A stretch of 64,000 bases of DNA from Paludibacteraceae bacterium. GTDB taxonomy: Bacteria; Bacteroidota; Bacteroidia; Bacteroidales; Paludibacteraceae. Made by a program: the position numbers and the translations under genes. How positions within the stretch are numbered: position 1 is the first letter of the stretch; every line of letters begins with the position of its first letter. Of this stretch, positions 1 to 64,000 are shown piece after piece. The stretch spans positions 27-64,026 of the forward strand of contig JAFUUZ010000026.1 in the NCBI GenBank assembly GCA_017471285.1. The letters are read 5' to 3'. The notes under the pieces are model-generated. The model worked only from the letters and a program-made list of their open reading frames with translations, was not told the DNA's origin and did no database searches.

Positions 1-361
1 TGTATTCGGGGTAAGCTTTCGCGCCCCGGCGGATTCCGCGCGACTTTTCTACAAGAATGTAGCGCTGATAGCGGAATAAGGTGCTAAGCGGAATTTTCAA
101 GCCGTATTCTTTGCACCTATCAATGGCCCAGGCGGTCGCAAAATATTCCTCTTCGGCCCGTCGCATCTTTGCGGTCGTGGTCTCAATGTGGCCCACTTCG
201 TGAAGTAGGGTAAATGTTGACGAAAAGGAGTTGGCCCGCTTCCACTTACAAACTTTGCGTTCCTTAATGTGGGCGTGCGTGCGTCCCCAACATCCAGCCC
301 CGTCTGAGAGCGTGACGCGGTACTTTGCGACTATCTCGTTCTGTATTTCTGTGTAGGTCAT
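1..361 (-). CDS. HExxH metallopeptidase-like protein (C-terminus beyond window start)
   Basis: Hand translation from ATG 361..359 stays open to base 1: MTYTEIQNEIVAKYRVTLSDGAGCWGRTHAH...FTLLHEVGHIETT. HEVGH is an HExxH zinc motif. Absent from the ORF track because no stop lies in the window. Confidence 0.55.
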   Translation of the reverse strand, partial: MTYTEIQNEIVAKYRVTLSDGAGCWGRTHAHIKERKVCKWKRANSFSSTFTLLHEVGHIETTTAKMRRAEEEYFATAWAIDRCKEYGLKIPLSTLFRYQRYILVEKSRGIRRGAKAYPEY

Positions 362-373
362 AACTCGTTCGGA

Positions 374-526
374 TTATATGAATGTCAGTTCGTTGTCCTG
401 GTATTTGGTTTTGCCGTTCGGGTCGTACCAATAATGTGAGATAAAACCGTGACGGTCCACAGATTCGATAAGGTTGACTTCGACCACTTGGCCGGTCGCC
501 TTCACTTGCGCTTTCTTCGGTGGCAT
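374..526 (-). CDS. small hypothetical protein (50 aa)
   Basis: Track ORF 374..595 trimmed to ATG 526..524 (MPPKKAQVKATGQVVEV...), which removes the overlap with 538..801. The junction TAATCGAGCGAGTTATG resembles those at 376..359 and 63417..63399. Confidence 0.45.
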   Translation of the reverse strand: MPPKKAQVKATGQVVEVNLIESVDRHGFISHYWYDPNGKTKYQDNELTFI

Positions 527-537
527 AACTCGCTCGA

Positions 538-801
538 TTATATGCGGGCGCGGCGGAGCGTTTCGCGGGTGTAATACATCCCGCCGGTAATCCAATGCAC
601 GGCTTTTGCGGCGGGGTCTTTTTTCAGAAGGAAGGCCGCGAGCGTTCGGGCGCTTAGGCCGTTCGGCTCGTTCAAATGTAGTTCGATTGTCTGAGGGAAC
701 ACCGGGTCAATGGTAACGGACCAATTGCGGCGGGTGTCGTTCCGTTTGTAGTTCTTGTCAAGCGCTGCATTCAAGCGTTCGGCGCGTTCAAAAGTAGTCA
801 T
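538..801 (-). CDS. hypothetical protein (87 aa)
   Basis: Track ORF, co-oriented and tightly spaced with its neighbours. No recognisable motif. Confidence 0.5.
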   Translation of the reverse strand: MTTFERAERLNAALDKNYKRNDTRRNWSVTIDPVFPQTIELHLNEPNGLSARTLAAFLLKKDPAAKAVHWITGGMYYTRETLRRARI

Positions 802-849
802 AATATTTGCCCGCTCTGTTATCCTCTCGCGGTCTGAGGTCTAAATTGG

Positions 850-894
850 TGGCCCGTTCGGGTGTCGCTCCCGATTTCCACGCGGTGCGGGCCA
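850..894 (-). repeat. nested GC-rich hairpin element, copy a
   Basis: Outer stem TGGCCCG/CGGGCCA. Inner stem TCGGG/CCCGA closes the 7-nt loop TGTCGCT (AGCGACA on the - strand). Lies in the gap between 538..801 and 900..1319. Confidence 0.7.
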
Positions 895-899
895 ATGTC

Positions 900-1319
900 T
901 TAGGCGCGGGCAATGTGCATCCCGTCCGGGAAGCGTTCGCCCGTGTCAATATGGAAGTGAGCAGTAAGGCAGGGAACAAAGCCCCGGACCGTCTTTTTCG
1001 TCCGTTCGCCCCGGCCGTTCAACGGGTGAAAAACAACCTCTACGACTTCGGGGTAATCGTCATTTCCCACGAAGGAAGCGCGGGAAGCTATCATTATTCC
1101 CGTGACTTCGTAGCGCTTCGTCTCCCCGTCCCGGTTAGTTATCTTCACTCGCTCGTTCATTTGGTACGGTGAAATCTGCCGGGCCATTTGCTCGTCCAAG
1201 TGGTGCGATTCGTTTAATAGGTGGTTTCGCTCCATTCTAAGGGCAACTTCGGCCTCTCTGAGACCCTTGTCCCGTACCCTAATATCGGCTTTCTTGGTGT
1301 AATATTCGCTCGGTGTCAT
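900..1319 (-). CDS. hypothetical protein (139 aa)
   Basis: Track ORF. GGAGG plus CCGAACA lie directly upstream of the ATG on the - strand. No recognisable domain. Confidence 0.6.
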   Translation of the reverse strand: MTPSEYYTKKADIRVRDKGLREAEVALRMERNHLLNESHHLDEQMARQISPYQMNERVKITNRDGETKRYEVTGIMIASRASFVGNDDYPEVVEVVFHPLNGRGERTKKTVRGFVPCLTAHFHIDTGERFPDGMHIARA

Positions 1320-1337
1320 TGTTCGGTCCTCCTATCT

Positions 1338-1589
1338 TTACAGTTCCACGCAATAAATGTCAACATCTTCCCAGGAAAGGGAATAACCCGAAAAGTCGGC
1401 CAAATCCTTGTCAAGAGACGGGCGGGCAATTTCCCCGTCCTGCTCGGTCATTCGCTCCGCGCCGGCCTCAGCGTTCGGGACTGTGGTGTAACTTGCAATA
1501 TAGCGATAGCGCGGGCGGTCCAACTTCTTGTCGGTGATTACGAGATTCCGGCAAATGGTGTCGAAATAGGTCTTTATTGGCTTTTTCAT
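1338..1589 (-). CDS. hypothetical protein (83 aa)
   Basis: Track ORF with the ATATTATG start context shared by many genes of this block. Confidence 0.55.
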   Translation of the reverse strand: MKKPIKTYFDTICRNLVITDKKLDRPRYRYIASYTTVPNAEAGAERMTEQDGEIARPSLDKDLADFSGYSLSWEDVDIYCVEL

Positions 1590-1648
1590 AATATGTGCGC
1601 CCCCTTTGCTTATCGGTCGGGCATCCGTTCAAATGGTGGATAATTAGC

Positions 1649-1695
1649 ACCCCGGCGGCGTGTCGCTCGCCTTTGTCCGTCCTCCGGGCCGGGGT
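1649..1695 (-). repeat. nested GC-rich hairpin element, copy b
   Basis: Outer stem ACCCCGGC/GCCGGGGT (8 bp). Inner stem GGCG/CGCC with loop TGTCGCT. Lies in the gap between 1338..1589 and 1702..2349. Confidence 0.7.
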
Positions 1696-1701
1696 TGTGT
1701 C

Positions 1702-2349
1702 TTACTCTCCGAAACGCTCAATAGCGGGTCGTTCGATATTCTGCCACATAAATTGCCGCGCCCCCTCCTTATCTACGAAAAACGGGTTAATGTTCGCGGA
1801 CTGTTTGCGGGCGTAGTCCTCAATCTTTTTGAGCGCTGCGAGTGACTTGTCCCAGGTTTTGAGAGCGTCGCAGAACATCGCGGCCCGGCGCTCGTTCGAC
1901 TTTATTACCTTGTCGCAAGCGGCGGCGAAGGCTTCGCCGTTGATTCGCTCGTTCAACTTTTCGTCAACCTTGAAAATGTCGTTCGCGTAAGCGCTTGAAT
2001 AAGTGTAATATATACTGTTGTTCAATTCGTCGTCGAAGTAGCACCAATTGTAAGAATCGCGCCCCATTCGTTTGGTGTCAACTCTTACGGCCCGCTCGTT
2101 CAAATAGAACTTGCATTCATAGAAAAGGTTATTATAACCTTGTCGGCTTCCCATATCGAAGTGCGCGTACCCGCTCACTCGCTCGTTCACCGCGTCGGCA
2201 AATCGTTTGTTATACACTTTCCCGTCCCACTCCTTTGCAGTCGTTGCAAGGGTGCGGAACGCCTCGTTCATCTGCTCAAATCCTTTGAGAACTCCGGCCA
2301 AATACTGTTTGTATTCGGTCTTACTGAATCGCTTTTGTACAGTTTCCAT
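1702..2349 (-). CDS. hypothetical protein (215 aa)
   Basis: Track ORF, the longest frame in this stretch. Contains several copies of CGCTCGTTC on the + strand (recurrent NER tripeptides). No recognisable domain. Confidence 0.7.
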   Translation of the reverse strand: METVQKRFSKTEYKQYLAGVLKGFEQMNEAFRTLATTAKEWDGKVYNKRFADAVNERVSGYAHFDMGSRQGYNNLFYECKFYLNERAVRVDTKRMGRDSYNWCYFDDELNNSIYYTYSSAYANDIFKVDEKLNERINGEAFAAACDKVIKSNERRAAMFCDALKTWDKSLAALKKIEDYARKQSANINPFFVDKEGARQFMWQNIERPAIERFGE

Positions 2350-2408
2350 AATAGCGCCCCGTTTGGCTTCGCTCAGTAGCGGTTAGGGCTTCCGCGTCTG
2401 TTATTTTG

Positions 2409-2455
2409 AGGGCCGCCGGGGTGTCGCTCCCCGTCGCCGTTCGCCGTGCGGCCCT
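2409..2455 (-). repeat. nested GC-rich hairpin element, copy c
   Basis: Outer stem AGGGCCGC/GCGGCCCT (8 bp). Inner stem CGGGG/CCCCG with loop TGTCGCT. Lies in the gap between 1702..2349 and 2462..2704. Confidence 0.7.
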
Positions 2456-2461
2456 GGTCGT

Positions 2462-2704
2462 TCAATATGCAATAGCCGTATAATGTGCTATTGCCTTGCC
2501 GGGGTGCAATACCCCGTTAGCGTCGTAGGTGTCCGGCTCGCTTTCGTCCTCGTCCTTATAAACCCGGATTCCGTAAGCGGTCGTACTTTCAAGGCGGCGG
2601 GCCTCTTTCACGGCCTCGGCCTCCGTTGCAAACTCTTTCGAGCGGAAAAACTCGCGGCCCAATTTGTCGCGCTTATGATACATTACTTTGTAGGTCGTTT
2701 TCAT
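2462..2704 (-). CDS. hypothetical protein (80 aa)
   Basis: Track ORF, co-oriented small gene. Confidence 0.55.
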   Translation of the reverse strand: MKTTYKVMYHKRDKLGREFFRSKEFATEAEAVKEARRLESTTAYGIRVYKDEDESEPDTYDANGVLHPGKAIAHYTAIAY

Positions 2705-2715
2705 ATCCTCAGAGG

Positions 2716-2961
2716 TTAAGCCGTTCGGGGCATCCTTTTAATAATCTGTAAATCGTCGTAGCCAATCGTTCGCAGTTCTGCGAGAAGCGGCGCGTATTCG
2801 TTCGGGGTGGCGTTGCGGGTGTCCTGCGTTGCCCACTCGCGGCAACAGTCGGAATGCTGCCCGATATGGGCGTAACACATAATGTCGCCCCGGTTTCGTT
2901 CGGTCGGGAATACCGCGACAACTTCGCGGCTCTTGCGGTCAACTCTAAATAATACTTTCAT
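2716..2961 (-). CDS. hypothetical protein (81 aa)
   Basis: Track ORF. GGGAGGGCCGAACG lies directly upstream of the ATG on the - strand. Confidence 0.6.
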   Translation of the reverse strand: MKVLFRVDRKSREVVAVFPTERNRGDIMCYAHIGQHSDCCREWATQDTRNATPNEYAPLLAELRTIGYDDLQIIKRMPRTA

Positions 2962-2979
2962 CGTTCGGCCCTCCCTACA

Positions 2980-3231
2980 TTAAAAGTCAATCCGCCGGCC
3001 GGTAAGGTAGCAAAAGCCGTAACCGTTCGCCCGCTCCTGGTCTAATTCCTGCTGAATCTTGGCGGCGTGTTCTTTCCACGCTTGCGCCCGCTTGCGGGCA
3101 ATCGTTCGGCCCGTGGCGGTGGTAATCCGTCCGCGCGTCGCAATCAGTAACAGAGCGCCGAAAATAGCGCCGGCCGTGGGCCTGGTTTCGGGGGCTTGGA
3201 ATCGTTCGCCCTTAATCTGAAAAAGTACCAT
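2980..3231 (-). CDS. hypothetical protein (83 aa)
   Basis: Track ORF with a hydrophobic stretch AGAIFGALLLIA, so possibly membrane-associated. Confidence 0.5.
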   Translation of the reverse strand: MVLFQIKGERFQAPETRPTAGAIFGALLLIATRGRITTATGRTIARKRAQAWKEHAAKIQQELDQERANGYGFCYLTGRRIDF

Positions 3232-3254
3232 AATATAAGCCGCGTATTATATCC

Positions 3255-3401
3255 CGTTCGCGTTCGGGTCTTGGTCGGTCGTTCGGTCGTTCGGGTCGTT
3301 CGCCCGTGGTCGTTCGGCCTGGTTTGTTGGAATTGCACCCGCGCCCCGATTCGGTCGGGAGCGTCGCGCCGTTGCGCGGGTCGTTCGGGTGGGTCGTTCG
3401 G
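3255..3401. repeat. GTCGTTCGG tandem array in two blocks flanking hairpin copy g
   Basis: Units read in sequence: CCGTTCG and CGTTCGGG, then GTCGTTCGG at 3278, 3286, 3295 (ends GC) and 3309. After the hairpin, two more at 3380 and 3393. All sit in the 172-bp gap between 2980..3231 and 3404..3643. Confidence 0.8.
3337..3381 (-). repeat. nested GC-rich hairpin element, copy g (variant inner loop)
   Basis: Outer stem ACCCGCGC/GCGCGGGT (8 bp). Inner stem CCCGA/TCGGG has a 5-nt loop instead of the 7-nt CGCT-type loop. Confidence 0.55.
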
Positions 3402-3403
3402 TC

Positions 3404-3643
3404 TTAGTAGATATAAGACCCGCGCCCGGTGGCGGTCATCTTGTCAACGAAAGCGCCCCACGCGGCGCGGCGGTTTTCCTCCGTGGTCCGTATCTCAATA
3501 CGGGCGGCGGCTTCGTGGATATACCCGCCAATCGCGCCCACATAGGCAAGGCGGGCGAAGTCGTAACAACTTGCCGCAATCGCGGCGCAATCCCGCGCGG
3601 CTTGCTCGCTCGGAACAGTTACCGAAATAGTCCCTATATACAT
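3404..3643 (-). CDS. hypothetical protein (79 aa)
   Basis: Track ORF, co-oriented with its neighbours. Confidence 0.5.
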   Translation of the reverse strand: MYIGTISVTVPSEQAARDCAAIAASCYDFARLAYVGAIGGYIHEAAARIEIRTTEENRRAAWGAFVDKMTATGRGSYIY

Positions 3644-3702
3644 AGTATTTGCCCGCTATTTGCACCCGGTCGCGGTTTCCGTTCTTATGGTTGTAATCTT
3701 GC

Positions 3703-3742
3703 GCCCCGTCGCGGTAACGCTCCGCGCGTGTCTATTCGGGGC
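3703..3742 (-). repeat. nested GC-rich hairpin element, copy h
   Basis: Outer stem GCCCCG/CGGGGC. Inner stem CGCGG/CCGCG with loop TAACGCT. Lies in the gap between 3404..3643 and 3775..3993. Confidence 0.65.
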
Positions 3743-3774
3743 AATGTTGGCGGGCCGTTCGACCCGTCCGGGGT

Positions 3775-3993
3775 TTATAGGTATTTTTTCAGATGCTCAA
3801 AGAAAGCGCCCGCCGTGGCGAAGTAAGACCCCGCCGGGCGGCGGTAATGAGCGCGGGCGGCTTCCTTTCTCAGCGCGTCGCGTTCGTCGCTATTGAGGCA
3901 AAAAGCGTTTTTTTGAAAGTCCACGCCGGCGGCGGTTAGTCTGTTGATAATGTCGCGCTTTGCTTCGCGCCGTTCGTCCTTTGTTAGTCTCAT
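3775..3993 (-). CDS. hypothetical protein (72 aa)
   Basis: C-terminal part of track ORF 3775..4491, from ATG 3993..3991 (MRLTKDERREAKRDIINRL...). Its upstream CGCGCGAGAATATG duplicates the start region of 4118..4531. Confidence 0.5.
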   Translation of the reverse strand: MRLTKDERREAKRDIINRLTAAGVDFQKNAFCLNSDERDALRKEAARAHYRRPAGSYFATAGAFFEHLKKYL

Positions 3994-4117
3994 ATTCTCG
4001 CGCGGGTTTGTTGAGCCGGTCCACGCTTCCGGTGTTAAGTGGTGAATAATAGCGCCCCCGGCCGGAATCGAGCCGGCCCAAGTTCCAAAGGGGGCAACCC
4101 TCGCGGGGTGGTGTTTG

Positions 4118-4531
4118 TTAGTAGCTATCCGGGCGGAACTCCGGCGCGGTGCAAATGTAGCCGCCCCAATCCTGCACAATAGGCCCGGCGACCTCGTAAC
4201 GGTTTGCCGGCTCGAATTTGAGCGAATACCCGCGCGGGTCTCTATTCGTGCGGAACTCGTCGCCGGCCTTGTCTTTGTTTCCACAGAGGGAAACGAGACG
4301 ACGACGGGCGCGGGCCTCGGCTGCACTTTGTGCGCGTTCGGTTTCCTCAGTATAGCGCCGGCCGTAATCGTCGCGCCCGTTGCACTCCCATACGGCGAAG
4401 AAGTGCAAAAGCCGTTCATAATAATACGCGGACTTAATAAACGCGGCGAGATTCTCGGCGGGGATTTCGTAACGGTTTGCAAGGGCTGCAAAATGAGCGC
4501 GGCGGCGCGTGGTGGTGTTGGTCTGTTTCAT
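4118..4531 (-). CDS. hypothetical protein (137 aa)
   Basis: Track ORF with protein-like composition. First gene downstream of the leftward promoter box at 4812..4819. Confidence 0.6.
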   Translation of the reverse strand: MKQTNTTTRRRAHFAALANRYEIPAENLAAFIKSAYYYERLLHFFAVWECNGRDDYGRRYTEETERAQSAAEARARRRLVSLCGNKDKAGDEFRTNRDPRGYSLKFEPANRYEVAGPIVQDWGGYICTAPEFRPDSY

Positions 4532-4588
4532 ATTCTCGCGCGGTTGTTAACCCGTCCGCGCTTGCGGGCTTTAATTGTTGAACATTTG

Positions 4589-4636
4589 CACCCCGTCCCG
4601 GTGTCGCTCCGGGCGTGGCATCTTGTGCGCGGGGTG
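4589..4636 (-). repeat. nested GC-rich hairpin element, copy d
   Basis: Outer stem CACCCCG/CGGGGTG. Inner stem CCCGG/CCGGG with loop TGTCGCT. Lies in the leader between the promoter box at 4812..4819 and the ATG at 4531. Confidence 0.7.
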
Positions 4637-4811
4637 TTGGTTTCTTTTCGGGGGTTGTGGCGCGAATCCCGCGCCGGTCGTATCTTTTCCCAAACTCGCG
4701 GAGCAATTAAGCCCGACCCGCTCCGGCTTGCGCCGTTCCTTTTTGCAACTCTCGCAATATGTCGAAGCCGGCAAGAGTGGCGGCGGGAGGTGTTACAACC
4801 TCAACCCGATA

Positions 4812-4819
4812 CAAAGGTA
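4812..4819 (-). promoter_or_regulatory. Bacteroidota -7 box (TAccTTTG on the - strand) for the leftward small-ORF operon
   Basis: The + strand reads CAAAGGTA inside the AT-rich divergent region 4800..4926. Confidence 0.5.
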
Positions 4820-4926
4820 TATATAATATTTTATATATGCAATACTTTGACCCGAAAAAGTGCAAAAAAATGTAAAAAAAATTTCATCTTTGCACGCGAA
4901 CGGCTCGAAATAACTATATATTCAAT

Positions 4927-5454
4927 ATGTCGCAATTATCAGAACTTGAAAAAATCGCGCTTTCGTGGGCCGCAACCCTCGAAGCCGGCCCGGATTGGTG
5001 GAAATTGTACGAAGTTACGCACCCCGTTAGAAAATCCGAAATATTAACCGCCGGCGTTGTCTCGGCGTGGAAAAGGTCCGCACGAATAGCAAATTATTTC
5101 GAGGAACAAAAGCGCAACTTTTCCGCCCGTGTGGACGCAATCAGACAAGAGGAACGCGAACGGATAACGGGAGCAACGGAGCAGGAAACGAGCGAAACGG
5201 GCAATAATAACGAAATAGGCGCAAAGTTCGACTTTTCCGACCGGGGGCAACTGTTGCAATATCTTAACAGAGTAGCCAACACGAGCAAAGACGAAAAGCG
5301 GCGCTTTGAGGCGCTCAAACTGTTAGCGGATTTGCAGCAATTCAAGAAAGACGACCCGAACGGGGGCGAAATACAACGCTTTTACACTCCGTTAGCGTGT
5401 CAAGATTGCCCGCTATACCTCAAACAGAAAGAGAAAACACCGGCGGCGGTTTAG
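4927..5454 (+). CDS. hypothetical protein (175 aa), first gene of the rightward block
   Basis: Track ORF, charged and helical-looking (..KDEKRRFEALKLLADLQQFKK..). A small-terminase or DNA-binding role is only a guess. Confidence 0.6.
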   Translation: MSQLSELEKIALSWAATLEAGPDWWKLYEVTHPVRKSEILTAGVVSAWKRSARIANYFEEQKRNFSARVDAIRQEERERITGATEQETSETGNNNEIGAKFDFSDRGQLLQYLNRVANTSKDEKRRFEALKLLADLQQFKKDDPNGGEIQRFYTPLACQDCPLYLKQKEKTPAAV

Positions 5455-5628
5455 ATTACTTTAATAATGTAAACCACACCAGGCGACGAGCGCGGCGCGA
5501 AATCTTGCCGGGGGAGGGGGCAACCAGGGCCACCGAAGGGGCGGGAGGCGTTTTCGAGAAATTTTTTTGTGAATTTTTTTTCATCGGCTTTCGGGGGACT
5601 GAGGGCCGATGATTGTTTGTTGTTGTAA

Positions 5629-5839
5629 ATCTTTTGCGCATCTTTTTGGCAGATTTACAATTTTGGCCTTTGTAACTTACTGATTGACAATATCAGTTGT
5701 TTATCTCGTTAATCTCGTTACTCTTTTTGAAAAGCAAACCGTGAATAGAAAATATAGAAGAGGGATATAGAAAAAGATGAACGAGATGCACGACGCGCTC
5801 TGTTTCAATGCGTTACAGAGGAAAAGATGCGCAAAAGAT
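5629..5839. repeat. 18-bp perfect inverted repeat bracketing a 175-bp segment
   Basis: ATCTTTTGCGCATCTTTT at 5629..5646 is the exact reverse complement of 5822..5839. The right arm is a tandem AAAAGATGCGC x2. The interior carries tandem ATCTCGTTA x2 (5703..5720), an inverted AACGAGAT (5780..5787) and the palindrome ACTGAT-N7-ATCAGT (5679..5697). Confidence 0.85.
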
Positions 5840-5946
5840 GCGCAACTCAATTTACATACCCCCGTCAAACGGCCTTCTGAGCGGGGTGAGGTAATTTCGG
5901 AAATTCGATTTTAATTCATTTTTCGCCCGTTTTGAGCGGTACGACA

Positions 5947-5976
5947 TTGGAAGATGTTGGAAATTCTTGGAAATTT
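5947..5976 (+). repeat. TTGGAA(A/G)(T) direct repeats x3 at 10-bp spacing
   Basis: TTGGAAG at 5947, TTGGAAATT at 5957 and TTGGAAATTT at 5967, upstream of the 6025 promoter box. Confidence 0.7.
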
Positions 5977-6024
5977 CGGGTATTTTCGATGTAATTATCT
6001 GTAATTATTATTGCAATTTCGGGG

Positions 6025-6032
6025 TATTTTTG
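6025..6032 (+). promoter_or_regulatory. Bacteroidota -7 box TAttTTTG
   Basis: Exact TAnnTTTG, 13 nt upstream of ATG 6045. Confidence 0.5.
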
Positions 6033-6044
6033 CACCTTTGTGGT

Positions 6045-6377
6045 ATGAGAAAAGGAGAAAGGATATTAAAAAAGGCATTTCCCGAAAGGTCGGAGTTCTC
6101 TGAGGAAGAGATAGAGCTGGCGGAGAAGGTGATTGAGGCGTACCTTGCGCCGACACCGCGTTCCTCGGCTCTTCCGACGAAGTACACAGATGTAGGCGAT
6201 ATTCTTGAAATCGGCGGGCATCGGTATGAGTGTATCGTGGCGCGTCGGTGTTCTGTGCCGAGCGAGGCGTGTTCGGGGTGTGACTTCTCGCGCAAGTATC
6301 GCAATTGCTCAGATGTGCAATGTTCCCCTTTTGACAGAAGAGACGGAAAATTCGTGTGGTACAAGGAGGTGAAGTAA
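6045..6377 (+). CDS. Cys-rich hypothetical protein (110 aa)
   Basis: Track ORF 5967..6377 trimmed to ATG 6045 downstream of the promoter box. Contains CSVPSEACSGCDF...CSDVQCSPF. Confidence 0.55.
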   Translation: MRKGERILKKAFPERSEFSEEEIELAEKVIEAYLAPTPRSSALPTKYTDVGDILEIGGHRYECIVARRCSVPSEACSGCDFSRKYRNCSDVQCSPFDRRDGKFVWYKEVK

Positions 6378-7711
6378 TGGAGGACGAGATTCGTGGCTTG
6401 TTGGCGCTCTATGCCGACGATTTTGCCCGCGTGGGCGGGATAAGGGTACAATCTGAGCGGAAGGACGAATACTGCCGCATCATCCGGGGATGCCTTACGG
6501 TGTCGTCGCTATGCTACATCGGTAAGGTCCTGCACTATTTCGACGGGCGGGCCTATGTGCCGACCTCCCGCGCGGAGGTGGCCTCGGCGGTTATCAATTG
6601 CCTCTCGGATGATATGGGGATTGGCGCGTCTGACTTGTCGCGGCTGGGGGACATCCCCTATGTCGTGCTTGACAAAAAAGTGAAGTCTCCCGATGTCACG
6701 AAGGTGTCGTTTCTGAATGTCGTCTATGACATCGCGACGGGTAAGTGTCTGAAATTCTCACCCGACTATTTTACGGCGTATGCGTTGCCGTACAAGTTCG
6801 ACGCTAAGGGCGAATGCCCTGGGTGGCTGCGCTTTCTCGGCGAGGTCCTGCCCGATGCCGCGATGCAAGCGTGCTTGCAGGAGTTCTTTGGGATGTGCTT
6901 CGTGGACCGGCAGAAGTATTCCATAGAGAAGTTTGCGCTCTTCGTGGGTAAGGGCGCGAATGGGAAGAGTGTCGTCTGCGAGGTGATAAAGGCGGTCCTC
7001 GGCGGGGATTCCTGGGTGGATAATCTCTCGCCGGACCAACTGCAAGACCCGAAGCAAGTTGTGTCGCTGAATGGGAAGGTCCTCAACATTGCGCCCGATG
7101 TGCGGCGCGGCGCGGCCTTCGATAGCGCGTTGAAGGCGCTTTCCTCTTCGCAAGTGGTGAAGGGGTGGGCGATGTACAAGGGAAGCCAGGAGGTGAAGTG
7201 TCCCCCGCTTGCTTTCGCCCTCAACGAACTGCCCGTGTTCCGTGACACGACCTTTGGCTTCTTCCGCCGGATAATGCTTTTCAGCTTCAACTATACCGTC
7301 CCCGAAGAGAAGCAGGACAAGCAGCTTGCCTCGCGCCTCGTGGCGACGGAGGCGAGCGGCATCTTCAAGTGGATAATGGCCGGCCGAGCGCGGCTCATTG
7401 CCAACGGCGGGCAGTTCACGCCCTGCCCCGCTATGGACCAGGCCCGCACCGCTATGGAGGGCCGCGTCAAGACGGAGCAATCCCCCGTGCTGCAATACCT
7501 CGAAACGGCGGGTTGGAGCGTTGCGCCTCAGTATGCCGGACAGACCCCCGATAGGGTGACTGCGACGCAGATATACGAGGGTATGGAGGCGGCGGTCTCC
7601 AAATACAATATCACACACGAACTGCGGCGCTACGGCGTGATGTCCGAGCGCGGCAAGGAAGTAAGGTATCTACTGTATAAAAACAATCAATATGGCGAAC
7701 AAAACGATTAA
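6377..7711 (+). CDS. P4-family / D5-like primase-helicase NTPase (SF3-type)
   Basis: Walker A FVGKGANGKSV in the context typical of the phage/plasmid primase P4-family C-terminal domain. TAATG overlap with the upstream gene. Confidence 0.75.
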   Translation: MEDEIRGLLALYADDFARVGGIRVQSERKDEYCRIIRGCLTVSSLCYIGKVLHYFDGRAYVPTSRAEVASAVINCLSDDMGIGASDLSRLGDIPYVVLDKKVKSPDVTKVSFLNVVYDIATGKCLKFSPDYFTAYALPYKFDAKGECPGWLRFLGEVLPDAAMQACLQEFFGMCFVDRQKYSIEKFALFVGKGANGKSVVCEVIKAVLGGDSWVDNLSPDQLQDPKQVVSLNGKVLNIAPDVRRGAAFDSALKALSSSQVVKGWAMYKGSQEVKCPPLAFALNELPVFRDTTFGFFRRIMLFSFNYTVPEEKQDKQLASRLVATEASGIFKWIMAGRARLIANGGQFTPCPAMDQARTAMEGRVKTEQSPVLQYLETAGWSVAPQYAGQTPDRVTATQIYEGMEAAVSKYNITHELRRYGVMSERGKEVRYLLYKNNQYGEQND

Positions 7712-8132
7712 ACTCGGCCCGAACGACATCCGTTGCGGGAATCTGATTTACCACGACGAGCCTCAGTTCATCAAGCTCGTGGATGTGGCCGGCTATTTCT
7801 CCTACCGCATCAGCAAGTTCATCCCTCGCGGGCAAATCTTGATGATTGCGATGCAGCAAGCCAAGAAAGACCCGTCGCAGATGCGCTACTTGGAAAATCA
7901 CGCGGTCGTGACCTTTAACGCTATGACTTGCGTCCCCGACCAGCAGTTCTTTCTCGAACAGAACGCCTCTGCGGTCAACTGCATCAACCGCCACAAGGAC
8001 ATCTATGGCGTGAAGGAGGAAATCTTGGAGAAGGAGGACGCTCAAATCTTGCAGGAAGAGCGCGAGCTGGCCGAGGCTATGGAAGAAGCAAAGAAGGAGG
8101 AAGAGAATGAAGCCCCTAAGAGTGAAGATTAA
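7692..8132 (+). CDS. hypothetical protein (146 aa), acidic C-terminus
   Basis: Track ORF within the rightward operon. Confidence 0.6.
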   Translation: MANKTIKLGPNDIRCGNLIYHDEPQFIKLVDVAGYFSYRISKFIPRGQILMIAMQQAKKDPSQMRYLENHAVVTFNAMTCVPDQQFFLEQNASAVNCINRHKDIYGVKEEILEKEDAQILQEERELAEAMEEAKKEEENEAPKSED

Positions 8133-8574
8133 GCGCTTCGTCGCTGATGCGGAGATTCCGCGCTACGCCAATCCTGGGGATGCGGGTATGGACCTCGTGG
8201 CCGTGACCCGCTCCTTCGACGAATTTGGCAACATCGTGTACGGAACGGGCCTCGGCTTCGAGATTCCCGAAGGCTATGTTGGCCTGGTGTTCCCGCGCAG
8301 CAGCAACTGCAAGAAGGACCTCTTCTTGACGAATAGCGTTGGTGTGATTGATTCCGGCTACCGTGGCGAGGTGACGCTGAAATTCAAGCCGACGGACCTT
8401 CGCTGCGACAAGTGGGGTCGCATCAACCGGCAGAACAAGTCCTTCCCCTACGAGGTTGGCGAGTGTGTCGGCCAACTGATTATTATGCCCTATCCGACGA
8501 TTGAGTTCAAGGAGGTGGCCGAACTGTCTGATTCTGCCCGTGGCGCTCACGGCTACGGCTCAACGGGTAAGTAA
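8107..8574 (+). CDS. dut: dUTP pyrophosphatase (trimeric dUTPase)
   Basis: Motifs PGDAGMDL, FPRSS and GVIDSGYRGEV, with a C-terminal GYGSTG. Confidence 0.9.
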   Translation: MKPLRVKIKRFVADAEIPRYANPGDAGMDLVAVTRSFDEFGNIVYGTGLGFEIPEGYVGLVFPRSSNCKKDLFLTNSVGVIDSGYRGEVTLKFKPTDLRCDKWGRINRQNKSFPYEVGECVGQLIIMPYPTIEFKEVAELSDSARGAHGYGSTGK

Positions 8575-8957
8575 TGGCTGAGAAGGTGCATCAGATACAC
8601 GAGTTTGAGTGCGGCATCTACCCGCGCAACTTGTGGATTACCGTGGGCGCTCCGATAGATGTCCTGCGGGACTTCTTCGGGAAGGACTTGCCCGAAATGG
8701 ATAAGGATGCCGCCGCCGATGTGACATTGGTCCACGCAGACAAGCCAAAGCCTCGCGGTGGAGTTCTGATTCGCTTCGAGAATCGGAAGGAACTCAACAC
8801 CGAGAACATCTGCCACGAGGCCGGCCACGCTGCGTTGGAGATATTTCACTACTGTGGCGCGGGCATCAACTATGACAACCAAGAGCCTTTCTGCTACCTT
8901 ATGGGGTGGATTGCTCGTATGTGTGACAAGGTAAGACGAGGAAAATATGAAGATTGA
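8574..8957 (+). CDS. small HExxH protein (127 aa), putative metallopeptidase-like
   Basis: ICHEAGHAALE contains HExxH. TAATG overlap with dut. Confidence 0.55.
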   Translation: MAEKVHQIHEFECGIYPRNLWITVGAPIDVLRDFFGKDLPEMDKDAAADVTLVHADKPKPRGGVLIRFENRKELNTENICHEAGHAALEIFHYCGAGINYDNQEPFCYLMGWIARMCDKVRRGKYED

Positions 8958-9489
8958 ATTGCTCGAAATGGCCGGCCTCGGCTCGGCGTTGAAGGCCCTG
9001 CGCCTCTCCTACGGAAAGGAAATGCGTAGTGGCGTTGTCTCAGATGTCTATTCCCGTGAGCCTGGCGACTTCAAGTATGAGACGAGCGTCGCGATGAATC
9101 CCGACGACCTCGCGCTGATGCAGAAGCTGATTTCCGCCGGCGACGAACACGCGAAGGTCCTGCGCGGCGTGCTTGTGTATGTTGCGATTACCGCACCCCG
9201 CTATTGGTGGCAGGAAATGGTAACTTACGACAAGATTGGCTCACAATGTCTGATGTCGGAATCCACTATGCACATCCAGGGCAAGGGCCTTTCGACGGAG
9301 GACCTTGTGCGGATGAAGGAGAATCTGACCGAGGGTACTGAGCAGAAGCGCATCTACTACTTCTCTTATCAGACGCTCCGCCGCATCTACCGTCAGCGTC
9401 GCAACCACCGCCTCCCCGTGTGGCATACCTTCTGTGAGTGGGTCGAATCCCTGCCGTTTGCTAATGAACTCATAACCAACGGTCTCTGA
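8947..9489 (+). CDS. ThyX-like fold protein lacking the RHR motif
   Basis: Colinear by eye with ThyX. MKIELLEMAGLGSALKALRLSYG corresponds to the ThyX N-terminus. AGDEHAKVLRGVLVYVAITAPRYWWQEMVTY corresponds to HGHETPFEH..FTF.IKAPIFVARQWFRHR. EMVTY replaces RHR. Confidence 0.45.
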   Translation: MKIELLEMAGLGSALKALRLSYGKEMRSGVVSDVYSREPGDFKYETSVAMNPDDLALMQKLISAGDEHAKVLRGVLVYVAITAPRYWWQEMVTYDKIGSQCLMSESTMHIQGKGLSTEDLVRMKENLTEGTEQKRIYYFSYQTLRRIYRQRRNHRLPVWHTFCEWVESLPFANELITNGL

Positions 9490-9490
9490 T

Positions 9491-9943
9491 ATGCCACCGA
9501 AAGGATTATTCAACCTCAACGGCTCTACGAAGCTATACGCCACCCGCAAGGACACGGGCGAAGAGTACGAGGTGAGCGCCGAGGTGGTCCAAGACAACAT
9601 TTCGGTCCTCAAAAAAGCGTTTGCGCCCGAAGGGTACGCTCCGCCGAAGGACCTCAGTTGCGGGCCGATTACCTTCGATGTGCGCCTTTCGGAAGATGAC
9701 ATCAAGAAAATCTATCGCGAGGTCGGTGCGCTCTCGAATATCCGCAGCTACTACTACAAGTGTCGCGAGCAGTACGCGAATAAGCGTAGGCCGCTCGAAC
9801 TTGTCTGCAACCGCAAGTGCTTCGACATTATCAATCACGAGGCGCATTGGTTATATGGGTGCAACTTGAAGAGGTGGGCCAAAAGGTTTCACCTCAACAT
9901 AAAATTTTCTAAACCACTTAAATACAATCGCGTCAAGCTATGA
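9491..9943 (+). CDS. hypothetical protein (150 aa)
   Basis: Track ORF within the operon. Confidence 0.6.
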   Translation: MPPKGLFNLNGSTKLYATRKDTGEEYEVSAEVVQDNISVLKKAFAPEGYAPPKDLSCGPITFDVRLSEDDIKKIYREVGALSNIRSYYYKCREQYANKRRPLELVCNRKCFDIINHEAHWLYGCNLKRWAKRFHLNIKFSKPLKYNRVKL

Positions 9944-10203
9944 ACATCTTACGAAAACTTCTGAATTGGGCCGGAACTGACGGTCTCCTGCACATTGGAT
10001 GCAGTTTCTTCATCTGCCTGGTGGTTGGCGCATTTCTGCCGATATGGGCCGCAGCCGGCATAACCCTCTTGATTGGTGTCGCGAAGGAAATCTTCGACCT
10101 CCTGCATCCCGAAAGCCACTCCGCAGAATGGAAGGACCTTATCTGCGACGCTATCGGCATCGCGGTAGGCTGCGGCATCATCCTTCTCTATACGCTCCTA
10201 TGA
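9940..10203 (+). CDS. small membrane protein (87 aa, about 3 TM segments)
   Basis: Hydrophobic segments FFICLVVGAFLPIWAAAGITLLIGV and AIGIAVGCGIILLY. ATGA overlap with the upstream gene. Confidence 0.6.
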   Translation: MNILRKLLNWAGTDGLLHIGCSFFICLVVGAFLPIWAAAGITLLIGVAKEIFDLLHPESHSAEWKDLICDAIGIAVGCGIILLYTLL

Positions 10204-10349
10204 TTGTCAAGTTCTTTCAGAAAGCGGTCTATTTCGAGATTCTTCCCTCCCTTTCGGTTTGGGCCGGCCGGAAGGAGGGGAAGTTTCGCGTTGCCCTTTG
10301 GTTTTCTTGGCTCAACTGCATCATCCTTTCCTTGCAGATAGATGTTTAG
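10200..10349 (+). CDS. possible small protein (49 aa)
   Basis: ATG 10200 overlaps the stop of 9940..10203 (ATGA). Read by hand from the frame of track ORF 9999..10349. Confidence 0.3.
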   Translation: MIVKFFQKAVYFEILPSLSVWAGRKEGKFRVALWFSWLNCIILSLQIDV

Positions 10350-10533
10350 GATTGTACGGCTCTTGCTGCATCAGCAGAAGGTTATCCACGAGTACGAACG
10401 CCTCGTGGAGCATATTCTTGTAGAGTTGGCTACGCGCCAATGCGTCCCTTACAAGCCCTTCAATGACGACCTCGTACCCGACGCGGCGGGTCTTTGCGAA
10501 GAGACGGTCAATGTTCTGCGGGACGCAAAGAAA

Positions 10534-10558
10534 GGGCCGGGAGATTACCTCTCGGCCC
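10534..10558 (-). terminator. hairpin terminator at the convergence point of the rightward and leftward operons
   Basis: 10-bp stem (GGGCCGGGAG / CTCTCGGCCC, one G-T pair) with loop ATTAC. On the - strand it is followed by CTTTCTTTG. Confidence 0.5.
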
Positions 10559-10586
10559 TGGTTAGAACAACAACAACCGAAAAAAG

Positions 10587-11363
10587 TTAAGTGATGTCCT
10601 TCTCGAACACGGGAACTGCGTAGCAAACGCAGTTGGGGTGAACGGGCAGGACCACATCATCAATGGGGTACGGGCTTCCCGCTACCACATCGTCGCAACT
10701 CGGACAGTCGTAGTCCGACCCCCTCAGCACACGATAGCCGATAGCGCCCGCCCTGCGGTAGCCATAGACCACGCCACGATTGTAGGCGCGGTTTACCATA
10801 TCCGAGGATGTCAGCACGAAGCCACGGAGCGGCGAGATAGGCGTACCCTTGTCCCAATAGTAGCCGCCCTCGCGGATAATCTTCGAGGCGTAGCTGCGTC
10901 CGTCCTCGAACGCCTTTTTCCAAAGCGGCGATATATACGGGTTGGCGAGAAACACAAGGAGATTCGTGGCGATGCTGCCCTTCGACAGACCGTTGGCGAA
11001 TCCGATTGTGGCCCAACCTTCGAGGATGAATTTGAGGTGCGAGGCGTACTTGTCAAGGGTGTTCTGCGCCGTGATGTCGAAAAGGACGAAAGCAACGATT
11101 TCGTCAGCGTCCTCTTCATCATTAGCCTCTTCTATCGCGCGACGCATACGCACCTCCGCATCTGCGAGAATCTCGTCAGAGAGCGCCATAAGGATGCGGT
11201 TGGTCTCCGCGTCAAGGTCTGCGTCCGCCTCGAAAGTGAACTGCTTGCCGAGACTTCTGTACGCCTCAGCGAGAGCGAGAATCTTTCCGACGGTGGACGC
11301 GACCTTCAAGCGGTAGTCCGTTGCTATCGCGGCGATGTCTTGTAATACCTTATCCGAGTACAT
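10587..11363 (-). CDS. head morphogenesis / minor capsid protein (Mu F / SPP1 gp7-like)
   Basis: C-terminal PVHPNCVCYAVPV matches the HPNCRC signature of the Mu F family. Sits directly downstream of the portal gene. Confidence 0.7.
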   Translation of the reverse strand: MYSDKVLQDIAAIATDYRLKVASTVGKILALAEAYRSLGKQFTFEADADLDAETNRILMALSDEILADAEVRMRRAIEEANDEEDADEIVAFVLFDITAQNTLDKYASHLKFILEGWATIGFANGLSKGSIATNLLVFLANPYISPLWKKAFEDGRSYASKIIREGGYYWDKGTPISPLRGFVLTSSDMVNRAYNRGVVYGYRRAGAIGYRVLRGSDYDCPSCDDVVAGSPYPIDDVVLPVHPNCVCYAVPVFEKDIT

Positions 11364-12907
11364 TACTGAGCGTTGCGGGCGTTAGCAATCACATTGGTGT
11401 CCTTGTTGCTTGCGGGCTGAGGACCAACAAGAGCGTCGTGCACCTCCTGGTTGATGCGCTCATTCTCACCAACAACACCGTAGCCATACTCGTAGGCCAT
11501 TTCGGAAGCGGACCTCTGAGAGAGAGCGCCGATGCCTTTGAGCTGGACGATAGAGTTGATAACCTCCGTCTCGCTTTGGAAGATGTACGGGAAGAGTTCA
11601 GCCTTCACGCCGAAGGTGTTGAAGTCCGAGGACTGCCCGACCTCAATGCCGTAGCCATACTTGAACAGTTCCACAATACTGTCAAGGAAAGGCTGGAAGT
11701 GCATCGAATCGTCAAGCGCCTTCAAGTAGGCATCCGCGAAGAGCATCTTCACGGTCAGCGAGGACATATCCGCGCCGGACTTGATTTCGGGGGTCTCCAC
11801 GGCAAAGGAGGACCGCATAATATTCTTCTCCAATGTGGAAAGTTGGAGCGTGAAGGAGTTTGAGGAATCCGCCGGCTCTAAGAAGCCCACGCGAGCGTTG
11901 GGGTCGGGCGAGTTGATAGAGAGCGGCGTACCGTCAATGCTGCTCTTCATATCCATTTCCTCGCCGAACGAGTAGAGGATGCGAAGGGCGTAGGCGGCGT
12001 TGTTTTCGCAGAGCTGGGAGATTGCCATTTCGTAACTGTCAATCAGCGACTGAGAGTTGGCCCAAAACGGCTCGCCGTAGCGGTCGTAGGCAATCGGAAT
12101 GGTCTTGAAGTTGTGGCGGACGAGCGGCTGGTCTATCACCCAACCATTGAGGCCAAGAAGGTCCTTGACCTTATTCTTTGCGCCCTTGATGCCCTTCTTG
12201 TCCTTCTTGTAGCGGGCGTAGTATTTCTCGTCCCACACATCAAGATACTCGGAGATTTCCTTGTCGTCTCCGTCGCGCAGGGAGTAGCGCCGGCCGAAGA
12301 GGGCGAGCTTGCCGGTTTCGGGGTCGTAGTGCGGATAGAGGATGTCGCCCTTCTCGAACGAGAACACGCGGTAGCCGAGTTTCTTGTTCTTGACGAAGAA
12401 GCACACGGCGCAGTCGCCGGTCTTTCCGTCGGCAGAGAGAGCCTCGTAGATAGCGTTCTCAATGTTGCACTTCTCCCAACCTTCGCGGAACTTGCAGAGC
12501 ATTTCCTGGTCCTTCTCAGTAGGCTTGGCCGAGGTGATGCGGAGGTTGGTGTTGTTGCCGACGAGGGCCGTGAGGCGCTTGACGAAGATGCGCTCCTGGA
12601 AGCCAATGGCAACGCGCGACTTGATTTTGGCGTAGAACTTCCCGTCGTCGTCCTTGCGGAGCGGGTTGGGATAGTATTTGAGAGAGTTGATTTTGTGCGA
12701 GTTGACATCGAACTCGCGCAGGAAGTCTGACTGCGTAAGCAACTCGAAGCGGAGCGGGTCGCGGCCTTCCTCGTACTGAGCGGCGGCATCCCCGGTCTGA
12801 AAGCCCGCGCAACTGACGGTCAGACACTCCGAAGGCAAGGCCCGCTTGAAAGCAGCCTTCACAAGAATGTCCTTCGGCGAGAGTGTTTGAATGTTAATGG
12901 AGTTCAT
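11363..12907 (-). CDS. portal protein
   Basis: 514 aa, positioned between TerL and the MuF-like gene. Called mainly from synteny and size. Confidence 0.7.
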   Translation of the reverse strand: MNSINIQTLSPKDILVKAAFKRALPSECLTVSCAGFQTGDAAAQYEEGRDPLRFELLTQSDFLREFDVNSHKINSLKYYPNPLRKDDDGKFYAKIKSRVAIGFQERIFVKRLTALVGNNTNLRITSAKPTEKDQEMLCKFREGWEKCNIENAIYEALSADGKTGDCAVCFFVKNKKLGYRVFSFEKGDILYPHYDPETGKLALFGRRYSLRDGDDKEISEYLDVWDEKYYARYKKDKKGIKGAKNKVKDLLGLNGWVIDQPLVRHNFKTIPIAYDRYGEPFWANSQSLIDSYEMAISQLCENNAAYALRILYSFGEEMDMKSSIDGTPLSINSPDPNARVGFLEPADSSNSFTLQLSTLEKNIMRSSFAVETPEIKSGADMSSLTVKMLFADAYLKALDDSMHFQPFLDSIVELFKYGYGIEVGQSSDFNTFGVKAELFPYIFQSETEVINSIVQLKGIGALSQRSASEMAYEYGYGVVGENERINQEVHDALVGPQPASNKDTNVIANARNAQ

Positions 12908-12931
12908 AACTTATTGCAATAAAGTTGATTG

Positions 12932-14575
12932 TTAATAGCCAAACGCTCCGAATCCCTTGCGGACGCATTGCCTCTTATGCTCGAAGAGGTGCATTACCAT
13001 AAACAGACCTTCGATGAAGTCCGGGGAATGCCCGATTTCGTCTTTCATCTGCTGCTTGGGGATTATCTCGAAGCGTGAAATGTCGTCTTTGCGTTTGAGG
13101 GCGAGGCGCTCTTCCACAAGGCGGTCCTTAACCGTAAAGCTGCGCCCCTTCTTGTCGGTGAACTTGCGGTCAAGCAAGGCCGAATCTATGCTGAACTCGT
13201 GGCTCTTCATCGCCTTCACGAATTTCTCGGCGCACTCGGATTTGAGGGTGTTCCAAATGCGGGAATCCGACGGGGCGGACTTGTTGTTGAATTTCTCTGC
13301 CCGCTTGAAGTAGCCTTCGAGCCAGAGTCCGAGGCCGTTGGAATCGTAGGTGAAGTTATCCTCGCGCACGCCATTCTTTTTGAGGAAATGCTTGACGAAC
13401 GGGACGACATCATCTGAGAGTACCCCGCGCCAAGCGTCAAGGTCGCAGATGTGATGCCCGTCGAAGGCGTAGATTACGAAGAAGTCTCCCGATAGAGCGA
13501 CATCGGCGGAGGCTCGCATCGTACCGTCGCGGCGTTCCGTGTTGTTGAAGAAGGCATCCATATCGTCAAGGGACAGAAGCGAAGTGCCGCTATCCACATC
13601 GCGCCAAATGCCGCGCATATCGTTGACGACCGACGCGCCGCCCTTTGATGCCAGGCGGGAGACATAGCGCTTGTCGGTGGCTTGGAGAATCTTGTTGTCG
13701 GAGTAGTCGCCTTCGATGAATTGGAGCGTCAGAATCATATCCTCCGGCGAGAGGTCGTCCTTGCCGAGCAACAGTAGGTCAATTTTCTCTTTGGCCTTCG
13801 GGTGTGCATAGACCTCCTGCCAAGTGTCGCCCCACGCGATTTCGCTGATGTCAGAGCCGTAGTTGAACATATAGCGCTTTCTTCCGTCGCGCTCCGGGAT
13901 TACGGTGTCTGTTTCGGGGTCAATGTAATACTCCAACAGTTTGCGGAGTTTGTTGGACCACCCGACGGGGTTGCAAGTGGCGACAAGCTGAGAGCGCACG
14001 CCGGCGGTGTTTCGGTTGACCGAGAGGAAGTCGAAAATCACATCCACATTCTCGCGGGTGTGTTCCGGCAACTCTTCAAGGTCAATGTAGGCCATTTCAG
14101 CGCCACGGAAGCGGTCGGTGATTTTGCCGAGGTCCTGCAAGTGTTCCATTTTGAGCGTCGCGCCCTTCCCGTCAAGGAAGGACCACTCATAGGAGGATTC
14201 CTTCGCCGTGCCGAATCCACGGAACACGGGCTTCGAGGATTTCCACGGGCCGCGCTTCACATCGTCCTCGTACTTACGGAAGGCGTACATAGAGACATCG
14301 GGGTTGAACATATACGGGAGCGCCTTGTAGAGCGCAATCCACGACTTGCCGCCGCCCTTCTTGCCGCCGATGATTACCACATCGGCATCCGCCTCACATA
14401 CGCGCTCCTGGAATCCCTTTTGGGGGACAAGGTTGTACGAGCGCTTGCCTTGAATCTTCTTTTGGAGATTTTCTTCACGCAGAATTTCGATGTACTCATA
14501 GGAAAAGACCCGCATTCCGACGCTTGCGAAAACGGGGTCAAGGTACTGCTCTTCTGCTGCTTTGGTTGCCTTCAT
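12932..14575 (-). CDS. terL: terminase large subunit
   Basis: 547 aa with Walker A-like VVIIGGKKGGGKSW. First gene of the leftward packaging operon. Confidence 0.85.
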   Translation of the reverse strand: MKATKAAEEQYLDPVFASVGMRVFSYEYIEILREENLQKKIQGKRSYNLVPQKGFQERVCEADADVVIIGGKKGGGKSWIALYKALPYMFNPDVSMYAFRKYEDDVKRGPWKSSKPVFRGFGTAKESSYEWSFLDGKGATLKMEHLQDLGKITDRFRGAEMAYIDLEELPEHTRENVDVIFDFLSVNRNTAGVRSQLVATCNPVGWSNKLRKLLEYYIDPETDTVIPERDGRKRYMFNYGSDISEIAWGDTWQEVYAHPKAKEKIDLLLLGKDDLSPEDMILTLQFIEGDYSDNKILQATDKRYVSRLASKGGASVVNDMRGIWRDVDSGTSLLSLDDMDAFFNNTERRDGTMRASADVALSGDFFVIYAFDGHHICDLDAWRGVLSDDVVPFVKHFLKKNGVREDNFTYDSNGLGLWLEGYFKRAEKFNNKSAPSDSRIWNTLKSECAEKFVKAMKSHEFSIDSALLDRKFTDKKGRSFTVKDRLVEERLALKRKDDISRFEIIPKQQMKDEIGHSPDFIEGLFMVMHLFEHKRQCVRKGFGAFGY

Positions 14576-14721
14576 AGCCGCAAAGGTGGAGAAATAATCG
14601 CAATAAAGTGTAATAAATCTTTCATTTTATAGCGAAACAATATCTATTATCGCCGTGCGGACAATGGAAATAAATGGAATAATGTGAAACAATAATTTTG
14701 CAATTGTCAAGAAAGATTCCT

Positions 14722-14729
14722 TACCTTTG
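14722..14729 (+). promoter_or_regulatory. Bacteroidota -7 box TAccTTTG
   Basis: Exact TAnnTTTG in the AT-rich divergent region 14576..14731, 9 nt before ATG 14738. Confidence 0.45.
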
Positions 14730-14737
14730 CCGTGGAT

Positions 14738-14914
14738 ATGGCCGAGAAAGACACACAGATGCGTTTTACGAAGATAGCTTGCCCTCAATGCGGTAAGCCT
14801 TTTCCCGTGCGTATAATCCAGCTCAACGGTAGGCTTCGCTACTCCATTCGCTGCAAGTCCTGCGGCAAGATTAGCGAAATCGAAATTGAGAACAACATAT
14901 CGGAGGCCAAGTAG
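14738..14914 (+). CDS. zinc-ribbon protein (58 aa)
   Basis: CPQCG...CKSCG. Track ORF 14732 (GTG) trimmed to ATG 14738. Confidence 0.5.
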   Translation: MAEKDTQMRFTKIACPQCGKPFPVRIIQLNGRLRYSIRCKSCGKISEIEIENNISEAK

Positions 14915-15015
14915 CGCCCAACAGAGACAACTAAGCGTCCTTAGAGACCACAACAGTCCGGCGGAGAAGCACCATAGGGGTGCTTCCTTGTCGGGCTATA
15001 ATTTTATAAAACATT

Positions 15016-15672
15016 ATGAAACAAAAAATTGTAGATGCACTCAAAACTGCTTACGCGACGCTGGGGTTGAGTGACGAGGCTTTTGACGGGGTTGCCTCTC
15101 TACTCGAAAAAACTGTCACCGAGGAATCCCAAATCGCAACTGCTATTGCCGGGGACGATGTTAAGGGACTTCTCAAAACAATCCAGGGCCAAGTTGATTC
15201 GTGGAAAAACAAGTTCCACGATAAGGACAAGGAACTGAAAGCGTACCAAACCGCGCATCCCGACACCAAACCGTCTGACCCTCCCGCAGACCCGAACGAC
15301 CCGGTGCAGAAGAAACTCGCCGAGTTGGAGGCCAAGCAGAAGGAGTACGACGCGAAAATCAAGGCGACGGAAGCGAAGGCGCGTAATGCCGAGGTGGTGT
15401 CCGAACTTCACCGTCTGTTGAAGGAGAAAGGCGCTGATAACGACTTTATCCGCAATATGACGCTGAGGGGCATCGAAATCGGCGAGAACGATACCGCAGA
15501 AAGCCTTGTGGAGAAGTACAAGACTGAGTACGACAAGAACTTCAAGGAGGCTTACGGTGACGGTCCTGCTCCCAAGACGGGCGTGCAGACCCCTACTGAG
15601 TATCAAGCCGGCGCTTACGCAAGCGAGGTCGAACGCTTACGGGCCGAAGGGAAACTCCCCAAAGCCGAGTAG
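15016..15672 (+). CDS. scaffolding protein (putative)
   Basis: 218 aa, charged coiled-coil composition (KKLAELEAKQKEYDAKIKATEAKARNAE). Lies upstream of the capsid genes. Confidence 0.6.
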   Translation: MKQKIVDALKTAYATLGLSDEAFDGVASLLEKTVTEESQIATAIAGDDVKGLLKTIQGQVDSWKNKFHDKDKELKAYQTAHPDTKPSDPPADPNDPVQKKLAELEAKQKEYDAKIKATEAKARNAEVVSELHRLLKEKGADNDFIRNMTLRGIEIGENDTAESLVEKYKTEYDKNFKEAYGDGPAPKTGVQTPTEYQAGAYASEVERLRAEGKLPKAE

Positions 15673-15697
15673 TACAACTTTAATATAGTAACATCTT

Positions 15698-16387
15698 ATG
15701 AGAAGCTCTTTTAATGCTTTCGGACAGAGCAAGAAGCTCTACGATGCCGGTAGCGTCCCCGTGTGGCTTGGGACTGTTACCGCAGTTCCCGTAGGTGGCA
15801 CGCTTCCTTCTGCCTTCGTGAAGAAGGACGCTCTCTACCCTGCGGGTACTCCTATCTGCCTGGACGGTAAGACTATCACTCCGCTCGTCGCGTTTGTGGT
15901 CGTCTCCTATACCGCCGCTACCACGGGCGACTACGACACTATTGTTATCAAGCCCTGCACCTACGGTGGCGTTGACTTCATCCCCGCCGTGAACGATATG
16001 TTGCAGAAGCTTGGCGCGAACTTCGCCGCCACCGGCAAGGCCGCAAAGGTCGTTGCCGTTACCGCTCTGACGGGTGACGACGCGGGCAAGTACGAGTTCA
16101 CCGTTGACAAGACCGCCAACCTCGGCAGTCTGAGCGCCAACGACATCCTCGTTTTCTCCGCTTCCGCTACCGCCGGCACGGGCAAGGCTATGGCGAATCA
16201 GCCCAACGCCTACCTCTACAACGACATTTTCATTGGCGACATTGACCCGTCCCTCGAAGGCGCGGGCGCAAGCGGTGCTGCCGTGAAGATGCACGCTGAG
16301 GGCATCCTTATCAACCGCACCCCTGCCGCCGACTTCAAGGCTGCAATGGCTGCTGCCGTTCCGGGTGTTGTGCAGGTCAACTACTAA
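15698..16387 (+). CDS. head decoration / auxiliary capsid protein (putative)
   Basis: 229 aa, Ala/Gly/Thr-rich, immediately upstream of the major capsid gene (lambda D-E type order). Confidence 0.5.
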   Translation: MRSSFNAFGQSKKLYDAGSVPVWLGTVTAVPVGGTLPSAFVKKDALYPAGTPICLDGKTITPLVAFVVVSYTAATTGDYDTIVIKPCTYGGVDFIPAVNDMLQKLGANFAATGKAAKVVAVTALTGDDAGKYEFTVDKTANLGSLSANDILVFSASATAGTGKAMANQPNAYLYNDIFIGDIDPSLEGAGASGAAVKMHAEGILINRTPAADFKAAMAAAVPGVVQVNY

Positions 16388-16405
16388 TCGAAGGAGGAAA
16401 AAGTT

Positions 16406-17593
16406 ATGAATACCAACACTCTCGAATTTTACGACCTCCTGGCCCGCGCCCTCGGCGGCAACGACGCAAAGCGTCTCCAGGGCTATCTTGACGAGGTTAT
16501 GGCCGTGAAGTACAACGGCCTCCAGCTCGACGGTTTCACCTTCAACCCCGATATGCAGCTTGACTTCACCTACGAGCAGTTGCAGAAGGAGGTTGGTCTG
16601 AATGTTATGGCTCAGTATGTGGACCTTGACAGTCCGGCCATTCCTCTCGGTGGCGAGGGATTCCAGCTCTCCACGGGCAAGATTCCTCGTATGAAGCTCG
16701 TCGAATACTTCAACGAGGACAAGGTGCGCAAGCAGCTTATTATGGAGCAGCGCTTCGGCGGCTCTTCCGACCGGGTTATCAACTCCGCGAAGGACAAGCT
16801 CTTCGTCACCCTTGACAAGCTGATTGGCGGACACACCAACTCTCTGACCTATCAGCGCCACCAGGTCGTCTCTCGTGGTAAGTTCACCCTTACCGACACC
16901 AACAACCCGAACGGTATCATCAATCAGACCTTCGCCGCCCACATCCCCACCGCGAATGTGACGAATCTGAGCGGCACGGCCCGTTGGTGGACCTCCGTCA
17001 GCGACGGTGTTTACTCCGTCGAAGGCTCTGCTTGCGACCCTATCAAGGACCTCAAAGCCATTGTGCGTAAGGCCAAAGACAAGGGCGTGAAGGGTCACTT
17101 CGAGCTGGACGAGGCATACGCTGAGCAGGTCGTGGACCACTCCAAGATTAAGAGCGCTATCGCTTCCCGTCTGTACCCTCTCGCTTCCGGCGATGCCCTC
17201 ATCGCCGCTATCGCCGCCGTTGCCAATATGGACCGCGACGACAAGCTGCGCGAACTCGGCAAGATTGTCGGCGCTCCCTTCAAGACGATTGATTCTATCG
17301 TCTCTGTGGAGAAGTGGGACAACACCTACAAGAAGCTCGTGCGCCCGACCTTCCGCGCCTTCGAGGACAATGTTCTCGTGTTCGTGCCGGATGGCTCTCT
17401 CGGCGAGGTGCTGACTGTTGAGCCTATCTCCGTCGGCGGTACTGTCGGCTCTTTCTACGGCGGTCGCCTTCTCGTGACTGTCGGTGTGGACTATGTGAAG
17501 AAGTGTCAGTCCTACAACACGGAAATGACCTCTCTCGTCGTCCCGGACAAGCCGCAGTATATGTACTACATCCACCCTTACGCCAACGCCTAA
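16406..17593 (+). CDS. major capsid protein
   Basis: 395 aa with GGAGGA 8 nt upstream of the ATG. Position follows the scaffold and decoration genes. The antisense 631-aa ORF is treated as a shadow. Confidence 0.75.
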   Translation: MNTNTLEFYDLLARALGGNDAKRLQGYLDEVMAVKYNGLQLDGFTFNPDMQLDFTYEQLQKEVGLNVMAQYVDLDSPAIPLGGEGFQLSTGKIPRMKLVEYFNEDKVRKQLIMEQRFGGSSDRVINSAKDKLFVTLDKLIGGHTNSLTYQRHQVVSRGKFTLTDTNNPNGIINQTFAAHIPTANVTNLSGTARWWTSVSDGVYSVEGSACDPIKDLKAIVRKAKDKGVKGHFELDEAYAEQVVDHSKIKSAIASRLYPLASGDALIAAIAAVANMDRDDKLRELGKIVGAPFKTIDSIVSVEKWDNTYKKLVRPTFRAFEDNVLVFVPDGSLGEVLTVEPISVGGTVGSFYGGRLLVTVGVDYVKKCQSYNTEMTSLVVPDKPQYMYYIHPYANA

Positions 17594-17628
17594 GAGTGGA
17601 AAACGATAACCGATAACGCAGGAAGAAT

Positions 17629-17988
17629 ATGAGCGCGACCTACACTTTCGAGGAATGGCTTGTGGGAATGGTTGATTTCAATGTTCCCGATGCCACGATT
17701 AAGGCAATCCTCTACAACAACGGCGTGACCGCCGGCTCTGCCGTGAGCGGCGCTACGGAGAAGCAGAAGGACCTCTGCCTTGCGGACCTCTATATGTGGT
17801 TAGCGGCATCTTCTTCCGCTACATCGGGGGAATATGTCTCTGACGGTGGTTGGCAGCATCAGAAATCCAACAAGGTCGTAGTGGACCGTTCCGGCCTCCG
17901 CGAGAGGGCGAAGCAACTCTACGCCAAGTGGGACGACGAGCGTGCCAACTCCGTCGGAAACAAAATCACCGTGAAAGACCTCTACTGA
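17629..17988 (+). CDS. head-tail connector module protein (hypothetical, 119 aa)
   Basis: Track ORF, called from position only. Confidence 0.55.
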   Translation: MSATYTFEEWLVGMVDFNVPDATIKAILYNNGVTAGSAVSGATEKQKDLCLADLYMWLAASSSATSGEYVSDGGWQHQKSNKVVVDRSGLRERAKQLYAKWDDERANSVGNKITVKDLY

Positions 17989-18395
17989 TGTTTAACCCGC
18001 GATTCCCACATACGCTGACTGTGAAACGGCCTCGCAAGGATTCCTCCGGCGAGCCGGTTTGCGACGCTAATGGCGACCACATCTACGATGTCGTGACCCT
18101 CACTTGCGTAGAAATGCGCGACCACGAGCCGGTCCGTGATGCCAACGGCGCTTTCGTGACCTTCGAGGCACAGTCTGTCAGCTTCGGGTATCGTACCTCG
18201 TCGAAGGACACTCTGACCGCCGGCGATGTGATAGTCTCCGACTTCCGCATTGCTTGCCCGATGTTCCTTACCGAGATACGGGCGGACGACATTCTGTTCC
18301 TTACGGACTATGAGAGGTCCTATCGCGGCAAGGTGGTTAAGAAAACGACCTTCAACTTGGGTACGAGCATTTGGTTTGACGAGGTGCGCAACTAA
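17988..18395 (+). CDS. head-tail joining protein (putative, 135 aa)
   Basis: ATG 17988 overlaps the preceding stop (TGATG). Trimmed from track ORF 17850..18395. Called from position. Confidence 0.5.
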   Translation: MFNPRFPHTLTVKRPRKDSSGEPVCDANGDHIYDVVTLTCVEMRDHEPVRDANGAFVTFEAQSVSFGYRTSSKDTLTAGDVIVSDFRIACPMFLTEIRADDILFLTDYERSYRGKVVKKTTFNLGTSIWFDEVRN

Positions 18396-18829
18396 TGGAT
18401 TACCAAAGTCGCAACGATGCCCGCATTGAGAAGGGGTTTGCGAAGATTCTCCGCAAGAAGGACGAGCAGACCAAGAAGGCAATGGTGAAGTGTATGAAGA
18501 AGGCGTATGAGTACGCGATGAATCTTCACGAACACACGCATCATAACCTTCACCTCATAATGGGCGGAGATTACGGTTGGGCCTTAGTCCACAACGGAGT
18601 AATCGAAGAGAAGTTTCTGAGTACGGGCAAGAACGATAGGGGTACGGCTGATGCCAAACTCGAATCGCTTGCCTTGAAGGTTGGAAATAAGGGTTGGGTA
18701 GGGATTCTAATGGCAGGAATGGAGGCCGGGAACTACCACACGAACTTTGAACGGGGAGTGTTGAGGGCCGACGCTGAAATGACTGCTACCGAGTTCCAAA
18801 AGCATTTCAAGAAGTTTAAGCTTGTATGA
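18395..18829 (+). CDS. hypothetical head-tail module protein (144 aa)
   Basis: Track ORF, overlap-coupled to its neighbours. Confidence 0.55.
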   Translation: MDYQSRNDARIEKGFAKILRKKDEQTKKAMVKCMKKAYEYAMNLHEHTHHNLHLIMGGDYGWALVHNGVIEEKFLSTGKNDRGTADAKLESLALKVGNKGWVGILMAGMEAGNYHTNFERGVLRADAEMTATEFQKHFKKFKLV

Positions 18830-19242
18830 ACAACTTTGACATAACTACGCTTGAAGAGGCTTTGAAATCCATACTGACGACGGGAGCAGTTTCGACGACA
18901 GTATGGAACAACCGCCCCAAGACCGTGGATTCGACGAAGAATGATTTTGTCGTCGCCTCGGTACAGAGCAATATGGAGGATATGGATGCCTATGGCGACA
19001 CCTTCGTGAATATCGCTCTGTTTGCGAAGGACGGTAGCGGCTTCAAGAACAAGACAAAGTTGAGCCTTATGTACGGCAAACTTCTGAACTGTATGCCCGC
19101 AGCCTACGAGGTCACGAATCAAGGCGTAACGGTTGCCGCCTATGAATTTGACACGAATCCGACCATATTCCCCGATGTCGCGGACGACTACGGCTATCAT
19201 TGTAGAATCATACAATTTCGTGTAACTCAAAAAATAATATAA
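18826..19242 (+). CDS. hypothetical tail-completion module protein (138 aa)
   Basis: Track ORF, overlap-coupled to its neighbours. Confidence 0.55.
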   Translation: MNNFDITTLEEALKSILTTGAVSTTVWNNRPKTVDSTKNDFVVASVQSNMEDMDAYGDTFVNIALFAKDGSGFKNKTKLSLMYGKLLNCMPAAYEVTNQGVTVAAYEFDTNPTIFPDVADDYGYHCRIIQFRVTQKII

Positions 19243-19248
19243 CGCGCT

Positions 19249-19821
19249 ATGGCTACACTTACCAAAGCTATGCTGGCCGACCTTATGAAAGGTAACGCAG
19301 CGATTTCGATGCTGGCTTGCCCTGCCAACGGCCAGGTTACTCTCGCTAGCCTGGACTTCTCTGGCGCAGACCAGATTTTCTCTATCAAGGACAGTCTCAC
19401 GATTGCTCCCTCCGACCCGACTATCACCAACATTCAGATAGACCAGCTCAATGAAATCATTGACACGGACATCGAGGACGGTGATTATGTCATCAACGCG
19501 AACATCCCCTCTATCGCCCAGGCCGTGCTTGACTACTTCTACAACGCGGGTGCTACCGTGTCGTCTATGAAGGGTCAGACCGCTACCGACCTCTACGACG
19601 GTAAGGGCTACCTTGACCGCAAGGAAGTGTGGGTGTCCGTGCTGATTGAGAGCGCGAGCAAGCAGACCGCCGTGTGCTTCGCCCGTGTGAAGGTTATCGT
19701 CAACCCTCCCGCACGCGACGACAACTCCAACCCGGTTTACCTCAAATTCGCCGGCTACATCAACGCCAACCTCAAAGCGAATGAGGGCAACTTCGTTGTG
19801 TTGAAGAAGCACACCGTTTAG
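19249..19821 (+). CDS. major tail (tube) protein (putative)
   Basis: 190 aa, last gene before the chaperone pair and tape measure, followed by a strong hairpin. Confidence 0.6.
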   Translation: MATLTKAMLADLMKGNAAISMLACPANGQVTLASLDFSGADQIFSIKDSLTIAPSDPTITNIQIDQLNEIIDTDIEDGDYVINANIPSIAQAVLDYFYNAGATVSSMKGQTATDLYDGKGYLDRKEVWVSVLIESASKQTAVCFARVKVIVNPPARDDNSNPVYLKFAGYINANLKANEGNFVVLKKHTV

Positions 19822-19855
19822 TAGGCTAAAACCTATCCTTTCCTAAATCTCACCG

Positions 19856-19879
19856 GGGGCGGGCCGCAACGCCCGTCCC
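19856..19879 (+). terminator. hairpin terminator/attenuator after the tail tube gene
   Basis: 9-bp stem GGGGCGGGC/GCCCGTCCC (one G-T pair), 6-nt loop, then TATTTCTTT. Confidence 0.55.
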
Positions 19880-19897
19880 TATTTCTTTAAGAAGCTT

Positions 19898-20443
19898 ATG
19901 AAACAACCAATCAGCGACGCAAGGAGGGAGTACACGGACATCGTGAATGACATCCCCACGACAGTTGCAATACCAGGTACAAAGAAGTCCGTCAAGGTGA
20001 CGGGAATGAAGCCCTACACGATAGAGCGATTGACTGAGTTATGGTGTTCCCGCGATATGACTATCAAGGAGGACAGTTCTGAAACTCTGCGCGACCTCTG
20101 CAAAGAGCCGTATTTTGCGGTGAAGGAGGCGTGCCTTTTCGTTCTGAACGGCTATTGGAGGATAAGGTTGCTTTTCCCTCTGATGTGGCGTATATGGGGC
20201 AAATTGAGGGGCTATACCGAGGCGCAGATGCTGCCTATCATAATGGAAGGTAAAAAAAAACTTCCGCTTACGGCACATTGGACCAATATGGCGTACTCGG
20301 TGGATATGAGGAACGATTGGATGAAGCTGACGAGCAAGGAAGCAGAGCAATACCGAGCCGAACTTCTCTCGGTTGCGAAGCGGCTTTCTGCGAAAAATTC
20401 CCACAGTACGGGGGAATCCGCCGCTTCTTCTTCGGCCTCATAG
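19898..20443 (+). CDS. tail assembly chaperone (G-like)
   Basis: 181 aa, directly upstream of the tape measure gene, overlapped by a -1 frame ORF. Confidence 0.6.
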   Translation: MKQPISDARREYTDIVNDIPTTVAIPGTKKSVKVTGMKPYTIERLTELWCSRDMTIKEDSSETLRDLCKEPYFAVKEACLFVLNGYWRIRLLFPLMWRIWGKLRGYTEAQMLPIIMEGKKKLPLTAHWTNMAYSVDMRNDWMKLTSKEAEQYRAELLSVAKRLSAKNSHSTGESAASSSAS

Positions 20444-20682
20444 AAGAGCGCAGTTGGGGATATAGGTGCGTGCTGACGCTCCCTCAGATAGAGATTATGC
20501 AGTCTGACTTGCCGCATACTCTCTACAAGAAACAGAAGGACAGAAAGAAGGTTGTTGTTGACGACGAGGCCGTGCGCTTGCAGGAAGAGGCCAATAAGAG
20601 AGCCGCCGAGCGTAGGGCCGCAAAGAACGGGCAGCAGACCTATACGATAGACGAGTTGTTTGCCGATGCTGCCGACGAGTAG
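20254..20682 (+). CDS. -1 frame extension of the tail chaperone (GT-like product, putative programmed frameshift)
   Basis: The -1 frame opens right after a TAA at 20251..20253 and runs to 20682. The A9 run at 20252..20260 (GGT AAA AAA AAA CTT in the zero frame) is a candidate slippery site. Confidence 0.4.
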   Translation, partial: KKTSAYGTLDQYGVLGGYEERLDEADEQGSRAIPSRTSLGCEAAFCEKFPQYGGIRRFFFGLIEERSWGYRCVLTLPQIEIMQSDLPHTLYKKQKDRKKVVVDDEAVRLQEEANKRAAERRAAKNGQQTYTIDELFADAADE

Positions 20683-20713
20683 TAGCACGGCATAATTTGT
20701 AAATACCGACCCT

Positions 20714-23700
20714 ATGGCAAAGATAGACGAGTTGAACTTTCAACTCATATTGGACGACAAGAAATTCAACAAGCAAGTCAAGTCTGACTTGAAGGCTGCG
20801 CAGGACCTCAACGCGCAGCTATCTACGCTTCTCAATGTCAAGTCTCGTATCACGGGCCTCACGAAGTCCGAATACGATTCTCTCAGCCGCGCCGAGAAGT
20901 TGGAGCATAAGCGCAGAATGGATATTGAGGCCGACGCAAAGGCGGTTGCCGCAAGGAAGCTTGACGAAGCAAGGGAGGTTGAGATTCTCCAACGCTCCAA
21001 CGGCCTCCACAAGACGCGCAACAGATTTCTGAGCGAGGCGGCAACATTGGCCGGCTCGTATATCTCCATTATGGGCGCGACGAAACTCGTCAGCAACCTT
21101 GTCCGGGTTTCCTCGGAGTTTGAGTTGCAGAGGACTACGCTTCGCGCTATCCTGCAAGATGTCAACGGTGCGGACCGCATCTTCGAGCAGATTAAATCCC
21201 TCGCCGTTGTATCGCCCTTCTCCTTCCGCGAGTTGGTGACATACACAAAGCAGTTGTCGGCCTACTCTGTGCCAATTGGCGAACTGTACGAGACCACGAA
21301 GATGCTCGCGGATGTGTCTGCGGGTCTTGGTGTCGGTATGGACCGCCTCGTGCTTGCATACGGCCAGGTCCGAAGCGCCGCATTCCTGCGCGGCCAGGAG
21401 GTCCGTCAGTTCACGGAGGCCGGCATTCCAATTCTTGACGAACTCGCGAAGCAGTTTGGCGAAATAGAAGGACGCTTGGTTTCCGTCGGCGAAGTCTTTG
21501 ACAAGATTTCCGCCCGACAAGTGCCGTTTGAAATGGTTGCGAAGGTCTTTGAGGATATGACCTCCGCCGGCGGCAAGTTCTATCAGATGCAGGAGATTCA
21601 AGCGGAGACCTTGAAGGGTAAGCTCTCCAACCTCACCGATGCCTACGAGATTATGTTCTCGGAGATTGGCGAGAAGATGTCTCCTGCGATGAAGGGCGCG
21701 GTGGATTGGCTGCGCTCCCTTGCCGAGAATTACGAGAGCATTGGGCGCACCATTCTCGAATTGGTTGTTACCTACGGCGTGTACAACGCTGCGCTCCTTG
21801 CTACCGAGGTAATTACAAAGTCCTTTACTCTCAGCAACCACAAGCTGCTTGATTCCCTCGTCTCCGTTGCCAAGAAGTTGAAGGGCGTTATCCTCAGCAA
21901 CCCGTATGCTCTTCTCGCCGCCGGCGCAACTGCCGCCGCCTACGCTATCTACAAGGTTATCCAGGCGTGGACCGAAGAGAGCGAAATGATGCGGCACTAT
22001 CAGCGCACCATTAAGGATATGGAGGCCGCGCAAGCATCCGAGATTGCTACGCTTGACACCCTCTACGCGAAGCTGAAACTCGCGAAGCAAGGCACGCAGG
22101 AGTACGACGATGCGCGGAACGCCATTCTCAGCAAGTATAGCGACCACATTGAGAATCTGCGTCGTGAAGGCGTTGAGGTGAGCAACCTTGCGAATATCTA
22201 TTCCAACCTCCGTACCGAGGTCTTGGCGGCTGCGCAGGAGCGCTTTATGACGACTGCTATGGAGAATGCGGACGAGGACTTCGCCAAGAAAACCGAGGAC
22301 CTCTATAAGCGTTTTAGCGCCGCTTTCGAGAAGGGGTGGAAGGGAACGGTAGGAGGCCCGAAGGGAATAAAGAACGCCACCGCCTTGCAGAAAGAGGCGA
22401 TTTGGCAATGGATTACCGGCGTGAAGAAGTCCGACGAGGTGCGAAATCTTCTTCCTGCCGGCTGGCTTGGATTCTTCGATTGGATTCGCAAGGACTTCTC
22501 TGCTGCGTCAAAGGAATATTCTCAGATTGTTTCCGATGTGACTGCGGCTCACCGTCAGTTGAGCGGTGAGATTAAAAAATCAACCGACCTTCCGAAGTTT
22601 GTTGACATCGTGCAGGGCATCCTCGGACCGAAGGATAAAAACTCTTTCAAGGGTATTTGGGCTGACGAGTACACGCAGTACAACGACTACCTTGAAACCC
22701 TCAAAAAGCGCTACTCCGAGCTGGGGCAGCAGATTCAGTTGGCGGGCAACGCCCAAGCCGACTATGTGCAGGGCTACAAGAACGAAATGGATGTCATACG
22801 GCGCATCGCGAAGGCTCTTGACCTCCCGACCTCCACAAATGTCTATGACTATGTGACGGGCAAGAGCGAATCTCACGGCGGTGGCCGCACGGAAAAGTCG
22901 CCGGAGCAGATTCGTATTGAACGGCAGATTGAACTTGTCAAGCAGCTTCGTGAAGCCTACGAGCAGCTTTCTCCGTACATCAGCGACGAGCGTATGGCCG
23001 GCACGCTGAGCAACATCTTCTCGGAATCCATTAACGACGAGGCGGAGCAGAACATAGTCAATGCAATGCACTACGAAGAGAAGCTTGTAAAACTCGCAAA
23101 GGAACTCGCAAAGTACGACCCCGAAGCGTCGGCGCGTCTTATGCTTTCTATTGGTGCTGACGGTGCTAAGGACCTCGTGACTGAATACAAGAACGCCTAC
23201 GACCAAATGAAGGCGTATGCGGACTTTATGAACGCTTGGAAGGCGAAGGATTTTGAGGTGGAGGGTAGTGGAATCCTCGTTGACTTGTCGAAGGTTGCAT
23301 CCGACCTCAATACCAAGCTGAACGATATAGAGAGCCGCAGTCAAAAGGCGAAAGAGCTTTTGAAGAAGGCGCAAGCCGGCGACAAGGATGCTATTGAGAG
23401 CGTGAAGGAAACCTACGGTCAGCAGTTTTGGGATGATTTCGTCGTCCGTGGAGAAGCCGCTATTGACGAGCTGGCTGACAAGGAGCGTGCCGCCGCTCGC
23501 ACCATATCGCAAGAGAAGGTTAACGACCTCGCGAAAAAGTATGTCTCTGAGGGCTACTTCCTCAATAACATTGACCTCAAAGAGTTTGGCGACAAGACAA
23601 TCTTCCAATTGGATAAGATGCGTCAGCGCCTCCAAGCCTTCCTTGATAAAGAGCCTCTGACGATTAGCGCCGACTTCCAGGCAATAGTGAACGGTGCGGG

Positions 23701-25390
23701 CATTGACACAACGAAGCTCTACGCCACGAACACCAACGGTGCGGTTACGAGCGATGTAGATATTGATGCCTTCGTGGATTCTCTGACCGAGGCTCAGAAG
23801 CAGGAGTTTGAGACAGAGATTGCCACGCTTCGGCTGATGAAGGCGACACAAAAGGCCGGCATCGGTTTCGACGACCTCTCGGAAGCTATCAAGAAGGTAG
23901 TGAGTGGAGACCTCGCAAATCTCACCGAAGAGGAAGGCAAGGCCGCTATGTCTCTTATCAAGGAGTACATTGGCGACTTTAAGCAACTCTTCTCTGCGAT
24001 TGACGAGTATGCCGCCGAAGCTGGTAACAACGGCCTCTCTGCTCTTGCGAATGGCTTTACCGAGGTAATGGATGTGCTGATGCCGATTGCCGAGCGTATG
24101 ATGCAAGGCGATTGGATTGGCGCAATTATCTCCGGCGTAACCTCCCTTGCAACCAAGATATTTCAAGCTGCCACGGCGCAGCAGAAACTCGCCAATGCCA
24201 TTGAAGAGGCTGCGGCCAACCAGCGCGTACTCAACGCTGAAATGGCAATCTCTATGGGTGTTGACGGAGTGTTTGGCAAGGACCAATATCGCGAACTTAT
24301 CAACGCCTACGACCAGGCCGCAGATGCCTACAAGGTTTGCGCGAGCGACATTGCTGAGGCCACGAAAAAACTCGGCGGCGGCGGCGGCAACGACAGTAAC
24401 GGTTTGGCTACGGGTATCGGCGTTGCGGCCGGCGCGGGCCTCGGCGCTGCTATCGGCGTGTGGTTTTTCGGTGTCGGCGCTCTCATTGGAGCGGCTATCG
24501 GCGCTGCGGTTGGCCTGGTGGCCGGCGCGACCATTGATATTGTCAACGAGGTTGACAACTACACGCTGACATTGCAGGAAATGGCCGACAAGATTGGCGC
24601 TCCACTTCTGACCGAGGACGGAGTGTTCAATAAGGAGACCTTGCAGAAGATTCTTGATACCTACACGGACCTCAACCAAGAGAGCGTTGCCTTCATCAAG
24701 AATCTCATTGCCAATGTGGAGATTTTCGAGAAGTCTTGCGATGCCGTAGCGGAGACAATGACCGACATCTTCGGCGATGTGGCTGAGAGCGTGGCCGATG
24801 CCTTCATTACCGCATTCAAGGAATCCGGCGAGGCTGCTCTTGACTATGCCGACATCATTGACAACCTCGCTACATCCATTGTGAGAATGGTGATGAAGTC
24901 CGCTCTGTTGCAGACTATCTTCGACGAGGATAAGGCGAAGGAGGTGGCCCGCAAGCTTGTCTCCGGCGACCTCACGGGCGCTATCGGTGCAGTTGACGAG
25001 GCTATGCAGGAGGCTCAGTCTCTCGCTCCCGTGTTCCAGGAGTGGCTTGAATCTATGCAGGGCTACTTCAAAATGGGTAGCGGTGAAAGTGGCGCTTCTC
25101 TGACCGAGGGTATGCAAGCGCTGACGGAAAGCACGGGCGACCTCTTGGCCTCCTACCTCAACGCTATCCGCGCCGATGTCTCCTACTCCAAGTCTCAGCG
25201 TGACACAATCATTGGTGTTGTCAACAGAATCGCATCCTTGCTGCCTTCCACTCCGAAGCTTGGCGACTATCTCGCGAAGATTCAAGCCAACACCTTTGAC
25301 ACGGCGCAAGCCACGCAAGACATCCTTTCGGAACTGAGGTCTGTAATGACGAACGACGGTGGAATGACTGCGATACGGGCCTATATGTAA
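20714..25390 (+). CDS. tail tape measure protein
   Basis: 1558 aa, helical and Ala/Glu/Lys-rich. Gly/Ala-rich TM-like segment GIGVAAGAGLGAAIGVWFFGVGALIGAAIGAAVGLVAG. Position follows the chaperones. Confidence 0.9.
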   Translation: MAKIDELNFQLILDDKKFNKQVKSDLKAAQDLNAQLSTLLNVKSRITGLTKSEYDSLSRAEKLEHKRRMDIEADAKAVAARKLDEAREVEILQRSNGLHKTRNRFLSEAATLAGSYISIMGATKLVSNLVRVSSEFELQRTTLRAILQDVNGADRIFEQIKSLAVVSPFSFRELVTYTKQLSAYSVPIGELYETTKMLADVSAGLGVGMDRLVLAYGQVRSAAFLRGQEVRQFTEAGIPILDELAKQFGEIEGRLVSVGEVFDKISARQVPFEMVAKVFEDMTSAGGKFYQMQEIQAETLKGKLSNLTDAYEIMFSEIGEKMSPAMKGAVDWLRSLAENYESIGRTILELVVTYGVYNAALLATEVITKSFTLSNHKLLDSLVSVAKKLKGVILSNPYALLAAGATAAAYAIYKVIQAWTEESEMMRHYQRTIKDMEAAQASEIATLDTLYAKLKLAKQGTQEYDDARNAILSKYSDHIENLRREGVEVSNLANIYSNLRTEVLAAAQERFMTTAMENADEDFAKKTEDLYKRFSAAFEKGWKGTVGGPKGIKNATALQKEAIWQWITGVKKSDEVRNLLPAGWLGFFDWIRKDFSAASKEYSQIVSDVTAAHRQLSGEIKKSTDLPKFVDIVQGILGPKDKNSFKGIWADEYTQYNDYLETLKKRYSELGQQIQLAGNAQADYVQGYKNEMDVIRRIAKALDLPTSTNVYDYVTGKSESHGGGRTEKSPEQIRIERQIELVKQLREAYEQLSPYISDERMAGTLSNIFSESINDEAEQNIVNAMHYEEKLVKLAKELAKYDPEASARLMLSIGADGAKDLVTEYKNAYDQMKAYADFMNAWKAKDFEVEGSGILVDLSKVASDLNTKLNDIESRSQKAKELLKKAQAGDKDAIESVKETYGQQFWDDFVVRGEAAIDELADKERAAARTISQEKVNDLAKKYVSEGYFLNNIDLKEFGDKTIFQLDKMRQRLQAFLDKEPLTISADFQAIVNGAGIDTTKLYATNTNGAVTSDVDIDAFVDSLTEAQKQEFETEIATLRLMKATQKAGIGFDDLSEAIKKVVSGDLANLTEEEGKAAMSLIKEYIGDFKQLFSAIDEYAAEAGNNGLSALANGFTEVMDVLMPIAERMMQGDWIGAIISGVTSLATKIFQAATAQQKLANAIEEAAANQRVLNAEMAISMGVDGVFGKDQYRELINAYDQAADAYKVCASDIAEATKKLGGGGGNDSNGLATGIGVAAGAGLGAAIGVWFFGVGALIGAAIGAAVGLVAGATIDIVNEVDNYTLTLQEMADKIGAPLLTEDGVFNKETLQKILDTYTDLNQESVAFIKNLIANVEIFEKSCDAVAETMTDIFGDVAESVADAFITAFKESGEAALDYADIIDNLATSIVRMVMKSALLQTIFDEDKAKEVARKLVSGDLTGAIGAVDEAMQEAQSLAPVFQEWLESMQGYFKMGSGESGASLTEGMQALTESTGDLLASYLNAIRADVSYSKSQRDTIIGVVNRIASLLPSTPKLGDYLAKIQANTFDTAQATQDILSELRSVMTNDGGMTAIRAYM

Positions 25391-25431
25391 TAAACTGAAA
25401 CCAATATTGCAATTTATCACACAAGATACCC

Positions 25432-25439
25432 TACTTTTG
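25432..25439 (+). promoter_or_regulatory. TActTTTG box 5 nt before ATG 25444
   Basis: Exact TAnnTTTG, but so close to the ATG that it would imply a leaderless mRNA. May be coincidental. Confidence 0.3.
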
Positions 25440-25443
25440 CACT

Positions 25444-25962
25444 ATGGCGTACATACCGAATATTTCTAACTACAAGCCGTTTTACATCCAAACGGCTTCT
25501 GACAATTCCGCGATAGACACGCTGACCTGGGGTATGGTGGCGAAGTCCAACCCGTACCTGGCGCTCCCGAAGCCCAAGACCCCGTACAAGAACGAATGGA
25601 AGGACGAGAACGGGGACGACGAATACACGACGCAGATGTTCTACGAGGCGGACGAGTTTACGGTCTCCTTCTATATGAAGGCGTTTGATACGGTCTCTTC
25701 CGGCGTTGTCACCAAGCCGGCGGTCGCCGCGCTTCGCGAGCAGCTTGATACCTTCTTCAACAAGGTCAAGAACGGCAGCTTCAAGGTCTATGATTCCTAC
25801 ACGGGTCTTGGCCGCAAGGATGTCCGCTATGCCGGATTCAAGGAGGATTCCTTCAAGGCTCGCGGAAATTGGGCGCGAATCATCTTCTCGGTAACTTTCA
25901 AAATGAACGACCCCATTACTCGCGTGATATATTCGAGCGGGGTCTTGACGGAGGTCTCGTAA
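25444..25962 (+). CDS. distal tail protein-like (172 aa)
   Basis: Lies between the tape measure and the giant fibre gene. Called from synteny only. Confidence 0.5.
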   Translation: MAYIPNISNYKPFYIQTASDNSAIDTLTWGMVAKSNPYLALPKPKTPYKNEWKDENGDDEYTTQMFYEADEFTVSFYMKAFDTVSSGVVTKPAVAALREQLDTFFNKVKNGSFKVYDSYTGLGRKDVRYAGFKEDSFKARGNWARIIFSVTFKMNDPITRVIYSSGVLTEVS

Positions 25963-25963
25963 T

Positions 25964-28900
25964 ATGGCAAAATTCACCATTTATTCGAGCGACGGGCAAG
26001 CGGTGCGCTATACCGGCAGTCCTCGCTACAACGGCACATATCTCAAAGTTTCCTTCCTTGACTTTGGCTCTGTCAACTCGCCCACGAAAATCCCGTGGGC
26101 CGTTGGCGATTATGTGGACTACACTCGCACGGGGCTGAGGTATCGGCTCTATAACCTTCCGCAGCCCAAGAAGCAAGCCCGTGGTAGCGCTTCGGGTGAA
26201 TCCTTCACATACCCCGATGTGCAACTGCACGAAAAGACGAAGGACCTTGAAATAGCACCGTTCCGCGATTTCGTCTTTGCCGACAATCAGATTCACTTCT
26301 CCACGCTGAATACCGTCTCCACCTACGAGAATGTGTATGGCATTGTGAATCGCATCCAAGCGTGCCTTGACGACCTCTACCCGAACGAGTGGGTGGTCCG
26401 CGTCTTTGACGAGCTGGATTCCGATTTCGTAGAACTTATCAGCGAATCTCAGAACTTCTCCGTCACGGGGTCTGTAATGGACGCTTGCAACCGCCTCTAT
26501 GATATTTGGGGGATTGGTTGGATTCACACCGTAGAGAACGGGAAGGATGTGTTGACATTTGGCCGGCCAAACAAGCGCGGTGATGCCAACACCACAAACA
26601 CCTTTATCTACGGGGCGGGCAATGGTCTGACCGCAATTCGCAAGTCTGCGGCAAACCTTGATGAACTCGCTACGAGGCTCTACGCCTACGGCTCTACCCG
26701 CAATATGCTTTCCCGCTACTATAACGGCCTTGACATCAAGGATGCCGAGAGCGTAGATATTGAGCATCTGATGATTCCTCTCTCGCATTGGGGAATCACC
26801 GACGGGAAGAGAGACCCGAAGAAGGCATATCTCGAAAGCAACGCGGCAGTCTTGAAGTACGGGCTTATCCCGAAGATTGTCTATTTCGACGGTACGGACG
26901 ACTACCCCGAAATCTACCCGTCTTTGGAGGGTGTAACTATTGCCGATGTGCGGAGCGTGATGCAGCCCACAGACCAATACTATCCGAACACGACAATCTA
27001 CGACGGTACTGAGCGCGTGGACCAGGTGAAGGGTTGCGACAACCCTACTGACGACGGTAAGGAATCGGGCGATAGCGGCCAAAGGTATGTGCAGACCGCT
27101 ACGGTGGAAGGGCCGGTGAAGAGCGCTGACACAATCTCCTTTTACGGCTCTACCAACAAGGACTACACGATATTCTCCGGCATCAACTTTGGGCTTGGAG
27201 ACATTGTGAAGGTGGAGGGTGGACAGACCGGCTTTATCGACGACAATTCTGGGCTGATTGCCTCGCTGAATATCAAGGTGATTGTCACTTGCGGAAGCGA
27301 GACGGTACAGTTCCCCGTGACTTGGCGGAGGACCAACAACCGCTACTACATCGAAATCCCCGACTTCTCCTTTGCCTTCACGCCGAACGCCTCCATTTCC
27401 TGCGTGTTGCGCATTAGCGTGGCCTCCAACCGCTCCGAGCAGTCCTCTGTGTATTGTACGCTCAATGCCTTCACCTACCGAATGGGAACGGTCTATGAGT
27501 TGACAAATACATTCAAGGTCTATGTCCGCCAGCTCGGTTTCGACATCAATCAGCAAGCCTCGCTCTCGTCTGAGGGCAAGTGTTCCCTGCTGATGCGCAC
27601 GGGTATGAATGCGGCCCGTCAGTTCACAATCAAGAATGCGGAATATCGCCCTTCTACCGACGATTGGGCGTTGAATGTGAATCGTCTGATTGACGACGAC
27701 CTCGGCGAGAAGTTCCCAAACACCAACTACCCGATTGCCGAAGGCGACGAGTTTGTGCTTGTGGACCTCGCGATGCCGACAATATATATCTCCCTTGCTG
27801 AGCAGAAACTGTACGCGAAGGCATCTGCGCTCTTCGATGAAATCAACCATATCAAGCCCTTCTACGAGCCGGAGGTTGACGCGAAGAAAATGGCCGCGTC
27901 GGGTTGGGCCTTGAAGGAGGGTATGTATATGCACATCCAGGACACGGATGTTGTTGAGGACAATCCGCAGGGCAACGACTATGTGCTGATTGATACCCTC
28001 ACGATTACCGAGGGCGAAGAGGCTATCCCGACCTACAAGGTTACGCTCCGCGAAGAGAAGCGCAAGTCCTTTCAGCAAACCACCACAGAGGCAATCAGCG
28101 ACCTAAAAAGCTCTACCGGGACATCTATCAAGGTGAACACGGAGTACGCCAACAGAGCGGGGTCTGCTGATTATGCCTCTCGTGCGGGCGATGCGGACAA
28201 ATGGGCCGGCCACTCTTTCGGCGATGTCTTGGACCAAAGCGTGCGCGAGCAGGACGAGGTGAAGTTTGAGAAGGTTACGACACCAACCGTACAAAGCCCG
28301 GATTTCTCCGAAGGTGCTATGGGCGCTGGCTTCAAGATTGGAGACGACGACAACGGCAACAAGACCCTTGAAATTGACAACATCATCGTCCGCAAGGCGA
28401 TGAAGGTGTTTGAACTGATTATTCAGCAAATCAAGCACCAGGGCGGCATCGTGTTCTACTCTGCGGCCTCTATGGAGTGCAACAAGGTAGAGACCGTCAC
28501 GGGCGGCTATAAGTGCTATTTCGACACCAAAGAGGGGCAAGTTCCGAACGAGTTTGCCGTGGGCGACCAGGCCCGTTGCCAGCGCTTCAATCTCGGCACG
28601 ACGCAGCAGAAATACTATTGGCGGCTTGTGACTGCCGTAGGCGACGACTACATCATTCTGAGCGATTCCGACTGCGATACGGGTAGCGGTGTTCCCGCCG
28701 CCGGCGATGTGATTGTGCAATGTGGTAATAGGACCAACGCGCAGCGCCAAGCGGTGAAGATTACGACTTGTATGGGCGACAACACGCCGCGAGACGAATA
28801 CTACAAGAATGTCAATTCCTACAACCTCACGGGTAAGCTTGTGACGGTTGTCGGCGTGAAGGACGGTGTTGTTGGCGTGTTCACGAATCAAGGCCGTTTT

Positions 28901-31900
28901 GAGGGTGAGGTTGTCATTGGTAGCGGCTCTACGGGCCTCACCAATCTTGACGAATGGGCCGAGCAGTCTCAGCGCATTTCCGATGCCTGGGACGAGGCGT
29001 ACCAAGCTATGCAGGATGCCGCTACCGCGCAGGGTACGGCGGACCGCGCCTTACAGACGATTGAACACTACATAGACCAGGTGAACGATGATTCTATTTT
29101 CGACCTCACGGAGAAGAATCTGATTCGCAAGGAGTGGATAAACATCAACGGCATCAAGTCCACGATGCGCGGCAGCAAGAAAGGCTCGTACTATCTCACG
29201 AAGTACAACTTCGACCAGGCCGCATTCACGGGCGAGGACACCGTGTTCGTGTTCCACAATGTAGAATATACCTACAATCAGAAGAAGCTTGTCTATAAGG
29301 TCGTCGGTATCGTCGCGCTTGACGCTGCGTATCGCGAACTCCGCGACTACCTCAACTCTGTCGAATTAAACAACGAGAGCGAGGTATTCCGTGGTTTCGA
29401 CCGCGACAAGTTGGCAAATCTGCTCACGAACTACTACGATGCCGAGCAGCGCATCCGCGACATCGCGCAGCAGGCCCTTGACACCAAGATTGACGACACG
29501 AAGGCCGAACTTGAAGCCGAGTTGACAAACTACCAGGCCGTAGTCGCGCAAGCTATCGCTGACATCCAAGACCAAATTGACGGTGTGATTGACACTTGGT
29601 TTTACGCCTATGTGCCGACCACGAGCAATGCGCCGGCGAACACTTGGACCACGGATGCAGATAAGAAGAATCACATTGGCGACCTCTTCTACAACACGGA
29701 CACCGGCAAGGCGTATCGGTGGATTAAGGATAGTACGACCAATCAATACTATTGGCAGGAGTTGCAGGACGACGCTACGGCCCGCGCCCTTGCGCTTGCG
29801 CAGGAGGCAAAGGATGTTGCTGACAGTAAGCGCCGCGTATTCTACCGCCAACCCTACGATTCTGAGGCATACGACCCCGGCGATTTGTGGGTGGGCGCTA
29901 CCTACGGCACGACCTACTCTAACGACATCCTGCGGGCGCAGACTGCAAAGATTGAGGGCGCAGCCTTCAATATCTCGCATTGGGTGAAGGCTTCCAAGTA
30001 CACGGACGACACCGTGGCCCTGGACGCAAAGACACGCGCTCAGAACGCACAAGCCGCCGCCGATGCTGCGGCTACTGCCGCTTCCAATGCGGCAACGGCT
30101 GCGCAGAACGCCGCTACCGCAGCGAATCAAGCCAACACGAAGCTTTCAACTTGGGCCGACGATAGCATTATCAATCCTACCGAGAAAGAAGCCCTGCGGC
30201 AGCAATGGAAGGATGTGCAGACCGAGAAGGCCGAGGTCTGCGCTGAGGCGTTGAAGTACAAGGACTATATCACGGACTACGACACCAAGATTCAAGCCTT
30301 CATCAGCGCCTATGATGCCGCGAACTTGGCATTTCAGAAGTACACGGCGGTCTCGCCGGCCGAGATTGCGGTGGAATCCGACTACGCCAATATCTCCGCC
30401 TACTACGATGCCCGCGTGCTGATTGCCGACATCATCGCGAAGGCGGCGAAGGATATGGCCGACGAAGCGCTTGCCAATGCCGCGAGCGCTTGGGATGCCG
30501 CATACGCCGCACAACAGACTGCTAACGACGCTAAGAGCCTCGCCGAGACCGCTATGTCGTCTATCGGTATGCTGGATTCTGACAACATCCTTACGATAAA
30601 GGAGAAGGGTGCAATCCGCACGGAGTGGACCTCTATCAACGGCATCGAATCCACGGGTGTTGAGGGAATCTCCGGCCGGTACTTCCGCGCCAAGCAGTCT
30701 CTCGCTGATGCGGGCTTCAATACCAAGACTATCTTTAAGTATCGTGGAAGCAAGGCATACACTTACAATGGCGTTGGCTTCACTTACAACTGTCTTGGTC
30801 TCGCAAATCTGACTGCCGCATACCTTGACCTCCGCGCCTACTTGCAGGAGATTGAGTTGAACGACCGCAGCGAGGCTTACGATGCTTTCGACCGAGACAA
30901 GTACACGATGCTCTTGGAGCGCTACTACGATGCCGAGGCCGTGGTGACGGGCAAGAAGTCTGATGCCGCAATGGAGTTCATCAACAACGAGTACCAGGAC
31001 GACATTGAGGCTCTCAAAACTCAAATTGACGGGAAGGCCGAGACCTATGTGCAGTCCTCCGACCCTGCGACTGCGTGGAATACGGACGACTTGAAGAAGG
31101 AACACCTCGGAGATATGTGGCTGAATACCGCCGCATCCACCGTAAGCGGAATCGGCTCTATGAAAACTGCTATCTACGAGGTCCACAACAATGTGTACGG
31201 GTGGGTGCAGAAGAATGTGCCGAACGATGTGTTCGACCAAATTGACGGGAAGGCACAAGTGTTCGTCGCCCTGCCGACGAACTACCACGCGAACGACCTT
31301 TGGATTATCCTTAGCACGATTGATTCCTCCTTCTACCCGACGGGATGCACCGCCGGCGACCTCTGTGTTGCCACGACTGCGAGTTCCTCCTTCAACAAGG
31401 CGCATTGGAAGAAATATGTGAAGTACACGGACGATTCCGCCCTGCAAACCTTCATTACCAACTATCAGTCCACGCTCCTTGAAATTGAGCAGCAGATAGA
31501 CCAAAAGGCCGACACCTTCTATCAATCCTCGAAGCCTCATACGGAATACACGAATGTGCCGAATAACTCTACCTACAATCTGTGGGTTGGAGACCTTTGG
31601 TTTAACACCTCCGTGGGCCGCACATACCGCTATACCAAGACCGCGAACGGCAGCAACTTCAACTACACTTGGGTGGAGTTTGACGGTGTGCCGCAAGCCG
31701 TGTACGACCAAATTGACGGTATTGCGAGCATTTATGTCACCATTCCTTCTTCGCCGCAGACGGGCGACCTTCTGATTCCGACGAGCAACATTTCTTCGGG
31801 CGGAAGGACCTACTATGCGGGCCGAATCTACAAGTACAATGGCTCTTCCTGGGTTGAAGTTAGCTATGTTGACACCTCAACATATACCAATCAGATAAAT

Positions 31901-33250
31901 ACTATCAACCAGGTACTGAATAGCTTTGCGACCGACGGACAGATTGACGCATCCGAGAAGCGAACGCTCTCGCAAGCCCTCAGCGACGAGACGCAAGCAC
32001 GCAACGACATCGTGGCGAAGGCTGCTCCGTACTTGAATGTGACCGTTACGGTTGGCGGTGTCACTCAGACCGTTTCCCTCTTCTTGGATGCCTACAACAA
32101 GGCATACTCTACGACGAGCGGACAGAGCGGCTACCCCGGAATGAAGGAGGTAATCGAACACTACTGCAACACGGCGGGCAATGTCAACATTGACAACACG
32201 AATTGGCCGCTCTCGAAGATTACCACCTACTACGAGAAGCGTAATCTTGTGGTCCAGGCAATCAATGTCGCTGAGAAGGCGCTGATTGATTCAAAAGACA
32301 ACACGCAGACGACAATCAACGGAGGGCTTATCACTTCGGGAACTATCCAGCTCGGAAGCGGCGGAACAGTCAAGGCCGGCATCACGGGCGTTGGCACGGC
32401 GAACACAGATGTTCGCATTTGGGCCGGCTCAACCTTCGAGAATCGCGCAAGCGCCCCGTTCCGCGTCACGCAAGCGGGCAAGCTCTATGCCACAGACGCT
32501 GAGATTTCCGGCAAGATTGTCGCGACGAGCGGTGAGTTCCACGGCAAGTTGTACGCCTCCGAGGGTACGATTGGCGGCTTCAATATCGGAAGCAACTACA
32601 TCGGCCTCTCGAACTCTTCTACCGGGTCTCCGTCCCAAACGGGTATGTCGCTCTACAATCAGTTTATTGCCTTCTCCGACGACGAGAGTTCCGACACCTA
32701 CTATGGTGGCAAATACTACTCCTACATCGGCTCGAATGTGATGCCTTCCGTTGCGGGAATCCGTGGCCTGGCCCGCTTCGAGGCGGACGGGTCGTATGGC
32801 TCTACGAACGCGAACTTCGGCTATTGCATCGGCGTGTACTCAAATGTGGTAGGCTTCCGCTATCAATACGCCTGGTATTGCCCCGAAGGTGTGTTTGTCG
32901 GATTCCGCCCGCAGATTGACATTGCCAATAGTGGCAAGACGCTCACGAATCTTGATTCCGTGATTCTGTGCGGCAATTCCTACACTTGCACCTTCAATCT
33001 GCCGACCAACCCGAAGCACGGACAGTTCTATGCGATTGTGCATACGACGATGAATACTATGAATATCAGTAGTTCCGTTACGCACCCGATAATGCGCGTC
33101 ACTTCGGGCAATGGCGGCGTGACTACCGTAACATCCACCTATTCCGGCGAAGGCGAGACCGTGCTGCTTGTGTACAATGCGCACGCGACGATAACATATA
33201 GCGGAGCGACCCGCACCGGCATTTGGACCTTAACATATCTCAAAGTATAA
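25964..33250 (+). CDS. giant tail tip / tail fibre protein (2428 aa)
   Basis: Single long ORF after the Dit-like gene. Has internal duplicated modules of about 120 aa and recurrent IDG(K)...GDLW motifs. The antisense ORFs are shadows. Confidence 0.85.
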   Translation: MAKFTIYSSDGQAVRYTGSPRYNGTYLKVSFLDFGSVNSPTKIPWAVGDYVDYTRTGLRYRLYNLPQPKKQARGSASGESFTYPDVQLHEKTKDLEIAPFRDFVFADNQIHFSTLNTVSTYENVYGIVNRIQACLDDLYPNEWVVRVFDELDSDFVELISESQNFSVTGSVMDACNRLYDIWGIGWIHTVENGKDVLTFGRPNKRGDANTTNTFIYGAGNGLTAIRKSAANLDELATRLYAYGSTRNMLSRYYNGLDIKDAESVDIEHLMIPLSHWGITDGKRDPKKAYLESNAAVLKYGLIPKIVYFDGTDDYPEIYPSLEGVTIADVRSVMQPTDQYYPNTTIYDGTERVDQVKGCDNPTDDGKESGDSGQRYVQTATVEGPVKSADTISFYGSTNKDYTIFSGINFGLGDIVKVEGGQTGFIDDNSGLIASLNIKVIVTCGSETVQFPVTWRRTNNRYYIEIPDFSFAFTPNASISCVLRISVASNRSEQSSVYCTLNAFTYRMGTVYELTNTFKVYVRQLGFDINQQASLSSEGKCSLLMRTGMNAARQFTIKNAEYRPSTDDWALNVNRLIDDDLGEKFPNTNYPIAEGDEFVLVDLAMPTIYISLAEQKLYAKASALFDEINHIKPFYEPEVDAKKMAASGWALKEGMYMHIQDTDVVEDNPQGNDYVLIDTLTITEGEEAIPTYKVTLREEKRKSFQQTTTEAISDLKSSTGTSIKVNTEYANRAGSADYASRAGDADKWAGHSFGDVLDQSVREQDEVKFEKVTTPTVQSPDFSEGAMGAGFKIGDDDNGNKTLEIDNIIVRKAMKVFELIIQQIKHQGGIVFYSAASMECNKVETVTGGYKCYFDTKEGQVPNEFAVGDQARCQRFNLGTTQQKYYWRLVTAVGDDYIILSDSDCDTGSGVPAAGDVIVQCGNRTNAQRQAVKITTCMGDNTPRDEYYKNVNSYNLTGKLVTVVGVKDGVVGVFTNQGRFEGEVVIGSGSTGLTNLDEWAEQSQRISDAWDEAYQAMQDAATAQGTADRALQTIEHYIDQVNDDSIFDLTEKNLIRKEWININGIKSTMRGSKKGSYYLTKYNFDQAAFTGEDTVFVFHNVEYTYNQKKLVYKVVGIVALDAAYRELRDYLNSVELNNESEVFRGFDRDKLANLLTNYYDAEQRIRDIAQQALDTKIDDTKAELEAELTNYQAVVAQAIADIQDQIDGVIDTWFYAYVPTTSNAPANTWTTDADKKNHIGDLFYNTDTGKAYRWIKDSTTNQYYWQELQDDATARALALAQEAKDVADSKRRVFYRQPYDSEAYDPGDLWVGATYGTTYSNDILRAQTAKIEGAAFNISHWVKASKYTDDTVALDAKTRAQNAQAAADAAATAASNAATAAQNAATAANQANTKLSTWADDSIINPTEKEALRQQWKDVQTEKAEVCAEALKYKDYITDYDTKIQAFISAYDAANLAFQKYTAVSPAEIAVESDYANISAYYDARVLIADIIAKAAKDMADEALANAASAWDAAYAAQQTANDAKSLAETAMSSIGMLDSDNILTIKEKGAIRTEWTSINGIESTGVEGISGRYFRAKQSLADAGFNTKTIFKYRGSKAYTYNGVGFTYNCLGLANLTAAYLDLRAYLQEIELNDRSEAYDAFDRDKYTMLLERYYDAEAVVTGKKSDAAMEFINNEYQDDIEALKTQIDGKAETYVQSSDPATAWNTDDLKKEHLGDMWLNTAASTVSGIGSMKTAIYEVHNNVYGWVQKNVPNDVFDQIDGKAQVFVALPTNYHANDLWIILSTIDSSFYPTGCTAGDLCVATTASSSFNKAHWKKYVKYTDDSALQTFITNYQSTLLEIEQQIDQKADTFYQSSKPHTEYTNVPNNSTYNLWVGDLWFNTSVGRTYRYTKTANGSNFNYTWVEFDGVPQAVYDQIDGIASIYVTIPSSPQTGDLLIPTSNISSGGRTYYAGRIYKYNGSSWVEVSYVDTSTYTNQINTINQVLNSFATDGQIDASEKRTLSQALSDETQARNDIVAKAAPYLNVTVTVGGVTQTVSLFLDAYNKAYSTTSGQSGYPGMKEVIEHYCNTAGNVNIDNTNWPLSKITTYYEKRNLVVQAINVAEKALIDSKDNTQTTINGGLITSGTIQLGSGGTVKAGITGVGTANTDVRIWAGSTFENRASAPFRVTQAGKLYATDAEISGKIVATSGEFHGKLYASEGTIGGFNIGSNYIGLSNSSTGSPSQTGMSLYNQFIAFSDDESSDTYYGGKYYSYIGSNVMPSVAGIRGLARFEADGSYGSTNANFGYCIGVYSNVVGFRYQYAWYCPEGVFVGFRPQIDIANSGKTLTNLDSVILCGNSYTCTFNLPTNPKHGQFYAIVHTTMNTMNISSSVTHPIMRVTSGNGGVTTVTSTYSGEGETVLLVYNAHATITYSGATRTGIWTLTYLKV

Positions 33251-33254
33251 CATT

Positions 33255-33539
33255 ATGAAAAGGATTGATTTCAAGCACTTTGAAATGTTCCAAGACATTT
33301 CGCAGACCTCCACAATGGAGCAGGACATTTCCCACGATTTCGCAGACTTCGTGTACAAGAACGCCAATGGCGTAATGGCGCACGACATCGCTATGCGAAT
33401 CTACAAGTCGGACGGGCCAATTGACCTCACGGACGAAGAGCTGGCCCTGCTCACTACTATGGCAGAGATTGGCACTCCAATCTTTGCCGATTCCTTCCAC
33501 GCGAACATTAAGGATATTCCTAACAACACCCAATCTTAA
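33255..33539 (+). CDS. hypothetical protein (94 aa)
   Basis: Track ORF between the fibre gene and DGR target 1. Confidence 0.55.
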   Translation: MKRIDFKHFEMFQDISQTSTMEQDISHDFADFVYKNANGVMAHDIAMRIYKSDGPIDLTDEELALLTTMAEIGTPIFADSFHANIKDIPNNTQS

Positions 33540-33550
33540 TTTCTATCATT

Positions 33551-34876
33551 ATGACAGAGCAAGACATTACCACCTTGACCCCCGTGTACACGAATCCTCG
33601 TGTGCTTGAAGGTCTCGCAATCGTGGCCCACAATCCCTCTACGGGAGACCCGATTGCATTCGATGCCGGCAAGCTTTGCAACACCGCGTTCAAAGACTTG
33701 TCTATGTACACTATCTACGGTGGCTCTCTCGCCAAGCGCGAGACCGCCAACTGCTATGTTATCAAGGAGGCCGGAGCGTATATGTTCCCCCTCGTCTATG
33801 GTAACGCTATCAAGGGCGGCGTAGCCAACCCCAACGCCTACACGAACAACGGTGCGACCTACTCCAACGACTTCGTGAACTCCCGCGATGTGCAAATCAC
33901 CTCGCCCTTCATCGAACTCAACACCGGCTGCGCCGTGGCATCCTGCGAGGTTGTGTGGCAGGACCACCAGGACCTCATTCAGAATCTCGAACTCTACGAA
34001 GGTGGCGACTGCAAGTATGTCCGCTTCATCATTGATTCGATGCCTTCCCTCAACGCAAACGCGATTATCGCGGTCAAGGACGGGTCGGGCAACATTCTGT
34101 GGAGCTGGCACATTTGGTGCTGCCTGGACGACCTTTCGCCTATCACCTTCACCAACCACACCGAGGTCAACTACGACCTTATGCCGATTAACCTCGGTTG
34201 GAAGTGGGATTCTACCGACCGTCTCCGTGGCCGCTCCCCGCACTATCAATGGGGGCGCAAAGACCCGATGCCCTGCCCTGCGGCCTACAACTCCAATAGC
34301 AACACTTCTCTGTGGGGCGCAAAGACCTACGGCTCTGCTGAGGCCGACACTATCGGCGCGGCAATCAAGAATCCGCACCTCTTCTACAAGCAGGACGGTG
34401 AGACCTACTACAATTGGTTTACCGGCGGAAGCAAGTACAATCTGTGGAATGCCGCAGTCACCACGACCGGCGCGGGCGACGACCAAGCCTCGGCCAAAAA
34501 GACTATCTATGACCCCTGCCCCGTCGGGTTTATGCTCCCTGCGGGTCGCGCCTTCACGGGCTTCACTACCTCCGGCGGCAATGTCAGTAGCGGCGCTCCT
34601 ACGGGCTGCGAGGTTATCGGCGAGTGGTCGAACGGTTGGACGATGAAGAAGAATGCCAACGATACTGTCGGTAACTTCTTTGCCGCATCCGGCAGCCGTG
34701 GTAGGACTTCGGGTGCGCTCCTCAATGTTGGCAGCCGCGGCAACTATTGGTCTTTTGCCTCCGATAGCCGGGCTAGCGCTTACCTCTTGCGCTTCGATTC
34801 GAGCAGCCTCTACCCGTTGAACGGCGACCGCCGGGCTTACGGTTTCGCGGTGCGGCCTTGCCGAGAATTATCTTAA
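33551..34876 (+). CDS. DGR target protein 1 (441 aa), C-terminal CLec-type variable domain (DUF1566 / Fib_succ_major-like)
   Basis: The C-terminus ...FAASGSRGRTSGALLNVGSRGNYWSFASDSRASAYLLRFDSSSLYPLNGDRRAYGFAVRPCRE carries VR1. Upstream are DPCPVGFMLPAG and WGRKDP motifs. Confidence 0.9.
   Translation: MTEQDITTLTPVYTNPRVLEGLAIVAHNPSTGDPIAFDAGKLCNTAFKDLSMYTIYGGSLAKRETANCYVIKEAGAYMFPLVYGNAIKGGVANPNAYTNNGATYSNDFVNSRDVQITSPFIELNTGCAVASCEVVWQDHQDLIQNLELYEGGDCKYVRFIIDSMPSLNANAIIAVKDGSGNILWSWHIWCCLDDLSPITFTNHTEVNYDLMPINLGWKWDSTDRLRGRSPHYQWGRKDPMPCPAAYNSNSNTSLWGAKTYGSAEADTIGAAIKNPHLFYKQDGETYYNWFTGGSKYNLWNAAVTTTGAGDDQASAKKTIYDPCPVGFMLPAGRAFTGFTTSGGNVSSGAPTGCEVIGEWSNGWTMKKNANDTVGNFFAASGSRGRTSGALLNVGSRGNYWSFASDSRASAYLLRFDSSSLYPLNGDRRAYGFAVRPCRELS
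34681..34865 (+). repeat. DGR variable region VR1
   Basis: Gap-free 185-nt match to TR 35656..35840. 24 mismatches by hand count, all at TR adenines. Confidence 0.93.
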
Positions 34877-34928
34877 TTCCTTTCGTTTGAGGCGAGCGTT
34901 TTAAGCGAGCCGGTGATATTAAAGACAT

Positions 34929-35117
34929 TTGCGTATGAAGTCGAAGTTTAACATAAGGCATATTCACAATTCGATAGTCTTTATCTGCGATAGCTCTGAG
35001 GGTGACGAAGTTCTACGAGCAGTCAAGGATTTCGATTTGGCGAACGCTACCCCTATGCAATGCTTCGACTTCTTGCGCAAACTTAAAAACCTCTTCCGAA
35101 AGAATGGAGACGCATAA
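34929..35117 (+). CDS. small ORF (62 aa) between VR1 and avd, function unknown
   Basis: Track ORF that overlaps the avd start by 14 nt. Could be a DGR accessory gene or spurious. Confidence 0.35.
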   Translation: MRMKSKFNIRHIHNSIVFICDSSEGDEVLRAVKDFDLANATPMQCFDFLRKLKNLFRKNGDA

Positions 35118-35454
35118 ACTCAAAGTATATAACCGCGCCCGTCTCTTGTCTGAGCAAATCGTCAAGAGTACGGGTAAAGTGCCTCGCTTCGCGAAGTACA
35201 GTTATGTTGACCCTATGATTGTTTCAGTCTATGGGATAATGGAGTATATCTCATTTGCCAACGATACGCCCGAACAAAGGGTGCAATTCATTGACACCGC
35301 ACTCGCCGCCTTGAATCAACTGAAAATCAAGGTGCGCGTACTGCGTGACTTGAAGTTCGTGACGCAGAAGGGATATGATGCGATAATCCGCGAGGAAGAG
35401 AATGTCACGCGGCAGCTTAACGGTTGGCGAAAAACTACACTCGGTGAACAATAA
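35104..35454 (+). CDS. avd: DGR accessory variability determinant (Avd, four-helix-bundle family)
   Basis: 116 aa from ATG 35104 (METHKLKVYNRARLLSEQIVKSTGKVPRFAKYSYVDPMI...QLNGWRK). The pattern is typical of Avd / 23S-IVS-protein-like bundles. Sits between VR and TR. Confidence 0.8.
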   Translation: METHKLKVYNRARLLSEQIVKSTGKVPRFAKYSYVDPMIVSVYGIMEYISFANDTPEQRVQFIDTALAALNQLKIKVRVLRDLKFVTQKGYDAIIREEENVTRQLNGWRKTTLGEQ

Positions 35455-35655
35455 TCTAACATATCGCATACGGTATAGGCAGAATCCCTACCGTCCCGTG
35501 GTAACGCACGACGGGCTGGGAGCGTCCTTCTTAATTCAGTCCGCCACCTCAACTTTCAGAGGATATGTCAGAAGCGTTCCGGCAACGGGCGTGGAAGTCT
35601 GCTTCATTGCTTGTAACAACATTCAATCCTGCATTCACAAAACGGTGGACTCTGT

Positions 35656-35840
35656 TGCCGCATCCGGCAACCGTAATAGAACTTCGGGTGCGCTCAACAA
35701 TGTTGGCAGCAACGGCAACTATTGGTCTTTTGCCTCCAATAGCCAGGCTAACGCTTACAACTTGAACTTCAATTCGAGCAACCTCAACCCGTTGAACAAC
35801 AACAACCGGGCTAACGGTTTCGCGGTGCGGCCTTGCCGAG
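35656..35840 (+). repeat. DGR template repeat (TR)
   Basis: AAC-rich copy of the VR sequence (reads as ...SGNRNRTSGALNNVGSNGNYWSFASNSQANAYNLNFNSSNLNPLNNNNRANGFAVRPC). Ends 21 nt before the first RT ATG. Confidence 0.93.
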
Positions 35841-35861
35841 CATTGAGAGACCGTGTGCGAT

Positions 35862-37073
35862 ATGTTTTTTCATAGTACGATGAAACACTACACGAGAGAG
35901 GAAATACATCTGTTGGTGACGCAGGGCTATCTTGATGCTCGGCAGAATGAGCGCAGCAAAGGCACTCAGCTTCTGTACGAGATTCACCAAGAGACCAACA
36001 TTGCCGACCTCACCAATGCCTTGTATAACCGCGAGTGGAAACCCGCGCCTCCTATCGTGTTTGTCGTGACTGACCCTACTGTACGCGAGGTCTTTGCGCC
36101 TCAGTTCCCGGATAGGATTGTCAGCCACATCGTCTATTCCTTGTTGTCGCCGCTTTTCGAGCGCCGCTTCATCTACGATTCCTACTCTTGCCGAAAAGGG
36201 AAGGGAACGCTCTTCGGTATAGAGCGCTTCGAGCATCATATCCGAAGCGTGACCGACAACTACAAGTACACCGCCTACATCCTCAACCTGGATATATCGG
36301 GCTACTTTATGAGCATCCACAAGCCTACGCTCTACGACATCATCCATACCACCCTTGACGAGTATGCCGCTCGCGACTGCCGGCCGGGAGTGAAGTGGTC
36401 CGATGTCATAGATTTCGAGTTCTGTGACTATGTTATCCGCCAAATCCTCTTTCGCGACCCGTTGAAGGGAAGTATCTATATGGGCGACCCGAAGCTTCGC
36501 GCCCTCGTGCCGCCACAGAAGCTGCTGCGCAATTCTCCTGCGGACACGGGATTGATTATTGGCGATTTGACCTCGCAACTTTTCAGCAATGTCTATCTCA
36601 ACCCCTTCGACCATTTCGTGAAGAGGGTGTTGCATATCAAGGGCTATGGCCGATATGTTGACGACGGGCGTATGATTCATCGCGACAAGGACTATCTGTT
36701 GGAGTGCAAGGAGCGCTCCACGGTGTTCTTGAAGGAGCGTCTGCGCCTTGTGGTCCACCCGACCAAGACCACCATTACCTCTACGGAAGAGACCAACTTC
36801 TTCCTCGGCGCAGCGATACGGGACTACCGCCGCTATGCCAAGAACGATACTGTCGGCCACTTCCACGAGACTGTGCGCCTCTACGAGAGGGCCATTGAGA
36901 CGGGGGCATACCTTGACCTCCTGGGTATGTACTCGGTGTTGAACTCCTACCTCGGTTACTTTCAGCACTTCAAGGCCAAGACTATCGTGGAGCGCACGCT
37001 GCGCGAATCCCCGGTGTTGAACTACTTTACGCTCACGCCAAACTGCAAGAAAGTTATTCTCAAACCCTTATAA
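35862..37073 (+). CDS. DGR reverse transcriptase
   Basis: GRYVDDG (YxDD catalytic box), LTSQLFSNVYLNPFDHF, and SCRKGKGT upstream. Start is ambiguous (GTG 35853, ATG 35862 or ATG 35880). Confidence 0.92.
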   Translation: MFFHSTMKHYTREEIHLLVTQGYLDARQNERSKGTQLLYEIHQETNIADLTNALYNREWKPAPPIVFVVTDPTVREVFAPQFPDRIVSHIVYSLLSPLFERRFIYDSYSCRKGKGTLFGIERFEHHIRSVTDNYKYTAYILNLDISGYFMSIHKPTLYDIIHTTLDEYAARDCRPGVKWSDVIDFEFCDYVIRQILFRDPLKGSIYMGDPKLRALVPPQKLLRNSPADTGLIIGDLTSQLFSNVYLNPFDHFVKRVLHIKGYGRYVDDGRMIHRDKDYLLECKERSTVFLKERLRLVVHPTKTTITSTEETNFFLGAAIRDYRRYAKNDTVGHFHETVRLYERAIETGAYLDLLGMYSVLNSYLGYFQHFKAKTIVERTLRESPVLNYFTLTPNCKKVILKPL

Positions 37074-37077
37074 CATT

Positions 37078-37443
37078 ATGAGACAGTACACTTTACCTTA
37101 TGAGCCGAGCGCCTTTGAGCAGCTCGTGAACGGACTGTTCCGCGTGTTCTACAATGTGGAGAAGTCCTCTGAAACCATTACCACTACCGACGAGGAAGGT
37201 CACGAGACCTCCGAGACGCACGACATTTGGCTTTGCAATGCCGTTGACATTGAAGGCCCGATGAACGAATCCGCCTACGCCCGCCTGGTGTCCGCTATCA
37301 TCCGCGACAAGTACACGGTTGACGACGAGCTGGCACTTGAACGCCACGCCCGCAAGGGAGACCACGCTGAGGAAATTGCCGAACACGACGACTTCGCTGA
37401 GGCCGCAAAGACCTTCGCCAAGTCTGTTCTTGGTATGGAGTAG
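37078..37443 (+). CDS. hypothetical acidic protein (121 aa) directly after RT
   Basis: Track ORF beginning 4 nt after the RT stop. Confidence 0.55.
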   Translation: MRQYTLPYEPSAFEQLVNGLFRVFYNVEKSSETITTTDEEGHETSETHDIWLCNAVDIEGPMNESAYARLVSAIIRDKYTVDDELALERHARKGDHAEEIAEHDDFAEAAKTFAKSVLGME

Positions 37444-37489
37444 TGTAATAATCTTAAACGAATATTGCACGAGAATGGCAAGGGTTTTA

Positions 37490-37497
37490 TACTTTTG
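37490..37497 (+). promoter_or_regulatory. Bacteroidota -7 box TActTTTG ahead of the lysis genes
   Basis: Exact TAnnTTTG, 27 nt upstream of ATG 37524. Confidence 0.5.
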
Positions 37498-37523
37498 CAC
37501 AGAACATCAAATCAAGAGTAGCT

Positions 37524-37715
37524 ATGGCAATAGACAACACAACTCTCAAAAAGGTAGGATGCTTCTTCGCAAGTTTCGCTTGCATTATTGGAGCAATCGG
37601 CGGTTTTGGCACTTGCGTCGCTCAGCACGAGTGGCCCATTGCAATCTGCATCGTGGTTGTCGCGGGATGCGCCGTGCCAACCGTCGTGAAAATGGTTAAA
37701 TATCTGATTTCGTAG
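37524..37715 (+). CDS. small 2-TM membrane protein (holin/antiholin candidate)
   Basis: 63 aa with FFASFACIIGAIGGFG and IAICIVVVAGCAVPTVV. Position is upstream of the endolysin. Confidence 0.5.
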   Translation: MAIDNTTLKKVGCFFASFACIIGAIGGFGTCVAQHEWPIAICIVVVAGCAVPTVVKMVKYLIS

Positions 37716-37721
37716 TGCGCT

Positions 37722-38234
37722 ATGATTACAACCGTTATATCGCGCTGCTTGACTAAATTAAGTGACGCTATGCAACACATTTGGGCTTGGTTTGCCGCTA
37801 TCGGCCTCTTCATCGTTGACATCTTCGCCGGCCACGCATTCATCGTGAATCTCGTCGTGACGGTCACGATTATGGATGCGATTTGGGGTGTCGCGGTCAG
37901 CTTGAAGAATAAGAAGTTCTTTCTCTCCGAGCTGGCCCGTCAGACGATAGGCAAAATCGCGGTGTACGGTTGTGCGCTCTTCGGTGTCGCCGGTATTGAC
38001 CTCTATGTTCACAATCAGACCGGCCTCGAAATGGCTATCACAACCGCCATTATCGGTGTCGTGATTGTGCTTACCGAACTGTGGTCCTCTTCGGCCTCTA
38101 TGCTGATTCTTTTCCCCGACTTCCCGTTCCTCCGTCTCTTGCAGAAGTCCCTCACGAGTGAAATCGCGAGGAAACTCGGCGTGCCGGAGGAAGAGGTCGC
38201 GGGGATTCTATCTCACAACAGACACAAAAAGTAA
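37722..38234 (+). CDS. multi-TM membrane protein (holin candidate, 170 aa)
   Basis: Four hydrophobic segments and a charged C-terminus. Lies in the lysis module. Confidence 0.5.
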   Translation: MITTVISRCLTKLSDAMQHIWAWFAAIGLFIVDIFAGHAFIVNLVVTVTIMDAIWGVAVSLKNKKFFLSELARQTIGKIAVYGCALFGVAGIDLYVHNQTGLEMAITTAIIGVVIVLTELWSSSASMLILFPDFPFLRLLQKSLTSEIARKLGVPEEEVAGILSHNRHKK

Positions 38235-38239
38235 ATCCT

Positions 38240-38470
38240 ATGACTACTGCACTTATCCAGGGGGAACAGATATTCAGAGTTCCCGTCAGCAATTTCGCCA
38301 TTTCGCCGAGCGCAAGTGGCTACACGCTGAATTATTCCGCAGACGGGGAGAATTTCGATGCTTGGGACGAGGCAACGCCCGCCAACAAGAACGAGATTGT
38401 CACCAACGCGCCTTGCGGTCTTTGGTACAAACTTGTCGGCAACACATCTGATGTGAAGCTGCAATACTAA
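38240..38470 (+). CDS. hypothetical protein (76 aa)
   Basis: Track ORF. Confidence 0.5.
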   Translation: MTTALIQGEQIFRVPVSNFAISPSASGYTLNYSADGENFDAWDEATPANKNEIVTNAPCGLWYKLVGNTSDVKLQY

Positions 38471-38484
38471 GGGAGGGCCGAGCA

Positions 38485-38835
38485 ATGATTGACTTTTCCA
38501 AAAGAGTAACCTCGCAGGAAATGCAGGAAGAGTTGGCGAAGAAGGAAGATACCAACGCTATCCGCCTTCTCGCCATTCGCTCCGACTATCCCAACATTGA
38601 CCTCACGACCGCCACTCTTGCCTCTCTGAGCGAGTGGCTGACCGCAGAGCGTGCAAAGGAGCAGCAGGGCGACTTCGAGCATTATCTGCCCTTCCACGAT
38701 GTTGTCGTCCCCGTCTCACTTGACACGGGCGACTATGCCGTGAGATTCTCCTACGGCGGCAATGATTACGCGGTCTCTGCCGAAGGTCTGCGCATCGCAA
38801 CGCCTTCGGGTTGGAGGCTCGTCAACTCCGAGTAG
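38485..38835 (+). CDS. hypothetical protein (116 aa)
   Basis: Track ORF. Confidence 0.55.
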   Translation: MIDFSKRVTSQEMQEELAKKEDTNAIRLLAIRSDYPNIDLTTATLASLSEWLTAERAKEQQGDFEHYLPFHDVVVPVSLDTGDYAVRFSYGGNDYAVSAEGLRIATPSGWRLVNSE

Positions 38836-38837
38836 CT

Positions 38838-39287
38838 ATGACTGAGAAAGTGACTATGAACATTTCTCGCAATTTCACTTTCGCGGAGTTCGAGGAATCT
38901 CCGACTGCAAAGGCGAAGGGCATCGTGAATGTCATTAACACCTTCGAGATTCGGGATTCTATCGTCGCACTTGTCCGTGATGTCCTGCAACCTCTGCGGG
39001 ACATCTACGGTAAGCCGATGAAGGTCAATTCCGGCTACCGATGCCCCGAACTCAACGCTGCCGTTGGAGGTGTCGCCACCTCTCAGCACACGAAGGGCGA
39101 AGCTGCCGACATCCACACGGGCAGCGAGGCGGAATCCTACCGCCTGGCGAAACTCGCAAAGGATGCCAAGCTGCCCTACGACCAGCTTATCCTCTATCCG
39201 ACTTTCGTCCACATCAGCCACAAGCTGAAAGGCGAGCAGAGACAGAGGATTCTCTACAACTCGTCCTATCGGGGAAAGAAATTCTAA
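38838..39287 (+). CDS. endolysin, peptidase M15 (zinc D-Ala-D-Ala carboxypeptidase-like) family
   Basis: NSGYRCPELNAAVGGVATSQHTKGEAADI matches the SGYR..LN...GG...SQH..G.A.D signature. Trimmed to ATG 38838. Confidence 0.85.
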   Translation: MTEKVTMNISRNFTFAEFEESPTAKAKGIVNVINTFEIRDSIVALVRDVLQPLRDIYGKPMKVNSGYRCPELNAAVGGVATSQHTKGEAADIHTGSEAESYRLAKLAKDAKLPYDQLILYPTFVHISHKLKGEQRQRILYNSSYRGKKF

Positions 39288-39293
39288 TACTGA

Positions 39294-39322
39294 GGGGCGG
39301 GCTTCGGTCCGCCTCTTCTTTT
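39294..39322 (+). terminator. intrinsic terminator after the endolysin gene
   Basis: 9-bp GC stem (two G-T pairs) closing a TTCG tetraloop, followed by TTCTTTT. Confidence 0.65.
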
Positions 39323-39326
39323 GCCT

Positions 39327-39917
39327 ATGAAGAAGATTATTATTTGGATTCTTGTCGTGGCCGCGCTCATTGCTGCGGCATATTTTGTTGGGGACAGACG
39401 GGGGTATAACAGAGCGATGAATGGCTTTGAAGAGAAGCGCGACACCGTGACGGTGATAAAGTGGCGCAAAGACCCGAAGCCCTCGCTTATCTCAGAGATT
39501 ACCCTTCCTCAGCTTCCGTACTATGTGTTCTTTACCGTGCGCGACACCGTGAACGGCGAGCCGGTTGTTGTGAAGGATTCCGTGGCCGTAGGAATGGTGC
39601 AGAGGGAGTTTGGGGACAGTACCTATACCGCGTGGGTTAGCGGCCCGCAGATAGGCGAATATGGCCCGCAGTTGGATAGCATAGAGCAAGCCGTACCCGT
39701 CAAGTATATCACATCCTATATCACGCCGAAGGTGCGGCCCAATAGCATTTTCGTTGACGCGAGCGCCATATACGACAAAAGCCCGTTCCTCCCGCTCACC
39801 GTGAACTACGGCTACGAGAAAAACGGGCTAATGCTCTACGGGGGCGGAGGCTATGATTTCCTCACGAAATCCCCGGTTGTGCGTGTCGGTTTTCGGTGGA
39901 AGCCTTTTACTTGGTAG
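39327..39917 (+). CDS. N-terminally anchored protein (196 aa), possible spanin/lysis accessory
   Basis: MKKIIIWILVVAALIAAAYF signal-anchor. The C-terminus ends ...VGFRWKPFTW (aromatic terminal residue). Confidence 0.5.
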   Translation: MKKIIIWILVVAALIAAAYFVGDRRGYNRAMNGFEEKRDTVTVIKWRKDPKPSLISEITLPQLPYYVFFTVRDTVNGEPVVVKDSVAVGMVQREFGDSTYTAWVSGPQIGEYGPQLDSIEQAVPVKYITSYITPKVRPNSIFVDASAIYDKSPFLPLTVNYGYEKNGLMLYGGGGYDFLTKSPVVRVGFRWKPFTW

Positions 39918-40257
39918 GCTCTGAGAGCGGGATTTTCGGACCGTAGGAGCGAAGCGCATCCGCGTATTCCTGGGCCGCTCTCTGCAAGCCGGCAAGCTTG
40001 CTCTCTACATAGTCGCTTCTGAGCCGCTCCTGCTTCCGCTTGGCGGCATCAATGGAGAAGAGGATATGTTCGTCGTAATACCCCTTGCAGTATTCCGCAT
40101 CGGGCGCGACATTCCGCTCTCGCATTGGGTGGCTCGCGAAAGATACAAGGAGGTCCTTACCGTCACTCTTGCGGACGGAGTGGACCTTCTCTTCTTTGAT
40201 GCTGCTTGCGGTCACGATATAGACGACCGAAGCGAGATTCAGTTCTGATGCTTTCAT
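39907..40257 (-). CDS. hypothetical protein (116 aa), last gene of the leftward block
   Basis: Track ORF. Confidence 0.55.
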   Translation of the reverse strand: MKASELNLASVVYIVTASSIKEEKVHSVRKSDGKDLLVSFASHPMRERNVAPDAEYCKGYYDEHILFSIDAAKRKQERLRSDYVESKLAGLQRAAQEYADALRSYGPKIPLSEPTK

Positions 40258-40487
40258 TTCTCCAACTCCTGCATCTTATTCATAAGCGCGAGCGACGCAA
40301 GCGCCATAGCAACTTCATCCTTTTGTTCCTCGAACGCATCTATGCTCACCTCCACGCTTTCGGCCTCTTTTACGGCCTTTGTAGCGTCGTCAAGCATCTT
40401 GCGCTCGTCACCTTTGGCTTTCATTTTGAGAAGGGCGGCGATACCGTCAACCACCTCTTCTTCGATAGCTACAACAATCTTTACCAT
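40254..40487 (-). CDS. hypothetical protein (77 aa)
   Basis: Track ORF 40254..40643 trimmed to ATG 40487 (MVKIVVAIEEE...) to remove the overlap with 40502..40990. Confidence 0.5.
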   Translation of the reverse strand: MVKIVVAIEEEVVDGIAALLKMKAKGDERKMLDDATKAVKEAESVEVSIDAFEEQKDEVAMALASLALMNKMQELEK

Positions 40488-40501
40488 ATTGCTTTTGTGG
40501 A

Positions 40502-40990
40502 TTAAACGGGTTTTGCTCCGCGCACCTTCTCCCACTCGCTTTCTGTTATGACATATCGGCAACAGTTGCAAGTGTGGATGAAGGTCGGGAACGGAATTGT
40601 GTGTATGACCTCCGCGACTTGAATCATACCGCAACGCGGGCATTTGATGTATTCGAGGTGCGATGCAGAAGGCTTCCTCTGCAACGCAAGGTCGTGAAGA
40701 TACTGTCTGATGTCGTCGGGCGTTTTCAGTTTGCGGCCCTCATAGGTGATGATGTCTCCGTACTGCACAACGCCGAGAAGGACGCGCTCTGTGCCGATGC
40801 CGTGATACCAGGCGAGTTGTTTGATGCCACGGATGCGGCAACGGAACTTGGTAATCTCGCCGTGACGCATCGGGAACACAATATGGTTGCGAAGGATATG
40901 CTCTACGGTCTCCCAAGTCCTCGCGTTTTCTTCTGCGACTTGCGTAGAGACGCTCTCGTATATAGCGTCTATTATGTCCTGCATTTCCAT
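40502..40990 (-). CDS. zinc-finger-containing hypothetical protein (162 aa)
   Basis: CPRCG...CNCC near the C-terminus. Confidence 0.6.
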   Translation of the reverse strand: MEMQDIIDAIYESVSTQVAEENARTWETVEHILRNHIVFPMRHGEITKFRCRIRGIKQLAWYHGIGTERVLLGVVQYGDIITYEGRKLKTPDDIRQYLHDLALQRKPSASHLEYIKCPRCGMIQVAEVIHTIPFPTFIHTCNCCRYVITESEWEKVRGAKPV

Positions 40991-40993
40991 AGG

Positions 40994-41191
40994 CTACATA
41001 TTTTGCATTTTGGTCTCATATTCGATAACAAGTTTCTCGGCCTCTCGTCTATCCGCGTATGCGGTCTGAAAGCGCCTCTTGTCTCGCTTCGAGTTCGCGG
41101 CATACTTGCCACGCCCGTCTCGGTCCTTTGGCGCTACGAGGTGGCACGGGATAATCTCGTAGCGATGTACGGCATAGAAGAGTTGTCTCAT
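40994..41191 (-). CDS. hypothetical protein (65 aa)
   Basis: Track ORF. Confidence 0.5.
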   Translation of the reverse strand: MRQLFYAVHRYEIIPCHLVAPKDRDGRGKYAANSKRDKRRFQTAYADRREAEKLVIEYETKMQNM

Positions 41192-41352
41192 TTCAGATAG
41201 ATGTTTGCGGCCTCACGCTCGCATTCTTCCAACATTTTGTCGCGGAGGAATAGCCGCCGCTTCGATTTCTCAATAGCAACGGCCATTTCCTCTTGCGACA
41301 GTTCTGCAAGGTCGCCTACGGTGAGGTCCTCGGAATCAAGGTTTCGTGGCAT
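41188..41352 (-). CDS. micro-ORF (54 aa)
   Basis: Hand-read: MPRNLDSEDLTVGDLAELSQEEMAVAIEKSKRRLFLRDKMLEECEREAANIYLK. ATGA overlap with 40994..41191 and starts 2 nt after the stop of 41355..41681. Below the track size cut-off. Confidence 0.45.
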   Translation of the reverse strand: MPRNLDSEDLTVGDLAELSQEEMAVAIEKSKRRLFLRDKMLEECEREAANIYLK

Positions 41353-41354
41353 TA

Positions 41355-41681
41355 TCACGCCTCCTTGTATTCTTCAATGAGGACGACCTTACTGTAAATG
41401 TAGGTCCGTTGGAGCGAACGGCCACCCGTTTTCTTGTCCTTGAACAGAATCGGGGTGATTTCCGTACCTTCCCAACGGAGTTCGTAGCCGCCGAGCCAAG
41501 CGACAATCTCGCGGGTAGCACCGTAGTGGTCCTTCGTGACGACGCGCACCTTCTTGTCAATGAGGGTTTGGTCGGCATTGTCCGCGATATACTGCTTCTT
41601 GGCTTCGGCCAGCTCTGCGTCAAGTTCCGCCTTGCGGCGCTTGATGTCGGCTACCTTCGCCTTGAAATCTTCCTTCGTCAT
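41355..41681 (-). CDS. hypothetical protein (108 aa)
   Basis: Track ORF. Confidence 0.6.
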   Translation of the reverse strand: MTKEDFKAKVADIKRRKAELDAELAEAKKQYIADNADQTLIDKKVRVVTKDHYGATREIVAWLGGYELRWEGTEITPILFKDKKTGGRSLQRTYIYSKVVLIEEYKEA

Positions 41682-42556
41682 AGCGTTGGCGGTGTCGGGA
41701 AGTCAAGGTAGGTCTCCACGAACTCACGGGCAATAACCTTCTTGCACTTGAAGGGAGACGCTGAGAGCGTGGTAGCCTCTTCGATGATAGTATTCTCCGT
41801 GCCGGCGAGTTTCAGCCAATCAATGCACTTCTCCTTCGCCTCGTCAGCATCGTCTGCTTCCACGAGGAATGCTTGCTTGCCGGAAGTGATAGTGTCGGAC
41901 TGTCCTGCGGTCTTGGAGACCTCGCGGGAGGTGACATACAAGGAAATCTCGTAGTATCTGATTTCCTTCTTGACCTCTTCCTCGTCGTCGCTAAGCTCTT
42001 CGGCCGGCTTCGGCTCTTCTTCGGGGAAGAGAGGCTCTTCCTTCACGATTGCCTCGCCCGCTTTGAGTTTCGTGAACTCCTGCTTGTCGCGGTTGAGGAT
42101 AGTGCCGCAATCCAGCTCGCCGATAGAGAGGAACTTGAAGTCGTACTTCTCCGTCAGTTCGATGTAGTCCGCGATAATGGCCTTCGCCATATCAATGTTG
42201 GTGGCCTGGCAGACATACTTGTACTTCTTGTCGCTGATAACCACCTTCGCGGCATAGACCTTCAACCAAGCGCTTTCACGCTCAGCGCAAAGTCTGCATT
42301 GGTCGGAGACCTTGATGCCTTCAAGTTCTTTGGATTCGAGGTAGAAGGCTACGGAATCCACATTCTGCTCGTCAATCTTCGTTCCACGGGAGAAGAGGAC
42401 CTCTGAGCGCTCAATAGTAGTCTCCTTGCCCGTCGCTTCGTCAACGAAAGTCTCGGCCCAACGGCGGCACGCATTTTCGGCCACATACTTGCCGAACATT
42501 TCCTCCGTCGTCGTGGCAAGGATGATGTTTTCGGTCTTTCTTGTTTGGATGTTCAT
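41678..42556 (-). CDS. hypothetical protein (292 aa) with an acidic linker
   Basis: Track ORF. No motif recognised. Confidence 0.7.
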   Translation of the reverse strand: MNIQTRKTENIILATTTEEMFGKYVAENACRRWAETFVDEATGKETTIERSEVLFSRGTKIDEQNVDSVAFYLESKELEGIKVSDQCRLCAERESAWLKVYAAKVVISDKKYKYVCQATNIDMAKAIIADYIELTEKYDFKFLSIGELDCGTILNRDKQEFTKLKAGEAIVKEEPLFPEEEPKPAEELSDDEEEVKKEIRYYEISLYVTSREVSKTAGQSDTITSGKQAFLVEADDADEAKEKCIDWLKLAGTENTIIEEATTLSASPFKCKKVIAREFVETYLDFPTPPTL

Positions 42557-42582
42557 AAATTCTGAGGTTTAAGTGGAATACC

Positions 42583-42607
42583 CCGCGCCCTTCGAGATAG
42601 GGCGCGG
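42583..42607 (-). other. GC hairpin downstream of DGR target 2
   Basis: 8-bp stem CCGCGCCC/GGGCGCGG with a 9-nt loop and no U-tract. Lies in the gap 42557..42620. Confidence 0.35.
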
Positions 42608-42620
42608 AGCAGAAAAGGCT

Positions 42621-43226
42621 TTAATTTAATTCTCGGCAAGGCCGCACCGCGAAACCGTAAGCCCGGCCGTTGTTGCCCAACGGGTAGAGGTCGCTCGAAT
42701 AGAAGCCCAAGTAGTAAGCGTTAGCCTGGCTATCGGAGGCAAAAGACCAATAGCGGCCGTAGCTGCCAACATTGGTGAGCGCACCCGAAGCGCTAACACG
42801 GTAGCCGGAGGCTGGTAGGAAGATAGAGTTGCCATTAGGACCGACGACATCGTAGCCCTTCTTGTCAGAGTTCCAGGTCCACTTGCACTCTTCTACGAGT
42901 TCCGCGATAGCGACCGCTTTCGGAAGGAATTTGCCGAAGATGTCAACGGCCTCGTAGTGCGTGTAGTAGTCGGGCGCATTCTCTGTGGCCCACAGTCGGC
43001 CCGAAGGGAGGCCGAGGTCAACATACTTGAAGGCATCGGGATTGAAGGTTTCCTTCGTCAGCTTATTGGGATTGGCCTTCTTTTCGGGCCGCTCCGAAAT
43101 ACTGATGTCAGACACCTCCATACCCTCCGTATCTTCAACCATTTCGTTGAACAATTCCTCAATGTAGGAATCGCTCTTCTCTCCAAAAATATCGTTGGAG
43201 AGGTCAAGTTCGATAGTTACTTTCAT
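42621..43226 (-). CDS. DGR target protein 2 (201 aa), same CLec-type variable C-terminus
   Basis: ...FLPASGYRVSASGALTNVGSYGRYWSFASDSQANAYYLGFYSSDLYPLGNNGRAYGFAVRPCREL carries VR2. The N-terminus is acidic with no signal peptide. Confidence 0.88.
   Translation of the reverse strand: MKVTIELDLSNDIFGEKSDSYIEELFNEMVEDTEGMEVSDISISERPEKKANPNKLTKETFNPDAFKYVDLGLPSGRLWATENAPDYYTHYEAVDIFGKFLPKAVAIAELVEECKWTWNSDKKGYDVVGPNGNSIFLPASGYRVSASGALTNVGSYGRYWSFASDSQANAYYLGFYSSDLYPLGNNGRAYGFAVRPCRELN
42632..42812 (-). repeat. DGR variable region VR2 (remote, opposite strand)
   Basis: The reverse complement aligns gap-free to TR 35660..35840. 22 mismatches by hand count, all at TR adenines. Confidence 0.9.
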
Positions 43227-43402
43227 TTTCCTTTCTTGAATTTACCGAGGTGATTTTTTCTGAGGTAGCGCTTGTGCGTCTTGGAGGATGCGCGATAGAG
43301 ACCGTAGGCTTCGACATCGCCGAGATGCTCCTTGACAATCGGCATCATACCGCCGTAGTCCGGCATAAGATAGGGATAGGTTTTACCCCCCCCCCGTGCC
43401 AT
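43223..43402 (-). CDS. small basic protein (59 aa) translationally coupled to DGR target 2
   Basis: ATG 43402 (MARGGGKTYPYLMPDYGG...). Its stop overlaps the target-2 ATG (ATGA at 43226..43223). The reading frame passes through the G10 tract. Confidence 0.45.
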   Translation of the reverse strand: MARGGGKTYPYLMPDYGGMMPIVKEHLGDVEAYGLYRASSKTHKRYLRKNHLGKFKKGK

Positions 43403-43475
43403 TTTCCTGCGCAAAGAGCGCAGCAAGCGCCGCAAACAGACCGATGCGCCGCTTCAAAGTGGATGTTCCTTTCAT
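43383..43475 (-). CDS. 30-aa signal-peptide-like ORF ending just after the G10 tract
   Basis: Hand-read MKGTSTLKRRIGLFAALAALFAQENGTGGG then stop. Loss of one G would fuse it in frame to 43223..43402. Confidence 0.35.
   Translation of the reverse strand: MKGTSTLKRRIGLFAALAALFAQENGTGGG
43386..43395 (-). repeat. homopolymer G10 (C10 on the + strand)
   Basis: Counted directly in the sequence. Confidence 0.95.
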
Positions 43476-43486
43476 ATGGATGTTGG

Positions 43487-43993
43487 TTAGAGATTTCTGC
43501 GGTGCGCGAACTCTGCGAGTAGGGTCGCGTCAACCTTATTGTCGTCAATGTTCTTGCACCTCGGATTGCGGCGGAAGTCCTCATAGGGAAAGAGGCGCTT
43601 GGCCGCGTTGATAGAGGTGTTCTTGGTGTCAACCATTTTCTTCCCGTCGTGCTTGTATCGGTAAACCTTGTCCTCCGTAATCCATATCTCATTCTGCCAT
43701 TGCTTAGGCTGAACGAGGTGGTACGGGAAGCCGTAGGCTATGATAAGCCCTTTGAGGAATCCGAAGGTCTCGCCGAAGGAGAATGTGGCCTTCGCGGAAC
43801 TGCCGAAGATTGCGTGAACTTCCTCCATTACGCAGACGAATTTATCCTGCGGGCGGAGGGAGAATTTGGCAAAGAAGGCGGCAATCTCGCGAGGGTCGTG
43901 TTCCGACAAGGCGAAATACTCGTTGATTCCGTCCTCGGAGCGGACGCAGATGTAGCCGATGCTGCCGGGGTCTATCGCGATATAGTATTTCAT
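43487..43993 (-). CDS. RuvC-like Holliday junction resolvase
   Basis: N-terminal YIAIDPGS, then VMEEV and a late NKVDA acidic residue. This is the pattern of phage RuvC-fold resolvases. Confidence 0.65.
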   Translation of the reverse strand: MKYYIAIDPGSIGYICVRSEDGINEYFALSEHDPREIAAFFAKFSLRPQDKFVCVMEEVHAIFGSSAKATFSFGETFGFLKGLIIAYGFPYHLVQPKQWQNEIWITEDKVYRYKHDGKKMVDTKNTSINAAKRLFPYEDFRRNPRCKNIDDNKVDATLLAEFAHRRNL

Positions 43994-44232
43994 TCTACTT
44001 CGTCAAGGGCCGCACGCATACCTTCGATGAAGGCATAGTCGGGCAGGGATTTGTCGTACACTTCCAGCTCGGCGCTCACGATGCGCTTGCACGCTTCGAT
44101 GCGCCCGCGTCTGTCAAGGACGATAGTGGAGTTGAGCATATCTGCGACCTGGTTTTGAAGGTCAATGGTGCGGGGCTTGTGTTCCGCATTCTGAGGGGCG
44201 CAGTAGGACTGCGTAAATTCTTGAATAGTCAT
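43990..44232 (-). CDS. hypothetical protein (80 aa)
   Basis: Track ORF. Confidence 0.55.
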   Translation of the reverse strand: MTIQEFTQSYCAPQNAEHKPRTIDLQNQVADMLNSTIVLDRRGRIEACKRIVSAELEVYDKSLPDYAFIEGMRAALDEVE

Positions 44233-44399
44233 ACCTTTTTGTGTTCTACTTTCTTGATACTATATACAGAGACGAGAACAAAGCCTCGGCCCGTATCTAC
44301 TTGGAGGGTAAGATTATCAACGACACCGACGATGATTCCCGATGTTGGTCCGTTGACGCATTCCCACCAAATACGGTCTCCGAATTGCAATTGTTCCAT
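44229..44399 (-). CDS. micro-ORF (56 aa)
   Basis: Hand-read MEQLQFGDRIWWECVNGPTSGIIVGVVDNLTLQVDTGRGFVLVSVYSIKKVEHKKV. ATGA overlap with 43990..44232. Confidence 0.45.
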   Translation of the reverse strand: MEQLQFGDRIWWECVNGPTSGIIVGVVDNLTLQVDTGRGFVLVSVYSIKKVEHKKV

Positions 44400-44463
44400 A
44401 GTGCCTTACATTTGAGAGCGTGGAGCGGGGCGCAAGCCACCGCAGCCCGAAATAGAAAATGTG

Positions 44464-44688
44464 TCATTGCTTGAACTTGAAGCACTCGCAGCATTTCTCG
44501 CAGCCGGAGCGCTTCTCTTCCCAATGATAGCAGTAACCCTTCCACAGACGATTCTCCCAATAGTCACACTCTTCGCAAGCGTGGTCGAAAGTGTCGTCTT
44601 GTGCGAGGTAGAATACTGCCGCAATAAACGCGGCAATCACGATGAAAAACACGAGTGCTGCTATGAGCAGCATTGCTGCGACAATCAT
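44464..44688 (-). CDS. TM-anchored Cys-rich protein (74 aa)
   Basis: N-terminal MIVAAMLLIAALVFFIVIAAFIAAVF, then CEECD...CEKCCEC. Confidence 0.55.
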   Translation of the reverse strand: MIVAAMLLIAALVFFIVIAAFIAAVFYLAQDDTFDHACEECDYWENRLWKGYCYHWEEKRSGCEKCCECFKFKQ

Positions 44689-44864
44689 TGTATTCTGTCT
44701 TTATTGATTGGCTTTGAACTGAGCGGGCAAGTCCGCATATCTGCAATCCAACACCCGCTCTGATTACACTTGTGGCGGGATTGCTGCGTCTTAGAATCGA
44801 ATTTCAGCACGCGAAAGTTGCAACCCTTGCAATCTTCGCTGCTCTTATTTCGTGGAGGTATCAT
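44685..44864 (-). CDS. micro-ORF (59 aa), Cys-rich
   Basis: Hand-read MIPPRNKSSEDCKGCNFRVLKFDSKTQQSRHKCNQSGCWIADMRTCPLSSKPINKDRIQ. ATGA overlaps at both ends. Confidence 0.4.
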   Translation of the reverse strand: MIPPRNKSSEDCKGCNFRVLKFDSKTQQSRHKCNQSGCWIADMRTCPLSSKPINKDRIQ

Positions 44865-45301
44865 ATCTTGTTGCGTTCGCGGAAGTTGAAACGGGCGATG
44901 TCCTCTGCCGAGAAGAGGCCACCTTCGGGGAGTTCTGTGAGGAACTTGACTACGGCATCGTATGCTTCATAAGTCCCCGTGCGGTCAAGGTAGAGCATCA
45001 GAATCTGCACGAGTTCGTTGCTCTCGGCGCGGAATCCGTCAAGGCGCTTCCAATTGCCCTCTGCGGCCTCAATGAAATCTTCATCAAGGCCGCACTTCTC
45101 GTACCACAGAAGTGTCTCTTTTACCTTCTGCGTGAAGATTCCGTAGTTGCGCTTGCGCTCCTGCTTGAATCCGCCAAGCGGCCTCAGATGAAGCGCAATG
45201 TCGTTATACAGAATATCAATCGAAAAGGCGAGGGCGTTAGCGAGGCGAAGCTGCTGCCCGATTATCTTGGTGGCCTCAGCGACCCTTTCTTCTTGTGTCA
45301 T
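44861..45301 (-). CDS. hypothetical protein (146 aa)
   Basis: Track ORF. Confidence 0.6.
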   Translation of the reverse strand: MTQEERVAEATKIIGQQLRLANALAFSIDILYNDIALHLRPLGGFKQERKRNYGIFTQKVKETLLWYEKCGLDEDFIEAAEGNWKRLDGFRAESNELVQILMLYLDRTGTYEAYDAVVKFLTELPEGGLFSAEDIARFNFRERNKI

Positions 45302-46407
45302 TACTTCCCAATGAGAATAGGCATCAGAAGGAGCGTGCAGGGGTCAGCCTCCGCATCCTGCGGGATAAGGAGAGCCGCACGCCGCTCGTCAGCGAGTTTC
45401 ACAATGACATCCTTGCTGCCGATGATACCGAGGGCCTTCATCAGCACTTCGCTCTTGAATCCGATAGAGATAGGCGTGCCTTCGTACCGCACACCAGGTA
45501 CGGTTTCCGTGGCAGCAAGGGCGAATCCGAAGTCCTGGGCCTCGGCCTTGAAGATTTCCTGCGAAATCGTCAGACGGATAGCGCCCGTGGACTTGTTGGC
45601 GCAAGTGGAGACGCGGTTGACAGATTCCATAAGCACCGCTCTGTTGGCGATAGCGACATTGGCGTTGCCGGTCGGAATCACGGCGGAATACTTCGGGAAC
45701 TTGCCTTCGAGCGTGCGGCAGGAGATAGTCACATCGCCGAAGCAGAATGCAATATTCTTCTCGTCTGCGAGGATTGCCACATCGCCCTCCTTGTTGAGCG
45801 CGGAATTGATAGTGGCGGCGGCAGAGGACGGGATGATGATTTGGCGCGGGTCGGAGCATCCGACGGGAATCGGGTACACGGACATAATCTTGGCATCCGT
45901 GGCAACGAAGTTCGTCTTGTTGGCTTGCGCATCCAGGAGGATGCCCGTAAGCGCCGGCCGCAGCTTGTCGTCTTTCTCCACGCACGGCAGCGTATGGTCG
46001 AACGCAGCCCGCAGGACCTTCTGAGGAATAACGATAAGGCTATTCTCAGCACCGGGGATTGCAACGACGGGGTAATCCTCCACGGGGAAGGTGGGAATGA
46101 CGGAGTTACCGAAGCCCCAATCAATCACGGCTTCCTTGTCCTCTGTGGTAATAGTGATGTCAATGTCGGGACAGACCTTGACGATGTTGAGGAAGTCACG
46201 CGCCATAACCGCCATACGGCCCTCGCACTCCGCATCCGTGGCGCAGACGATAGTCACGCTCGAATCAGAGGCGGTAATGGTGAGGCGATTGTCTCGGCTT
46301 TCCAAGAGGAAGGTTTCGAGAATTGGGAGGGACGATTTGCCGGGAATGGCTTTGATAGCGAGTGAGAGTGCTTTGGCGAGCGCCCTCGAATTGATTTTGA
46401 TATTCAT
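45301..46407 (-). CDS. dnaN: DNA polymerase III beta sliding clamp
   Basis: 368 aa. The N-terminus ...LAKALSLAIKAIPGKSSLPILETFLLESRDNRLTITASD is typical of DnaN. Length fits three clamp domains. Confidence 0.8.
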   Translation of the reverse strand: MNIKINSRALAKALSLAIKAIPGKSSLPILETFLLESRDNRLTITASDSSVTIVCATDAECEGRMAVMARDFLNIVKVCPDIDITITTEDKEAVIDWGFGNSVIPTFPVEDYPVVAIPGAENSLIVIPQKVLRAAFDHTLPCVEKDDKLRPALTGILLDAQANKTNFVATDAKIMSVYPIPVGCSDPRQIIIPSSAAATINSALNKEGDVAILADEKNIAFCFGDVTISCRTLEGKFPKYSAVIPTGNANVAIANRAVLMESVNRVSTCANKSTGAIRLTISQEIFKAEAQDFGFALAATETVPGVRYEGTPISIGFKSEVLMKALGIIGSKDVIVKLADERRAALLIPQDAEADPCTLLLMPILIGK

Positions 46408-46425
46408 AACAGTTGTGGTTGTTGT

Positions 46426-48549
46426 CTAAAATGGAAGGTCGTCAATATCTTCGATTGCTTGCTCCGGCTCTTCGGGGGTCTCGTCGGAGTTCTCTACCCA
46501 CCCCATAGGCTGAGTGGTGTCGAACACTTCGGGGAGGTCGTCAATGCGAGTATCTTCCTGCCACCCGTAGATGATATGTTCCGCAGCGTCATTCTTGTAC
46601 CGGCGCGAAGGCTTGTCGTAGTACAGTCCGATAAGGTGGTCCTTGATGCCGAATGCGCGATTCTTGCAGACCTCTATCACGGAATCGTACTTCTCGAACT
46701 CTTCGATTGTCGGAGCGCCGAAGAAGTCTTTTGCGCGGCGCTTGAAGTCGCGACCGACGCGGTGGATGATGAAGCAGTTGTCGGCAAGGTTGGTGAGGTC
46801 CGCCGTACCCGAAATGGATTCCATTCGCAGAAGCTGGAAGCCCTGCTCCTTTCGGGGGTGGCAGACGAGAACGATGTGAACATTCTCCCGCTTCGCGTAG
46901 TCTTTGAGGTCATTGATGAATCCCGTCTGACGGTCATTCTTCTCGCCGTAGTAGTTGTCAAGCTGCAACGCCATAAGGTTGTCAACGACGAGAAGCTGAG
47001 CGCCCGTGGTTTTCACGCACTCTTTGATGTCGGCGAAGATTTGGCTGAACTTGTTGCCATACTCGTTGTTGTAGAGGTAAATCTTGCCTTCGAGCCAACG
47101 GTTGATTTGGTCGCAGATTTCCTTCGGGGCGTAGTATAGACCGTCATAGCCTTCCTTAGCGCGAACGAAGTTCGGTCCTGCGGCCATTTGGTCCAACCAC
47201 GACTGAAAGCGGAAGTCCTGCAACTCGCCGGACCATACTGCGGAGACATAGCCTCGCTGAGCGGCATTGAGCAGAAAGAAGTCAATTACAGAGGTCTTGC
47301 CCGCGCCGGAGATACCCGATATGATTGTCACATCGCCCATAATCAGCCCCATAACCTTCTTGTCAAGGGCGACTATGCCGGTTGGGATTGCCACAAGCTG
47401 AGACGGGTCGCGAAACGCGATGTCTGTCATTTGCAGCCACTTCTTGCCTTTCTCCTTGCTCTCGCCCTCAATCTTGATAGGCAACTGCTGAATCTGCGCG
47501 GTCTTGCCGTAGTAGGACTGCTTGTGCTGAAACTCCTTGTAGTCCCGTTGGTCGTAGGCTTGCGGGTCGAATTTGAGCCGCACATCGCGCCAGGTGTACT
47601 GTTGGCAGGAGTGGTGGAGGCACTTGAATCCGATTGCCCCGCTATCCATTACGAAGAGGGCGCTATCGGGCGCTTTGTGGTCCGAACAGAAGGGACACTC
47701 ATTGAGGACAAGCTTCTCGCCGCCGGAGAATTTCACGCGCTTCGCAATGCCAATGCCGTGCTGCGTGACGAAACTCTCTATGTCGAACTTCTCGGCTGAG
47801 TAACCGTTGAATCTGCTTGGCCGCTCCTGCTGAGGAAGCATCGCCGCCACCTTCTCGAAGTATTCGTTAGGTGTCGGTTTGATTTCTTCGGGTACGCTGA
47901 CGATTGTCGAAAGGCGTTGCGGGCGGTCGGGCGAATTGACACCCTTGCGCGAGACGCAGCCGTAGAGTTTGCAGATGCGGTTGGGGTCGTGCGGAGCGCA
48001 GTCAATGTGTGCGCCACCGGCGGAGAAGAGCATATCCAGGACTTGAAGAAACCTCTTCATCGTCTCGGTGTTCTTTTCCGTGTTCGCCATATTCTGACGA
48101 ATCAGCAGATGCACGCCGTTTCCCGAAAGGCAGACCACGGGAGGCGTGAAGCCTTCGTCGCGGAGGAACTTGCAGACATTGTTGGCGACGACCTTCGCGG
48201 TCTCCACCTCAGCATCCGAGGCGTTTGTGCCGGCCGGCCGCACAACATCAATGTCTATCAGACACCAATCGCGGCCAACGATGTCGCCCGCAGATGTCGA
48301 AATCGCTCCGAGTTGGAGGCGGTCACGCTGAATGCGGTTGTAGCACGCTTCGTTGATGCGATTGAGCGTGAAGTATATTTGGCAGTAATCATACGGCGCT
48401 ATGGCCGCAAGGATTGTCTCTACATCCGTGAAGTAGCCCGAATAGATTTTCTTTCCGTTGCGTGCCGAAGGGTCAATGACGCGAATCTCCACCAACTCGT
48501 GATTGGCTTTGAACACATTGTACCACATTCGGATGATATTCGCTTCCAT
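46426..48549 (-). CDS. bifunctional primase-helicase (T7 gp4 / DnaB-like SF4 helicase C-terminal half)
   Basis: Zinc motif CPFCSDHK...CLHHSC, Walker A ISGISGAGKTS, and a RecA-type core (LLVVDNLMAL, VLVCHPRK). Confidence 0.8.
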   Translation of the reverse strand: MEANIIRMWYNVFKANHELVEIRVIDPSARNGKKIYSGYFTDVETILAAIAPYDYCQIYFTLNRINEACYNRIQRDRLQLGAISTSAGDIVGRDWCLIDIDVVRPAGTNASDAEVETAKVVANNVCKFLRDEGFTPPVVCLSGNGVHLLIRQNMANTEKNTETMKRFLQVLDMLFSAGGAHIDCAPHDPNRICKLYGCVSRKGVNSPDRPQRLSTIVSVPEEIKPTPNEYFEKVAAMLPQQERPSRFNGYSAEKFDIESFVTQHGIGIAKRVKFSGGEKLVLNECPFCSDHKAPDSALFVMDSGAIGFKCLHHSCQQYTWRDVRLKFDPQAYDQRDYKEFQHKQSYYGKTAQIQQLPIKIEGESKEKGKKWLQMTDIAFRDPSQLVAIPTGIVALDKKVMGLIMGDVTIISGISGAGKTSVIDFFLLNAAQRGYVSAVWSGELQDFRFQSWLDQMAAGPNFVRAKEGYDGLYYAPKEICDQINRWLEGKIYLYNNEYGNKFSQIFADIKECVKTTGAQLLVVDNLMALQLDNYYGEKNDRQTGFINDLKDYAKRENVHIVLVCHPRKEQGFQLLRMESISGTADLTNLADNCFIIHRVGRDFKRRAKDFFGAPTIEEFEKYDSVIEVCKNRAFGIKDHLIGLYYDKPSRRYKNDAAEHIIYGWQEDTRIDDLPEVFDTTQPMGWVENSDETPEEPEQAIEDIDDLPF

Positions 48550-49013
48550 TATCTATATTCGGACGAAGGTTGAGGTGACGGGAGTTCTGTGGGGAAGAGG
48601 TCGTCAGAGACGACTTCGGGGAGGTTATTGAGCAGCGTGCCGAAGTTTTTGAGGTACTGCCCGGAGATTCTGCAATCTTCAAGGTACTGCGTGATAGACT
48701 GCTTGATTTCCTCGGCGCTCTTGGTTTTGAGCAGCGTGCGGATGCGGGCCTTGTCTTTGCTGCATTTGCCCGTAGCGACACCGCGATTGGGGCATTTCGT
48801 GGGGTACATCTTGTAGATTTCTTCCACGGCGGCTTCCATTTCGGCATCTTTGGCCGATTTCGCGGCCTCTGACGGGCTTTCGGGCATCGGGTGGTAAGAT
48901 TCTCCACCCGCATACTCGTCGGCGGATTTCAGCCACTCTTCTGCGCTTCTGTCGGTCTTAGTTCCGACAAGGGCGGCAAGGAGGTAGGCGATAACTCTGA
49001 GTTGGTGTTCCAT
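48549..49013 (-). CDS. hypothetical protein (154 aa)
   Basis: Track ORF. Confidence 0.6.
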   Translation of the reverse strand: MEHQLRVIAYLLAALVGTKTDRSAEEWLKSADEYAGGESYHPMPESPSEAAKSAKDAEMEAAVEEIYKMYPTKCPNRGVATGKCSKDKARIRTLLKTKSAEEIKQSITQYLEDCRISGQYLKNFGTLLNNLPEVVSDDLFPTELPSPQPSSEYR

Positions 49014-49015
49014 TC

Positions 49016-49378
49016 CTAAAAAAGCGATAGCTGCACGGTCTCTTGCGGGACGGGCTTGGGCCGTGCGTGTTTGACAAAATTCTCAATGGTCTTGCGCCGC
49101 TCGAATACGGCGATAGCCTTCGATTTGAGTTCCGCCACGGCGTTCTCGGCGAGTTCCACATCCTCCTTGTTGAACGGGTCGGGGATGTGGTAGCCCTTCT
49201 TGGCGACAGTAGAGAGGATGCAGAGGTTGAACGGCAGCAAGCGCTGCGTCAGTTCCTCTGTATAGGCACGCGCCTTGCGCTCGCGGTCCTTCGTGCGGGG
49301 AAGTTCGAGCATATCGGCCAGCTCTTCTTTGGAAACCCAACGGGTTTGAAGCTCCTTGATGATTTCTTCTTCTGTCAT
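49016..49378 (-). CDS. hypothetical protein (120 aa)
   Basis: Track ORF. Confidence 0.6.
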   Translation of the reverse strand: MTEEEIIKELQTRWVSKEELADMLELPRTKDRERKARAYTEELTQRLLPFNLCILSTVAKKGYHIPDPFNKEDVELAENAVAELKSKAIAVFERRKTIENFVKHARPKPVPQETVQLSLF

Positions 49379-49380
49379 AG

Positions 49381-49812
49381 CTAAAAGTGAAGCAGGACGC
49401 GCTCGAACTCTTCCGTGGAGATTACGGGCGCAAGGATTGTGTCTATTACGGTGCGTACTCGCGTGTAGAGGTCCTCAAATTCCGTCTCGTCAATTTTGTC
49501 CCACGCGATGCTCTTGGGTATTTCCACCCATTCTTTGTATCTCGGAGAGTAGAAGATGTCGCAATGACCCGCCGCGACTTGAACATACTTTCGGAAGTTC
49601 TCTGTGGTGCGGAATCCTTGCTGCTGACTTTCGGGCAGGAGATTCCACGCGGCGTTAATCAGAGCGTGATATTTTTTGAAAAATTGGGGGTTGACTACCT
49701 TCCGAATCTCGGCAGTATAGGCTTCCCCCAATTTCAGCTTCTTCTTCTCTTCGTAACTGTCGTCATACATCGGCATTAAGCCGTGGACGGTGTTAAGGAG
49801 AAGGAGTTTCAT
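49381..49812 (-). CDS. hypothetical protein (143 aa), replication/recombination module
   Basis: Track ORF. Confidence 0.6.
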   Translation of the reverse strand: MKLLLLNTVHGLMPMYDDSYEEKKKLKLGEAYTAEIRKVVNPQFFKKYHALINAAWNLLPESQQQGFRTTENFRKYVQVAAGHCDIFYSPRYKEWVEIPKSIAWDKIDETEFEDLYTRVRTVIDTILAPVISTEEFERVLLHF

Positions 49813-49814
49813 AC

Positions 49815-50402
49815 CTACGGCAAATCGTCAACTGCGCCGCCCTGGGGAGGTGCGGACTGAGGGAACGGGACTTGGTAGGCGGGAGCGGGCTGCGGTGCAG
49901 GAGCAGGGGCTGCGGCGGGTTGGTATGCCGGCTGCGGGGCGGGCTGATACTGAGGCTGCGGCTGATACTGCGGCTGAGGCGCGGGAGCGTACCCCTGCTG
50001 AGGCGGGTACTGCGGCTGAGGCTGATAGCCCTGCGGCGCGTAGCCCTGCTGAGGTGCAGGAGCGGGCGCGGCCGGCTGCTGAGGACGAGAGCCGACAAGC
50101 TGCAACTGAAAGACACGAATCTTCTTGGATTCGCGGGCCTGGCCTTGCTGGTCGGTCCACTTGTCCGTCTTAATCTTGCCTTCGATATAGACTTGCTGAC
50201 CCTTTTTCAGATAGGGATAGACACCCTCGCTGCCGAAGATTTCACAGTTGTGGAACTCCGTCTCTTCGAGCATCTGCCCGTTGCGGTCTTTGAACTTCTC
50301 TGATGTGGCGACACCGAAGGAGGCCACTTGCGACTGTCCCGCTTGGCGGAACTCCGCGTCTCTCGTCAGATTGCCGACGAGGATAACCTTGTTTACACTC
50401 AT
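49815..50402 (-). CDS. ssb: single-stranded DNA-binding protein
   Basis: OB-fold N-terminus MSVNKVILVGNLTRDAEFR, a P/Q/Y-rich linker and an acidic tip ...GGAVDDLP. Confidence 0.93.
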   Translation of the reverse strand: MSVNKVILVGNLTRDAEFRQAGQSQVASFGVATSEKFKDRNGQMLEETEFHNCEIFGSEGVYPYLKKGQQVYIEGKIKTDKWTDQQGQARESKKIRVFQLQLVGSRPQQPAAPAPAPQQGYAPQGYQPQPQYPPQQGYAPAPQPQYQPQPQYQPAPQPAYQPAAAPAPAPQPAPAYQVPFPQSAPPQGGAVDDLP

Positions 50403-50405
50403 AGC

Positions 50406-50813
50406 TTACTGTGGAATTTTGTTGCCTTTGGCGGTCTTGGTGATGTAGTGGTGGATGATTTCTTCGAGGATGCTTTCAACAACCTCTTCTGCGAGGCGAC
50501 CATAGGCTTCCGGGGATTTCTCCTTCGGAATGATGTCGCCGACGCAACTCAGCCTCGCGTGGAAGATTTTGTTGGAATCTGCGTTGTCCTTGCAGTCAAC
50601 ATAGATGTGGAACTGTCCCACGAGTTCCTGCAACGCTACGGCAAAGCCCATTTTTGCCGAGATAGGCATATTGGCGATGTCGTTGAGAGCGCCGCCGAAC
50701 TTCAAGGAATCGTTGGCCGGCATAACTTGCAGCTTACCCACTATGAAGGTGTGTTCTGCAACCTCTTTGAGAATGGCGATAAGTCCGCCGAACTGCTCGA
50801 ATACTTTATTCAT
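50406..50813 (-). CDS. hypothetical protein (135 aa)
   Basis: Track ORF. Confidence 0.6.
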   Translation of the reverse strand: MNKVFEQFGGLIAILKEVAEHTFIVGKLQVMPANDSLKFGGALNDIANMPISAKMGFAVALQELVGQFHIYVDCKDNADSNKIFHARLSCVGDIIPKEKSPEAYGRLAEEVVESILEEIIHHYITKTAKGNKIPQ

Positions 50814-51759
50814 TTGGCTTGAAAGATACGCTACCCTTCACCTCGCTCACGGACGAGACCTCTGCGGCGATTTCGGGGTACTTGGATTTGAGTTTGGCTG
50901 AATTGACCCGCGTTGTCTCGTAGGGCTTCTTCAACTTGAACACGCCGCCGGGACAACTCATTTCTTCGAGGTTGTTGGCGAGCATATACTGATAGAGTTT
51001 GTCCTTGATTGCCTCAGAGGACGCTTTCAGCGCCTTCGTTGCTGCATCGTATGCGGCAATCTTCGTCTCTGCATCCACGAGGGTGAGAGCCTCGGCATCA
51101 GAGAGAATGAGGCTCGCATCTGCGGGCGCATTCTTCTGAACATAGCGCTCGCCGGCCTCTTCGCAGCGCAGGACCTCGGCAACCTCTTCGTCGGCCACCC
51201 TCTGCACTTCAATCAGCTTGGCCTGGCCGTTGCGGATGTGAATGGCGTAGAGGTGCGGGACTTTGATTTCGGGATTCTGACGCTCGAACAGATAGGCGTA
51301 GATGCTAAGCTGCCACGCTACGGAATCAAGGTGCAAGGAGGATGTCGTCTTGACATCTGCGAGGCTACCGTCTTTGAACACCTTGTCAATGAAGGAAGCG
51401 ACAATCTTGTTGTCGGTGACGAGGTACTCGGAGCATTCGATTTGGAGGCCAAGTTTCGCATAGGCTTTCAGCAGGGCCTCCTGCTCTTCCTTCGTCTGTA
51501 AGACCTTACCCTCGAAGTAGTCCGAGAGGACCTCTGCGGGGACTGCGGTCTCGCCGTTGTCGTAGTGTTCAAGGAGCGTGTGGACTGCCGTGCCACGCTT
51601 TGCGGCATCGGCAAGAATCTCCGGCGAGATTCCGTCATAGTCGGGCGAGAGGCCCTGGTGCTTCATCAGCGTGGTAATGCCAATCAGCACCTTGTCTCCC
51701 ATTATGTAGCTATGGGTGAACTCGTCGAAGGCGACATTGGAGGGATGATTCAGTTTCAT
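50806..51759 (-). CDS. PD-(D/E)xK family exonuclease (recombination partner of ERF)
   Basis: FIDKVF...LADVKTT fits a D...(D/E)xK core. Adjacent to the ERF gene. Confidence 0.6.
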   Translation of the reverse strand: MKLNHPSNVAFDEFTHSYIMGDKVLIGITTLMKHQGLSPDYDGISPEILADAAKRGTAVHTLLEHYDNGETAVPAEVLSDYFEGKVLQTKEEQEALLKAYAKLGLQIECSEYLVTDNKIVASFIDKVFKDGSLADVKTTSSLHLDSVAWQLSIYAYLFERQNPEIKVPHLYAIHIRNGQAKLIEVQRVADEEVAEVLRCEEAGERYVQKNAPADASLILSDAEALTLVDAETKIAAYDAATKALKASSEAIKDKLYQYMLANNLEEMSCPGGVFKLKKPYETTRVNSAKLKSKYPEIAAEVSSVSEVKGSVSFKPNE

Positions 51760-52466
51760 TTCTGTGTACTCCTTCCAGCATTAGGGTTGCAGGGGTGTTG
51801 CATTACTGCGCGGACGACATCGGCGTTCTGCGAGAACATCGTTTTCCAAAAGCCCCACTTGGCGGCGAGGTCCTCGGCGGATGTGGCAGTATTGATGTCG
51901 GCGATTGCCTGGTCCACCGTGTAGGCGGGCTGAATGGTACGCTGCTGAGGCTGCTGCGGCGTGGGCTGCTCTGCGGCGGGCGCAGGAGCAGGGGCTTCTG
52001 CTGCGGGAGCGGCGGCTGCGGGCTTGCGGCCACGCTTCGGGGCTGCGGGAGCTGGAGCGCCAGGCGCTGCGGGTGCTTCCTGCCCGTGAGTGTTCGTCGC
52101 GTCGGGGTCTTTGTTGTCGTCAATGCAGAACAGACCGTTGAGGGCATACTTGCGAGCGTAGGAAGAGGACGCGCCCGTAATCTGAGAAGCGTCGCTACCC
52201 TTGCGGTCAAGCGGCTCGCGGGCGAAGGCGGAGTTGCTCACGGTCTCGCCGGCGGCATTGGTAATGGTCGCGGTCGCCTTGACATAGATGCGGTCGCCAA
52301 CGGCAACGATGTCGTCGGTGATAGTGACCGTACAACCCGTTTGAGCGAGCAGGGGTTTGAGCGCTTCAAGGATGTCCTCGCAGGAGCGGTAGTAGTAGCC
52401 ACCGAACTTGTTGTACTGATTCTTCGGCGCGGAAAGCTGCGTCTGAATGATGTTCAACTCTTTCAT
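51756..52466 (-). CDS. ERF-family single-strand annealing protein
   Basis: ...REPLDRKGSDASQITGASSSYARKYALNGLFCIDD matches the ERF core signature. Pro/Ala-rich linker. Confidence 0.8.
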   Translation of the reverse strand: MKELNIIQTQLSAPKNQYNKFGGYYYRSCEDILEALKPLLAQTGCTVTITDDIVAVGDRIYVKATATITNAAGETVSNSAFAREPLDRKGSDASQITGASSSYARKYALNGLFCIDDNKDPDATNTHGQEAPAAPGAPAPAAPKRGRKPAAAAPAAEAPAPAPAAEQPTPQQPQQRTIQPAYTVDQAIADINTATSAEDLAAKWGFWKTMFSQNADVVRAVMQHPCNPNAGRSTQK

Positions 52467-52470
52467 AGGG

Positions 52471-52746
52471 CTACTCGGCTACTTGCTCCTTGAAGTCGGG
52501 GCAGGGTTTGAAGTGGGGAACATAGTGTTCCGGGATAATGACGGTTTCCTTCGCGGAGATATTCTGACCGCGCTTCTCCTTGCGGAGTTTGGCGGAGAAT
52601 GTACCGAAACCACGGAGGTAAACGGAATCCTTCTTGGCGATTGCCTTTCGGACTTCGCTCATAGCGTCGTCAAGGACCGCTTTGACAACAACGCGGTCGA
52701 GGCCGAGGTTGGATGCCACGGCTTGTACTAAATCTGCTTTAATCAT
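52471..52746 (-). CDS. HU/IHF-family DNA-binding protein
   Basis: MIKADLVQAVASNL...VYLRGFGTFSAKLRKEKRGQN... is typical HU (GFGxF, beta-arm RxxRNP-like). Confidence 0.85.
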   Translation of the reverse strand: MIKADLVQAVASNLGLDRVVVKAVLDDAMSEVRKAIAKKDSVYLRGFGTFSAKLRKEKRGQNISAKETVIIPEHYVPHFKPCPDFKEQVAE

Positions 52747-52778
52747 ATTTGTTGGGGTTAGAAATGTTCAGAGAAAAA

Positions 52779-52802
52779 AGTGGCGGGCTGCAACCCACCA
52801 CT
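52779..52802 (-). terminator. intrinsic terminator (- strand)
   Basis: On the - strand: AGTGGTGGG-TTGCAG-CCCGCCACT followed by TTTTTTCTC. Confidence 0.55.
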
Positions 52803-53018
52803 TGACGGATGTCGCGAATTGGTGCAATGTCACTTAGGGAGGGGACACCTTTCATCCGGCAGCTTGTCACAATTCAGTTCCGATTTAGGGGATAACTTAC
52901 TGCCATATTCGCAACCTACCCAAGACGGTGTGTTCCGTCGGACACCCCCGCATTATTACCCCTCCGCCCCTGGAATATCGGGGAAAGAATAGGGACATTT
53001 CGAGGTGTAGGAGGACAC

Positions 53019-53231
53019 CTATGCAGAGTTCCACGCAACAATCATAAGGACCGATGCGCTCGTTCCAAGCCAGCATCCCGAATGGCCGAGGAAGAGGCCG
53101 ACGACACTCACGATTCCAATTACGGCAAACAGAGCCGTAAAGAACTTACGGCTAAGCTGCTCTTGGTTGTCGTAGCACTTGTAGAGCGCCCTGCGAACAA
53201 CCCACAGTTTATGAAGAATCTTGCGTTTCAT
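53019..53231 (-). CDS. small membrane protein (70 aa)
   Basis: Hydrophobic FTALFAVIGIVSVVGLFLG and SASVLMIVAW. Confidence 0.5.
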   Translation of the reverse strand: MKRKILHKLWVVRRALYKCYDNQEQLSRKFFTALFAVIGIVSVVGLFLGHSGCWLGTSASVLMIVAWNSA

Positions 53232-53524
53232 TTTGAGAAAAAGACGATTTTAGATTTCTTGACGAATGTTCTGCCGGGCGTTCCGACGGGCGCAGTTGGC
53301 TCATACCAAACTTTTCGCTTTATTGGCAACTGTTTGGAACTGATATGAAGCCAACAACGACAGTTCTCAGAGGGCGAGCAGCATCCAAAGTCAACGCAAC
53401 ACTCGTCGCGAAACGGGTTGTGAATTGCAATGCCGAAAAATTGAAGAAGGCATTGAACTCGCGCGGTAAAGGCGATGTGCTTTCTCGCGGCCGAGCGTAG
53501 ATAGTATGTGTCAAATGCTTTCAT
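53228..53524 (-). CDS. Cys-rich hypothetical protein (98 aa)
   Basis: Track ORF with an ATGA overlap with 53019..53231. Composition is only moderately protein-like. Confidence 0.4.
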   Translation of the reverse strand: MKAFDTYYLRSAARKHIAFTARVQCLLQFFGIAIHNPFRDECCVDFGCCSPSENCRCWLHISSKQLPIKRKVWYEPTAPVGTPGRTFVKKSKIVFFSK

Positions 53525-53528
53525 AATG

Positions 53529-54353
53529 TCAAGTCAATGTCAAAATATTCTTCGAGAAATTGTTTTGTATGTAGTTGATATTCAGCGAATAGGGGGGGGC
53601 AATTGCGTCATAGAACTCCGCCATACTATTGCAAAACATCTTCATATAGACTGCATCATAGACATTGGCGAAGGTCTTTGCGCTCTTGGTGTCGGGGTGG
53701 TCCGTAAACCACTTATGGTAGGCTCGCACCCAGGCTTTGAACATCCGTGGGTATTGCTTGAAGTCGGCTCGTCCCTTGTCCGCTTGAAGAGGGCATCCGA
53801 TACAACCGACGCGGCGCTTCACGCAGAAATTTCCGTCGGCATCGTAGTAGTGAGGGTGGCATTTGATGCCGCGCATTTTGATGAACTGCTCCACATCCTC
53901 GTCGGTCCACTCCAAGATAGGCAGATACAATCGCACTTTCTCGGTCTTGGAATAGACGCGGCAGACTTCCGGCTCGTGGTAGCGCTTAGTCCTCGCGACA
54001 GATTCCGCCCTGCGGATTCCAAGCACGGCTCTGTCATAGACTTTATACTCCTTGAGCGCCTTGCAACAGAATCGCATCCAACGGCTCGGCCAACCCGATT
54101 CTTCAATCAGTTTGAGCATTCCCTTCGGCGGGTTGATGATTGTCGCGCCAACCTCCCTTGCGTGAGGAAGAGAGCCAGGGCGGTCAATCGTCGTGTTCTT
54201 ATAGATTGCCTCGAACGGGATGCCGGCCATTTTCGCAAGTTCAAGAATGACATCGCTATCCTTTCCCGTTGAGTAGGATATTTCTATCGGTCCGTCCTGC
54301 GGGATGCTTTGCAGAAGCTTAATCGCGAAGTCAATCTTGCGGTTGAGGTCCAT
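53529..54353 (-). CDS. PAPS-reductase-like PP-loop ATPase
   Basis: ISYSTGKDSDVILEL (SGGKDS-type PP-loop), GIRRAESVARTKRY, LPILEWTDEDVEQFI, and late GCIGCPLQ. Confidence 0.8.
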   Translation of the reverse strand: MDLNRKIDFAIKLLQSIPQDGPIEISYSTGKDSDVILELAKMAGIPFEAIYKNTTIDRPGSLPHAREVGATIINPPKGMLKLIEESGWPSRWMRFCCKALKEYKVYDRAVLGIRRAESVARTKRYHEPEVCRVYSKTEKVRLYLPILEWTDEDVEQFIKMRGIKCHPHYYDADGNFCVKRRVGCIGCPLQADKGRADFKQYPRMFKAWVRAYHKWFTDHPDTKSAKTFANVYDAVYMKMFCNSMAEFYDAIAPPYSLNINYIQNNFSKNILTLT

Positions 54354-54354
54354 A

Positions 54355-54621
54355 TCAGTTCTTGTCTTTTGAATCCTGCATCTGAGCCGCCAACTGATTG
54401 TCGAAGTCCGCTACTGTCAGAAGGAACTTGGCAAGGAAGGCTTCACGGCTCTCACATTCGAGATAGTGTCGCAGCATACCGTTGATTGCTGCGTCGGTGA
54501 ATGTCGGCCCGCCCCAACAGAGCGCGGCGGTAAGGTCAGATGTCTGTCCCTTTTCGAGTTTGCAATTGACTACCTTATTGTCGTCAAGGTCGAACGAGAT
54601 AATGATTTCTTTGTGTTCCAT
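54355..54621 (-). CDS. hypothetical protein (88 aa)
   Basis: Track ORF. Confidence 0.5.
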   Translation of the reverse strand: MEHKEIIISFDLDDNKVVNCKLEKGQTSDLTAALCWGGPTFTDAAINGMLRHYLECESREAFLAKFLLTVADFDNQLAAQMQDSKDKN

Positions 54622-54794
54622 ATCGGCTTGCGTTGTTTGGCCCTCTTTATTGCGAGGACCGAGATAACATCGTTAATGAGCAATTGGTTGTCTCCGCCGC
54701 CGAGCGCCAGGAACTCGTCGCAGACGGATTCAATGGCACGCAGATAGCGTTGCTTGCTCGGTGATTGGTCTATAATTATCGTTGTCATAAGCAT
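54570..54794 (-). CDS. hypothetical protein (74 aa)
   Basis: Track ORF with a 52-nt overlap with the downstream gene, so the boundaries are uncertain. Confidence 0.4.
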   Translation of the reverse strand: MLMTTIIIDQSPSKQRYLRAIESVCDEFLALGGGDNQLLINDVISVLAIKRAKQRKPIWNTKKSLSRSTLTTIR

Positions 54795-54883
54795 TCTAAA
54801 AGAGACCCCGCGTTATCGCAACGCAGGGCCTCAACCACATAATTATAACACTAAAACTAATAACCATTCGAGCGAATGCCCGG

Positions 54884-54962
54884 TGGCGGCAGCGAGGCTC
54901 GAACTCGCGCACGACTGAATCGGCTTGCAACTGAAAGAAGTCGTGTTCCCTGCTTTACCGCC
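54884..54962 (-). ncRNA. tRNA-like element (perfect acceptor and T arms, non-canonical core)
   Basis: The - strand reads GGCGGTA-AA-...-GCGAG-TTCGAGC-CTCGC-TGCCGCC-A. The acceptor stem is 7 bp and the T arm is 5 bp with a TTCGAGC loop. The central 45 nt forms a 7-bp stem (CACGACT/AGTCGTG) around a 22-nt loop instead of D and anticodon arms. Confidence 0.35.
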
Positions 54963-54973
54963 AGGCCGAATGA

Positions 54974-55132
54974 TTAGGCCCACTTCACGGATTCCTTGCG
55001 GAACTCTTTGAGTGCCTTTTCGAGCGCGAAGGAAGTCTTACGAGCGCGAACGCCCGCAGCCTTCGTTCCCTTCTCAGCCTTCTCCGCATCCTTGATGAAG
55101 TCGAAGAAGAGGTCTTTGATTTTTTCAGTCAT
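54974..55132 (-). CDS. Hc1-type histone H1-like DNA-binding protein (52 aa)
   Basis: Hand-read MTEKIKDLFFDFIKDAEKAEKGTKAAGVRARKTSFALEKALKEFRKESVKWA. The AAG.RARK.S..LEK..KEFRK pattern matches Bacteroidota histone H1-like proteins. Below the track cut-off. Confidence 0.6.
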   Translation of the reverse strand: MTEKIKDLFFDFIKDAEKAEKGTKAAGVRARKTSFALEKALKEFRKESVKWA

Positions 55133-55143
55133 AGCAATAGATA

Positions 55144-55437
55144 TTAAGGGGTTACTGTTTTGATTCGTTTGAGGTCAGAGAGGCGATACCCACGGATGCC
55201 ACCCTGCTCCACGAAGGTAATCTTGCCTCGTGCGGCCCACGATTTCAGCGTGTGCGTGGTGCGTCCGACGAAACGAGCGGCCTCTGCGGGTGTCAGCACC
55301 TGGTCGCGCTCTTCGAGGGTGGCGATGCGGGATTCCAGCTCGTGACCCTTCTCGTTGGCAAAGCGCAACTCGCGAAGTATATCTTCGAGGATTTCCCCGA
55401 TAGGTCGCGGCTCGCAGTAGCGTTTCTCTTCTTCCAT
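55144..55437 (-). CDS. excisionase/MerR-type HTH DNA-binding protein (97 aa)
   Basis: LTPAEAARFVGRTTHTLKSWAARGKITFVEQGGIRGYRLSDL is a typical excisionase-family HTH. Confidence 0.65.
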   Translation of the reverse strand: MEEEKRYCEPRPIGEILEDILRELRFANEKGHELESRIATLEERDQVLTPAEAARFVGRTTHTLKSWAARGKITFVEQGGIRGYRLSDLKRIKTVTP

Positions 55438-55438
55438 A

Positions 55439-56217
55439 TCAGAAAAGTGTTAATTGCATTTGTTCCAAGTCTATGCGCTGCTGAGCGTAATCGCAGTAGC
55501 GCTTCGAGATTTCCGTACCGACATATTGGTATTTGTCTTTGATGCAAGCAATGGCAGTTGTACCCGTTCCCATAAAAGGGTCATACACAATTACCCCCCC
55601 CGTGCGTATATTGCTAATAATCTGCGACATAGCACGGTAGAGAATGTTGCCTTGTGGATGTCATTGCTTCCGTCGTTGTTGGGCGCTTCTATGAGGTTAA
55701 AGATGTTCTCGTAGTTGGCCTGGCCGGAGGCGCGGTGTGTCGTAACCTTCTTGTTGGTCTTAAAGGTGGCGAACTCGCTCTTGCGGCAGAACACAAAGAC
55801 AAACTCGCAGATGCGGGTCAGTTTATTCGGCGAGCAGGAGTTTGGCGAGGTGGTCGTCTTTTTCCACACGAGACAGTCGGCGACGATGAAGTTGGTCTTG
55901 CGCTGAATCTCCGAGACGACATTCCACATCAGCCAAGTGTTCTCGGCTGAGTAGCTGAGGTTGTATAGAACGCATCCGTCTTTGACGAGAACGCGGTCAA
56001 AACCCTCGAAGATGCGAAGCGTCCAATCAATGTATTCTTCGTCACTCTTGCGGTCGTTGTATTCGTCGTAGCGGACATTGGCGCAAGCGCCCGTCAATGA
56101 AGAGCCGCGCCGAGAGGTGTTGTAGGGAGGCGATGTCAGAATCACATCCACAGACTGCGGCTCGGCGGCTTGCATCCATTCGATACAGTCTTGGTTGTAG
56201 ATTCTGTTGACCTCCAT
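55439..56217 (-). pseudogene. beta-class N6A/N4C DNA methyltransferase interrupted by a frameshift at a G8 tract
   Basis: The N-terminal ORF (55591..56217) has ILTSPPYNT (motif IV). The C-terminal ORF (55439..55630) has VYDPFMGTGTT (motif I). One extra G in the G8 run (C8 at 55594..55601) gives ...LLAIYARGGVIVYDPFMGTGTT... in one frame. Confidence 0.8.
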
Positions 56218-56218
56218 A

Positions 56219-56473
56219 CTAAGCCTTCAACGATGCGGTGATTGTCATAATGCGGCTGCGGTAGTCCATACTGACTTTGAAGCTTCGCTCCGCGTCCGTC
56301 ACATTCATACGATACGCAACGGACTTGCAGGAATCCATTGCCTTGCTCGAAGGGAAGAGATAGCCCTTCGGTTTGTCAAGCGGGAGGGCGTTGAGGAACT
56401 CCGTCCACTTGCCCTCTGCGATAAGAGTTTCAATATCCATAATGGTGATTTGTTTTGATTCAGTCCCGTCCAC
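56219..56473 (-). CDS. hypothetical protein (84 aa), first gene of the leftward block
   Basis: Track ORF. Confidence 0.55.
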   Translation of the reverse strand: MDGTESKQITIMDIETLIAEGKWTEFLNALPLDKPKGYLFPSSKAMDSCKSVAYRMNVTDAERSFKVSMDYRSRIMTITASLKA

Positions 56474-56754
56474 GATTCTTTCACACCTCAGATTCGGAAG
56501 AGGTCGTTGTCCGTGTTAAACCGGGGTTTAATTTTACTAATAGCCCTACGGGATTTCTCTTCCGTATAGACGCGGTTTTCTCCATTCCGCAACCCTAATC
56601 CCCATTCTCGTCTTGGCAATGCCTCAGATTCAAGGTTAGCAACAATCAGCGCTAAGGTCCTACGCCCGCTCTATGTTTTATCGCCTTTTTGAGCAGTAAA
56701 CTTAACTTGGCGGGATTTTCGGTAGCAAATGTTTGTTTCTTAAAGAAAATTCCC

Positions 56755-56762
56755 TATCTTTG
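56755..56762 (+). promoter_or_regulatory. Bacteroidota -7 box TAtcTTTG in the 497-bp divergent region
   Basis: Exact TAnnTTTG, about 230 nt upstream of ATG 56995. Confidence 0.4.
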
Positions 56763-56994
56763 TCTCTACGAAATTTGGCTTGCAACTATATTTCGCAGAC
56801 TTAGATTTATATAAGCGCCCATTTTTATGGTTGCTACGGGAATCTTTCGTTTGTTTGTTTCCTAAATCCGAGGACAAAGTAACGGAGAATTTCTGTAATA
56901 TGCAAACATTTCAACGGAAATTTTTGAAGAAATTTTCGTGATGTGCCTTGTATGGCCGTAGAATGGGGATTTGCTTACAGAAAATTTTTGCGTT

Positions 56995-57381
56995 ATGGAA
57001 GGAAACGACCTTAAAACTCGCCTGGTCGCCTACGCCCGCGAGCGATTCGACTACGGCCAAAACAAGTTCGAGGAATACTGCGGTATTTCTCGTGGCACTA
57101 TCAATGCCATTCCCGACGGAGGTGGCATCAGTACGAAGTCTCTGACGAAGATTGCGCTCGCTTGCCCCGACCTTGATTTGCGGTGGCTTCTGACGGGCGA
57201 AAGAACTCAGTTGGAGGAAATGCCCGTTCGCACCGAGAAGGTGGCTGATTCAGCCCCGGAGGTGGCAAATCCGAGCGCAGACGAGGTGGCCTTCTACCGT
57301 CGTCTGATTGAATCGCAACAGAGGACCATTGAATTGCTTGCCGGAAAAGGGGGAAGCGTATCACAATCCGTACAGAAATAA
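56995..57381 (+). CDS. HTH transcriptional regulator (XRE-like) with a coiled-coil tail
   Basis: ...KFEEYCGISRGTINAIPDGG...PDLDLRWLLTGER is the Bacteroidota-style HTH plus WLLTGE motif. Trimmed from TTG 56971 to ATG 56995. Confidence 0.7.
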   Translation: MEGNDLKTRLVAYARERFDYGQNKFEEYCGISRGTINAIPDGGGISTKSLTKIALACPDLDLRWLLTGERTQLEEMPVRTEKVADSAPEVANPSADEVAFYRRLIESQQRTIELLAGKGGSVSQSVQK

Positions 57382-57384
57382 GCT

Positions 57385-57729
57385 ATGACTGATTCTGAGA
57401 TTTTGGATTTCCTTATCAAGACACTTGAAGGAAACAACGCGAGGAAGTTCGCGGAAAAGACGGGTATCACACCGCCGATACTGAGCCGCATCCGCAAGGG
57501 CGAACTCAGACTGTCGAAGCGGTACGATGCAATAATGGCGGCGTACCCGATGTTGAATAGGGAGTTTCTTACGACGGGCGAGGGCTACCCCGGCGACCTA
57601 TCCATAGAACTCGTGCGCGAGCGTATGCAGACGCTGCTTGCCGAGAAGGATAGGGTGATAAATACCCTTACGCGAGAGCTGGAACTGAATCAGAAAGTGA
57701 TTGCCCGGCTCACATCCACGAGGAAATAG
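57385..57729 (+). CDS. second HTH regulator (paralogous architecture)
   Basis: ...KFAEKTGITPPILSRIRKGE...LNREFLTTGEG, then a coiled-coil. Confidence 0.65.
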   Translation: MTDSEILDFLIKTLEGNNARKFAEKTGITPPILSRIRKGELRLSKRYDAIMAAYPMLNREFLTTGEGYPGDLSIELVRERMQTLLAEKDRVINTLTRELELNQKVIARLTSTRK

Positions 57730-57760
57730 TTGGAAATTTTCGGTAATTCGTGGAAATTTT
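57730..57760 (+). repeat. (T/G)TGGAAATTTT x2, 20 bp apart
   Basis: TTGGAAATTTT at 57730 and GTGGAAATTTT at 57750, directly after the second HTH gene. Related GGAAATTTTT / GAAATTTTCG lie at 56916..56938. Confidence 0.6.
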
Positions 57761-57794
57761 AGTGTATGCCTATTGATTCAAAGAAAAATCTCGT

Positions 57795-57802
57795 TACCTT
57801 TG
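57795..57802 (+). promoter_or_regulatory. Bacteroidota -7 box TAccTTTG
   Basis: Exact TAnnTTTG, about 460 nt upstream of the lipoprotein ATG at 58266. Confidence 0.4.
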
Positions 57803-58265
57803 CGCTGAACTCTTGTTCGGTAGCAAGGGGAGAGACTTTCATACGAATTAGGATTATTACTTCATCCCTGGCTCTTCTCTACTGCCGATTCCCCTCACGG
57901 GGAAAGAGAACAGACGGGGATTCTTTTATGCCCCTGCTGCCGAACGAAAGTTTATGCCGAGAACTCGTCACCTCGGAAGAGGTAGCCACTCATATCGGCA
58001 TTAGCGCGGTCAGAGGAAAGCACAACAACCGCAATGTGGGGCGTGACTATCAAGCATTGTGCTGGCGGGATTTGCCGTTAATTGATAGAGCCTTCAACTC
58101 AAATCGGTATGAAGGTGCGCAACGCGGGCGACGACGCGGCGAAAGGCAAGTTGCGCAGAAGCCGGAGCGAGACCAAATCGCGCTTGGGGCTTTTGCGTCT
58201 TTGCAGACAACAACTTGGGTCAAGGCAAGTAGAGGTTGAAACCAAATTTAACTTATAGGTTAAAA

Positions 58266-58718
58266 ATGAAATCAAGGATTCTCGTACTCATTGCAGGGCT
58301 TCTCGCCCTCTGTTCTTGTGGGGAAAAAATCGAAGAAGTGAACTATCCGAAGCAGTACAAATTCGGCGACTACTCTCAGATTGTCAAGACGACATCAGAT
58401 TACATCGTCAAGCAAGGCGTGGCCGGCTATGAGATTCTGTGGATTCTGACAGAGTATGACGCGGACCACAATATTGTCGCGACCACCAGGCGGACCGTTG
58501 ACGAATCCTTCAACAATACGGTCACGCTCACGGCCAATGACAAGTCCGAATGGGTATGTGCCAACCTTCACGCGGACCTTTTCGGGGAGAATGGCAAATC
58601 GGGCGAGCTGGACTACTACTCGTACCCTATGAAGCGCCTCGCGGCGGTCAGAGACTTCGCCGTGGACCTCACGATAAAGACGGGCGCGGTATTCTCACCG
58701 TCGCCCAATTTCGACTGA
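58266..58718 (+). CDS. lipoprotein (150 aa), moron-like
   Basis: MKSRILVLIAGLLALCSCGEK has a lipobox-type signal with Cys. Trimmed from track ORF 58236. Convergent with the integrase gene. Confidence 0.7.
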   Translation: MKSRILVLIAGLLALCSCGEKIEEVNYPKQYKFGDYSQIVKTTSDYIVKQGVAGYEILWILTEYDADHNIVATTRRTVDESFNNTVTLTANDKSEWVCANLHADLFGENGKSGELDYYSYPMKRLAAVRDFAVDLTIKTGAVFSPSPNFD

Positions 58719-59885
58719 TTACTTGAAGAAGGGGGAATCCATTAGCTTCTGAGCGTTCTCTTCCTTCGTGATGCGGATGTACTTGGCAAAGTTGGATTCC
58801 GACTGATGCCCGGTAATAAGCATAATCTGCCTTTCGGGGAGACCCGACAGATACAGTAGCGTAGCCCCGGTCCTCCGCGCCGTGTGGCTGCTGACGAATT
58901 TCCACTTCGGCTCGCGCTTCGTGACGCTCTTCGCTCCGAGCGTAATGGTCCGCTCGCAAGGCGTATTGATGCCGGCATCCTTGCACACCTTCTTTATCAG
59001 CACATCATAGTAGCGCACATCCATTTGCGGCGAATGGCCTCCATTTCGGTCCATAAGCAGCTTGACTTTTGGGGATAGTGGCATAATGACGGGGATGCCC
59101 GTCTTTTGCTGCGTGAAGCGAAGCGTATTGCCGACGATATTCTCCGTCGTCAAGCGGACCACATCGGAATAGCGGGATGCCGTGTACACTCCAAGCAGAA
59201 AGAGGTCGCGGGCCTCGGTCTTGCGGCCGGTCAGCTTCACATCCCACAACAGTTGCAGTTCGTCCTCTGTCAGATAGATTGCGCCCGTATCTTCGCCCAT
59301 TCTGCGAAAGTCAAGGAAGGCAAGGTTACTGTGGTAATTCAGCTTCGCCCCCTCGCGCATTATGGTCTTTACCATACCGAAGTATGTACCCTGCGAGTTT
59401 TTGGCAACACCCTCGTCCTCCATTTTGCGGATGAATCGGAAGGCCCACGACGAATCAATGTCATTCCAATTGTCCCCGTCGCCCATAAGGGCCTTAATCT
59501 TGTTGTAGCGATTCTTGCGGCATCGCTTGCTCTTGCAGGGCCGTTCCACATACTCGGCGAAGTGTTCCCAAAAGGTAGGGACGACTTTGCCGTTGACGAC
59601 CTTCGGGGCTTCCTGGTCCTCAGCGCCACTCAGCGCCCAATCCAAGATGCCGTTGATTTGCTCGTCCGTGGAAAATTCGTTGAGGTGCGATTCGAGCCGG
59701 ATGCGAATGCTTTTCAGCTTCTCTTCTTTCGAGACGACCGCGCACTTCTGCTTCTTGACGGACCAATCAGACACATTGCAGGAAATGCCAACACTCCTGC
59801 GGTACACTTTACCCTTGTTGGTAATGACGACCCGAATAGGAGACACCTTCGCCTTCGGGTACACGAGGTTGAAATTGATTCTCAT
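58719..59885 (-). CDS. int: tyrosine integrase (Bacteroidota phage type with N-terminal arm-binding-like domain)
   Basis: C-terminal ...SSHTARRTGATLLYLSGLPERQIMLITGHQSESNFAKYI (HxxR...H...Y). 388 aa. Confidence 0.9.
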   Translation of the reverse strand: MRINFNLVYPKAKVSPIRVVITNKGKVYRRSVGISCNVSDWSVKKQKCAVVSKEEKLKSIRIRLESHLNEFSTDEQINGILDWALSGAEDQEAPKVVNGKVVPTFWEHFAEYVERPCKSKRCRKNRYNKIKALMGDGDNWNDIDSSWAFRFIRKMEDEGVAKNSQGTYFGMVKTIMREGAKLNYHSNLAFLDFRRMGEDTGAIYLTEDELQLLWDVKLTGRKTEARDLFLLGVYTASRYSDVVRLTTENIVGNTLRFTQQKTGIPVIMPLSPKVKLLMDRNGGHSPQMDVRYYDVLIKKVCKDAGINTPCERTITLGAKSVTKREPKWKFVSSHTARRTGATLLYLSGLPERQIMLITGHQSESNFAKYIRITKEENAQKLMDSPFFK

Positions 59886-59968
59886 TTTGGTTGCAAGCCG
59901 TTATTCGTCACAAAGATATAAACTTTGGTTGAATAATTGGCAAGAAATCTTCCAAAAATGAGAAATCG

Positions 59969-59996
59969 TTGGAAATCGTTGGAAGTCGTTGGAAAT
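59969..59996 (+). repeat. TTGGAA(A/G)T x3 at 10-bp spacing upstream of int
   Basis: CGTTGGAAAT, CGTTGGAAGT and CGTTGGAAAT. The last copy forms TTGGAAATCCAA. An inverted TTCCAA lies at 59950 and the palindrome GCTGAT-A-ATCAGC at 60035..60047. Confidence 0.75.
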
Positions 59997-60148
59997 CCAA
60001 CACTCCCTCTAACAGATTGAACTACATAGGATTTGCTGATAATCAGCGAAATATCTCGTAATTTGTTCTGATTTCAATTTGCGATTGAGAATGCCTATCT
60101 ACACGGCATTCTGTGAGGGGGTATGGCAAGAATCTTGGCAAGTTTTGG

Positions 60149-60391
60149 CTAAATCACGACTTTGTTGACGGTGGCGAACTCCTGGATGTAGATTGACGCT
60201 TTCTTCCCGTCAATAATCCCACGGGCGACGCGCCCGCCTACGGTCGGAGACTTCATCAGCGTTTTTGCTACAAGCATCAGAGCGTCGCGGGCGGCATCCA
60301 AATCGTCGAAGATACCGTGGAATGTTGTCAGCAGATTCTTGTTTCCGTCGGGGACAATCTCTACCTCAACGAGCAGATAGGTCCGTTTCAT
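60149..60391 (-). CDS. hypothetical protein (80 aa)
   Basis: Track ORF. Confidence 0.55.
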   Translation of the reverse strand: MKRTYLLVEVEIVPDGNKNLLTTFHGIFDDLDAARDALMLVAKTLMKSPTVGGRVARGIIDGKKASIYIQEFATVNKVVI

Positions 60392-60726
60392 AGCGGGTTG
60401 TAGATGTAGCGTTTGTAGCGATTCTTGTGCGGCTCAATCCGTTCGGTACGGTAGAACTCGCCCATTCGTTCGAGAAGGGGCTTAGCGTCCCGTTCGTTGG
60501 TCCACTCGCCGGCCAAGCATCCGTTCGCCAATACGAACACGGAATAGCCGGGGATGCGCACACCAACAACGCGCTCATTCGCGATGTCGTCAAGTGTCTT
60601 GCTCAGTTGGTCCTCGTCGTAGGTGGCGAAGATGCGTCCAATCAGAAAGGGCTTCTCAGTAAGCAGGACAAAAGGCATAGGCAGTTCCTGCTTGTTCTCT
60701 ATGATGCAAAATTTCGGTAATTTCAT
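60388..60726 (-). CDS. hypothetical protein (112 aa)
   Basis: Track ORF 60388..60819 trimmed to ATG 60726 (MKLPKFCIIENK...) so it does not run through the tRNA. Confidence 0.55.
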   Translation of the reverse strand: MKLPKFCIIENKQELPMPFVLLTEKPFLIGRIFATYDEDQLSKTLDDIANERVVGVRIPGYSVFVLANGCLAGEWTNERDAKPLLERMGEFYRTERIEPHKNRYKRYIYNPL

Positions 60727-60758
60727 TGTGCAATTATTGTTTAATAAAATTTTCTTGC

Positions 60759-60766
60759 TACCTTTG
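60759..60766 (+). promoter_or_regulatory. Bacteroidota -7 box TAccTTTG for the tRNA
   Basis: Exact TAnnTTTG ending 9 nt before the tRNA 5' end. Confidence 0.55.
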
Positions 60767-60775
60767 CACCCACAT

Positions 60776-60848
60776 CGCGGGATAGAGCAGTTGGTAGCTC
60801 GTGTGGCCCATAACCACAAGGTCGTAAGTTCAAGTCTTACTCCCGCTA
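60776..60848 (+). tRNA. tRNA with CAT anticodon (Met family, initiator-like features)
   Basis: Hand-folded 73-nt cloverleaf: acceptor CGCGGGA/TCCCGCT, D arm GAGC-AGTTGGTA-GCTC, anticodon arm TGTGG-CCCATAA-CCACA, variable AGGTC, T arm GTAAG-TTCAAGT-CTTAC, discriminator A. No encoded CCA. Confidence 0.85.
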
Positions 60849-61220
60849 CTACTCAGCGCCTGGGTTGCCGCTTCCGACATCCTGGGCGCTACTCTTTTTC
60901 GGCCGGCCAAGCTTCGTGCCGTACTCGCTCGCGGGCTTGCGGTTGTACTTCTTCGTCGGCTTCTTCGGAGCTGGCGGCACGACCTTCTTCAACTCCTTCT
61001 CAATCCTCGCTTTCTCCTTCAATAGTCGCTCGGCCTCGGTCTGCTCCTTTGGCTTCGGCGGATTCAGCCAATCGGTCGTCAGCACGACGCGGCCCGTTCG
61101 GGATATGGCTTCGAGGTCAAGGCCCGTCACGACGAGTTCTTTCCCGCCTGGGCTAAGCAGTACCACTTCGTCCTCAGAGTGGAAGTCGCGCACCATTTCT
61201 ACAAGTTCTCTCTGTTTCAT
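60849..61220 (-). CDS. hypothetical protein (123 aa), Lys/Pro-rich C-terminus
   Basis: Track ORF. Its stop abuts the tRNA 3' end. Confidence 0.55.
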   Translation of the reverse strand: MKQRELVEMVRDFHSEDEVVLLSPGGKELVVTGLDLEAISRTGRVVLTTDWLNPPKPKEQTEAERLLKEKARIEKELKKVVPPAPKKPTKKYNRKPASEYGTKLGRPKKSSAQDVGSGNPGAE

Positions 61221-61573
61221 AGCGTTTCCTCCCTCAGAATGCGGATTTCGTGGTCGTCAACATCGTAGCCGCAGTTGTTCGGCGCGAAGAGCCAAATAAT
61301 CTCTTCGAGGGTGTCAAGCGGCAGAGGAATCTTCCCGTTGAGGAAGTTACAGATGTTCGGCTGCGGCTTTCCAAGCCGGCGGGCCAGGTCGTTCTGCGAT
61401 ATGCCCTCTTCCGCCATTCGCCGGCGGATGAAAGCGCGGATGTCGAAGCGCACAGAGACGCGGGGGCGGTCGCTTACAACGCCCTCTGTTATCATCCGTT
61501 CGAGTTCGTGCGCGTTCTCTCGCGGGGTGTCATTGAGAAGGTCGAACTTCTCTCGTACCGTCAAATATTCCAT
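61217..61573 (-). CDS. XRE-family HTH protein (118 aa)
   Basis: ISQNDLARRLGKPQPNICNFLNGK is a classic HTH_XRE. Confidence 0.7.
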   Translation of the reverse strand: MEYLTVREKFDLLNDTPRENAHELERMITEGVVSDRPRVSVRFDIRAFIRRRMAEEGISQNDLARRLGKPQPNICNFLNGKIPLPLDTLEEIIWLFAPNNCGYDVDDHEIRILREETL

Positions 61574-61594
61574 AATATTCGCAAAGTTAGCAAT

Positions 61595-62419
61595 TTACTG
61601 AAAGAAAGCGAGCGCCTTGTCAGAAATCTTGATTGCGCCGTTCGCTATGTATCGTTCGGTCATAGCCGTGGAAGAGTGGCCGGCCATTTGCTTGACCTCC
61701 AAAATCGGCACTTCCAGGGCGGATAGATTCGAGCAGAAGCTGATGCGTGCCGTGTGGCTCGAAACGCACTCCCATTTCTCCTTCACGGCATCAATGCCGC
61801 CGCGTCTGACCTTCACTCGTTCGGATATATCAGCCCGCTTACAGAGCCTCCGAATCGCCTTGTTGTAGCCAGCCTCCGATATGCGGACCTTACTCGTTCG
61901 GATTTCCTTGATGTAGGCGGGTATTCGTTCGCGGCAAGGGACGGTGGCGTGAATCTTGGTCTTGACGGAGACATAGTTGAGGTAGCCGTTCAAGATATTC
62001 TCCGGCTCAACCCTCAGAGTGTCGGAGATTCGCATTCCCGTGTAGGCGCTCACGATGAAGCAAGCAAGCACGAAGCGCTCTTTGTCGCTCTTGGTTTCGA
62101 CCCGTTCAAGTCGTTCGAGTTCCCCCATTGTCAGATATGCCTTCACGGGGTGGTCGTTCTTGGCTTTGAGGACATCGCGGAAGTTCTTGCAGGGAATATC
62201 AACTTCTTCCTCATAGCGGCCAAGAATGGACTTGAAAACCGCCAAATAGGTGTGAACTGAGGAAATAGCCACGGTGTCGTTCAGATAGTCGCGGAAGTCG
62301 CTCAGTTTGGTCCTTGTGCAGTCCGCCCACGAGAGGATGCCGGCGGCTTGCGTGTGTTTCAGCAGGGCGGCAGCTTGCGGCCCTGCGTGGTCCTGGATTG
62401 CAAGGATAAGTGTTTTCAT
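61595..62419 (-). CDS. short tyrosine recombinase (274 aa)
   Basis: ...SSHTARISFCSNL...MAGHSSTAMTERYI (HxxR, H, Y). Trimmed to ATG 62419, which overlaps the upstream stop (ATGA). Confidence 0.8.
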   Translation of the reverse strand: MKTLILAIQDHAGPQAAALLKHTQAAGILSWADCTRTKLSDFRDYLNDTVAISSVHTYLAVFKSILGRYEEEVDIPCKNFRDVLKAKNDHPVKAYLTMGELERLERVETKSDKERFVLACFIVSAYTGMRISDTLRVEPENILNGYLNYVSVKTKIHATVPCRERIPAYIKEIRTSKVRISEAGYNKAIRRLCKRADISERVKVRRGGIDAVKEKWECVSSHTARISFCSNLSALEVPILEVKQMAGHSSTAMTERYIANGAIKISDKALAFFQ

Positions 62420-62679
62420 TTCTCGAATGTGGTAAGGAGTTGACGGGAGGCTTCCATAATGTAGCCGTAGTATTCCATTTCGTCGCGCAGCGTGCAGCCA
62501 AAAGACTGCCGCCAAACACGACCATAGAGAAGCGCCTTGATGTCCTCAAAGCGGCTCTTGGCGTTCGCGTGGATGTTTTTGAGTGATTCGTGGAACTGTT
62601 CGGGTGTCTCGCCCCTCTGCTCAGATTTCCAAATAATCTGATTCCTTTGAAGGTCCACTTCTTCCTGGTAAGTTCTCAT
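62416..62679 (-). CDS. hypothetical protein (87 aa)
   Basis: Track ORF. Confidence 0.55.
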   Translation of the reverse strand: MRTYQEEVDLQRNQIIWKSEQRGETPEQFHESLKNIHANAKSRFEDIKALLYGRVWRQSFGCTLRDEMEYYGYIMEASRQLLTTFEK

Positions 62680-62731
62680 AATATTGGTGCGCCCTTATGT
62701 CGTTGCGCCTCGCTCTAAGAAATTGATTTGT

Positions 62732-62776
62732 GACCGGGCGGGGTATCGCTCCCCTGGCGCGTCGTTCGCCCCGGTC
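62732..62776 (-). repeat. nested GC-rich hairpin element, copy e
   Basis: Outer stem GACCGGG/CCCGGTC. Inner stem GGGG/CCCC with loop TATCGCT. Lies in the gap between 62416..62679 and 62785..63099. Confidence 0.65.
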
Positions 62777-62784
62777 GTTCGGTA

Positions 62785-63099
62785 TTACGCCTCCGATTCG
62801 GCGGGCTTCTCAGCAGCTTCGCCCTCGGCGGGCTTCGCGGTCTCTAAGAAGCGCTTTTCCGAATAGCGTGCCACTTTCTTCTCGCCATAGGCATCGTAGA
62901 TAGCGGCACTGCCGTTCGCATAGATGTGGGCTTTCTTGCCGGTCTCCGGGCAATAGGCGTGGATATATCCCGTTCCGTCGCCCTCGCGGTGGCCGTGGCC
63001 CTTCAAGTAGATTTCGTCAGCCTCTTTCAAGGCTTCCTTTGCCTCGGCAAGCGTGTCGAACTCCTTGCCAAAGATTCCGATTGTGTAGATTGCCTTCAT
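62785..63099 (-). CDS. hypothetical protein (104 aa)
   Basis: Track ORF. Confidence 0.6.
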   Translation of the reverse strand: MKAIYTIGIFGKEFDTLAEAKEALKEADEIYLKGHGHREGDGTGYIHAYCPETGKKAHIYANGSAAIYDAYGEKKVARYSEKRFLETAKPAEGEAAEKPAESEA

Positions 63100-63143
63100 A
63101 TCTTGGTCTCCTTTTCGGCAAAGGTAACAAAAATTTCAGAATG

Positions 63144-63401
63144 TTACACAATCAGATAGGTAAGCCCGTCTATCTCGGCCCGCTTCAAGTCCTGGTAATG
63201 GTCCTCGCCCATAAGAAGGCGATATTCTTCGGGAAATAGATGCTCAGCGTAAATGACGCTCGCATAGTCGTCGAATCGTTCTGCGGCCTTCATTGCGTTT
63301 TCAACGCTTTTGTGCCAAGAAATCAGCGCGTAGGGCTTCGGCATTTCCTTGTCTGTAATGTACAGTTCGTAGTAGCCGGCGTATAGGTAAATCTTTGTCA
63401 T
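63144..63401 (-). CDS. hypothetical protein (85 aa)
   Basis: Track ORF 63144..63452 trimmed to ATG 63401 (MTKIYLYAGYYELY...), preceded by TAATACCGAACGAGTT. Confidence 0.55.
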   Translation of the reverse strand: MTKIYLYAGYYELYITDKEMPKPYALISWHKSVENAMKAAERFDDYASVIYAEHLFPEEYRLLMGEDHYQDLKRAEIDGLTYLIV

Positions 63402-63414
63402 AACTCGTTCGGTA

Positions 63415-63651
63415 TTATCTAACATCAAAATAGAATCCGGCGACCTCTGCAACTGTGTCGCTCTCTAAGTCGTTCAATTCCTCGTAAATCCAACCGTCGG
63501 GGACTTGTTCGTGGGAATCAATCGCCACAATCTCGTTCGTGTCGGGGTTTACTGCGATTCGGTAGGTGTCGGGCGTGTCGTTGCCGTGGTGTTCGTTCAA
63601 CGCTTCGAGGATTCGGGCCTCAAATGCCCGTTGGTCTTGAATGCTATCCAT
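63415..63651 (-). CDS. hypothetical acidic protein (78 aa)
   Basis: Track ORF. Confidence 0.55.
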   Translation of the reverse strand: MDSIQDQRAFEARILEALNEHHGNDTPDTYRIAVNPDTNEIVAIDSHEQVPDGWIYEELNDLESDTVAEVAGFYFDVR

Positions 63652-63663
63652 AGTCGTTCGGGG

Positions 63664-63834
63664 TTAGTCGTCGTTCTCGTTCGCGTATGAATCGGACTTG
63701 TTGACATCCAGCTCAGCGCCGCACTCGTCGCAGATGTAGCAGATGTCAACACCGTAGTAGGTGTTCGGAATCGGAGAATCCAGGCGGGCCAATGTCTTGT
63801 TGCCGCACTTGGGGCAAATAGTGTAGAATGCCAT
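63664..63834 (-). CDS. zinc-ribbon micro-ORF (56 aa)
   Basis: Hand-read MAFYTICPKCGNKTLARLDSPIPNTYYGVDICYICDECGAELDVNKSDSYANENDD (CxxC...CxxC). Below the track cut-off. Confidence 0.5.
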   Translation of the reverse strand: MAFYTICPKCGNKTLARLDSPIPNTYYGVDICYICDECGAELDVNKSDSYANENDD

Positions 63835-63881
63835 AATGTTCGTGCGCTTGTTACTCCCACTTGCGCGTGTGGTCTGATTAG

Positions 63882-63927
63882 CACCCCGCGCGGGCCTCGC
63901 TCCCGCAAATGTCGCTCGTTCGGGGTG
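63882..63927 (-). repeat. nested GC-rich hairpin element, copy f
   Basis: Outer stem CACCCCG/CGGGGTG. Inner stem GCGGG/CCCGC with loop CCTCGCT. Confidence 0.65.
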
Positions 63928-63935
63928 GTCGTTTG

Positions 63936-64000
63936 CTACGCCTCGTCCTCAATGCACCATTTTGGGTCAATCTGTCGTTTGACTTCCTCAATGCTGACAT
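63936..64000 (-). CDS. 3' end of a gene whose start lies beyond the window
   Basis: Open frame ...VSIEEVKRQIDPKWCIEDEA then TAG at 63938..63936. Confidence 0.35.
   Translation of the reverse strand, partial: VSIEEVKRQIDPKWCIEDEA

Follow-up and report, generated by a model that had tools for sequence, protein, structure and literature searches.

At the origins of the Staphylococcus aureus pathogenicity islands (SaPI), and likewise at archaeal ORB and SV40/papillomavirus origins, assembly takes place head to head, AT-rich DNA is melted and helicase is loaded in both directions. The Rep protein of SaPI/PICI elements is a self-loading helicase, and their origins, just downstream of rep, consist of two sets of short iterons of lineage-specific sequence that flank an AT-rich region in non-coding DNA beside the SF3-type helicase gene. 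In the ori/crr system of phage P4, short repeats in both orientations also serve as origin sites; the α protein, whose helicase belongs to the D5_N + SF3 superfamily, also contains a primase, binds DNA through a C-terminal domain and depends on a second site, crr. Clusters of short repeats around a centre of ~60-90 bp also make up the packaging sites of the headful phages P1 (pac) and SPP1 (pacL-pacC-pacR), which lie in or beside the small-terminase gene. Repeat clusters flank an AT-rich centre at lambda attP, and the Bacteroides invertons flipped by Tsr/Mpi-type recombinases are promoter segments of ~175 bp between inverted repeats of 15-30 bp.

The locus compared here with these systems lies in a complete circular ~64-kb temperate phage, which corresponds to the window, that is, the whole 64-kb stretch of DNA that was analysed. 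It occupies a gap of 590 nt, correctly measured in the initial annotation, between the gene for a 175-aa protein (geneX, 4927-5454, plus strand) and the ATG at 6045 of the next gene. Within this gap, ATCTTTTGCGCATCTTTT at 5629-5646 matches, as had been reported, the reverse complement of 5822-5839 exactly, and the two arms enclose 175 nt. The repeat stretches to 25 nt at 88% (5622-5646 / 5822-5846). With arms at most 500 nt apart, this 18-nt repeat is the longest perfect inverted repeat of the window, the runner-up being 14 nt; among 100 simulated 64-kb sequences (first-order Markov), a single one reached 17 nt and none 18 nt. The segment between the arms is 36.6% GC, against 53.5% genome-wide. 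The right arm is made of two copies of AAAAGATGCGC (5822-5832 and 5833-5843), again as previously described, and all three copies of this word in the whole window fall inside the repeat arms. The 18-bp perfect repeat amounts to a pair of outer iterons on either side and is the outermost layer of a nested dyad.

Judged from its sequence, the stretch 5622-5846 is a mirror-symmetric nested dyad of putative protein-binding repeats around an easily melted core. From outside to inside it comprises outer iterons, GTAAC boxes, inner TAACGAGAT iterons and a core of 58 bp. Each of the three short-site classes (AAAGAT-KYRC iterons, GTAAC/TGAT dyad boxes and TAACGAGAT iterons) occurs in inverted sets flanking the core: three outer iterons on the left and two on the right with 11-bp spacing, boxes on both sides, and two inner iterons on the left and one on the right. 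The left outer iterons (5622-5659, a stretch that includes the left arm) are AAAGATTTAC (minus strand, 5625-5634) and AAAGATGCGC (minus strand, 5636-5645), 11 bp apart, followed by AGATTTACA (plus strand, 5651-5659). The left box (5668-5697, plus strand) combines GTAAC (5672-5676) with the ACTGATTGACAATATCAGT dyad; the ACTGAT-N7-ATCAGT pointed out earlier is present at 5679-5697. Two minus-strand copies of TAACGAGAT form the left inner iterons (5703-5720), where the tandem ATCTCGTTA x2 of the initial annotation was verified. The core (5721-5778) has 29.5% GC against 53.5% genome-wide, is 69% purine on the top strand and contains two copies of ATATAGAA; it is a candidate unwinding or cleavage centre. 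On its right, the plus-strand inner iterons (5775-5791) comprise AGATGAAC, AACGAGAT (5780-5787), the inverted copy that had been recognised before, and AGATGCAC. The right box (5798-5820, minus strand) is the CTCTGT...ACAGAG hairpin, which exists as claimed although its start had been placed one base off, at 5799; its GTTAC (5812-5816) mirrors the GTAAC of the left box, and the two box regions are paired by an inverted repeat of 71% (5660-5683 / 5805-5828). The right outer iterons (5822-5846, plus strand) are the two AAAAGATGCGC copies, spaced by 11 bp, and include the right arm 5822-5839. Elsewhere in the window, comparable iteron clusters are limited to CGAACGAC word clusters in a small-ORF block near 1.9 and 3.1-3.3 kb.

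A series of conserved signals precedes the array. An AT-rich hairpin, GGTTTAGATTA / TAATGTAAACC (5448-5475, plus strand), overlaps the geneX stop codon, and a hairpin of this kind likewise follows the geneX stop in L002, L003, L004, L008, L017-L021, L025, L028, L040-L043 and BI-TP1, a cultured LoVEphage-type phage. It is followed by a G-tract block (5505-5582, plus strand; GGGGGAGGGGG..GGG..GGGG..GGG, then T7 and T8 runs). The order of G-tracts then T-runs is kept in nearly all relatives, and contigs break at or near the block (L051 at 5468, L055 at 5519, L007 in its own copy). A terminator-like hairpin (5581-5623, plus strand) consists of TCATCGGC ... GCCGATGA (5581-5612) and then T-rich sequence. 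The diverged relative L002 has another stem, ACACCAG...CTGGTGT with T7, at the same place, and the hairpin is therefore preserved via compensatory change. The array is thus placed between a terminator-like hairpin and the next promoter box, a perfect Bacteroidota -7 box TATTTTTG (6025-6032, plus strand) that lies 13 nt 5' of the ATG at 6045 and outside the repeat-bounded segment; TAnnTTTG boxes directly 5' of an ATG are also found in L002, L003 and L020.

The first gene after the array encodes a small Cys-rich protein of 110 aa (6045-6377, plus strand), in which A75, C76, G78, C79, C88, C93, R98, D100 and W105 are invariant in a 17-member alignment and for which no Pfam or PDB match was found; nothing usable came from profile and fold database searches (Pfam, PDB, PHROG) with a 146-aa protein. 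The stop of the small Cys-rich gene overlaps the start of an SF3 helicase gene (6356-7711, plus strand; start at 6377 in the gene calls of identical contigs, giving 444 aa). The label of primase-helicase given to this protein of 444-451 aa holds for its second half, since D5_N and DUF5906/SF3 domains are present, and fails for the first, there being no primase domain. Genes for a DnaB-like primase/helicase, a clamp, an SSB, Erf and an exonuclease, the principal replication and recombination functions of the phage, lie 40 kb off, at 44-53 kb. A block of headful type contains the large terminase gene TerL (12932-14575, minus strand) together with an SPP1-type portal gene and a MuF-like gene. Two tyrosine recombinases are encoded, and integrases and a tRNA-Met gene are located at 58.7-62.5 kb.

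The constant neighbour of the array across relatives is geneX. Its predicted structure (two AlphaFold models, pLDDT 73 and 79) starts at the N terminus with an HTH-like bundle of three helices, has a helix of ~33 residues and a helical hairpin, and carries the motif RFYTPLxCxxCxLY at the C terminus. Single sequences gave no Pfam or PHROG match, and a PDB fold search gave no significant one. For this family 110 homologues were found, and clustering at 50% identity gives no fewer than 511 clusters, the representative search listing the best 150 of 511 matches.

Nine near-identical genomes have invariant iterons, and variation is 2.6 times denser in the downstream spacer. L002 is 71-80% identical to the window; the array is conserved at ~80% and the helicase gene at 69%, and the sequence just downstream of the array is barely alignable. 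Its left arm contains iteron variants A A where the window has A B, and its arms are 79-86% complementary. The dyad layout, with lineage-specific iterons, is found in L003, L018-L021, L017, L004, L025, L034-L037, L040, L041, L043 and BI-TP1, and in all dyad relatives an AT-rich centre separates the inverted iteron sets. Inverted GTAAGT/GTAACT-N-TTGATTATCA boxes occur in L003, L008, L017-L021, L025, L034-L037, L040, L041 and L043. The commonest iteron class in relatives is TAACGA-type (L003, L018-L020, L025, L034-L037, L043), and the inner iterons of L040 are AAAAGATGCAAAAGATGCAA. The resemblance of the conserved box to a DnaA box or an IHF site was a by-eye judgement, inconsistent across relatives, and was dropped; metagenome matches to the inner iteron word (L015, L016) proved to be chance matches in AT-rich coding DNA. 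No match to the DNA 4800-8200 or to the geneX protein was found among 50,697 phage records, where, of the queries used, only TerL reached LoVEphage-type phages (34% identity), and none of 60 genomes of genus or order relatives of the genome bin matched.

In every relative examined the array directly follows geneX, and the usual order downstream is small Cys-rich gene, SF3 helicase and dUTPase. A cro-like HTH gene and then geneX lie ahead of the array in several relatives, the array heading a rightward operon. After insertions the array stays with geneX: the helicase operon is displaced by 5.6 kb in L025/L061 and set apart by an extra gene in L004. The SF3 helicase is absent from its usual position in L028/L029 and L042; the small Cys-rich gene is retained even there (L028, L042), and these helicase-less relatives show, rather than a dyad, iterons in direct tandem next to an AT-rich stretch. 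Every relative with an SF3 helicase carries the dyad form, a contrast that concerns two helicase-less lineages and the usual position of the gene. In L027, a homologue of the C-terminal half of geneX is translationally coupled to a DUF3987 primase-helicase. Iteron class tracks clade, as do all three neighbouring proteins, so that covariation does not single out one of them as the binder. The module is made up of geneX, the hairpin at its stop codon, the G-tract/T-run block and the array of dyad iterons, followed by the gene for the small Cys-rich protein and, in most cases, that for the SF3 helicase.

The best reading of the dyad array 5622-5846 is that it is the replication origin of the phage, to which we assign a probability of about 0.48. 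Inverted, 11-bp-phased iteron sets flank an AT-rich core, an organisation that resembles an origin. Moreover, the upstream edge of a helicase operon is the usual site of phage replication modules. The invariance of the iterons, the recurrence of the layout throughout the family, the dyad present in every relative with the SF3 helicase, the gene coupling in L027, the long imperfect hairpin into which the single strand folds and the want of a comparable cluster elsewhere in the window, CGAACGAC words apart, also speak for an origin. The two half-sites would be bound by phage proteins encoded on either side; candidates are, upstream, the 175-aa geneX product with its HTH and, downstream, the small Cys-rich protein together with the SF3 helicase. 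Two complexes would thereby be placed face to face, and melting of the core and bidirectional helicase loading would follow. An origin recognised by the adjacent helicase was one of the two possibilities raised in the initial annotation; as an origin the array is still best explained, but its constant neighbour is the upstream geneX and not the adjacent helicase. Counting against an origin, the array is separable from the helicase operon but never from geneX, the main replication genes are far away and GC skew gives no clear signal at the array.

Comparison with described origins gives both likenesses and differences. With those of SaPI/PICI the array shares two short-iteron sets flanking an AT-rich region, a non-coding position beside an SF3-type helicase gene and lineage-specific iterons. 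It differs in lying upstream of the helicase operon, always after a separate HTH gene, and in nesting at least three repeat classes; furthermore, the phage helicase has no adjoining primase partner and is dispensable in some relatives. With P4 it shares a helicase of the same superfamily and short repeats in both orientations, whereas the phage helicase lacks the primase domain of α and no second copy of the repeats, as a counterpart of crr, was found in the window.

The main rival, less likely but well ahead of the other alternatives, is that the array is a pac site and geneX the missing small terminase of the phage. The geneX protein would bind both repeat clusters, wrap the DNA and expose the centre so that the large terminase could make the initial headful cut, for which P1 pac and SPP1 pacL-pacC-pacR are precedents. 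This reading stays alive because the geneX protein weakly resembles small terminases, a hint that favours a packaging site over an origin. When the AlphaFold models of geneX were compared with BFVD using Foldseek, the top four and top five matches, respectively, were annotated as 'terminase small subunit' and were full-length (E 3e-3 to 5e-2), and the best match of the family consensus, and of the consensus only, was phrog_641 TerS (E 1e-3). Nevertheless, the likeness is weak (best E 3e-3, TM about 0.3, PDB without significant match), and the geneX homologue in the LoVEphage record is marked 'No HHsearch hits'. TerL has no adjoining small terminase, no other TerS candidate was found in the genome, and the SPP1-type portal and MuF-like gene suggest a headful mechanism as in P1 and SPP1. 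Short-repeat clusters around a centre of comparable size, beside the gene of a possible small terminase, are a further likeness to these phages; the site, however, is downstream of geneX and 7 kb from TerL, and its centre is strongly AT-rich, of the unwinding type. A core of 58 bp and 29.5% GC between inverted iterons is a hallmark of unwinding elements, and pac sites are not known to require one. The array is never parted from geneX, but geneX itself comes first in an operon of early type, after a cro-like gene, an unusual place for a gene of late packaging, and its HTH region is just 39% identical within clades that share iterons. The contig of the window is circular, as expected for a permuted genome, and published LoVEphage genomes also assemble as circles (PMC8525569). 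The start of contig L013 coincides with the first base of the left arm (5629), yet contig ends near the array are spread over 5468, 5519 and 5629 with no single position. Two further ends were rejected as physical ends: the L007 contig is only a 64%-complete fragment, and the contig of L002, though 100% complete, is interrupted at an arbitrary point that falls between the portal and TerL genes.

It is improbable, and clearly more so than a packaging site, that the array is a transcriptional control region, an operator or insulator that sets the expression of the small gene and helicase operon or blocks read-through from geneX. Its position between the terminator-like hairpin and the promoter box would suit such a role, as would the HTH_3 genes nearby in several relatives and the HTH-like N-terminus of geneX. 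However, the array ends ~180 nt upstream of the promoter box, with no overlap, and at least three repeat classes with a ~58-bp AT-rich core exceed the needs of an operator. Furthermore, the array of L025/L061 is fully kept though followed by 5.6 kb of opposite-strand genes.

The other possibility raised in the initial annotation, a promoter switch (5647-5821) flipped by a recombinase between the 18-bp arms, now seems very improbable. Perfect 18-bp arms around 175 bp are of the right size for Bacteroides invertons, the setting is Bacteroidales and the phage has two tyrosine recombinases. Nevertheless, flipped copies, which were to be expected among related genomes, are absent from all 13 independent near-identical assemblies (12 and the window) and from the diverged L002. 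Within clades, forward alignment of the cores scores far higher than reversed alignment (63 versus 14, 34 versus 14 and 30 versus 13); between clades, core sequences are too diverged for a meaningful score of this kind. L013 begins precisely at the outer margin of the left arm, the point at which coexisting orientations would make an assembly graph fork, but the same contig passes the right arm unbroken, as it could not in a true mixture of orientations. Built of tandem iterons, the arms do not persist as a perfect pair in relatives, those of L002 being composed of different iteron variants rather than forming a matched crossover pair. A scan of both strands of 5647-5821 agreed with the annotation in finding no perfect TAnnTTTG, and the downstream operon has its own box outside the segment. 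Finally, no recombinase gene adjoins the array: the nearest are ~7 kb away across the circle junction, beside the tRNA gene, as expected of integrases.

A structured non-coding RNA is less credible still. A single strand of the array folds into a long imperfect hairpin, better than shuffled sequences (z = -4.3), but no Rfam match was found even at E = 1, the differences that separate L002 from the window exchange entire iteron variants without preserving pairing, and the stretch lies downstream of a terminator and lacks a promoter box. An attP with arm-type integrase sites around a core, the least probable reading, which ~200-bp repeat clusters flanking an AT-rich centre recall through their resemblance to the lambda site, is refuted by the module being intact and internal in prophages on bacterial contigs of 116 and 127 kb (L040, L041), where an attP would be split; in addition, apart from chance matches of at most 15 nt, the region has no counterpart elsewhere in the genome bin, and the integrases and tRNA-Met gene lie elsewhere, as described above.

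The module is common to a large family of gut Bacteroidales temperate phages, including those of LoVEphage type, which have been found in 8-28% of human gut viromes (PMC8525569, PMC12629997, PMC12694917). In the literature surveyed, no origin, pac site or small terminase was found described for LoVEphage-type phages. The site identified here could provide an origin or a packaging signal for shuttle vectors or phage engineering, and a cultured system exists in BI-TP1 on Bacteroides intestinalis. More generally, a perfect inverted repeat in a gap of a Bacteroidales phage is likelier to belong to a paired iteron array than to an inverton. Several more speculative variants, together a long shot, can be envisaged: geneX may have a true small-terminase fold, with the dyad serving both replication and packaging; it may be an initiator of terminase fold recruited for the SF3 helicase; or an R-loop or G-quadruplex formed at the G-tracts and T-runs may prime synthesis at the origin. 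If this were true, replication and packaging would be coupled at a single site in highly prevalent temperate phages of the human gut, LoVEphage and its relatives.

The 18-bp perfect inverted repeat described in the initial annotation was recovered by direct inspection of the sequence and by a repeat search: ATCTTTTGCGCATCTTTT (5629-5646) recurs as its exact reverse complement at 5822-5839 after an interval of 175 nt, and the right arm consists of two copies of AAAAGATGCGC, a word located by word search only in the arms within the window. No other perfect inverted repeat in the window with arms at most 500 nt apart is as long, and none of 100 simulated 64-kb Markov sequences contained one of 18 nt or more. 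The internal elements initially listed are also present: ATCTCGTTA twice at 5703-5720, the inverted AACGAGAT at 5780-5787, ACTGAT-N7-ATCAGT at 5679-5697 and a CTCTGT...ACAGAG hairpin at 5798-5820 (initially given as 5799-5820). The 18-bp repeat is the outermost layer of a nested dyad (5622-5846). Outer iterons (short repeated putative protein-binding sites) of the form AAAGAT-KYRC, spaced by 11 bp, occur on the left at 5625 and 5636 (both -) and 5651 (+) and on the right at 5823 and 5834 (both +). GTAAC-containing boxes follow inwards (5668-5697, mirrored at 5798-5820), then inner iterons TAACGAGAT, two on the left (-, 5703-5720) and one on the right (+, 5780-5787), which surround a purine-rich core of 58 bp (5721-5778) with 29.5% GC against 53.5% genome-wide. 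The array folds well as a single strand (z = -4.3), as expected of any nested dyad, and the region matched no Rfam family.

Upstream lies geneX (4927-5454, +), which encodes 175 residues and has a hairpin across its stop codon (5448-5475). A G-tract block (5505-5550), two T-runs (5552-5582) and a terminator-like hairpin (5581-5612) follow; L002, the nearest diverged relative, has a different complementary stem in the same place as this last hairpin. Downstream of the dyad, a perfect Bacteroidota -7 box, TATTTTTG (6025-6032), lies 13 nt before the ATG (6045) of a small Cys-rich gene, its end being 12 nt from that codon. The operon of this gene and the SF3 helicase would accordingly have hardly any 5' leader or none; the box is similarly close to the ATG in L002, L003 and L020.

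The same module was present in every relative reached by the searches: geneX, the stop-codon hairpin, G-tracts and T-runs, inverted iteron sets around an AT-rich centre, the small Cys-rich gene, usually the SF3 helicase followed by a gene of about 146 codons, and then a convergent block of MuF-like, portal and TerL genes. It is also carried by the cultured LoVEphage-type phage BI-TP1, in which gp47, a geneX homologue (hhalign 96%, E 2e-9), is followed by a 760-nt gap with inverted sets of TGTATAGT iterons around an AT-rich centre, then by gp46 and the gp45 primase/helicase. Iteron sequence varies by lineage: TTAACGAG-type in the related loci L003, L018-L020, L025 and L034-L037, CGTACCATT-type in L004, L017 and L021, and AAAGATGCA as the inner set of L040. 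The inner iterons of the window belong to the widespread class, and AAAGAT-type outer iterons recur in L002, L040 and L043.

The G-tract block (GGGGGAGGGGG...) with its T-runs directly follows the stop-codon hairpin in nearly every relative (for example L003 2740-2835, L018 2030-2145, L041 9600-9690 and, on the minus strand, BI-TP1 at about 2760-2860 of L058), and many also have another such G-tract block on the far side of the array. The block might adopt a G-quadruplex or R-loop structure, or serve as an unusual terminator. Contigs break in this hairpin and G-tract zone at 5468 (L051) and 5519 (L055), and L007 breaks in its own copy.

Sequence comparison indicates which features of the array are maintained. 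The L002 array aligns at about 80% in the same orientation (its helicase is 78% identical), and the spacer downstream is barely alignable. The arms combine two variants of the iteron, A (AAAGATTTACA) and B (AAAAGATGCGC), ordered A B (left) and B B (right) in the window and A A and A B in L002, whose arms are therefore only 79-86% complementary. It is the iteron that is maintained and not the pairing of the arms, which speaks for protein sites rather than crossover sites or RNA pairing. Nine near-identical genomes from different samples differ at seven columns of 5620-5846, none of them in an iteron, and at 16 columns of 5847-6044.

The window is an essentially complete temperate tailed phage genome. 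The 64,165-nt contig, of which it covers bases 27-64026, has overlapping ends (a 141-nt terminal direct repeat), so that the assembly closes into a full circle of about 64,024 bp. With 53% GC it is slightly richer than the remainder of the 55%-complete bin (50%). The promoter boxes located are compatible with a gut Bacteroidales phage. Annotated genes include portal (11363-12907, -), TerL (12932-14575, -), major head protein (16406-17593), a DGR-type reverse transcriptase (35853-37073), a sliding clamp, SSB, exonuclease and Erf (44-53 kb), two tyrosine integrases (58719-59885 and 61595-62515, both -) and tRNA-Met (60776-60849). Two helicase superfamilies coexist: the main replication block contains a DnaB-like primase/helicase (46426-48549, -), and the SF3 D5-like protein (6356-7711), which is dispensable in some relatives, is encoded near the array. 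The SF3 protein had been called a primase-helicase; the domain search supports the helicase (D5_N, DUF5906) and returned no primase domain. The small Cys-rich gene (6045-6377) is translationally coupled to the SF3 helicase gene and persists in relatives that have lost that helicase; its product matched no known family, and invariant residues are A75, C76, G78, C79, C88, C93, R98, D100 and W105.

Of the two functions initially envisaged for 5629-5839, a replication origin is the favoured reading, tentatively and with a probability of about 0.48. It is suggested by the marked AT-richness of the core that lies between inverted iterons in helical phase, by a transcriptionally quiet position with a terminator on one side and a promoter on the other, and by the place of the array at the head of an operon usually encoding an SF3 helicase. 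SaPI/PICI and P4 replicons are known for such a design, in which an SF3 helicase gene adjoins an AT-rich core flanked by sets of iterons. Moreover, the iterons become direct where the helicase is missing: L028/L029 and L042 lack it at the usual place, retain geneX, the gap and the small gene, and have direct tandem repeats (TCTCTAT x8; GTTTGCCCTTT x4) beside an AT-rich stretch. In L004 a 486-aa ORF, and in L025/L061 5.6 kb of opposite-strand genes, separate the array from the small gene and helicase operon, and all repeat motifs remain beside geneX. Array position thus goes with geneX and dyad form with the presence of the SF3 helicase, the latter in a small sample of two helicase-less lineages, with absence judged at the usual place.

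A packaging initiation site (pac) is a less likely reading, though the strongest of the others. The layout resembles P1 or SPP1 pac, the phage has headful-type packaging genes, its small terminase is otherwise missing, and the constant neighbour geneX has a terminase-like predicted fold. TerL opens its own operon (12932-15016 region), and the search for a small terminase found none adjoining it and no candidate besides geneX; the 440-nt gap upstream of TerL contains a 58-aa zinc-ribbon mini-ORF (14739-14915, +; CPQCG...CKSCG), also present in L042. The unannotated geneX family (110 homologues) shares an invariant C-terminal Y..C..C..Y motif. Its real sequences gave no Pfam, PHROG or PDB match, and a homologue in a LoVEphage record is labelled 'No HHsearch hits'; the family consensus best matches phrog_641 (small terminase, E 1e-3). 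Two AlphaFold models (pLDDT 73 and 79) begin with three helices resembling an HTH and continue with a long helix and a helical hairpin; among predicted viral structures, the first four Foldseek hits of one and the first five of the other are labelled 'terminase small subunit' (E 3e-3 to 5e-2, TM about 0.3). Two observations speak against a terminase role: geneX stands at the head of an early-type operon, where in several relatives it follows a cro-like HTH gene, and in L027 the gene of a DUF3987 primase-helicase shows translational coupling to a homologue of the C-terminal half of geneX. The odds that geneX encodes a small terminase are put at about even. The L027 locus (906-12561) is a compact integrated element with an integrase, an HTH_17 protein and the DUF3987 protein, followed by a tape-measure-like gene with TerL and portal absent in between; it may be a phage satellite. 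Elsewhere in the phage genome, dense repeats occur only as clusters of CGAACGAC-type words in the small-ORF block (1889-2181 and 3102-3310). If the array serves one of the origin and pac functions, the other might reside there.

That the sites form a regulatory array is improbable, and the inverton, attP and RNA readings are more so even when taken together. The attP reading was rejected, the module being intact inside integrated prophages on contigs of 116 and 127 kb; matches to the region elsewhere in the genome bin do not exceed chance. The proposed flipping of 5647-5821 between the 18-bp arms is very improbable. Twelve independent assemblies at 98-100% identity (L013, L014, L044-L051, L054, L056) all carry the segment in the window orientation relative to their flanks, the left flank being missing in L013 and partial in L051 (which start at 5629 and 5468). 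Within clades, cores fit far better forwards than reversed (63 vs 14, 34 vs 14, 30 vs 13), the recombinases are distant, and a motif scan found no -7 box on either strand inside the segment, in agreement with the promoter absence noted initially. The 3.3-kb metagenome contig L013 (Ga0310786_10101594) starts precisely where the left arm does and continues unbroken through the right arm, which an orientation mixture would not allow. In this single case the contig start may reflect chance, a physical end of the DNA or a junction of variants that occur together.

No origin or packaging site of LoVEphage-type phages is described in the published surveys PMC8525569, PMC12629997 and PMC12694917. What is new here is this specific module, its occurrence in LoVEphage-type phages and its tie to the geneX family, which comprises at least 511 clusters at 50% identity and may be the missing small terminase of these phages.

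Follow-up and report, generated by a model that had tools for sequence, protein, structure and literature searches.

The window, the 64,000-nucleotide stretch of a Paludibacteraceae bacterium contig that was analysed, carries genes for a tape measure, a giant tail protein, terminase, portal, capsid, endolysin and integrase. Beside the tail genes lie a TR, a variable repeat (VR1), and the genes for an Avd-like protein and a reverse transcriptase (RT), the parts of a diversity-generating retroelement (DGR); a second variable repeat (VR2) lies on the other strand. The features are as follows.

33551-34876, + strand: target gene T1, 441 aa, with VR1 in its C-terminal domain
34681-34865, + strand: VR1, encoding T1 residues 378-438
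34840-34870, + strand: IMH-like 3' end of VR1, A-free GC-rich CGGTTTCGCGGTGCGGCCTTGCCG and then AGAATTA
34929-35117, + strand: 62-aa ORF (60 aa from the ATG at 34935), with a 14-nt overlap with the start of avd
35104-35454, + strand: avd, 116 aa, pI 9.65
35475-35639, + strand: structured RNA leader within the 201-nt avd-TR spacer
35485-35520, + strand: hairpin A of the leader RNA
35533-35539, + strand: invariant AATTCAG of the leader RNA
35597-35636, + strand: hairpin B of the leader RNA
35656-35840, + strand: TR, with 47 adenines and 18 AAY codons (script alignment)
35815-35845, + strand: IMH*-like 3' end of TR, AGCATTG where VR1 has AGAATTA
35833-35848, + strand: 5' arm of a 16-bp helix, at the TR 3' end
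35862-37073, + strand: DGR reverse transcriptase, 403 aa (397 aa if the start is 35880)
35930-35945, + strand: 3' arm of the 16-bp helix, inside the RT codons Y-L-D-A-R-Q
37078-37443, + strand: 121-aa acidic ORF, pI 4.56, subclade-specific, directly after RT
42583-42607, - strand: GC-rich 9-bp hairpin, 24 nt downstream of VR2, arms CCGCGCCCT/AGGGCGCGG
42621-43226, - strand: target gene T2, 201 aa, with VR2 in its predicted lectin-type domain
~42632-42812, - strand: VR2, inside T2, paired with TR 35663-35840

TR and VR1 are each 185 nt long and align without gaps. The original prediction had counted 24 differences by hand, all of them at adenines of TR, with every C, G and T position identical. 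Script alignment over the 185 nt gave the same picture, as 24/24 mismatches are at TR adenines and none are at non-A positions of TR. The changes from TR to VR1 are A>G (15), A>C (5) and A>T (4), and the chance that all 24 VR1 mismatches would fall on adenines is 1.8e-17 (hypergeometric). The likeness between TR and VR1 ends abruptly on both sides. The same specificity is seen for VR2, where 22/22 mismatches are at TR adenines within TR 35663-35840 (p 1e-15). A third VR was not found with shorter TR windows. Nearly all of the TR adenines (44/47) occupy codon position 1 or 2, and the theoretical repertoire of the TR is ~1e26 peptides.

TR, VR1 and VR2 share an identical GC-rich stretch of 24 nt that is A-free. 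After this stretch both VR1 and VR2 read AGAATTA (common GAATTA), whereas TR reads AGCATTG (GCATTG). Non-identical 3' ends that open with a GC-rich stretch are the mark of an IMH/IMH* pair, and such a pair is predicted here. The lone adenine at 35839 is unmutated in all VRs read at the nucleotide level, which are the two of the window and the two of a close relative, L004 (the VR1 of a further locus, L006, is the same as that of L004). GC-rich inverted repeats downstream of the IMH occur in about one third of DGRs and are not obligatory. The hairpin past VR2 has a predicted DNA fold of -13.4 kcal/mol (z -2.95), and an equivalent GC-rich hairpin was not found by DNA folding after VR1 (z +0.8) or after TR. 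Hairpins of this kind do follow VR1 in three relatives, L008, L010 and L003. In Bordetella phage BPP-1 the GC-rich hairpin boosts homing; VR1 here is without one. VR1 and VR2 are equally diversified at the level of protein variants, with a hairpin after VR2 alone.

The RT gene has an ATG 21 nt past TR (35862) and a second ATG 39 nt past TR (35880). The protein contains GRYVDDG, and with it YVDD, as well as QLFSNVYLNPFD, and it matches RVT_1 and PHROG 1423 (3e-77). Its best relative in the PDB is bRT (8ub7, E 5.8e-18, over partial stretches), while retron-type and group II RTs score 2e-5 in the same search. IGDLTSQLFSNVY in this RT aligns to IGSLTSQLFANVY in bRT, with IGDLTSQ opposite IGSLTSQ, a motif of the IGxxxSQ type. 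Own A-specific TR/VR pairs were found in 64/90 loci fetched around relatives of the RT. The gene adjoining TR very probably encodes an RT of the DGR clade. Avd matches Pfam 23S_rRNA_IVP above the cut-off (2e-10), bAvd (1e-7) and NCBIfam DivGenRetAVD (4.5e-10) below their cut-offs, and PHROG 3206, 'Avd protein of DGR', at 4e-13; it is predicted to be a small, basic four-helix-bundle protein, as expected of an Avd. The original prediction of a complete DGR beside the tail gene was borne out, including the Avd-like 116-aa ORF, which has its family matches in Pfam and PHROG, the RT of roughly 400 aa with GRYVDDG starting 21-40 nt past TR, and the placement of T1 as the second ORF past the 2428-aa ORF on the ORF list. 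The second target with VR2 and the structured spacer between avd and TR had been missed. The hallmarks of a DGR that can be tested on sequence were all found, and the assignment is supported at that level. The kind of system is well known, and a few of its accessory parts are undescribed.

The element is like the DGR of BPP-1 (mtd-avd-TR-brt) in its gene order of target, avd, TR and RT, in adenine-specific mutagenesis, in a C-terminal VR on a lectin-type fold (a predicted one here), in a GC-rich A-free IMH-like end and in a GC hairpin past one VR (here VR2), and bRT is the closest solved relative of the RT. However, the RT similarity is distant, with the E-value of 5.8e-18 covering partial stretches, and unlike BPP-1 the element has two targets, which are probably of the FISUMP/DUF1566 type and not Mtd-like, and extra small ORFs.

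The population data are assemblies from different samples. Over ~21 kb, L004 shares 98.3-98.4% identity with the window. Its VR1 departs from that of the window at 25/185 positions, all of them TR adenines, and of the 26 positions that differ in VR2, 25 are TR adenines and the other is at the 5' edge. Polymorphism between near-identical genomes is confined to TR-adenine positions, bar that one edge position, as the original prediction had expected. The sole TR polymorphism is at 35759, an A in the window and a T in L004, and the T has been copied faithfully into both VRs of L004. Among 14 protein variants of T1 from other samples, 24/26 variable VR positions are TR-adenine codons, and among 16 protein variants of T2 from other samples the figure is 22/23. 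Outside the VRs, 13/377 positions vary in T1 and 8/137 in T2. It could be argued that TR and the VRs diverged long ago and that the cassette is now dead, since VR1 is identical in L004 and L006 even though the samples differ. Such a relic is highly improbable, because RT, avd and both targets are intact ORFs, genomes that are 98% identical have completely different A-site patterns in both VRs, and there are 14 distinct T1 variants and 16 distinct T2 variants across samples. Diversification of T1 and T2 is ongoing in natural populations. The element is almost certainly an active DGR of avd-TR-RT architecture, borne by a ~64.5-kb temperate tailed Bacteroidales phage, where natural activity refers to variation between samples as known from sequences.

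The spacer between avd and TR is a conserved structured RNA with strong covariation, which is new here. The consensus fold of the leader is -24.6 kcal/mol, with compensatory changes in 21/27 pairs (RNAalifold, 9 relatives). In the alignment 93% of cells pair, compared to 32-44% in slid registers, and the observed values were matched by 0/500 shuffles. A covariance model of the leader (R1) found further loci on the + strand only and upstream of RT, and just 5' of TR wherever a TR was mapped. The leader has no match in Rfam. In BPP-1, TR directly follows avd, and the primer comes from a structured spacer of 144 nt that separates TR from brt (PMC6182149). Here the structured spacer of 201 nt lies between avd and TR, upstream of TR, and RT starts 21 nt past TR; therefore, the priming mechanism of BPP-1 is not simply transferable. 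A different reading is that the spacer lies outside the template RNA bound by RT and Avd and is a regulatory 5' UTR, a promoter region or a terminator for TR/RT expression. Its position between two genes would suit a regulatory leader, complementarity between leader and TR is not demonstrated, and the essential structured RNA of BPP-1 sits downstream of TR (PMC6182149). This is somewhat unlikely, as the leader immediately precedes TR wherever the two were mapped together, and no other non-coding RNA is left for the template because TR abuts RT (~10-60 nt) in this clade. Synthesis of cDNA in BPP-1 also requires RNA flanking TR on both sides (PMC6182149; bioRxiv 10.1101/2023.10.23.563531), and the lack of a sigma-70 or Bacteroidetes -7 box in the spacer counts against a regulatory role.

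The 16-bp helix that pairs the 3' end of TR with RT coding sequence is a candidate for the template:primer duplex. The helix has a fold z of -2.95, with 0/200 shuffles folding as well, and it is retained in a 521-nt fold. In the subclade alignment 68% of cells pair versus 33-39% in slid registers, matched by 0/500 shuffles, and RNAalifold detects the helix weakly. A test of cognate against non-cognate helices in 45 loci was negative, and the conservation of the helix appears to be only moderate. In the proposed mechanism, a complex of RT and Avd would bind an RNA that includes the leader, TR and the first part of the RT gene, with putative boundaries and a putative priming site. RT would copy TR into cDNA faithfully except opposite adenines, and the cDNA would then take the place of the homologous variable repeats in which T1 and T2 end. 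Each target could in this way sample ~1e26 peptide variants on a predicted scaffold of the DUF1566/FISUMP lectin type.

In two phage proteins it is the predicted binding tip that is rewritten. The gene of one, T1, lies next to the tail genes, and that of the other, T2, is in the block of replication genes. T1 has an all-beta N-terminal region of ~290 aa and a predicted C-terminal FISUMP/DUF1566-like lectin-type domain. Residues 293-435 match TIGR02145 (Fib_succ_major) with an E-value of 3.7e-7 and 31 bits, below the curated cut-off of 41.65. The AlphaFold2 model of T1 (pLDDT 93) has no match in the PDB at E<1e-3, and its best match in BFVD is a phage Fib_succ_major protein (E 8e-3). T2 has an acidic N-terminal region of ~55 aa and a predicted stand-alone DUF8237/DUF1566-like lectin-type domain, and the protein is 56% identical to the C-terminus of T1. 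The best PDB match of the T2 model (pLDDT 88.5) is the C-terminal domain of Legionella Lcl (8q4e, E 0.014, probability 1.0, TM 0.52), and the next matches are C-type lectins with non-significant scores. No Pfam family was reported for either protein even at E up to 10, and neither reaches a curated family threshold. Relatives of the targets carry PF26707, PF07603 and PF09603, and the precomputed Pfam label of T2 relatives is DUF8237 (PF26707). The targets are likened to Lcl, DUF1566 and FISUMP (TIGR02145) proteins through their best structural and family matches, as lectin-type domains with a C-terminal variable beta-hairpin region, a likeness that is sub-threshold for T1 and moderate for T2. 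A CLec-type variable domain, as first proposed, agrees with both of these matches, but it is not backed by a family match above threshold.

From its gene position, T1 is most likely a receptor-binding or adhesion tip. Its gene comes after those for the tape measure and the 2428-aa tail protein, and one of its 994 homologues (P0157) bears an N-terminal Phage_fiber_rpt domain of phage tail-fibre repeats. T2 has 951 homologues, mostly of 141-160 aa, and its neighbours are RuvC, beta clamp, DnaB and SSB, a replication module; its orthologue in L091 is also among replication genes on the early strand. The putative ligands of T1 could instead be mucus, other cells or a phage-internal partner, and T2 may be a virion decoration and not intracellular. 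The N-terminal region of T1 has no structural or family tie to the tail (PDB, BFVD), and it has been proposed that DGR targets of the Tentaclin type bind non-host ligands (PMC10743442). With T1 placed after the tail genes, a homologue that carries tail-fibre repeats, and T2 and its orthologue both among early-strand replication genes, these alternatives are unlikely.

A layout with two targets, one of them non-structural, is already known from Quimbyvirus ('Quimbyviridae'), Bacteroides phages in which one DGR serves two lectin-domain targets (Benler et al. 2021, PMC8008677). One target gene follows those of the tail fibre, the other lies at a distance from it, on the opposite strand and outside the structural genes, and DGR activity was seen as A-site variation among near-identical genomes (PMC8008677). 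By published description, the phage here is similar in that it is temperate, belongs to gut Bacteroidales and has a genome of comparable size (Quimbyvirus median 75 kb). However, the RT of Quimbyvirus is split over three overlapping frames and here it is one intact ORF, and the second target of Quimbyvirus has methyltransferases, a nuclease and a tRNA ligase for neighbours where T2 has replication genes. There was no nucleotide match in the GenBank phage collection, where the best RT identity is 36% (tblastn).

Two small ORFs accompany the element, and neither has a family match in Pfam, PHROG or NCBIfam. The C-terminal ~35 aa of the 62-aa ORF recur in 22 other DGR loci (tblastn) from different phyla and with different gene orders, where the motif adjoins avd or RT. 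In close relatives the motif is in an ORF of 54-58 aa before avd, and in distant DGRs it is the C-terminus of proteins of 144-250 aa. It is common to the long Msl-like proteins of this RT clade, of which 4/5 match Pfam MutS_I weakly through their N-terminal parts (E 0.004-0.23). The C-terminal (dimer/tetramerisation) domain of MutS comprises residues 801-853. The motif profile has a single hhalign match in E. coli MutS, at residues 821-852 in the extreme C-terminus, with an E-value of 1.2e-5 and probability of 81% against the last 70 aa and of 5.9e-4 and 29% against full-length MutS. The presence in the 62-aa ORF of this C-terminal motif of DGR Msl proteins, which aligns with the MutS extreme C-terminus in profile comparison, is new here. 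Described Msl proteins have 112-283 aa and a domain like that of MutS for mismatch recognition (Macadangdang et al., bioRxiv 10.1101/2024.11.15.621889; Wu et al. 2018, PMC5758913). In Pfam, MutS_I is not matched by the 62-aa ORF, which is too short for that domain; unlike a full Msl protein, as which it was rejected, it has 60-62 aa and the C-terminal motif alone. It is a candidate minimal Msl-like accessory that would at most work like the C-terminal module of Msl. DGRs borne by Bacteroides ICEs resemble this element in being from Bacteroidota and in having Avd and an extra MutS-like accessory (bioRxiv 10.1101/2024.11.15.621889; PMC5758913), but their targets are pilus tip adhesins and the targets here are phage proteins.

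The 121-aa family has 52 representatives in 1.84 billion proteins, none of them fused to an RT. Both ORFs could lie outside the DGR, the 62-aa ORF being a chance or vestigial frame and the 121-aa ORF an ordinary phage gene, for example of the tail or lysis module, that happens to sit beside RT. This is a possibility of some weight, though not the probable one. Besides the missing family matches and RT fusions, L008 and L009 have A-specific VR differences without a 62-aa ORF, profile searches of the PDB with the Msl motif (hmmsearch included) did not find MutS, and the 121-aa family is in one subclade only, where all members share the tail-to-lysis gene order; Wu et al. have cautioned that such genes are perhaps just conserved phage genes (PMC5758913). 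Against this, the 62-aa motif lies by avd or RT in its 22 loci across varied phyla and gene orders, and its sole match in MutS is to the extreme C-terminus. The putative accessory roles of both proteins, raised in the original prediction, have gained comparative support that is strongest for the 62-aa ORF with its Msl C-terminal motif. For the 121-aa ORF, homologues with 26-46% identity are immediately past RT in 8/8 distinct relative loci (RT identity 42-64%), while the genes beyond it are replaced and not conserved among relatives. This constant position of the 121-aa ORF behind RT in the nearest relatives is also new here.

The element is an active, complete diversity-generating retroelement (DGR) borne by a phage, with the common arrangement of accessory variability determinant (avd), template repeat (TR) and reverse transcriptase (RT), and with two target genes, T1 and T2. 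The cassette and its surroundings are laid out as follows.

Features of the cassette and its surroundings (window positions)
20714-25390, + strand, tape measure
25964-33250, + strand, 2428-aa tail protein
33255-33539, + strand, 94-aa ORF
33551-34876, + strand, T1, target gene of 441 aa
34929-35117, + strand, 62-aa ORF
35104-35454, + strand, avd, 116 aa, pI 9.65
35455-35655, + strand, spacer of 201 nt
35656-35840, + strand, TR
35862-37073, + strand, RT, 403 aa, with a second ATG at 35880
37078-37443, + strand, 121-aa ORF, pI 4.56
38838-39287, + strand, endolysin of the lysis genes

A script alignment of TR (35656-35840) with the first variable repeat, VR1 (34681-34865), is gapless over 185 nt each. 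The two repeats differ at 24 positions, every one a TR adenine (A>G 15, A>C 5, A>T 4). Of the 185 TR positions, 47 are adenines and the other 138 are the same in VR1. The chance of 24 of 24 random differences landing on adenines is 1.8e-17, and the likeness drops off at once beyond both repeat ends. The counts and coordinates of the original prediction, made from the sequence alone, were exact. When TR was slid over both strands of the whole window, a second variable repeat, VR2, was found at about 42632-42812 on the - strand, forming the 3' end of the 201-aa ORF T2 (42621-43226, -). Within TR 35663-35840, 22 of the 22 differences between TR and VR2 are at TR adenines; three non-adenine mismatches are confined to the 5' edge, where homology stops. 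Shorter stretches of TR revealed no third VR in the window.

Eighteen TR codons are AAY and 44 of the 47 adenines occupy codon positions 1 or 2; the repertoire is about 1e26 peptides, and a stop can be reached solely from one AGA codon. A 24-nt A-free, GC-rich stretch is common to TR, VR1 and VR2. It is followed by AGAATTA in both VRs and by AGCATTG in TR, a contrast that appears similar to the IMH/IMH* distinction between VR and TR 3' ends. Adenine 35839, the sole adenine of the repeat 3' end, is unmutated in all VRs seen, which fits a start of cDNA synthesis upstream of it. A 9-bp GC hairpin (z -2.95) lies downstream of VR2, and none comparable was found after VR1 or TR; relatives do have such hairpins 3' of their own VR1. 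Since VR1 and VR2 are diversified equally, the hairpin appears not to be required here. GC hairpins are present in only 34% of DGRs (Wu et al., PMC5758913).

The best solved relative of the RT is the Bordetella phage bRT (8ub7, E 5.8e-18), compared with E 2e-5 to 2e-4 for retron-type and group II intron RTs. YVDD was found, and the DGR-typical IGDLTSQLFSNVY is aligned to IGSLTSQLFANVY of bRT. The tblastn matches listed for the RT in GenBank phages, all at 36% identity or less, fall in genes annotated as reverse transcriptases or in sequence with no annotation. Among them are Bordetella phages as well as Bacteroides and crAss phages in which DGRs have been reported. An A-specific TR/VR pair of its own is present in 64 of the 90 loci fetched around RT relatives; thus the RT clade is a DGR clade by function, membership being judged from matches and TR/VR pairs. 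Avd matches the PHROG 'Avd protein of DGR' and exceeds the cut-off for Pfam 23S_rRNA_IVP; its matches to bAvd and NCBIfam DivGenRetAVD are both under the cut-off. Two more distant relatives have a second, shorter VR of 110-122 nt (L012 11836-11945, L013 12688-12809) on the RT strand, about 5 kb 3' of that gene, and second targets therefore recur in the clade at differing places.

Evidence for activity comes from natural variants of both targets. A database RT protein that is 99% identical, P0001, led to contig L004, which covers window 25409-47075 at 98.3-98.4% identity with a background divergence of 1.6%. Between the window and L004, VR1 differs at 25 of 185 positions, all at TR adenines, and VR2 differs at 26, of which 25 are at TR adenines and one is at the 5' edge. 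TR itself is polymorphic at 35759 (TR position 104), where the window has A but L004 and a second relative, L006, have T, a substitution that takes away one diversifiable site. Both VRs of L004 have T opposite this position, as expected if non-adenines are copied faithfully. Variants from other samples were taken as the distinct full-length members of 90%-identity clusters (14 for T1 and 16 for T2). From the VR start to the C-terminus of T1, 26 of 64 residues vary, 24 of them at TR-adenine codons, compared with 13 of 377 residues outside the VR. For T2, 22 of the 23 variable VR positions are at TR-adenine codons, and 8 of 137 residues vary outside the VR. T1 residues 413 and 432 and T2 residue 138 vary within the VRs at other codons; this may be due to TR polymorphism in other strains or to ordinary substitutions. 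It had been predicted that population variation would be confined to positions opposite TR adenines, and nearly all of the variation in L004 and in the T1 and T2 variants is found there, across samples and not within one. With the A-only differences, the RT, the Avd and this cross-sample variation, both the original observation and its interpretation as a DGR hold.

The window is a nearly complete tailed phage, probably temperate, with genes for terminase, portal, capsid protein and integrase (58719-59885) and a tRNA-Met. The integrase is of the tyrosine type and lies about 900 nt from the tRNA-Met (60776-60849), which may be phage-borne or a marker of the attachment region. Sister contigs are 64.4-67.9 kb long, and one copy was binned in a Paludibacteraceae MAG. 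The nearest RTs in species genomes are 50-52% identical and come from rumen and gut Bacteroidales MAGs. Neither the cassette nor the leader (the avd-TR spacer) plus TR matched GenBank phages by megablast or distant blastn. An exact-pattern scan of viral contigs for TR with every A as N gave nothing, after which the close relatives were obtained via the RT protein. In the giant tail protein an in-frame block of about 459 nt (31046-31505) differs between the window (2428 aa) and L004 (2271 aa), which indicates modular length variation of the fibre between two 98%-identical phages.

The T1 family comprises about 1000 proteins, typically about 440 aa long, from Bacteroidales phage contigs; one homologue has N-terminal phage tail-fibre repeats. 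The C-terminal 150 aa of T1 match FISUMP/TIGR02145 below threshold. The AlphaFold2 model of T1 is confident (pLDDT 93); the full model had no Foldseek match below E 1e-3 in PDB or BFVD, the best viral match being a phage Fib_succ_major protein (E 8e-3, probability 0.98). The N-terminal 55 aa of T2 are acidic and precede a stand-alone domain, and the C-terminal 94 aa of T2 are 56% identical to the T1 C-terminus. About 950 homologues, mostly of 141-160 aa, carry the label PF26707/DUF8237. The best match of the T2 model (pLDDT 88.5) is the C-terminal domain of Legionella Lcl (DUF1566; E 0.014, probability 1.0, TM 0.52), and C-type lectins come next with non-significant scores. Pfam and PHROGs gave no family for T1, T2, the 62-aa ORF or the 121-aa ORF. 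Because these family and structure matches are sub-threshold or moderate, a lectin-type fold of the targets is moderately supported but not proven.

T2 is on the - strand among genes for RuvC, beta clamp, DnaB and SSB. In another 63-kb phage, L091, a T2 orthologue directly follows DnaB, and in a Mu-like phage (L092/L093) a T2 homologue is at the end of the early region. These T2-related proteins (L091 10001-10555, L092 10001-10459) are small stand-alone DUF8237 proteins in early or replication regions of unrelated phages, the 63-kb phage also having ERF and SSB. Why has a hypervariable lectin-like protein of small size been retained among the early or replication genes of unrelated gut phages? 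The 200-201-aa ORFs found 3' of the RT in two relatives, L008 and L010, are unrelated to T2. Quimbyvirus has the same two-target layout as the window, with one target after the tail fibres and the other distal, on the opposite strand and non-structural (Benler et al., PMC8008677), so the layout here is not new.

The RNA elements of the cassette are arranged differently from those of BPP-1. In BPP-1, TR directly follows avd (PMC6182149), and the primer (Sp A56) and the stem-loops that bind protein come from a 144-nt spacer separating TR from brt (PMC6182149; bioRxiv 10.1101/2023.10.23.563531). In the window RT clade, however, the spacer is between avd and TR (150-260 nt), and TR ends only about 10-60 nt before the RT. 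The RNA of this avd-TR spacer is structured, and the structure is conserved. For nine relatives with RT identities of 42-64%, RNAalifold gave -24.6 kcal/mol with compensatory changes at 21 of 27 pairs; 93% of cells pair, compared with 32-44% in slid registers, and the covariation score is 0.71 compared with 0.15 or less. None of 500 shuffles reached the observed values. With a covariance model, further loci gave weaker leader copies (E 4e-4 to 0.7). Every copy precedes the RT on the + strand and, wherever TR was mapped, directly precedes TR as well. Rfam gave no match anywhere in the cassette at gathering or permissive thresholds.

The TR 3' end (35833-35848) and RT codons at 35930-35945 could form a 16-bp helix (z -2.95). 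In the subclade, 68% of cells in this register pair compared with 33-39% when slid, none of 500 shuffles equalled it, and RNAalifold recovered it weakly. A test of cognate against non-cognate TR-3'/RT-5' duplex energies in 45 loci was negative (p 0.65), and the helix is therefore not claimed as a general feature. By analogy, it is a candidate, not an established, counterpart of the BPP-1 TR:Sp template:primer duplex. DGRs of the Bacteroidota type, with TR abutting the RT, are abundant; how is their cDNA primed? For this question the leader RNA, with its covariation, is a concrete object of study.

Twenty-two other DGR loci also have the C-terminal ~35 aa of the 62-aa ORF (DFDLANATPMQCFDFLRKLKNL). 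Close relatives have the motif in an ORF of 54-58 aa directly before avd, and proteins of 144-250 aa that adjoin avd or the RT in distant DGRs (Gammaproteobacteria, Saprospiraceae, Balneolaceae and others) have it as their C-terminus. The N-terminal part matches Pfam MutS_I weakly in four of five long proteins (E 0.004-0.23). In this respect they match the MutS-like accessory gene, Msl, of Wu et al. and of the DGRs of Bacteroides ICEs (bioRxiv 10.1101/2024.11.15.621889). The motif profile aligns with E. coli MutS at one place only, residues 821-852 (E 1.2e-5 with the last 70 aa, 5.9e-4 at full length), which fall in the C-terminal tetramerisation domain (PMC1636413). Because hmmsearch of PDB sequences with the motif profile returned no MutS, as did the profile of the long Msl proteins, the link is suggestive only. 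Host MutS lowers retrohoming in Bacteroides 5- to 10-fold in an all-or-nothing manner, which makes interference with MutS by a mimic of its C-terminal domain an idea that can be tested. What role does the Msl C-terminal motif play, given this limit?

Homologues of the 121-aa ORF (26-46% identity) are directly 3' of the RT in eight of eight distinct relative loci with RT identities of 42-64%, and the genes beyond it are not conserved. They were undetectable in the rest of the 90 loci, and the family is small (52 representatives). The ORF is linked with the cassette, and no fusion to an RT turned up among 1.84 billion representatives searched with the 121-aa protein. TR is open in frame, so that a spurious 157-aa ORF is called across it (35402-35875). 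The 'long RTs' of 510-550 aa in databases were considered as fusions of the RT and the 121-aa protein and are artefacts, gene calls reading through TR. In many relatives (P0003-P0008 and others) the 'RTs' called are 510-580 aa, their N-terminal extension being translated TR. A Bacteroidetes -7 box, TACTTTTG, has its sole match in 32-38 kb at 37490-37497, and one match is no more than expected by chance. Located 3' of the 121-aa ORF and before the next gene, the box would put the 121-aa ORF in the RT transcription unit.

It is conceivable, although we think it unlikely, that the clade uses a rearranged BPP-1 machinery together with an intracellular T2. The structured RNA needed by RT-Avd would then be upstream of TR, as a leader of about 165 nt with two covarying hairpins absent from Rfam, and the primer strand would be within the first RT codons, through the 16-bp helix with the TR 3' end. 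The 62-aa protein would imitate, as a protein of its own, the MutS C-terminal oligomerisation domain and keep host MutS away from the cDNA:VR heteroduplex with its many mismatches. T2 would act inside the cell as a hypervariable binder, co-expressed with the replication genes and not part of the virion.

In prokaryotes and the viruses that infect them, DGRs are the only natural system known for targeted protein hypermutation; they are under development as directed-evolution tools. The locus brings no new principle but is a clean, intact DGR that is active in nature and of which many variants have been sequenced. Two targets laid out in this way, Avd together with Msl, and targets of lectin type have all been described before. 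If confirmed, three features would be new: the leader RNA with covariation 5' of TR, the minimal ORF resembling Msl and the MutS C-terminus, and the RT-linked 121-aa gene; they are clade-wide and not unique to this locus. A different cassette order of target, long Msl-like gene, RT, avd and TR was seen in eight of the fetched loci (L044, L060, L065, L067, L079, L080, L081 and L085), in MAGs of Gammaproteobacteria, Saprospiraceae, Chitinophagales, Balneolaceae and Flavobacteriales, where the Msl-like gene stops about 14 nt upstream of the RT.
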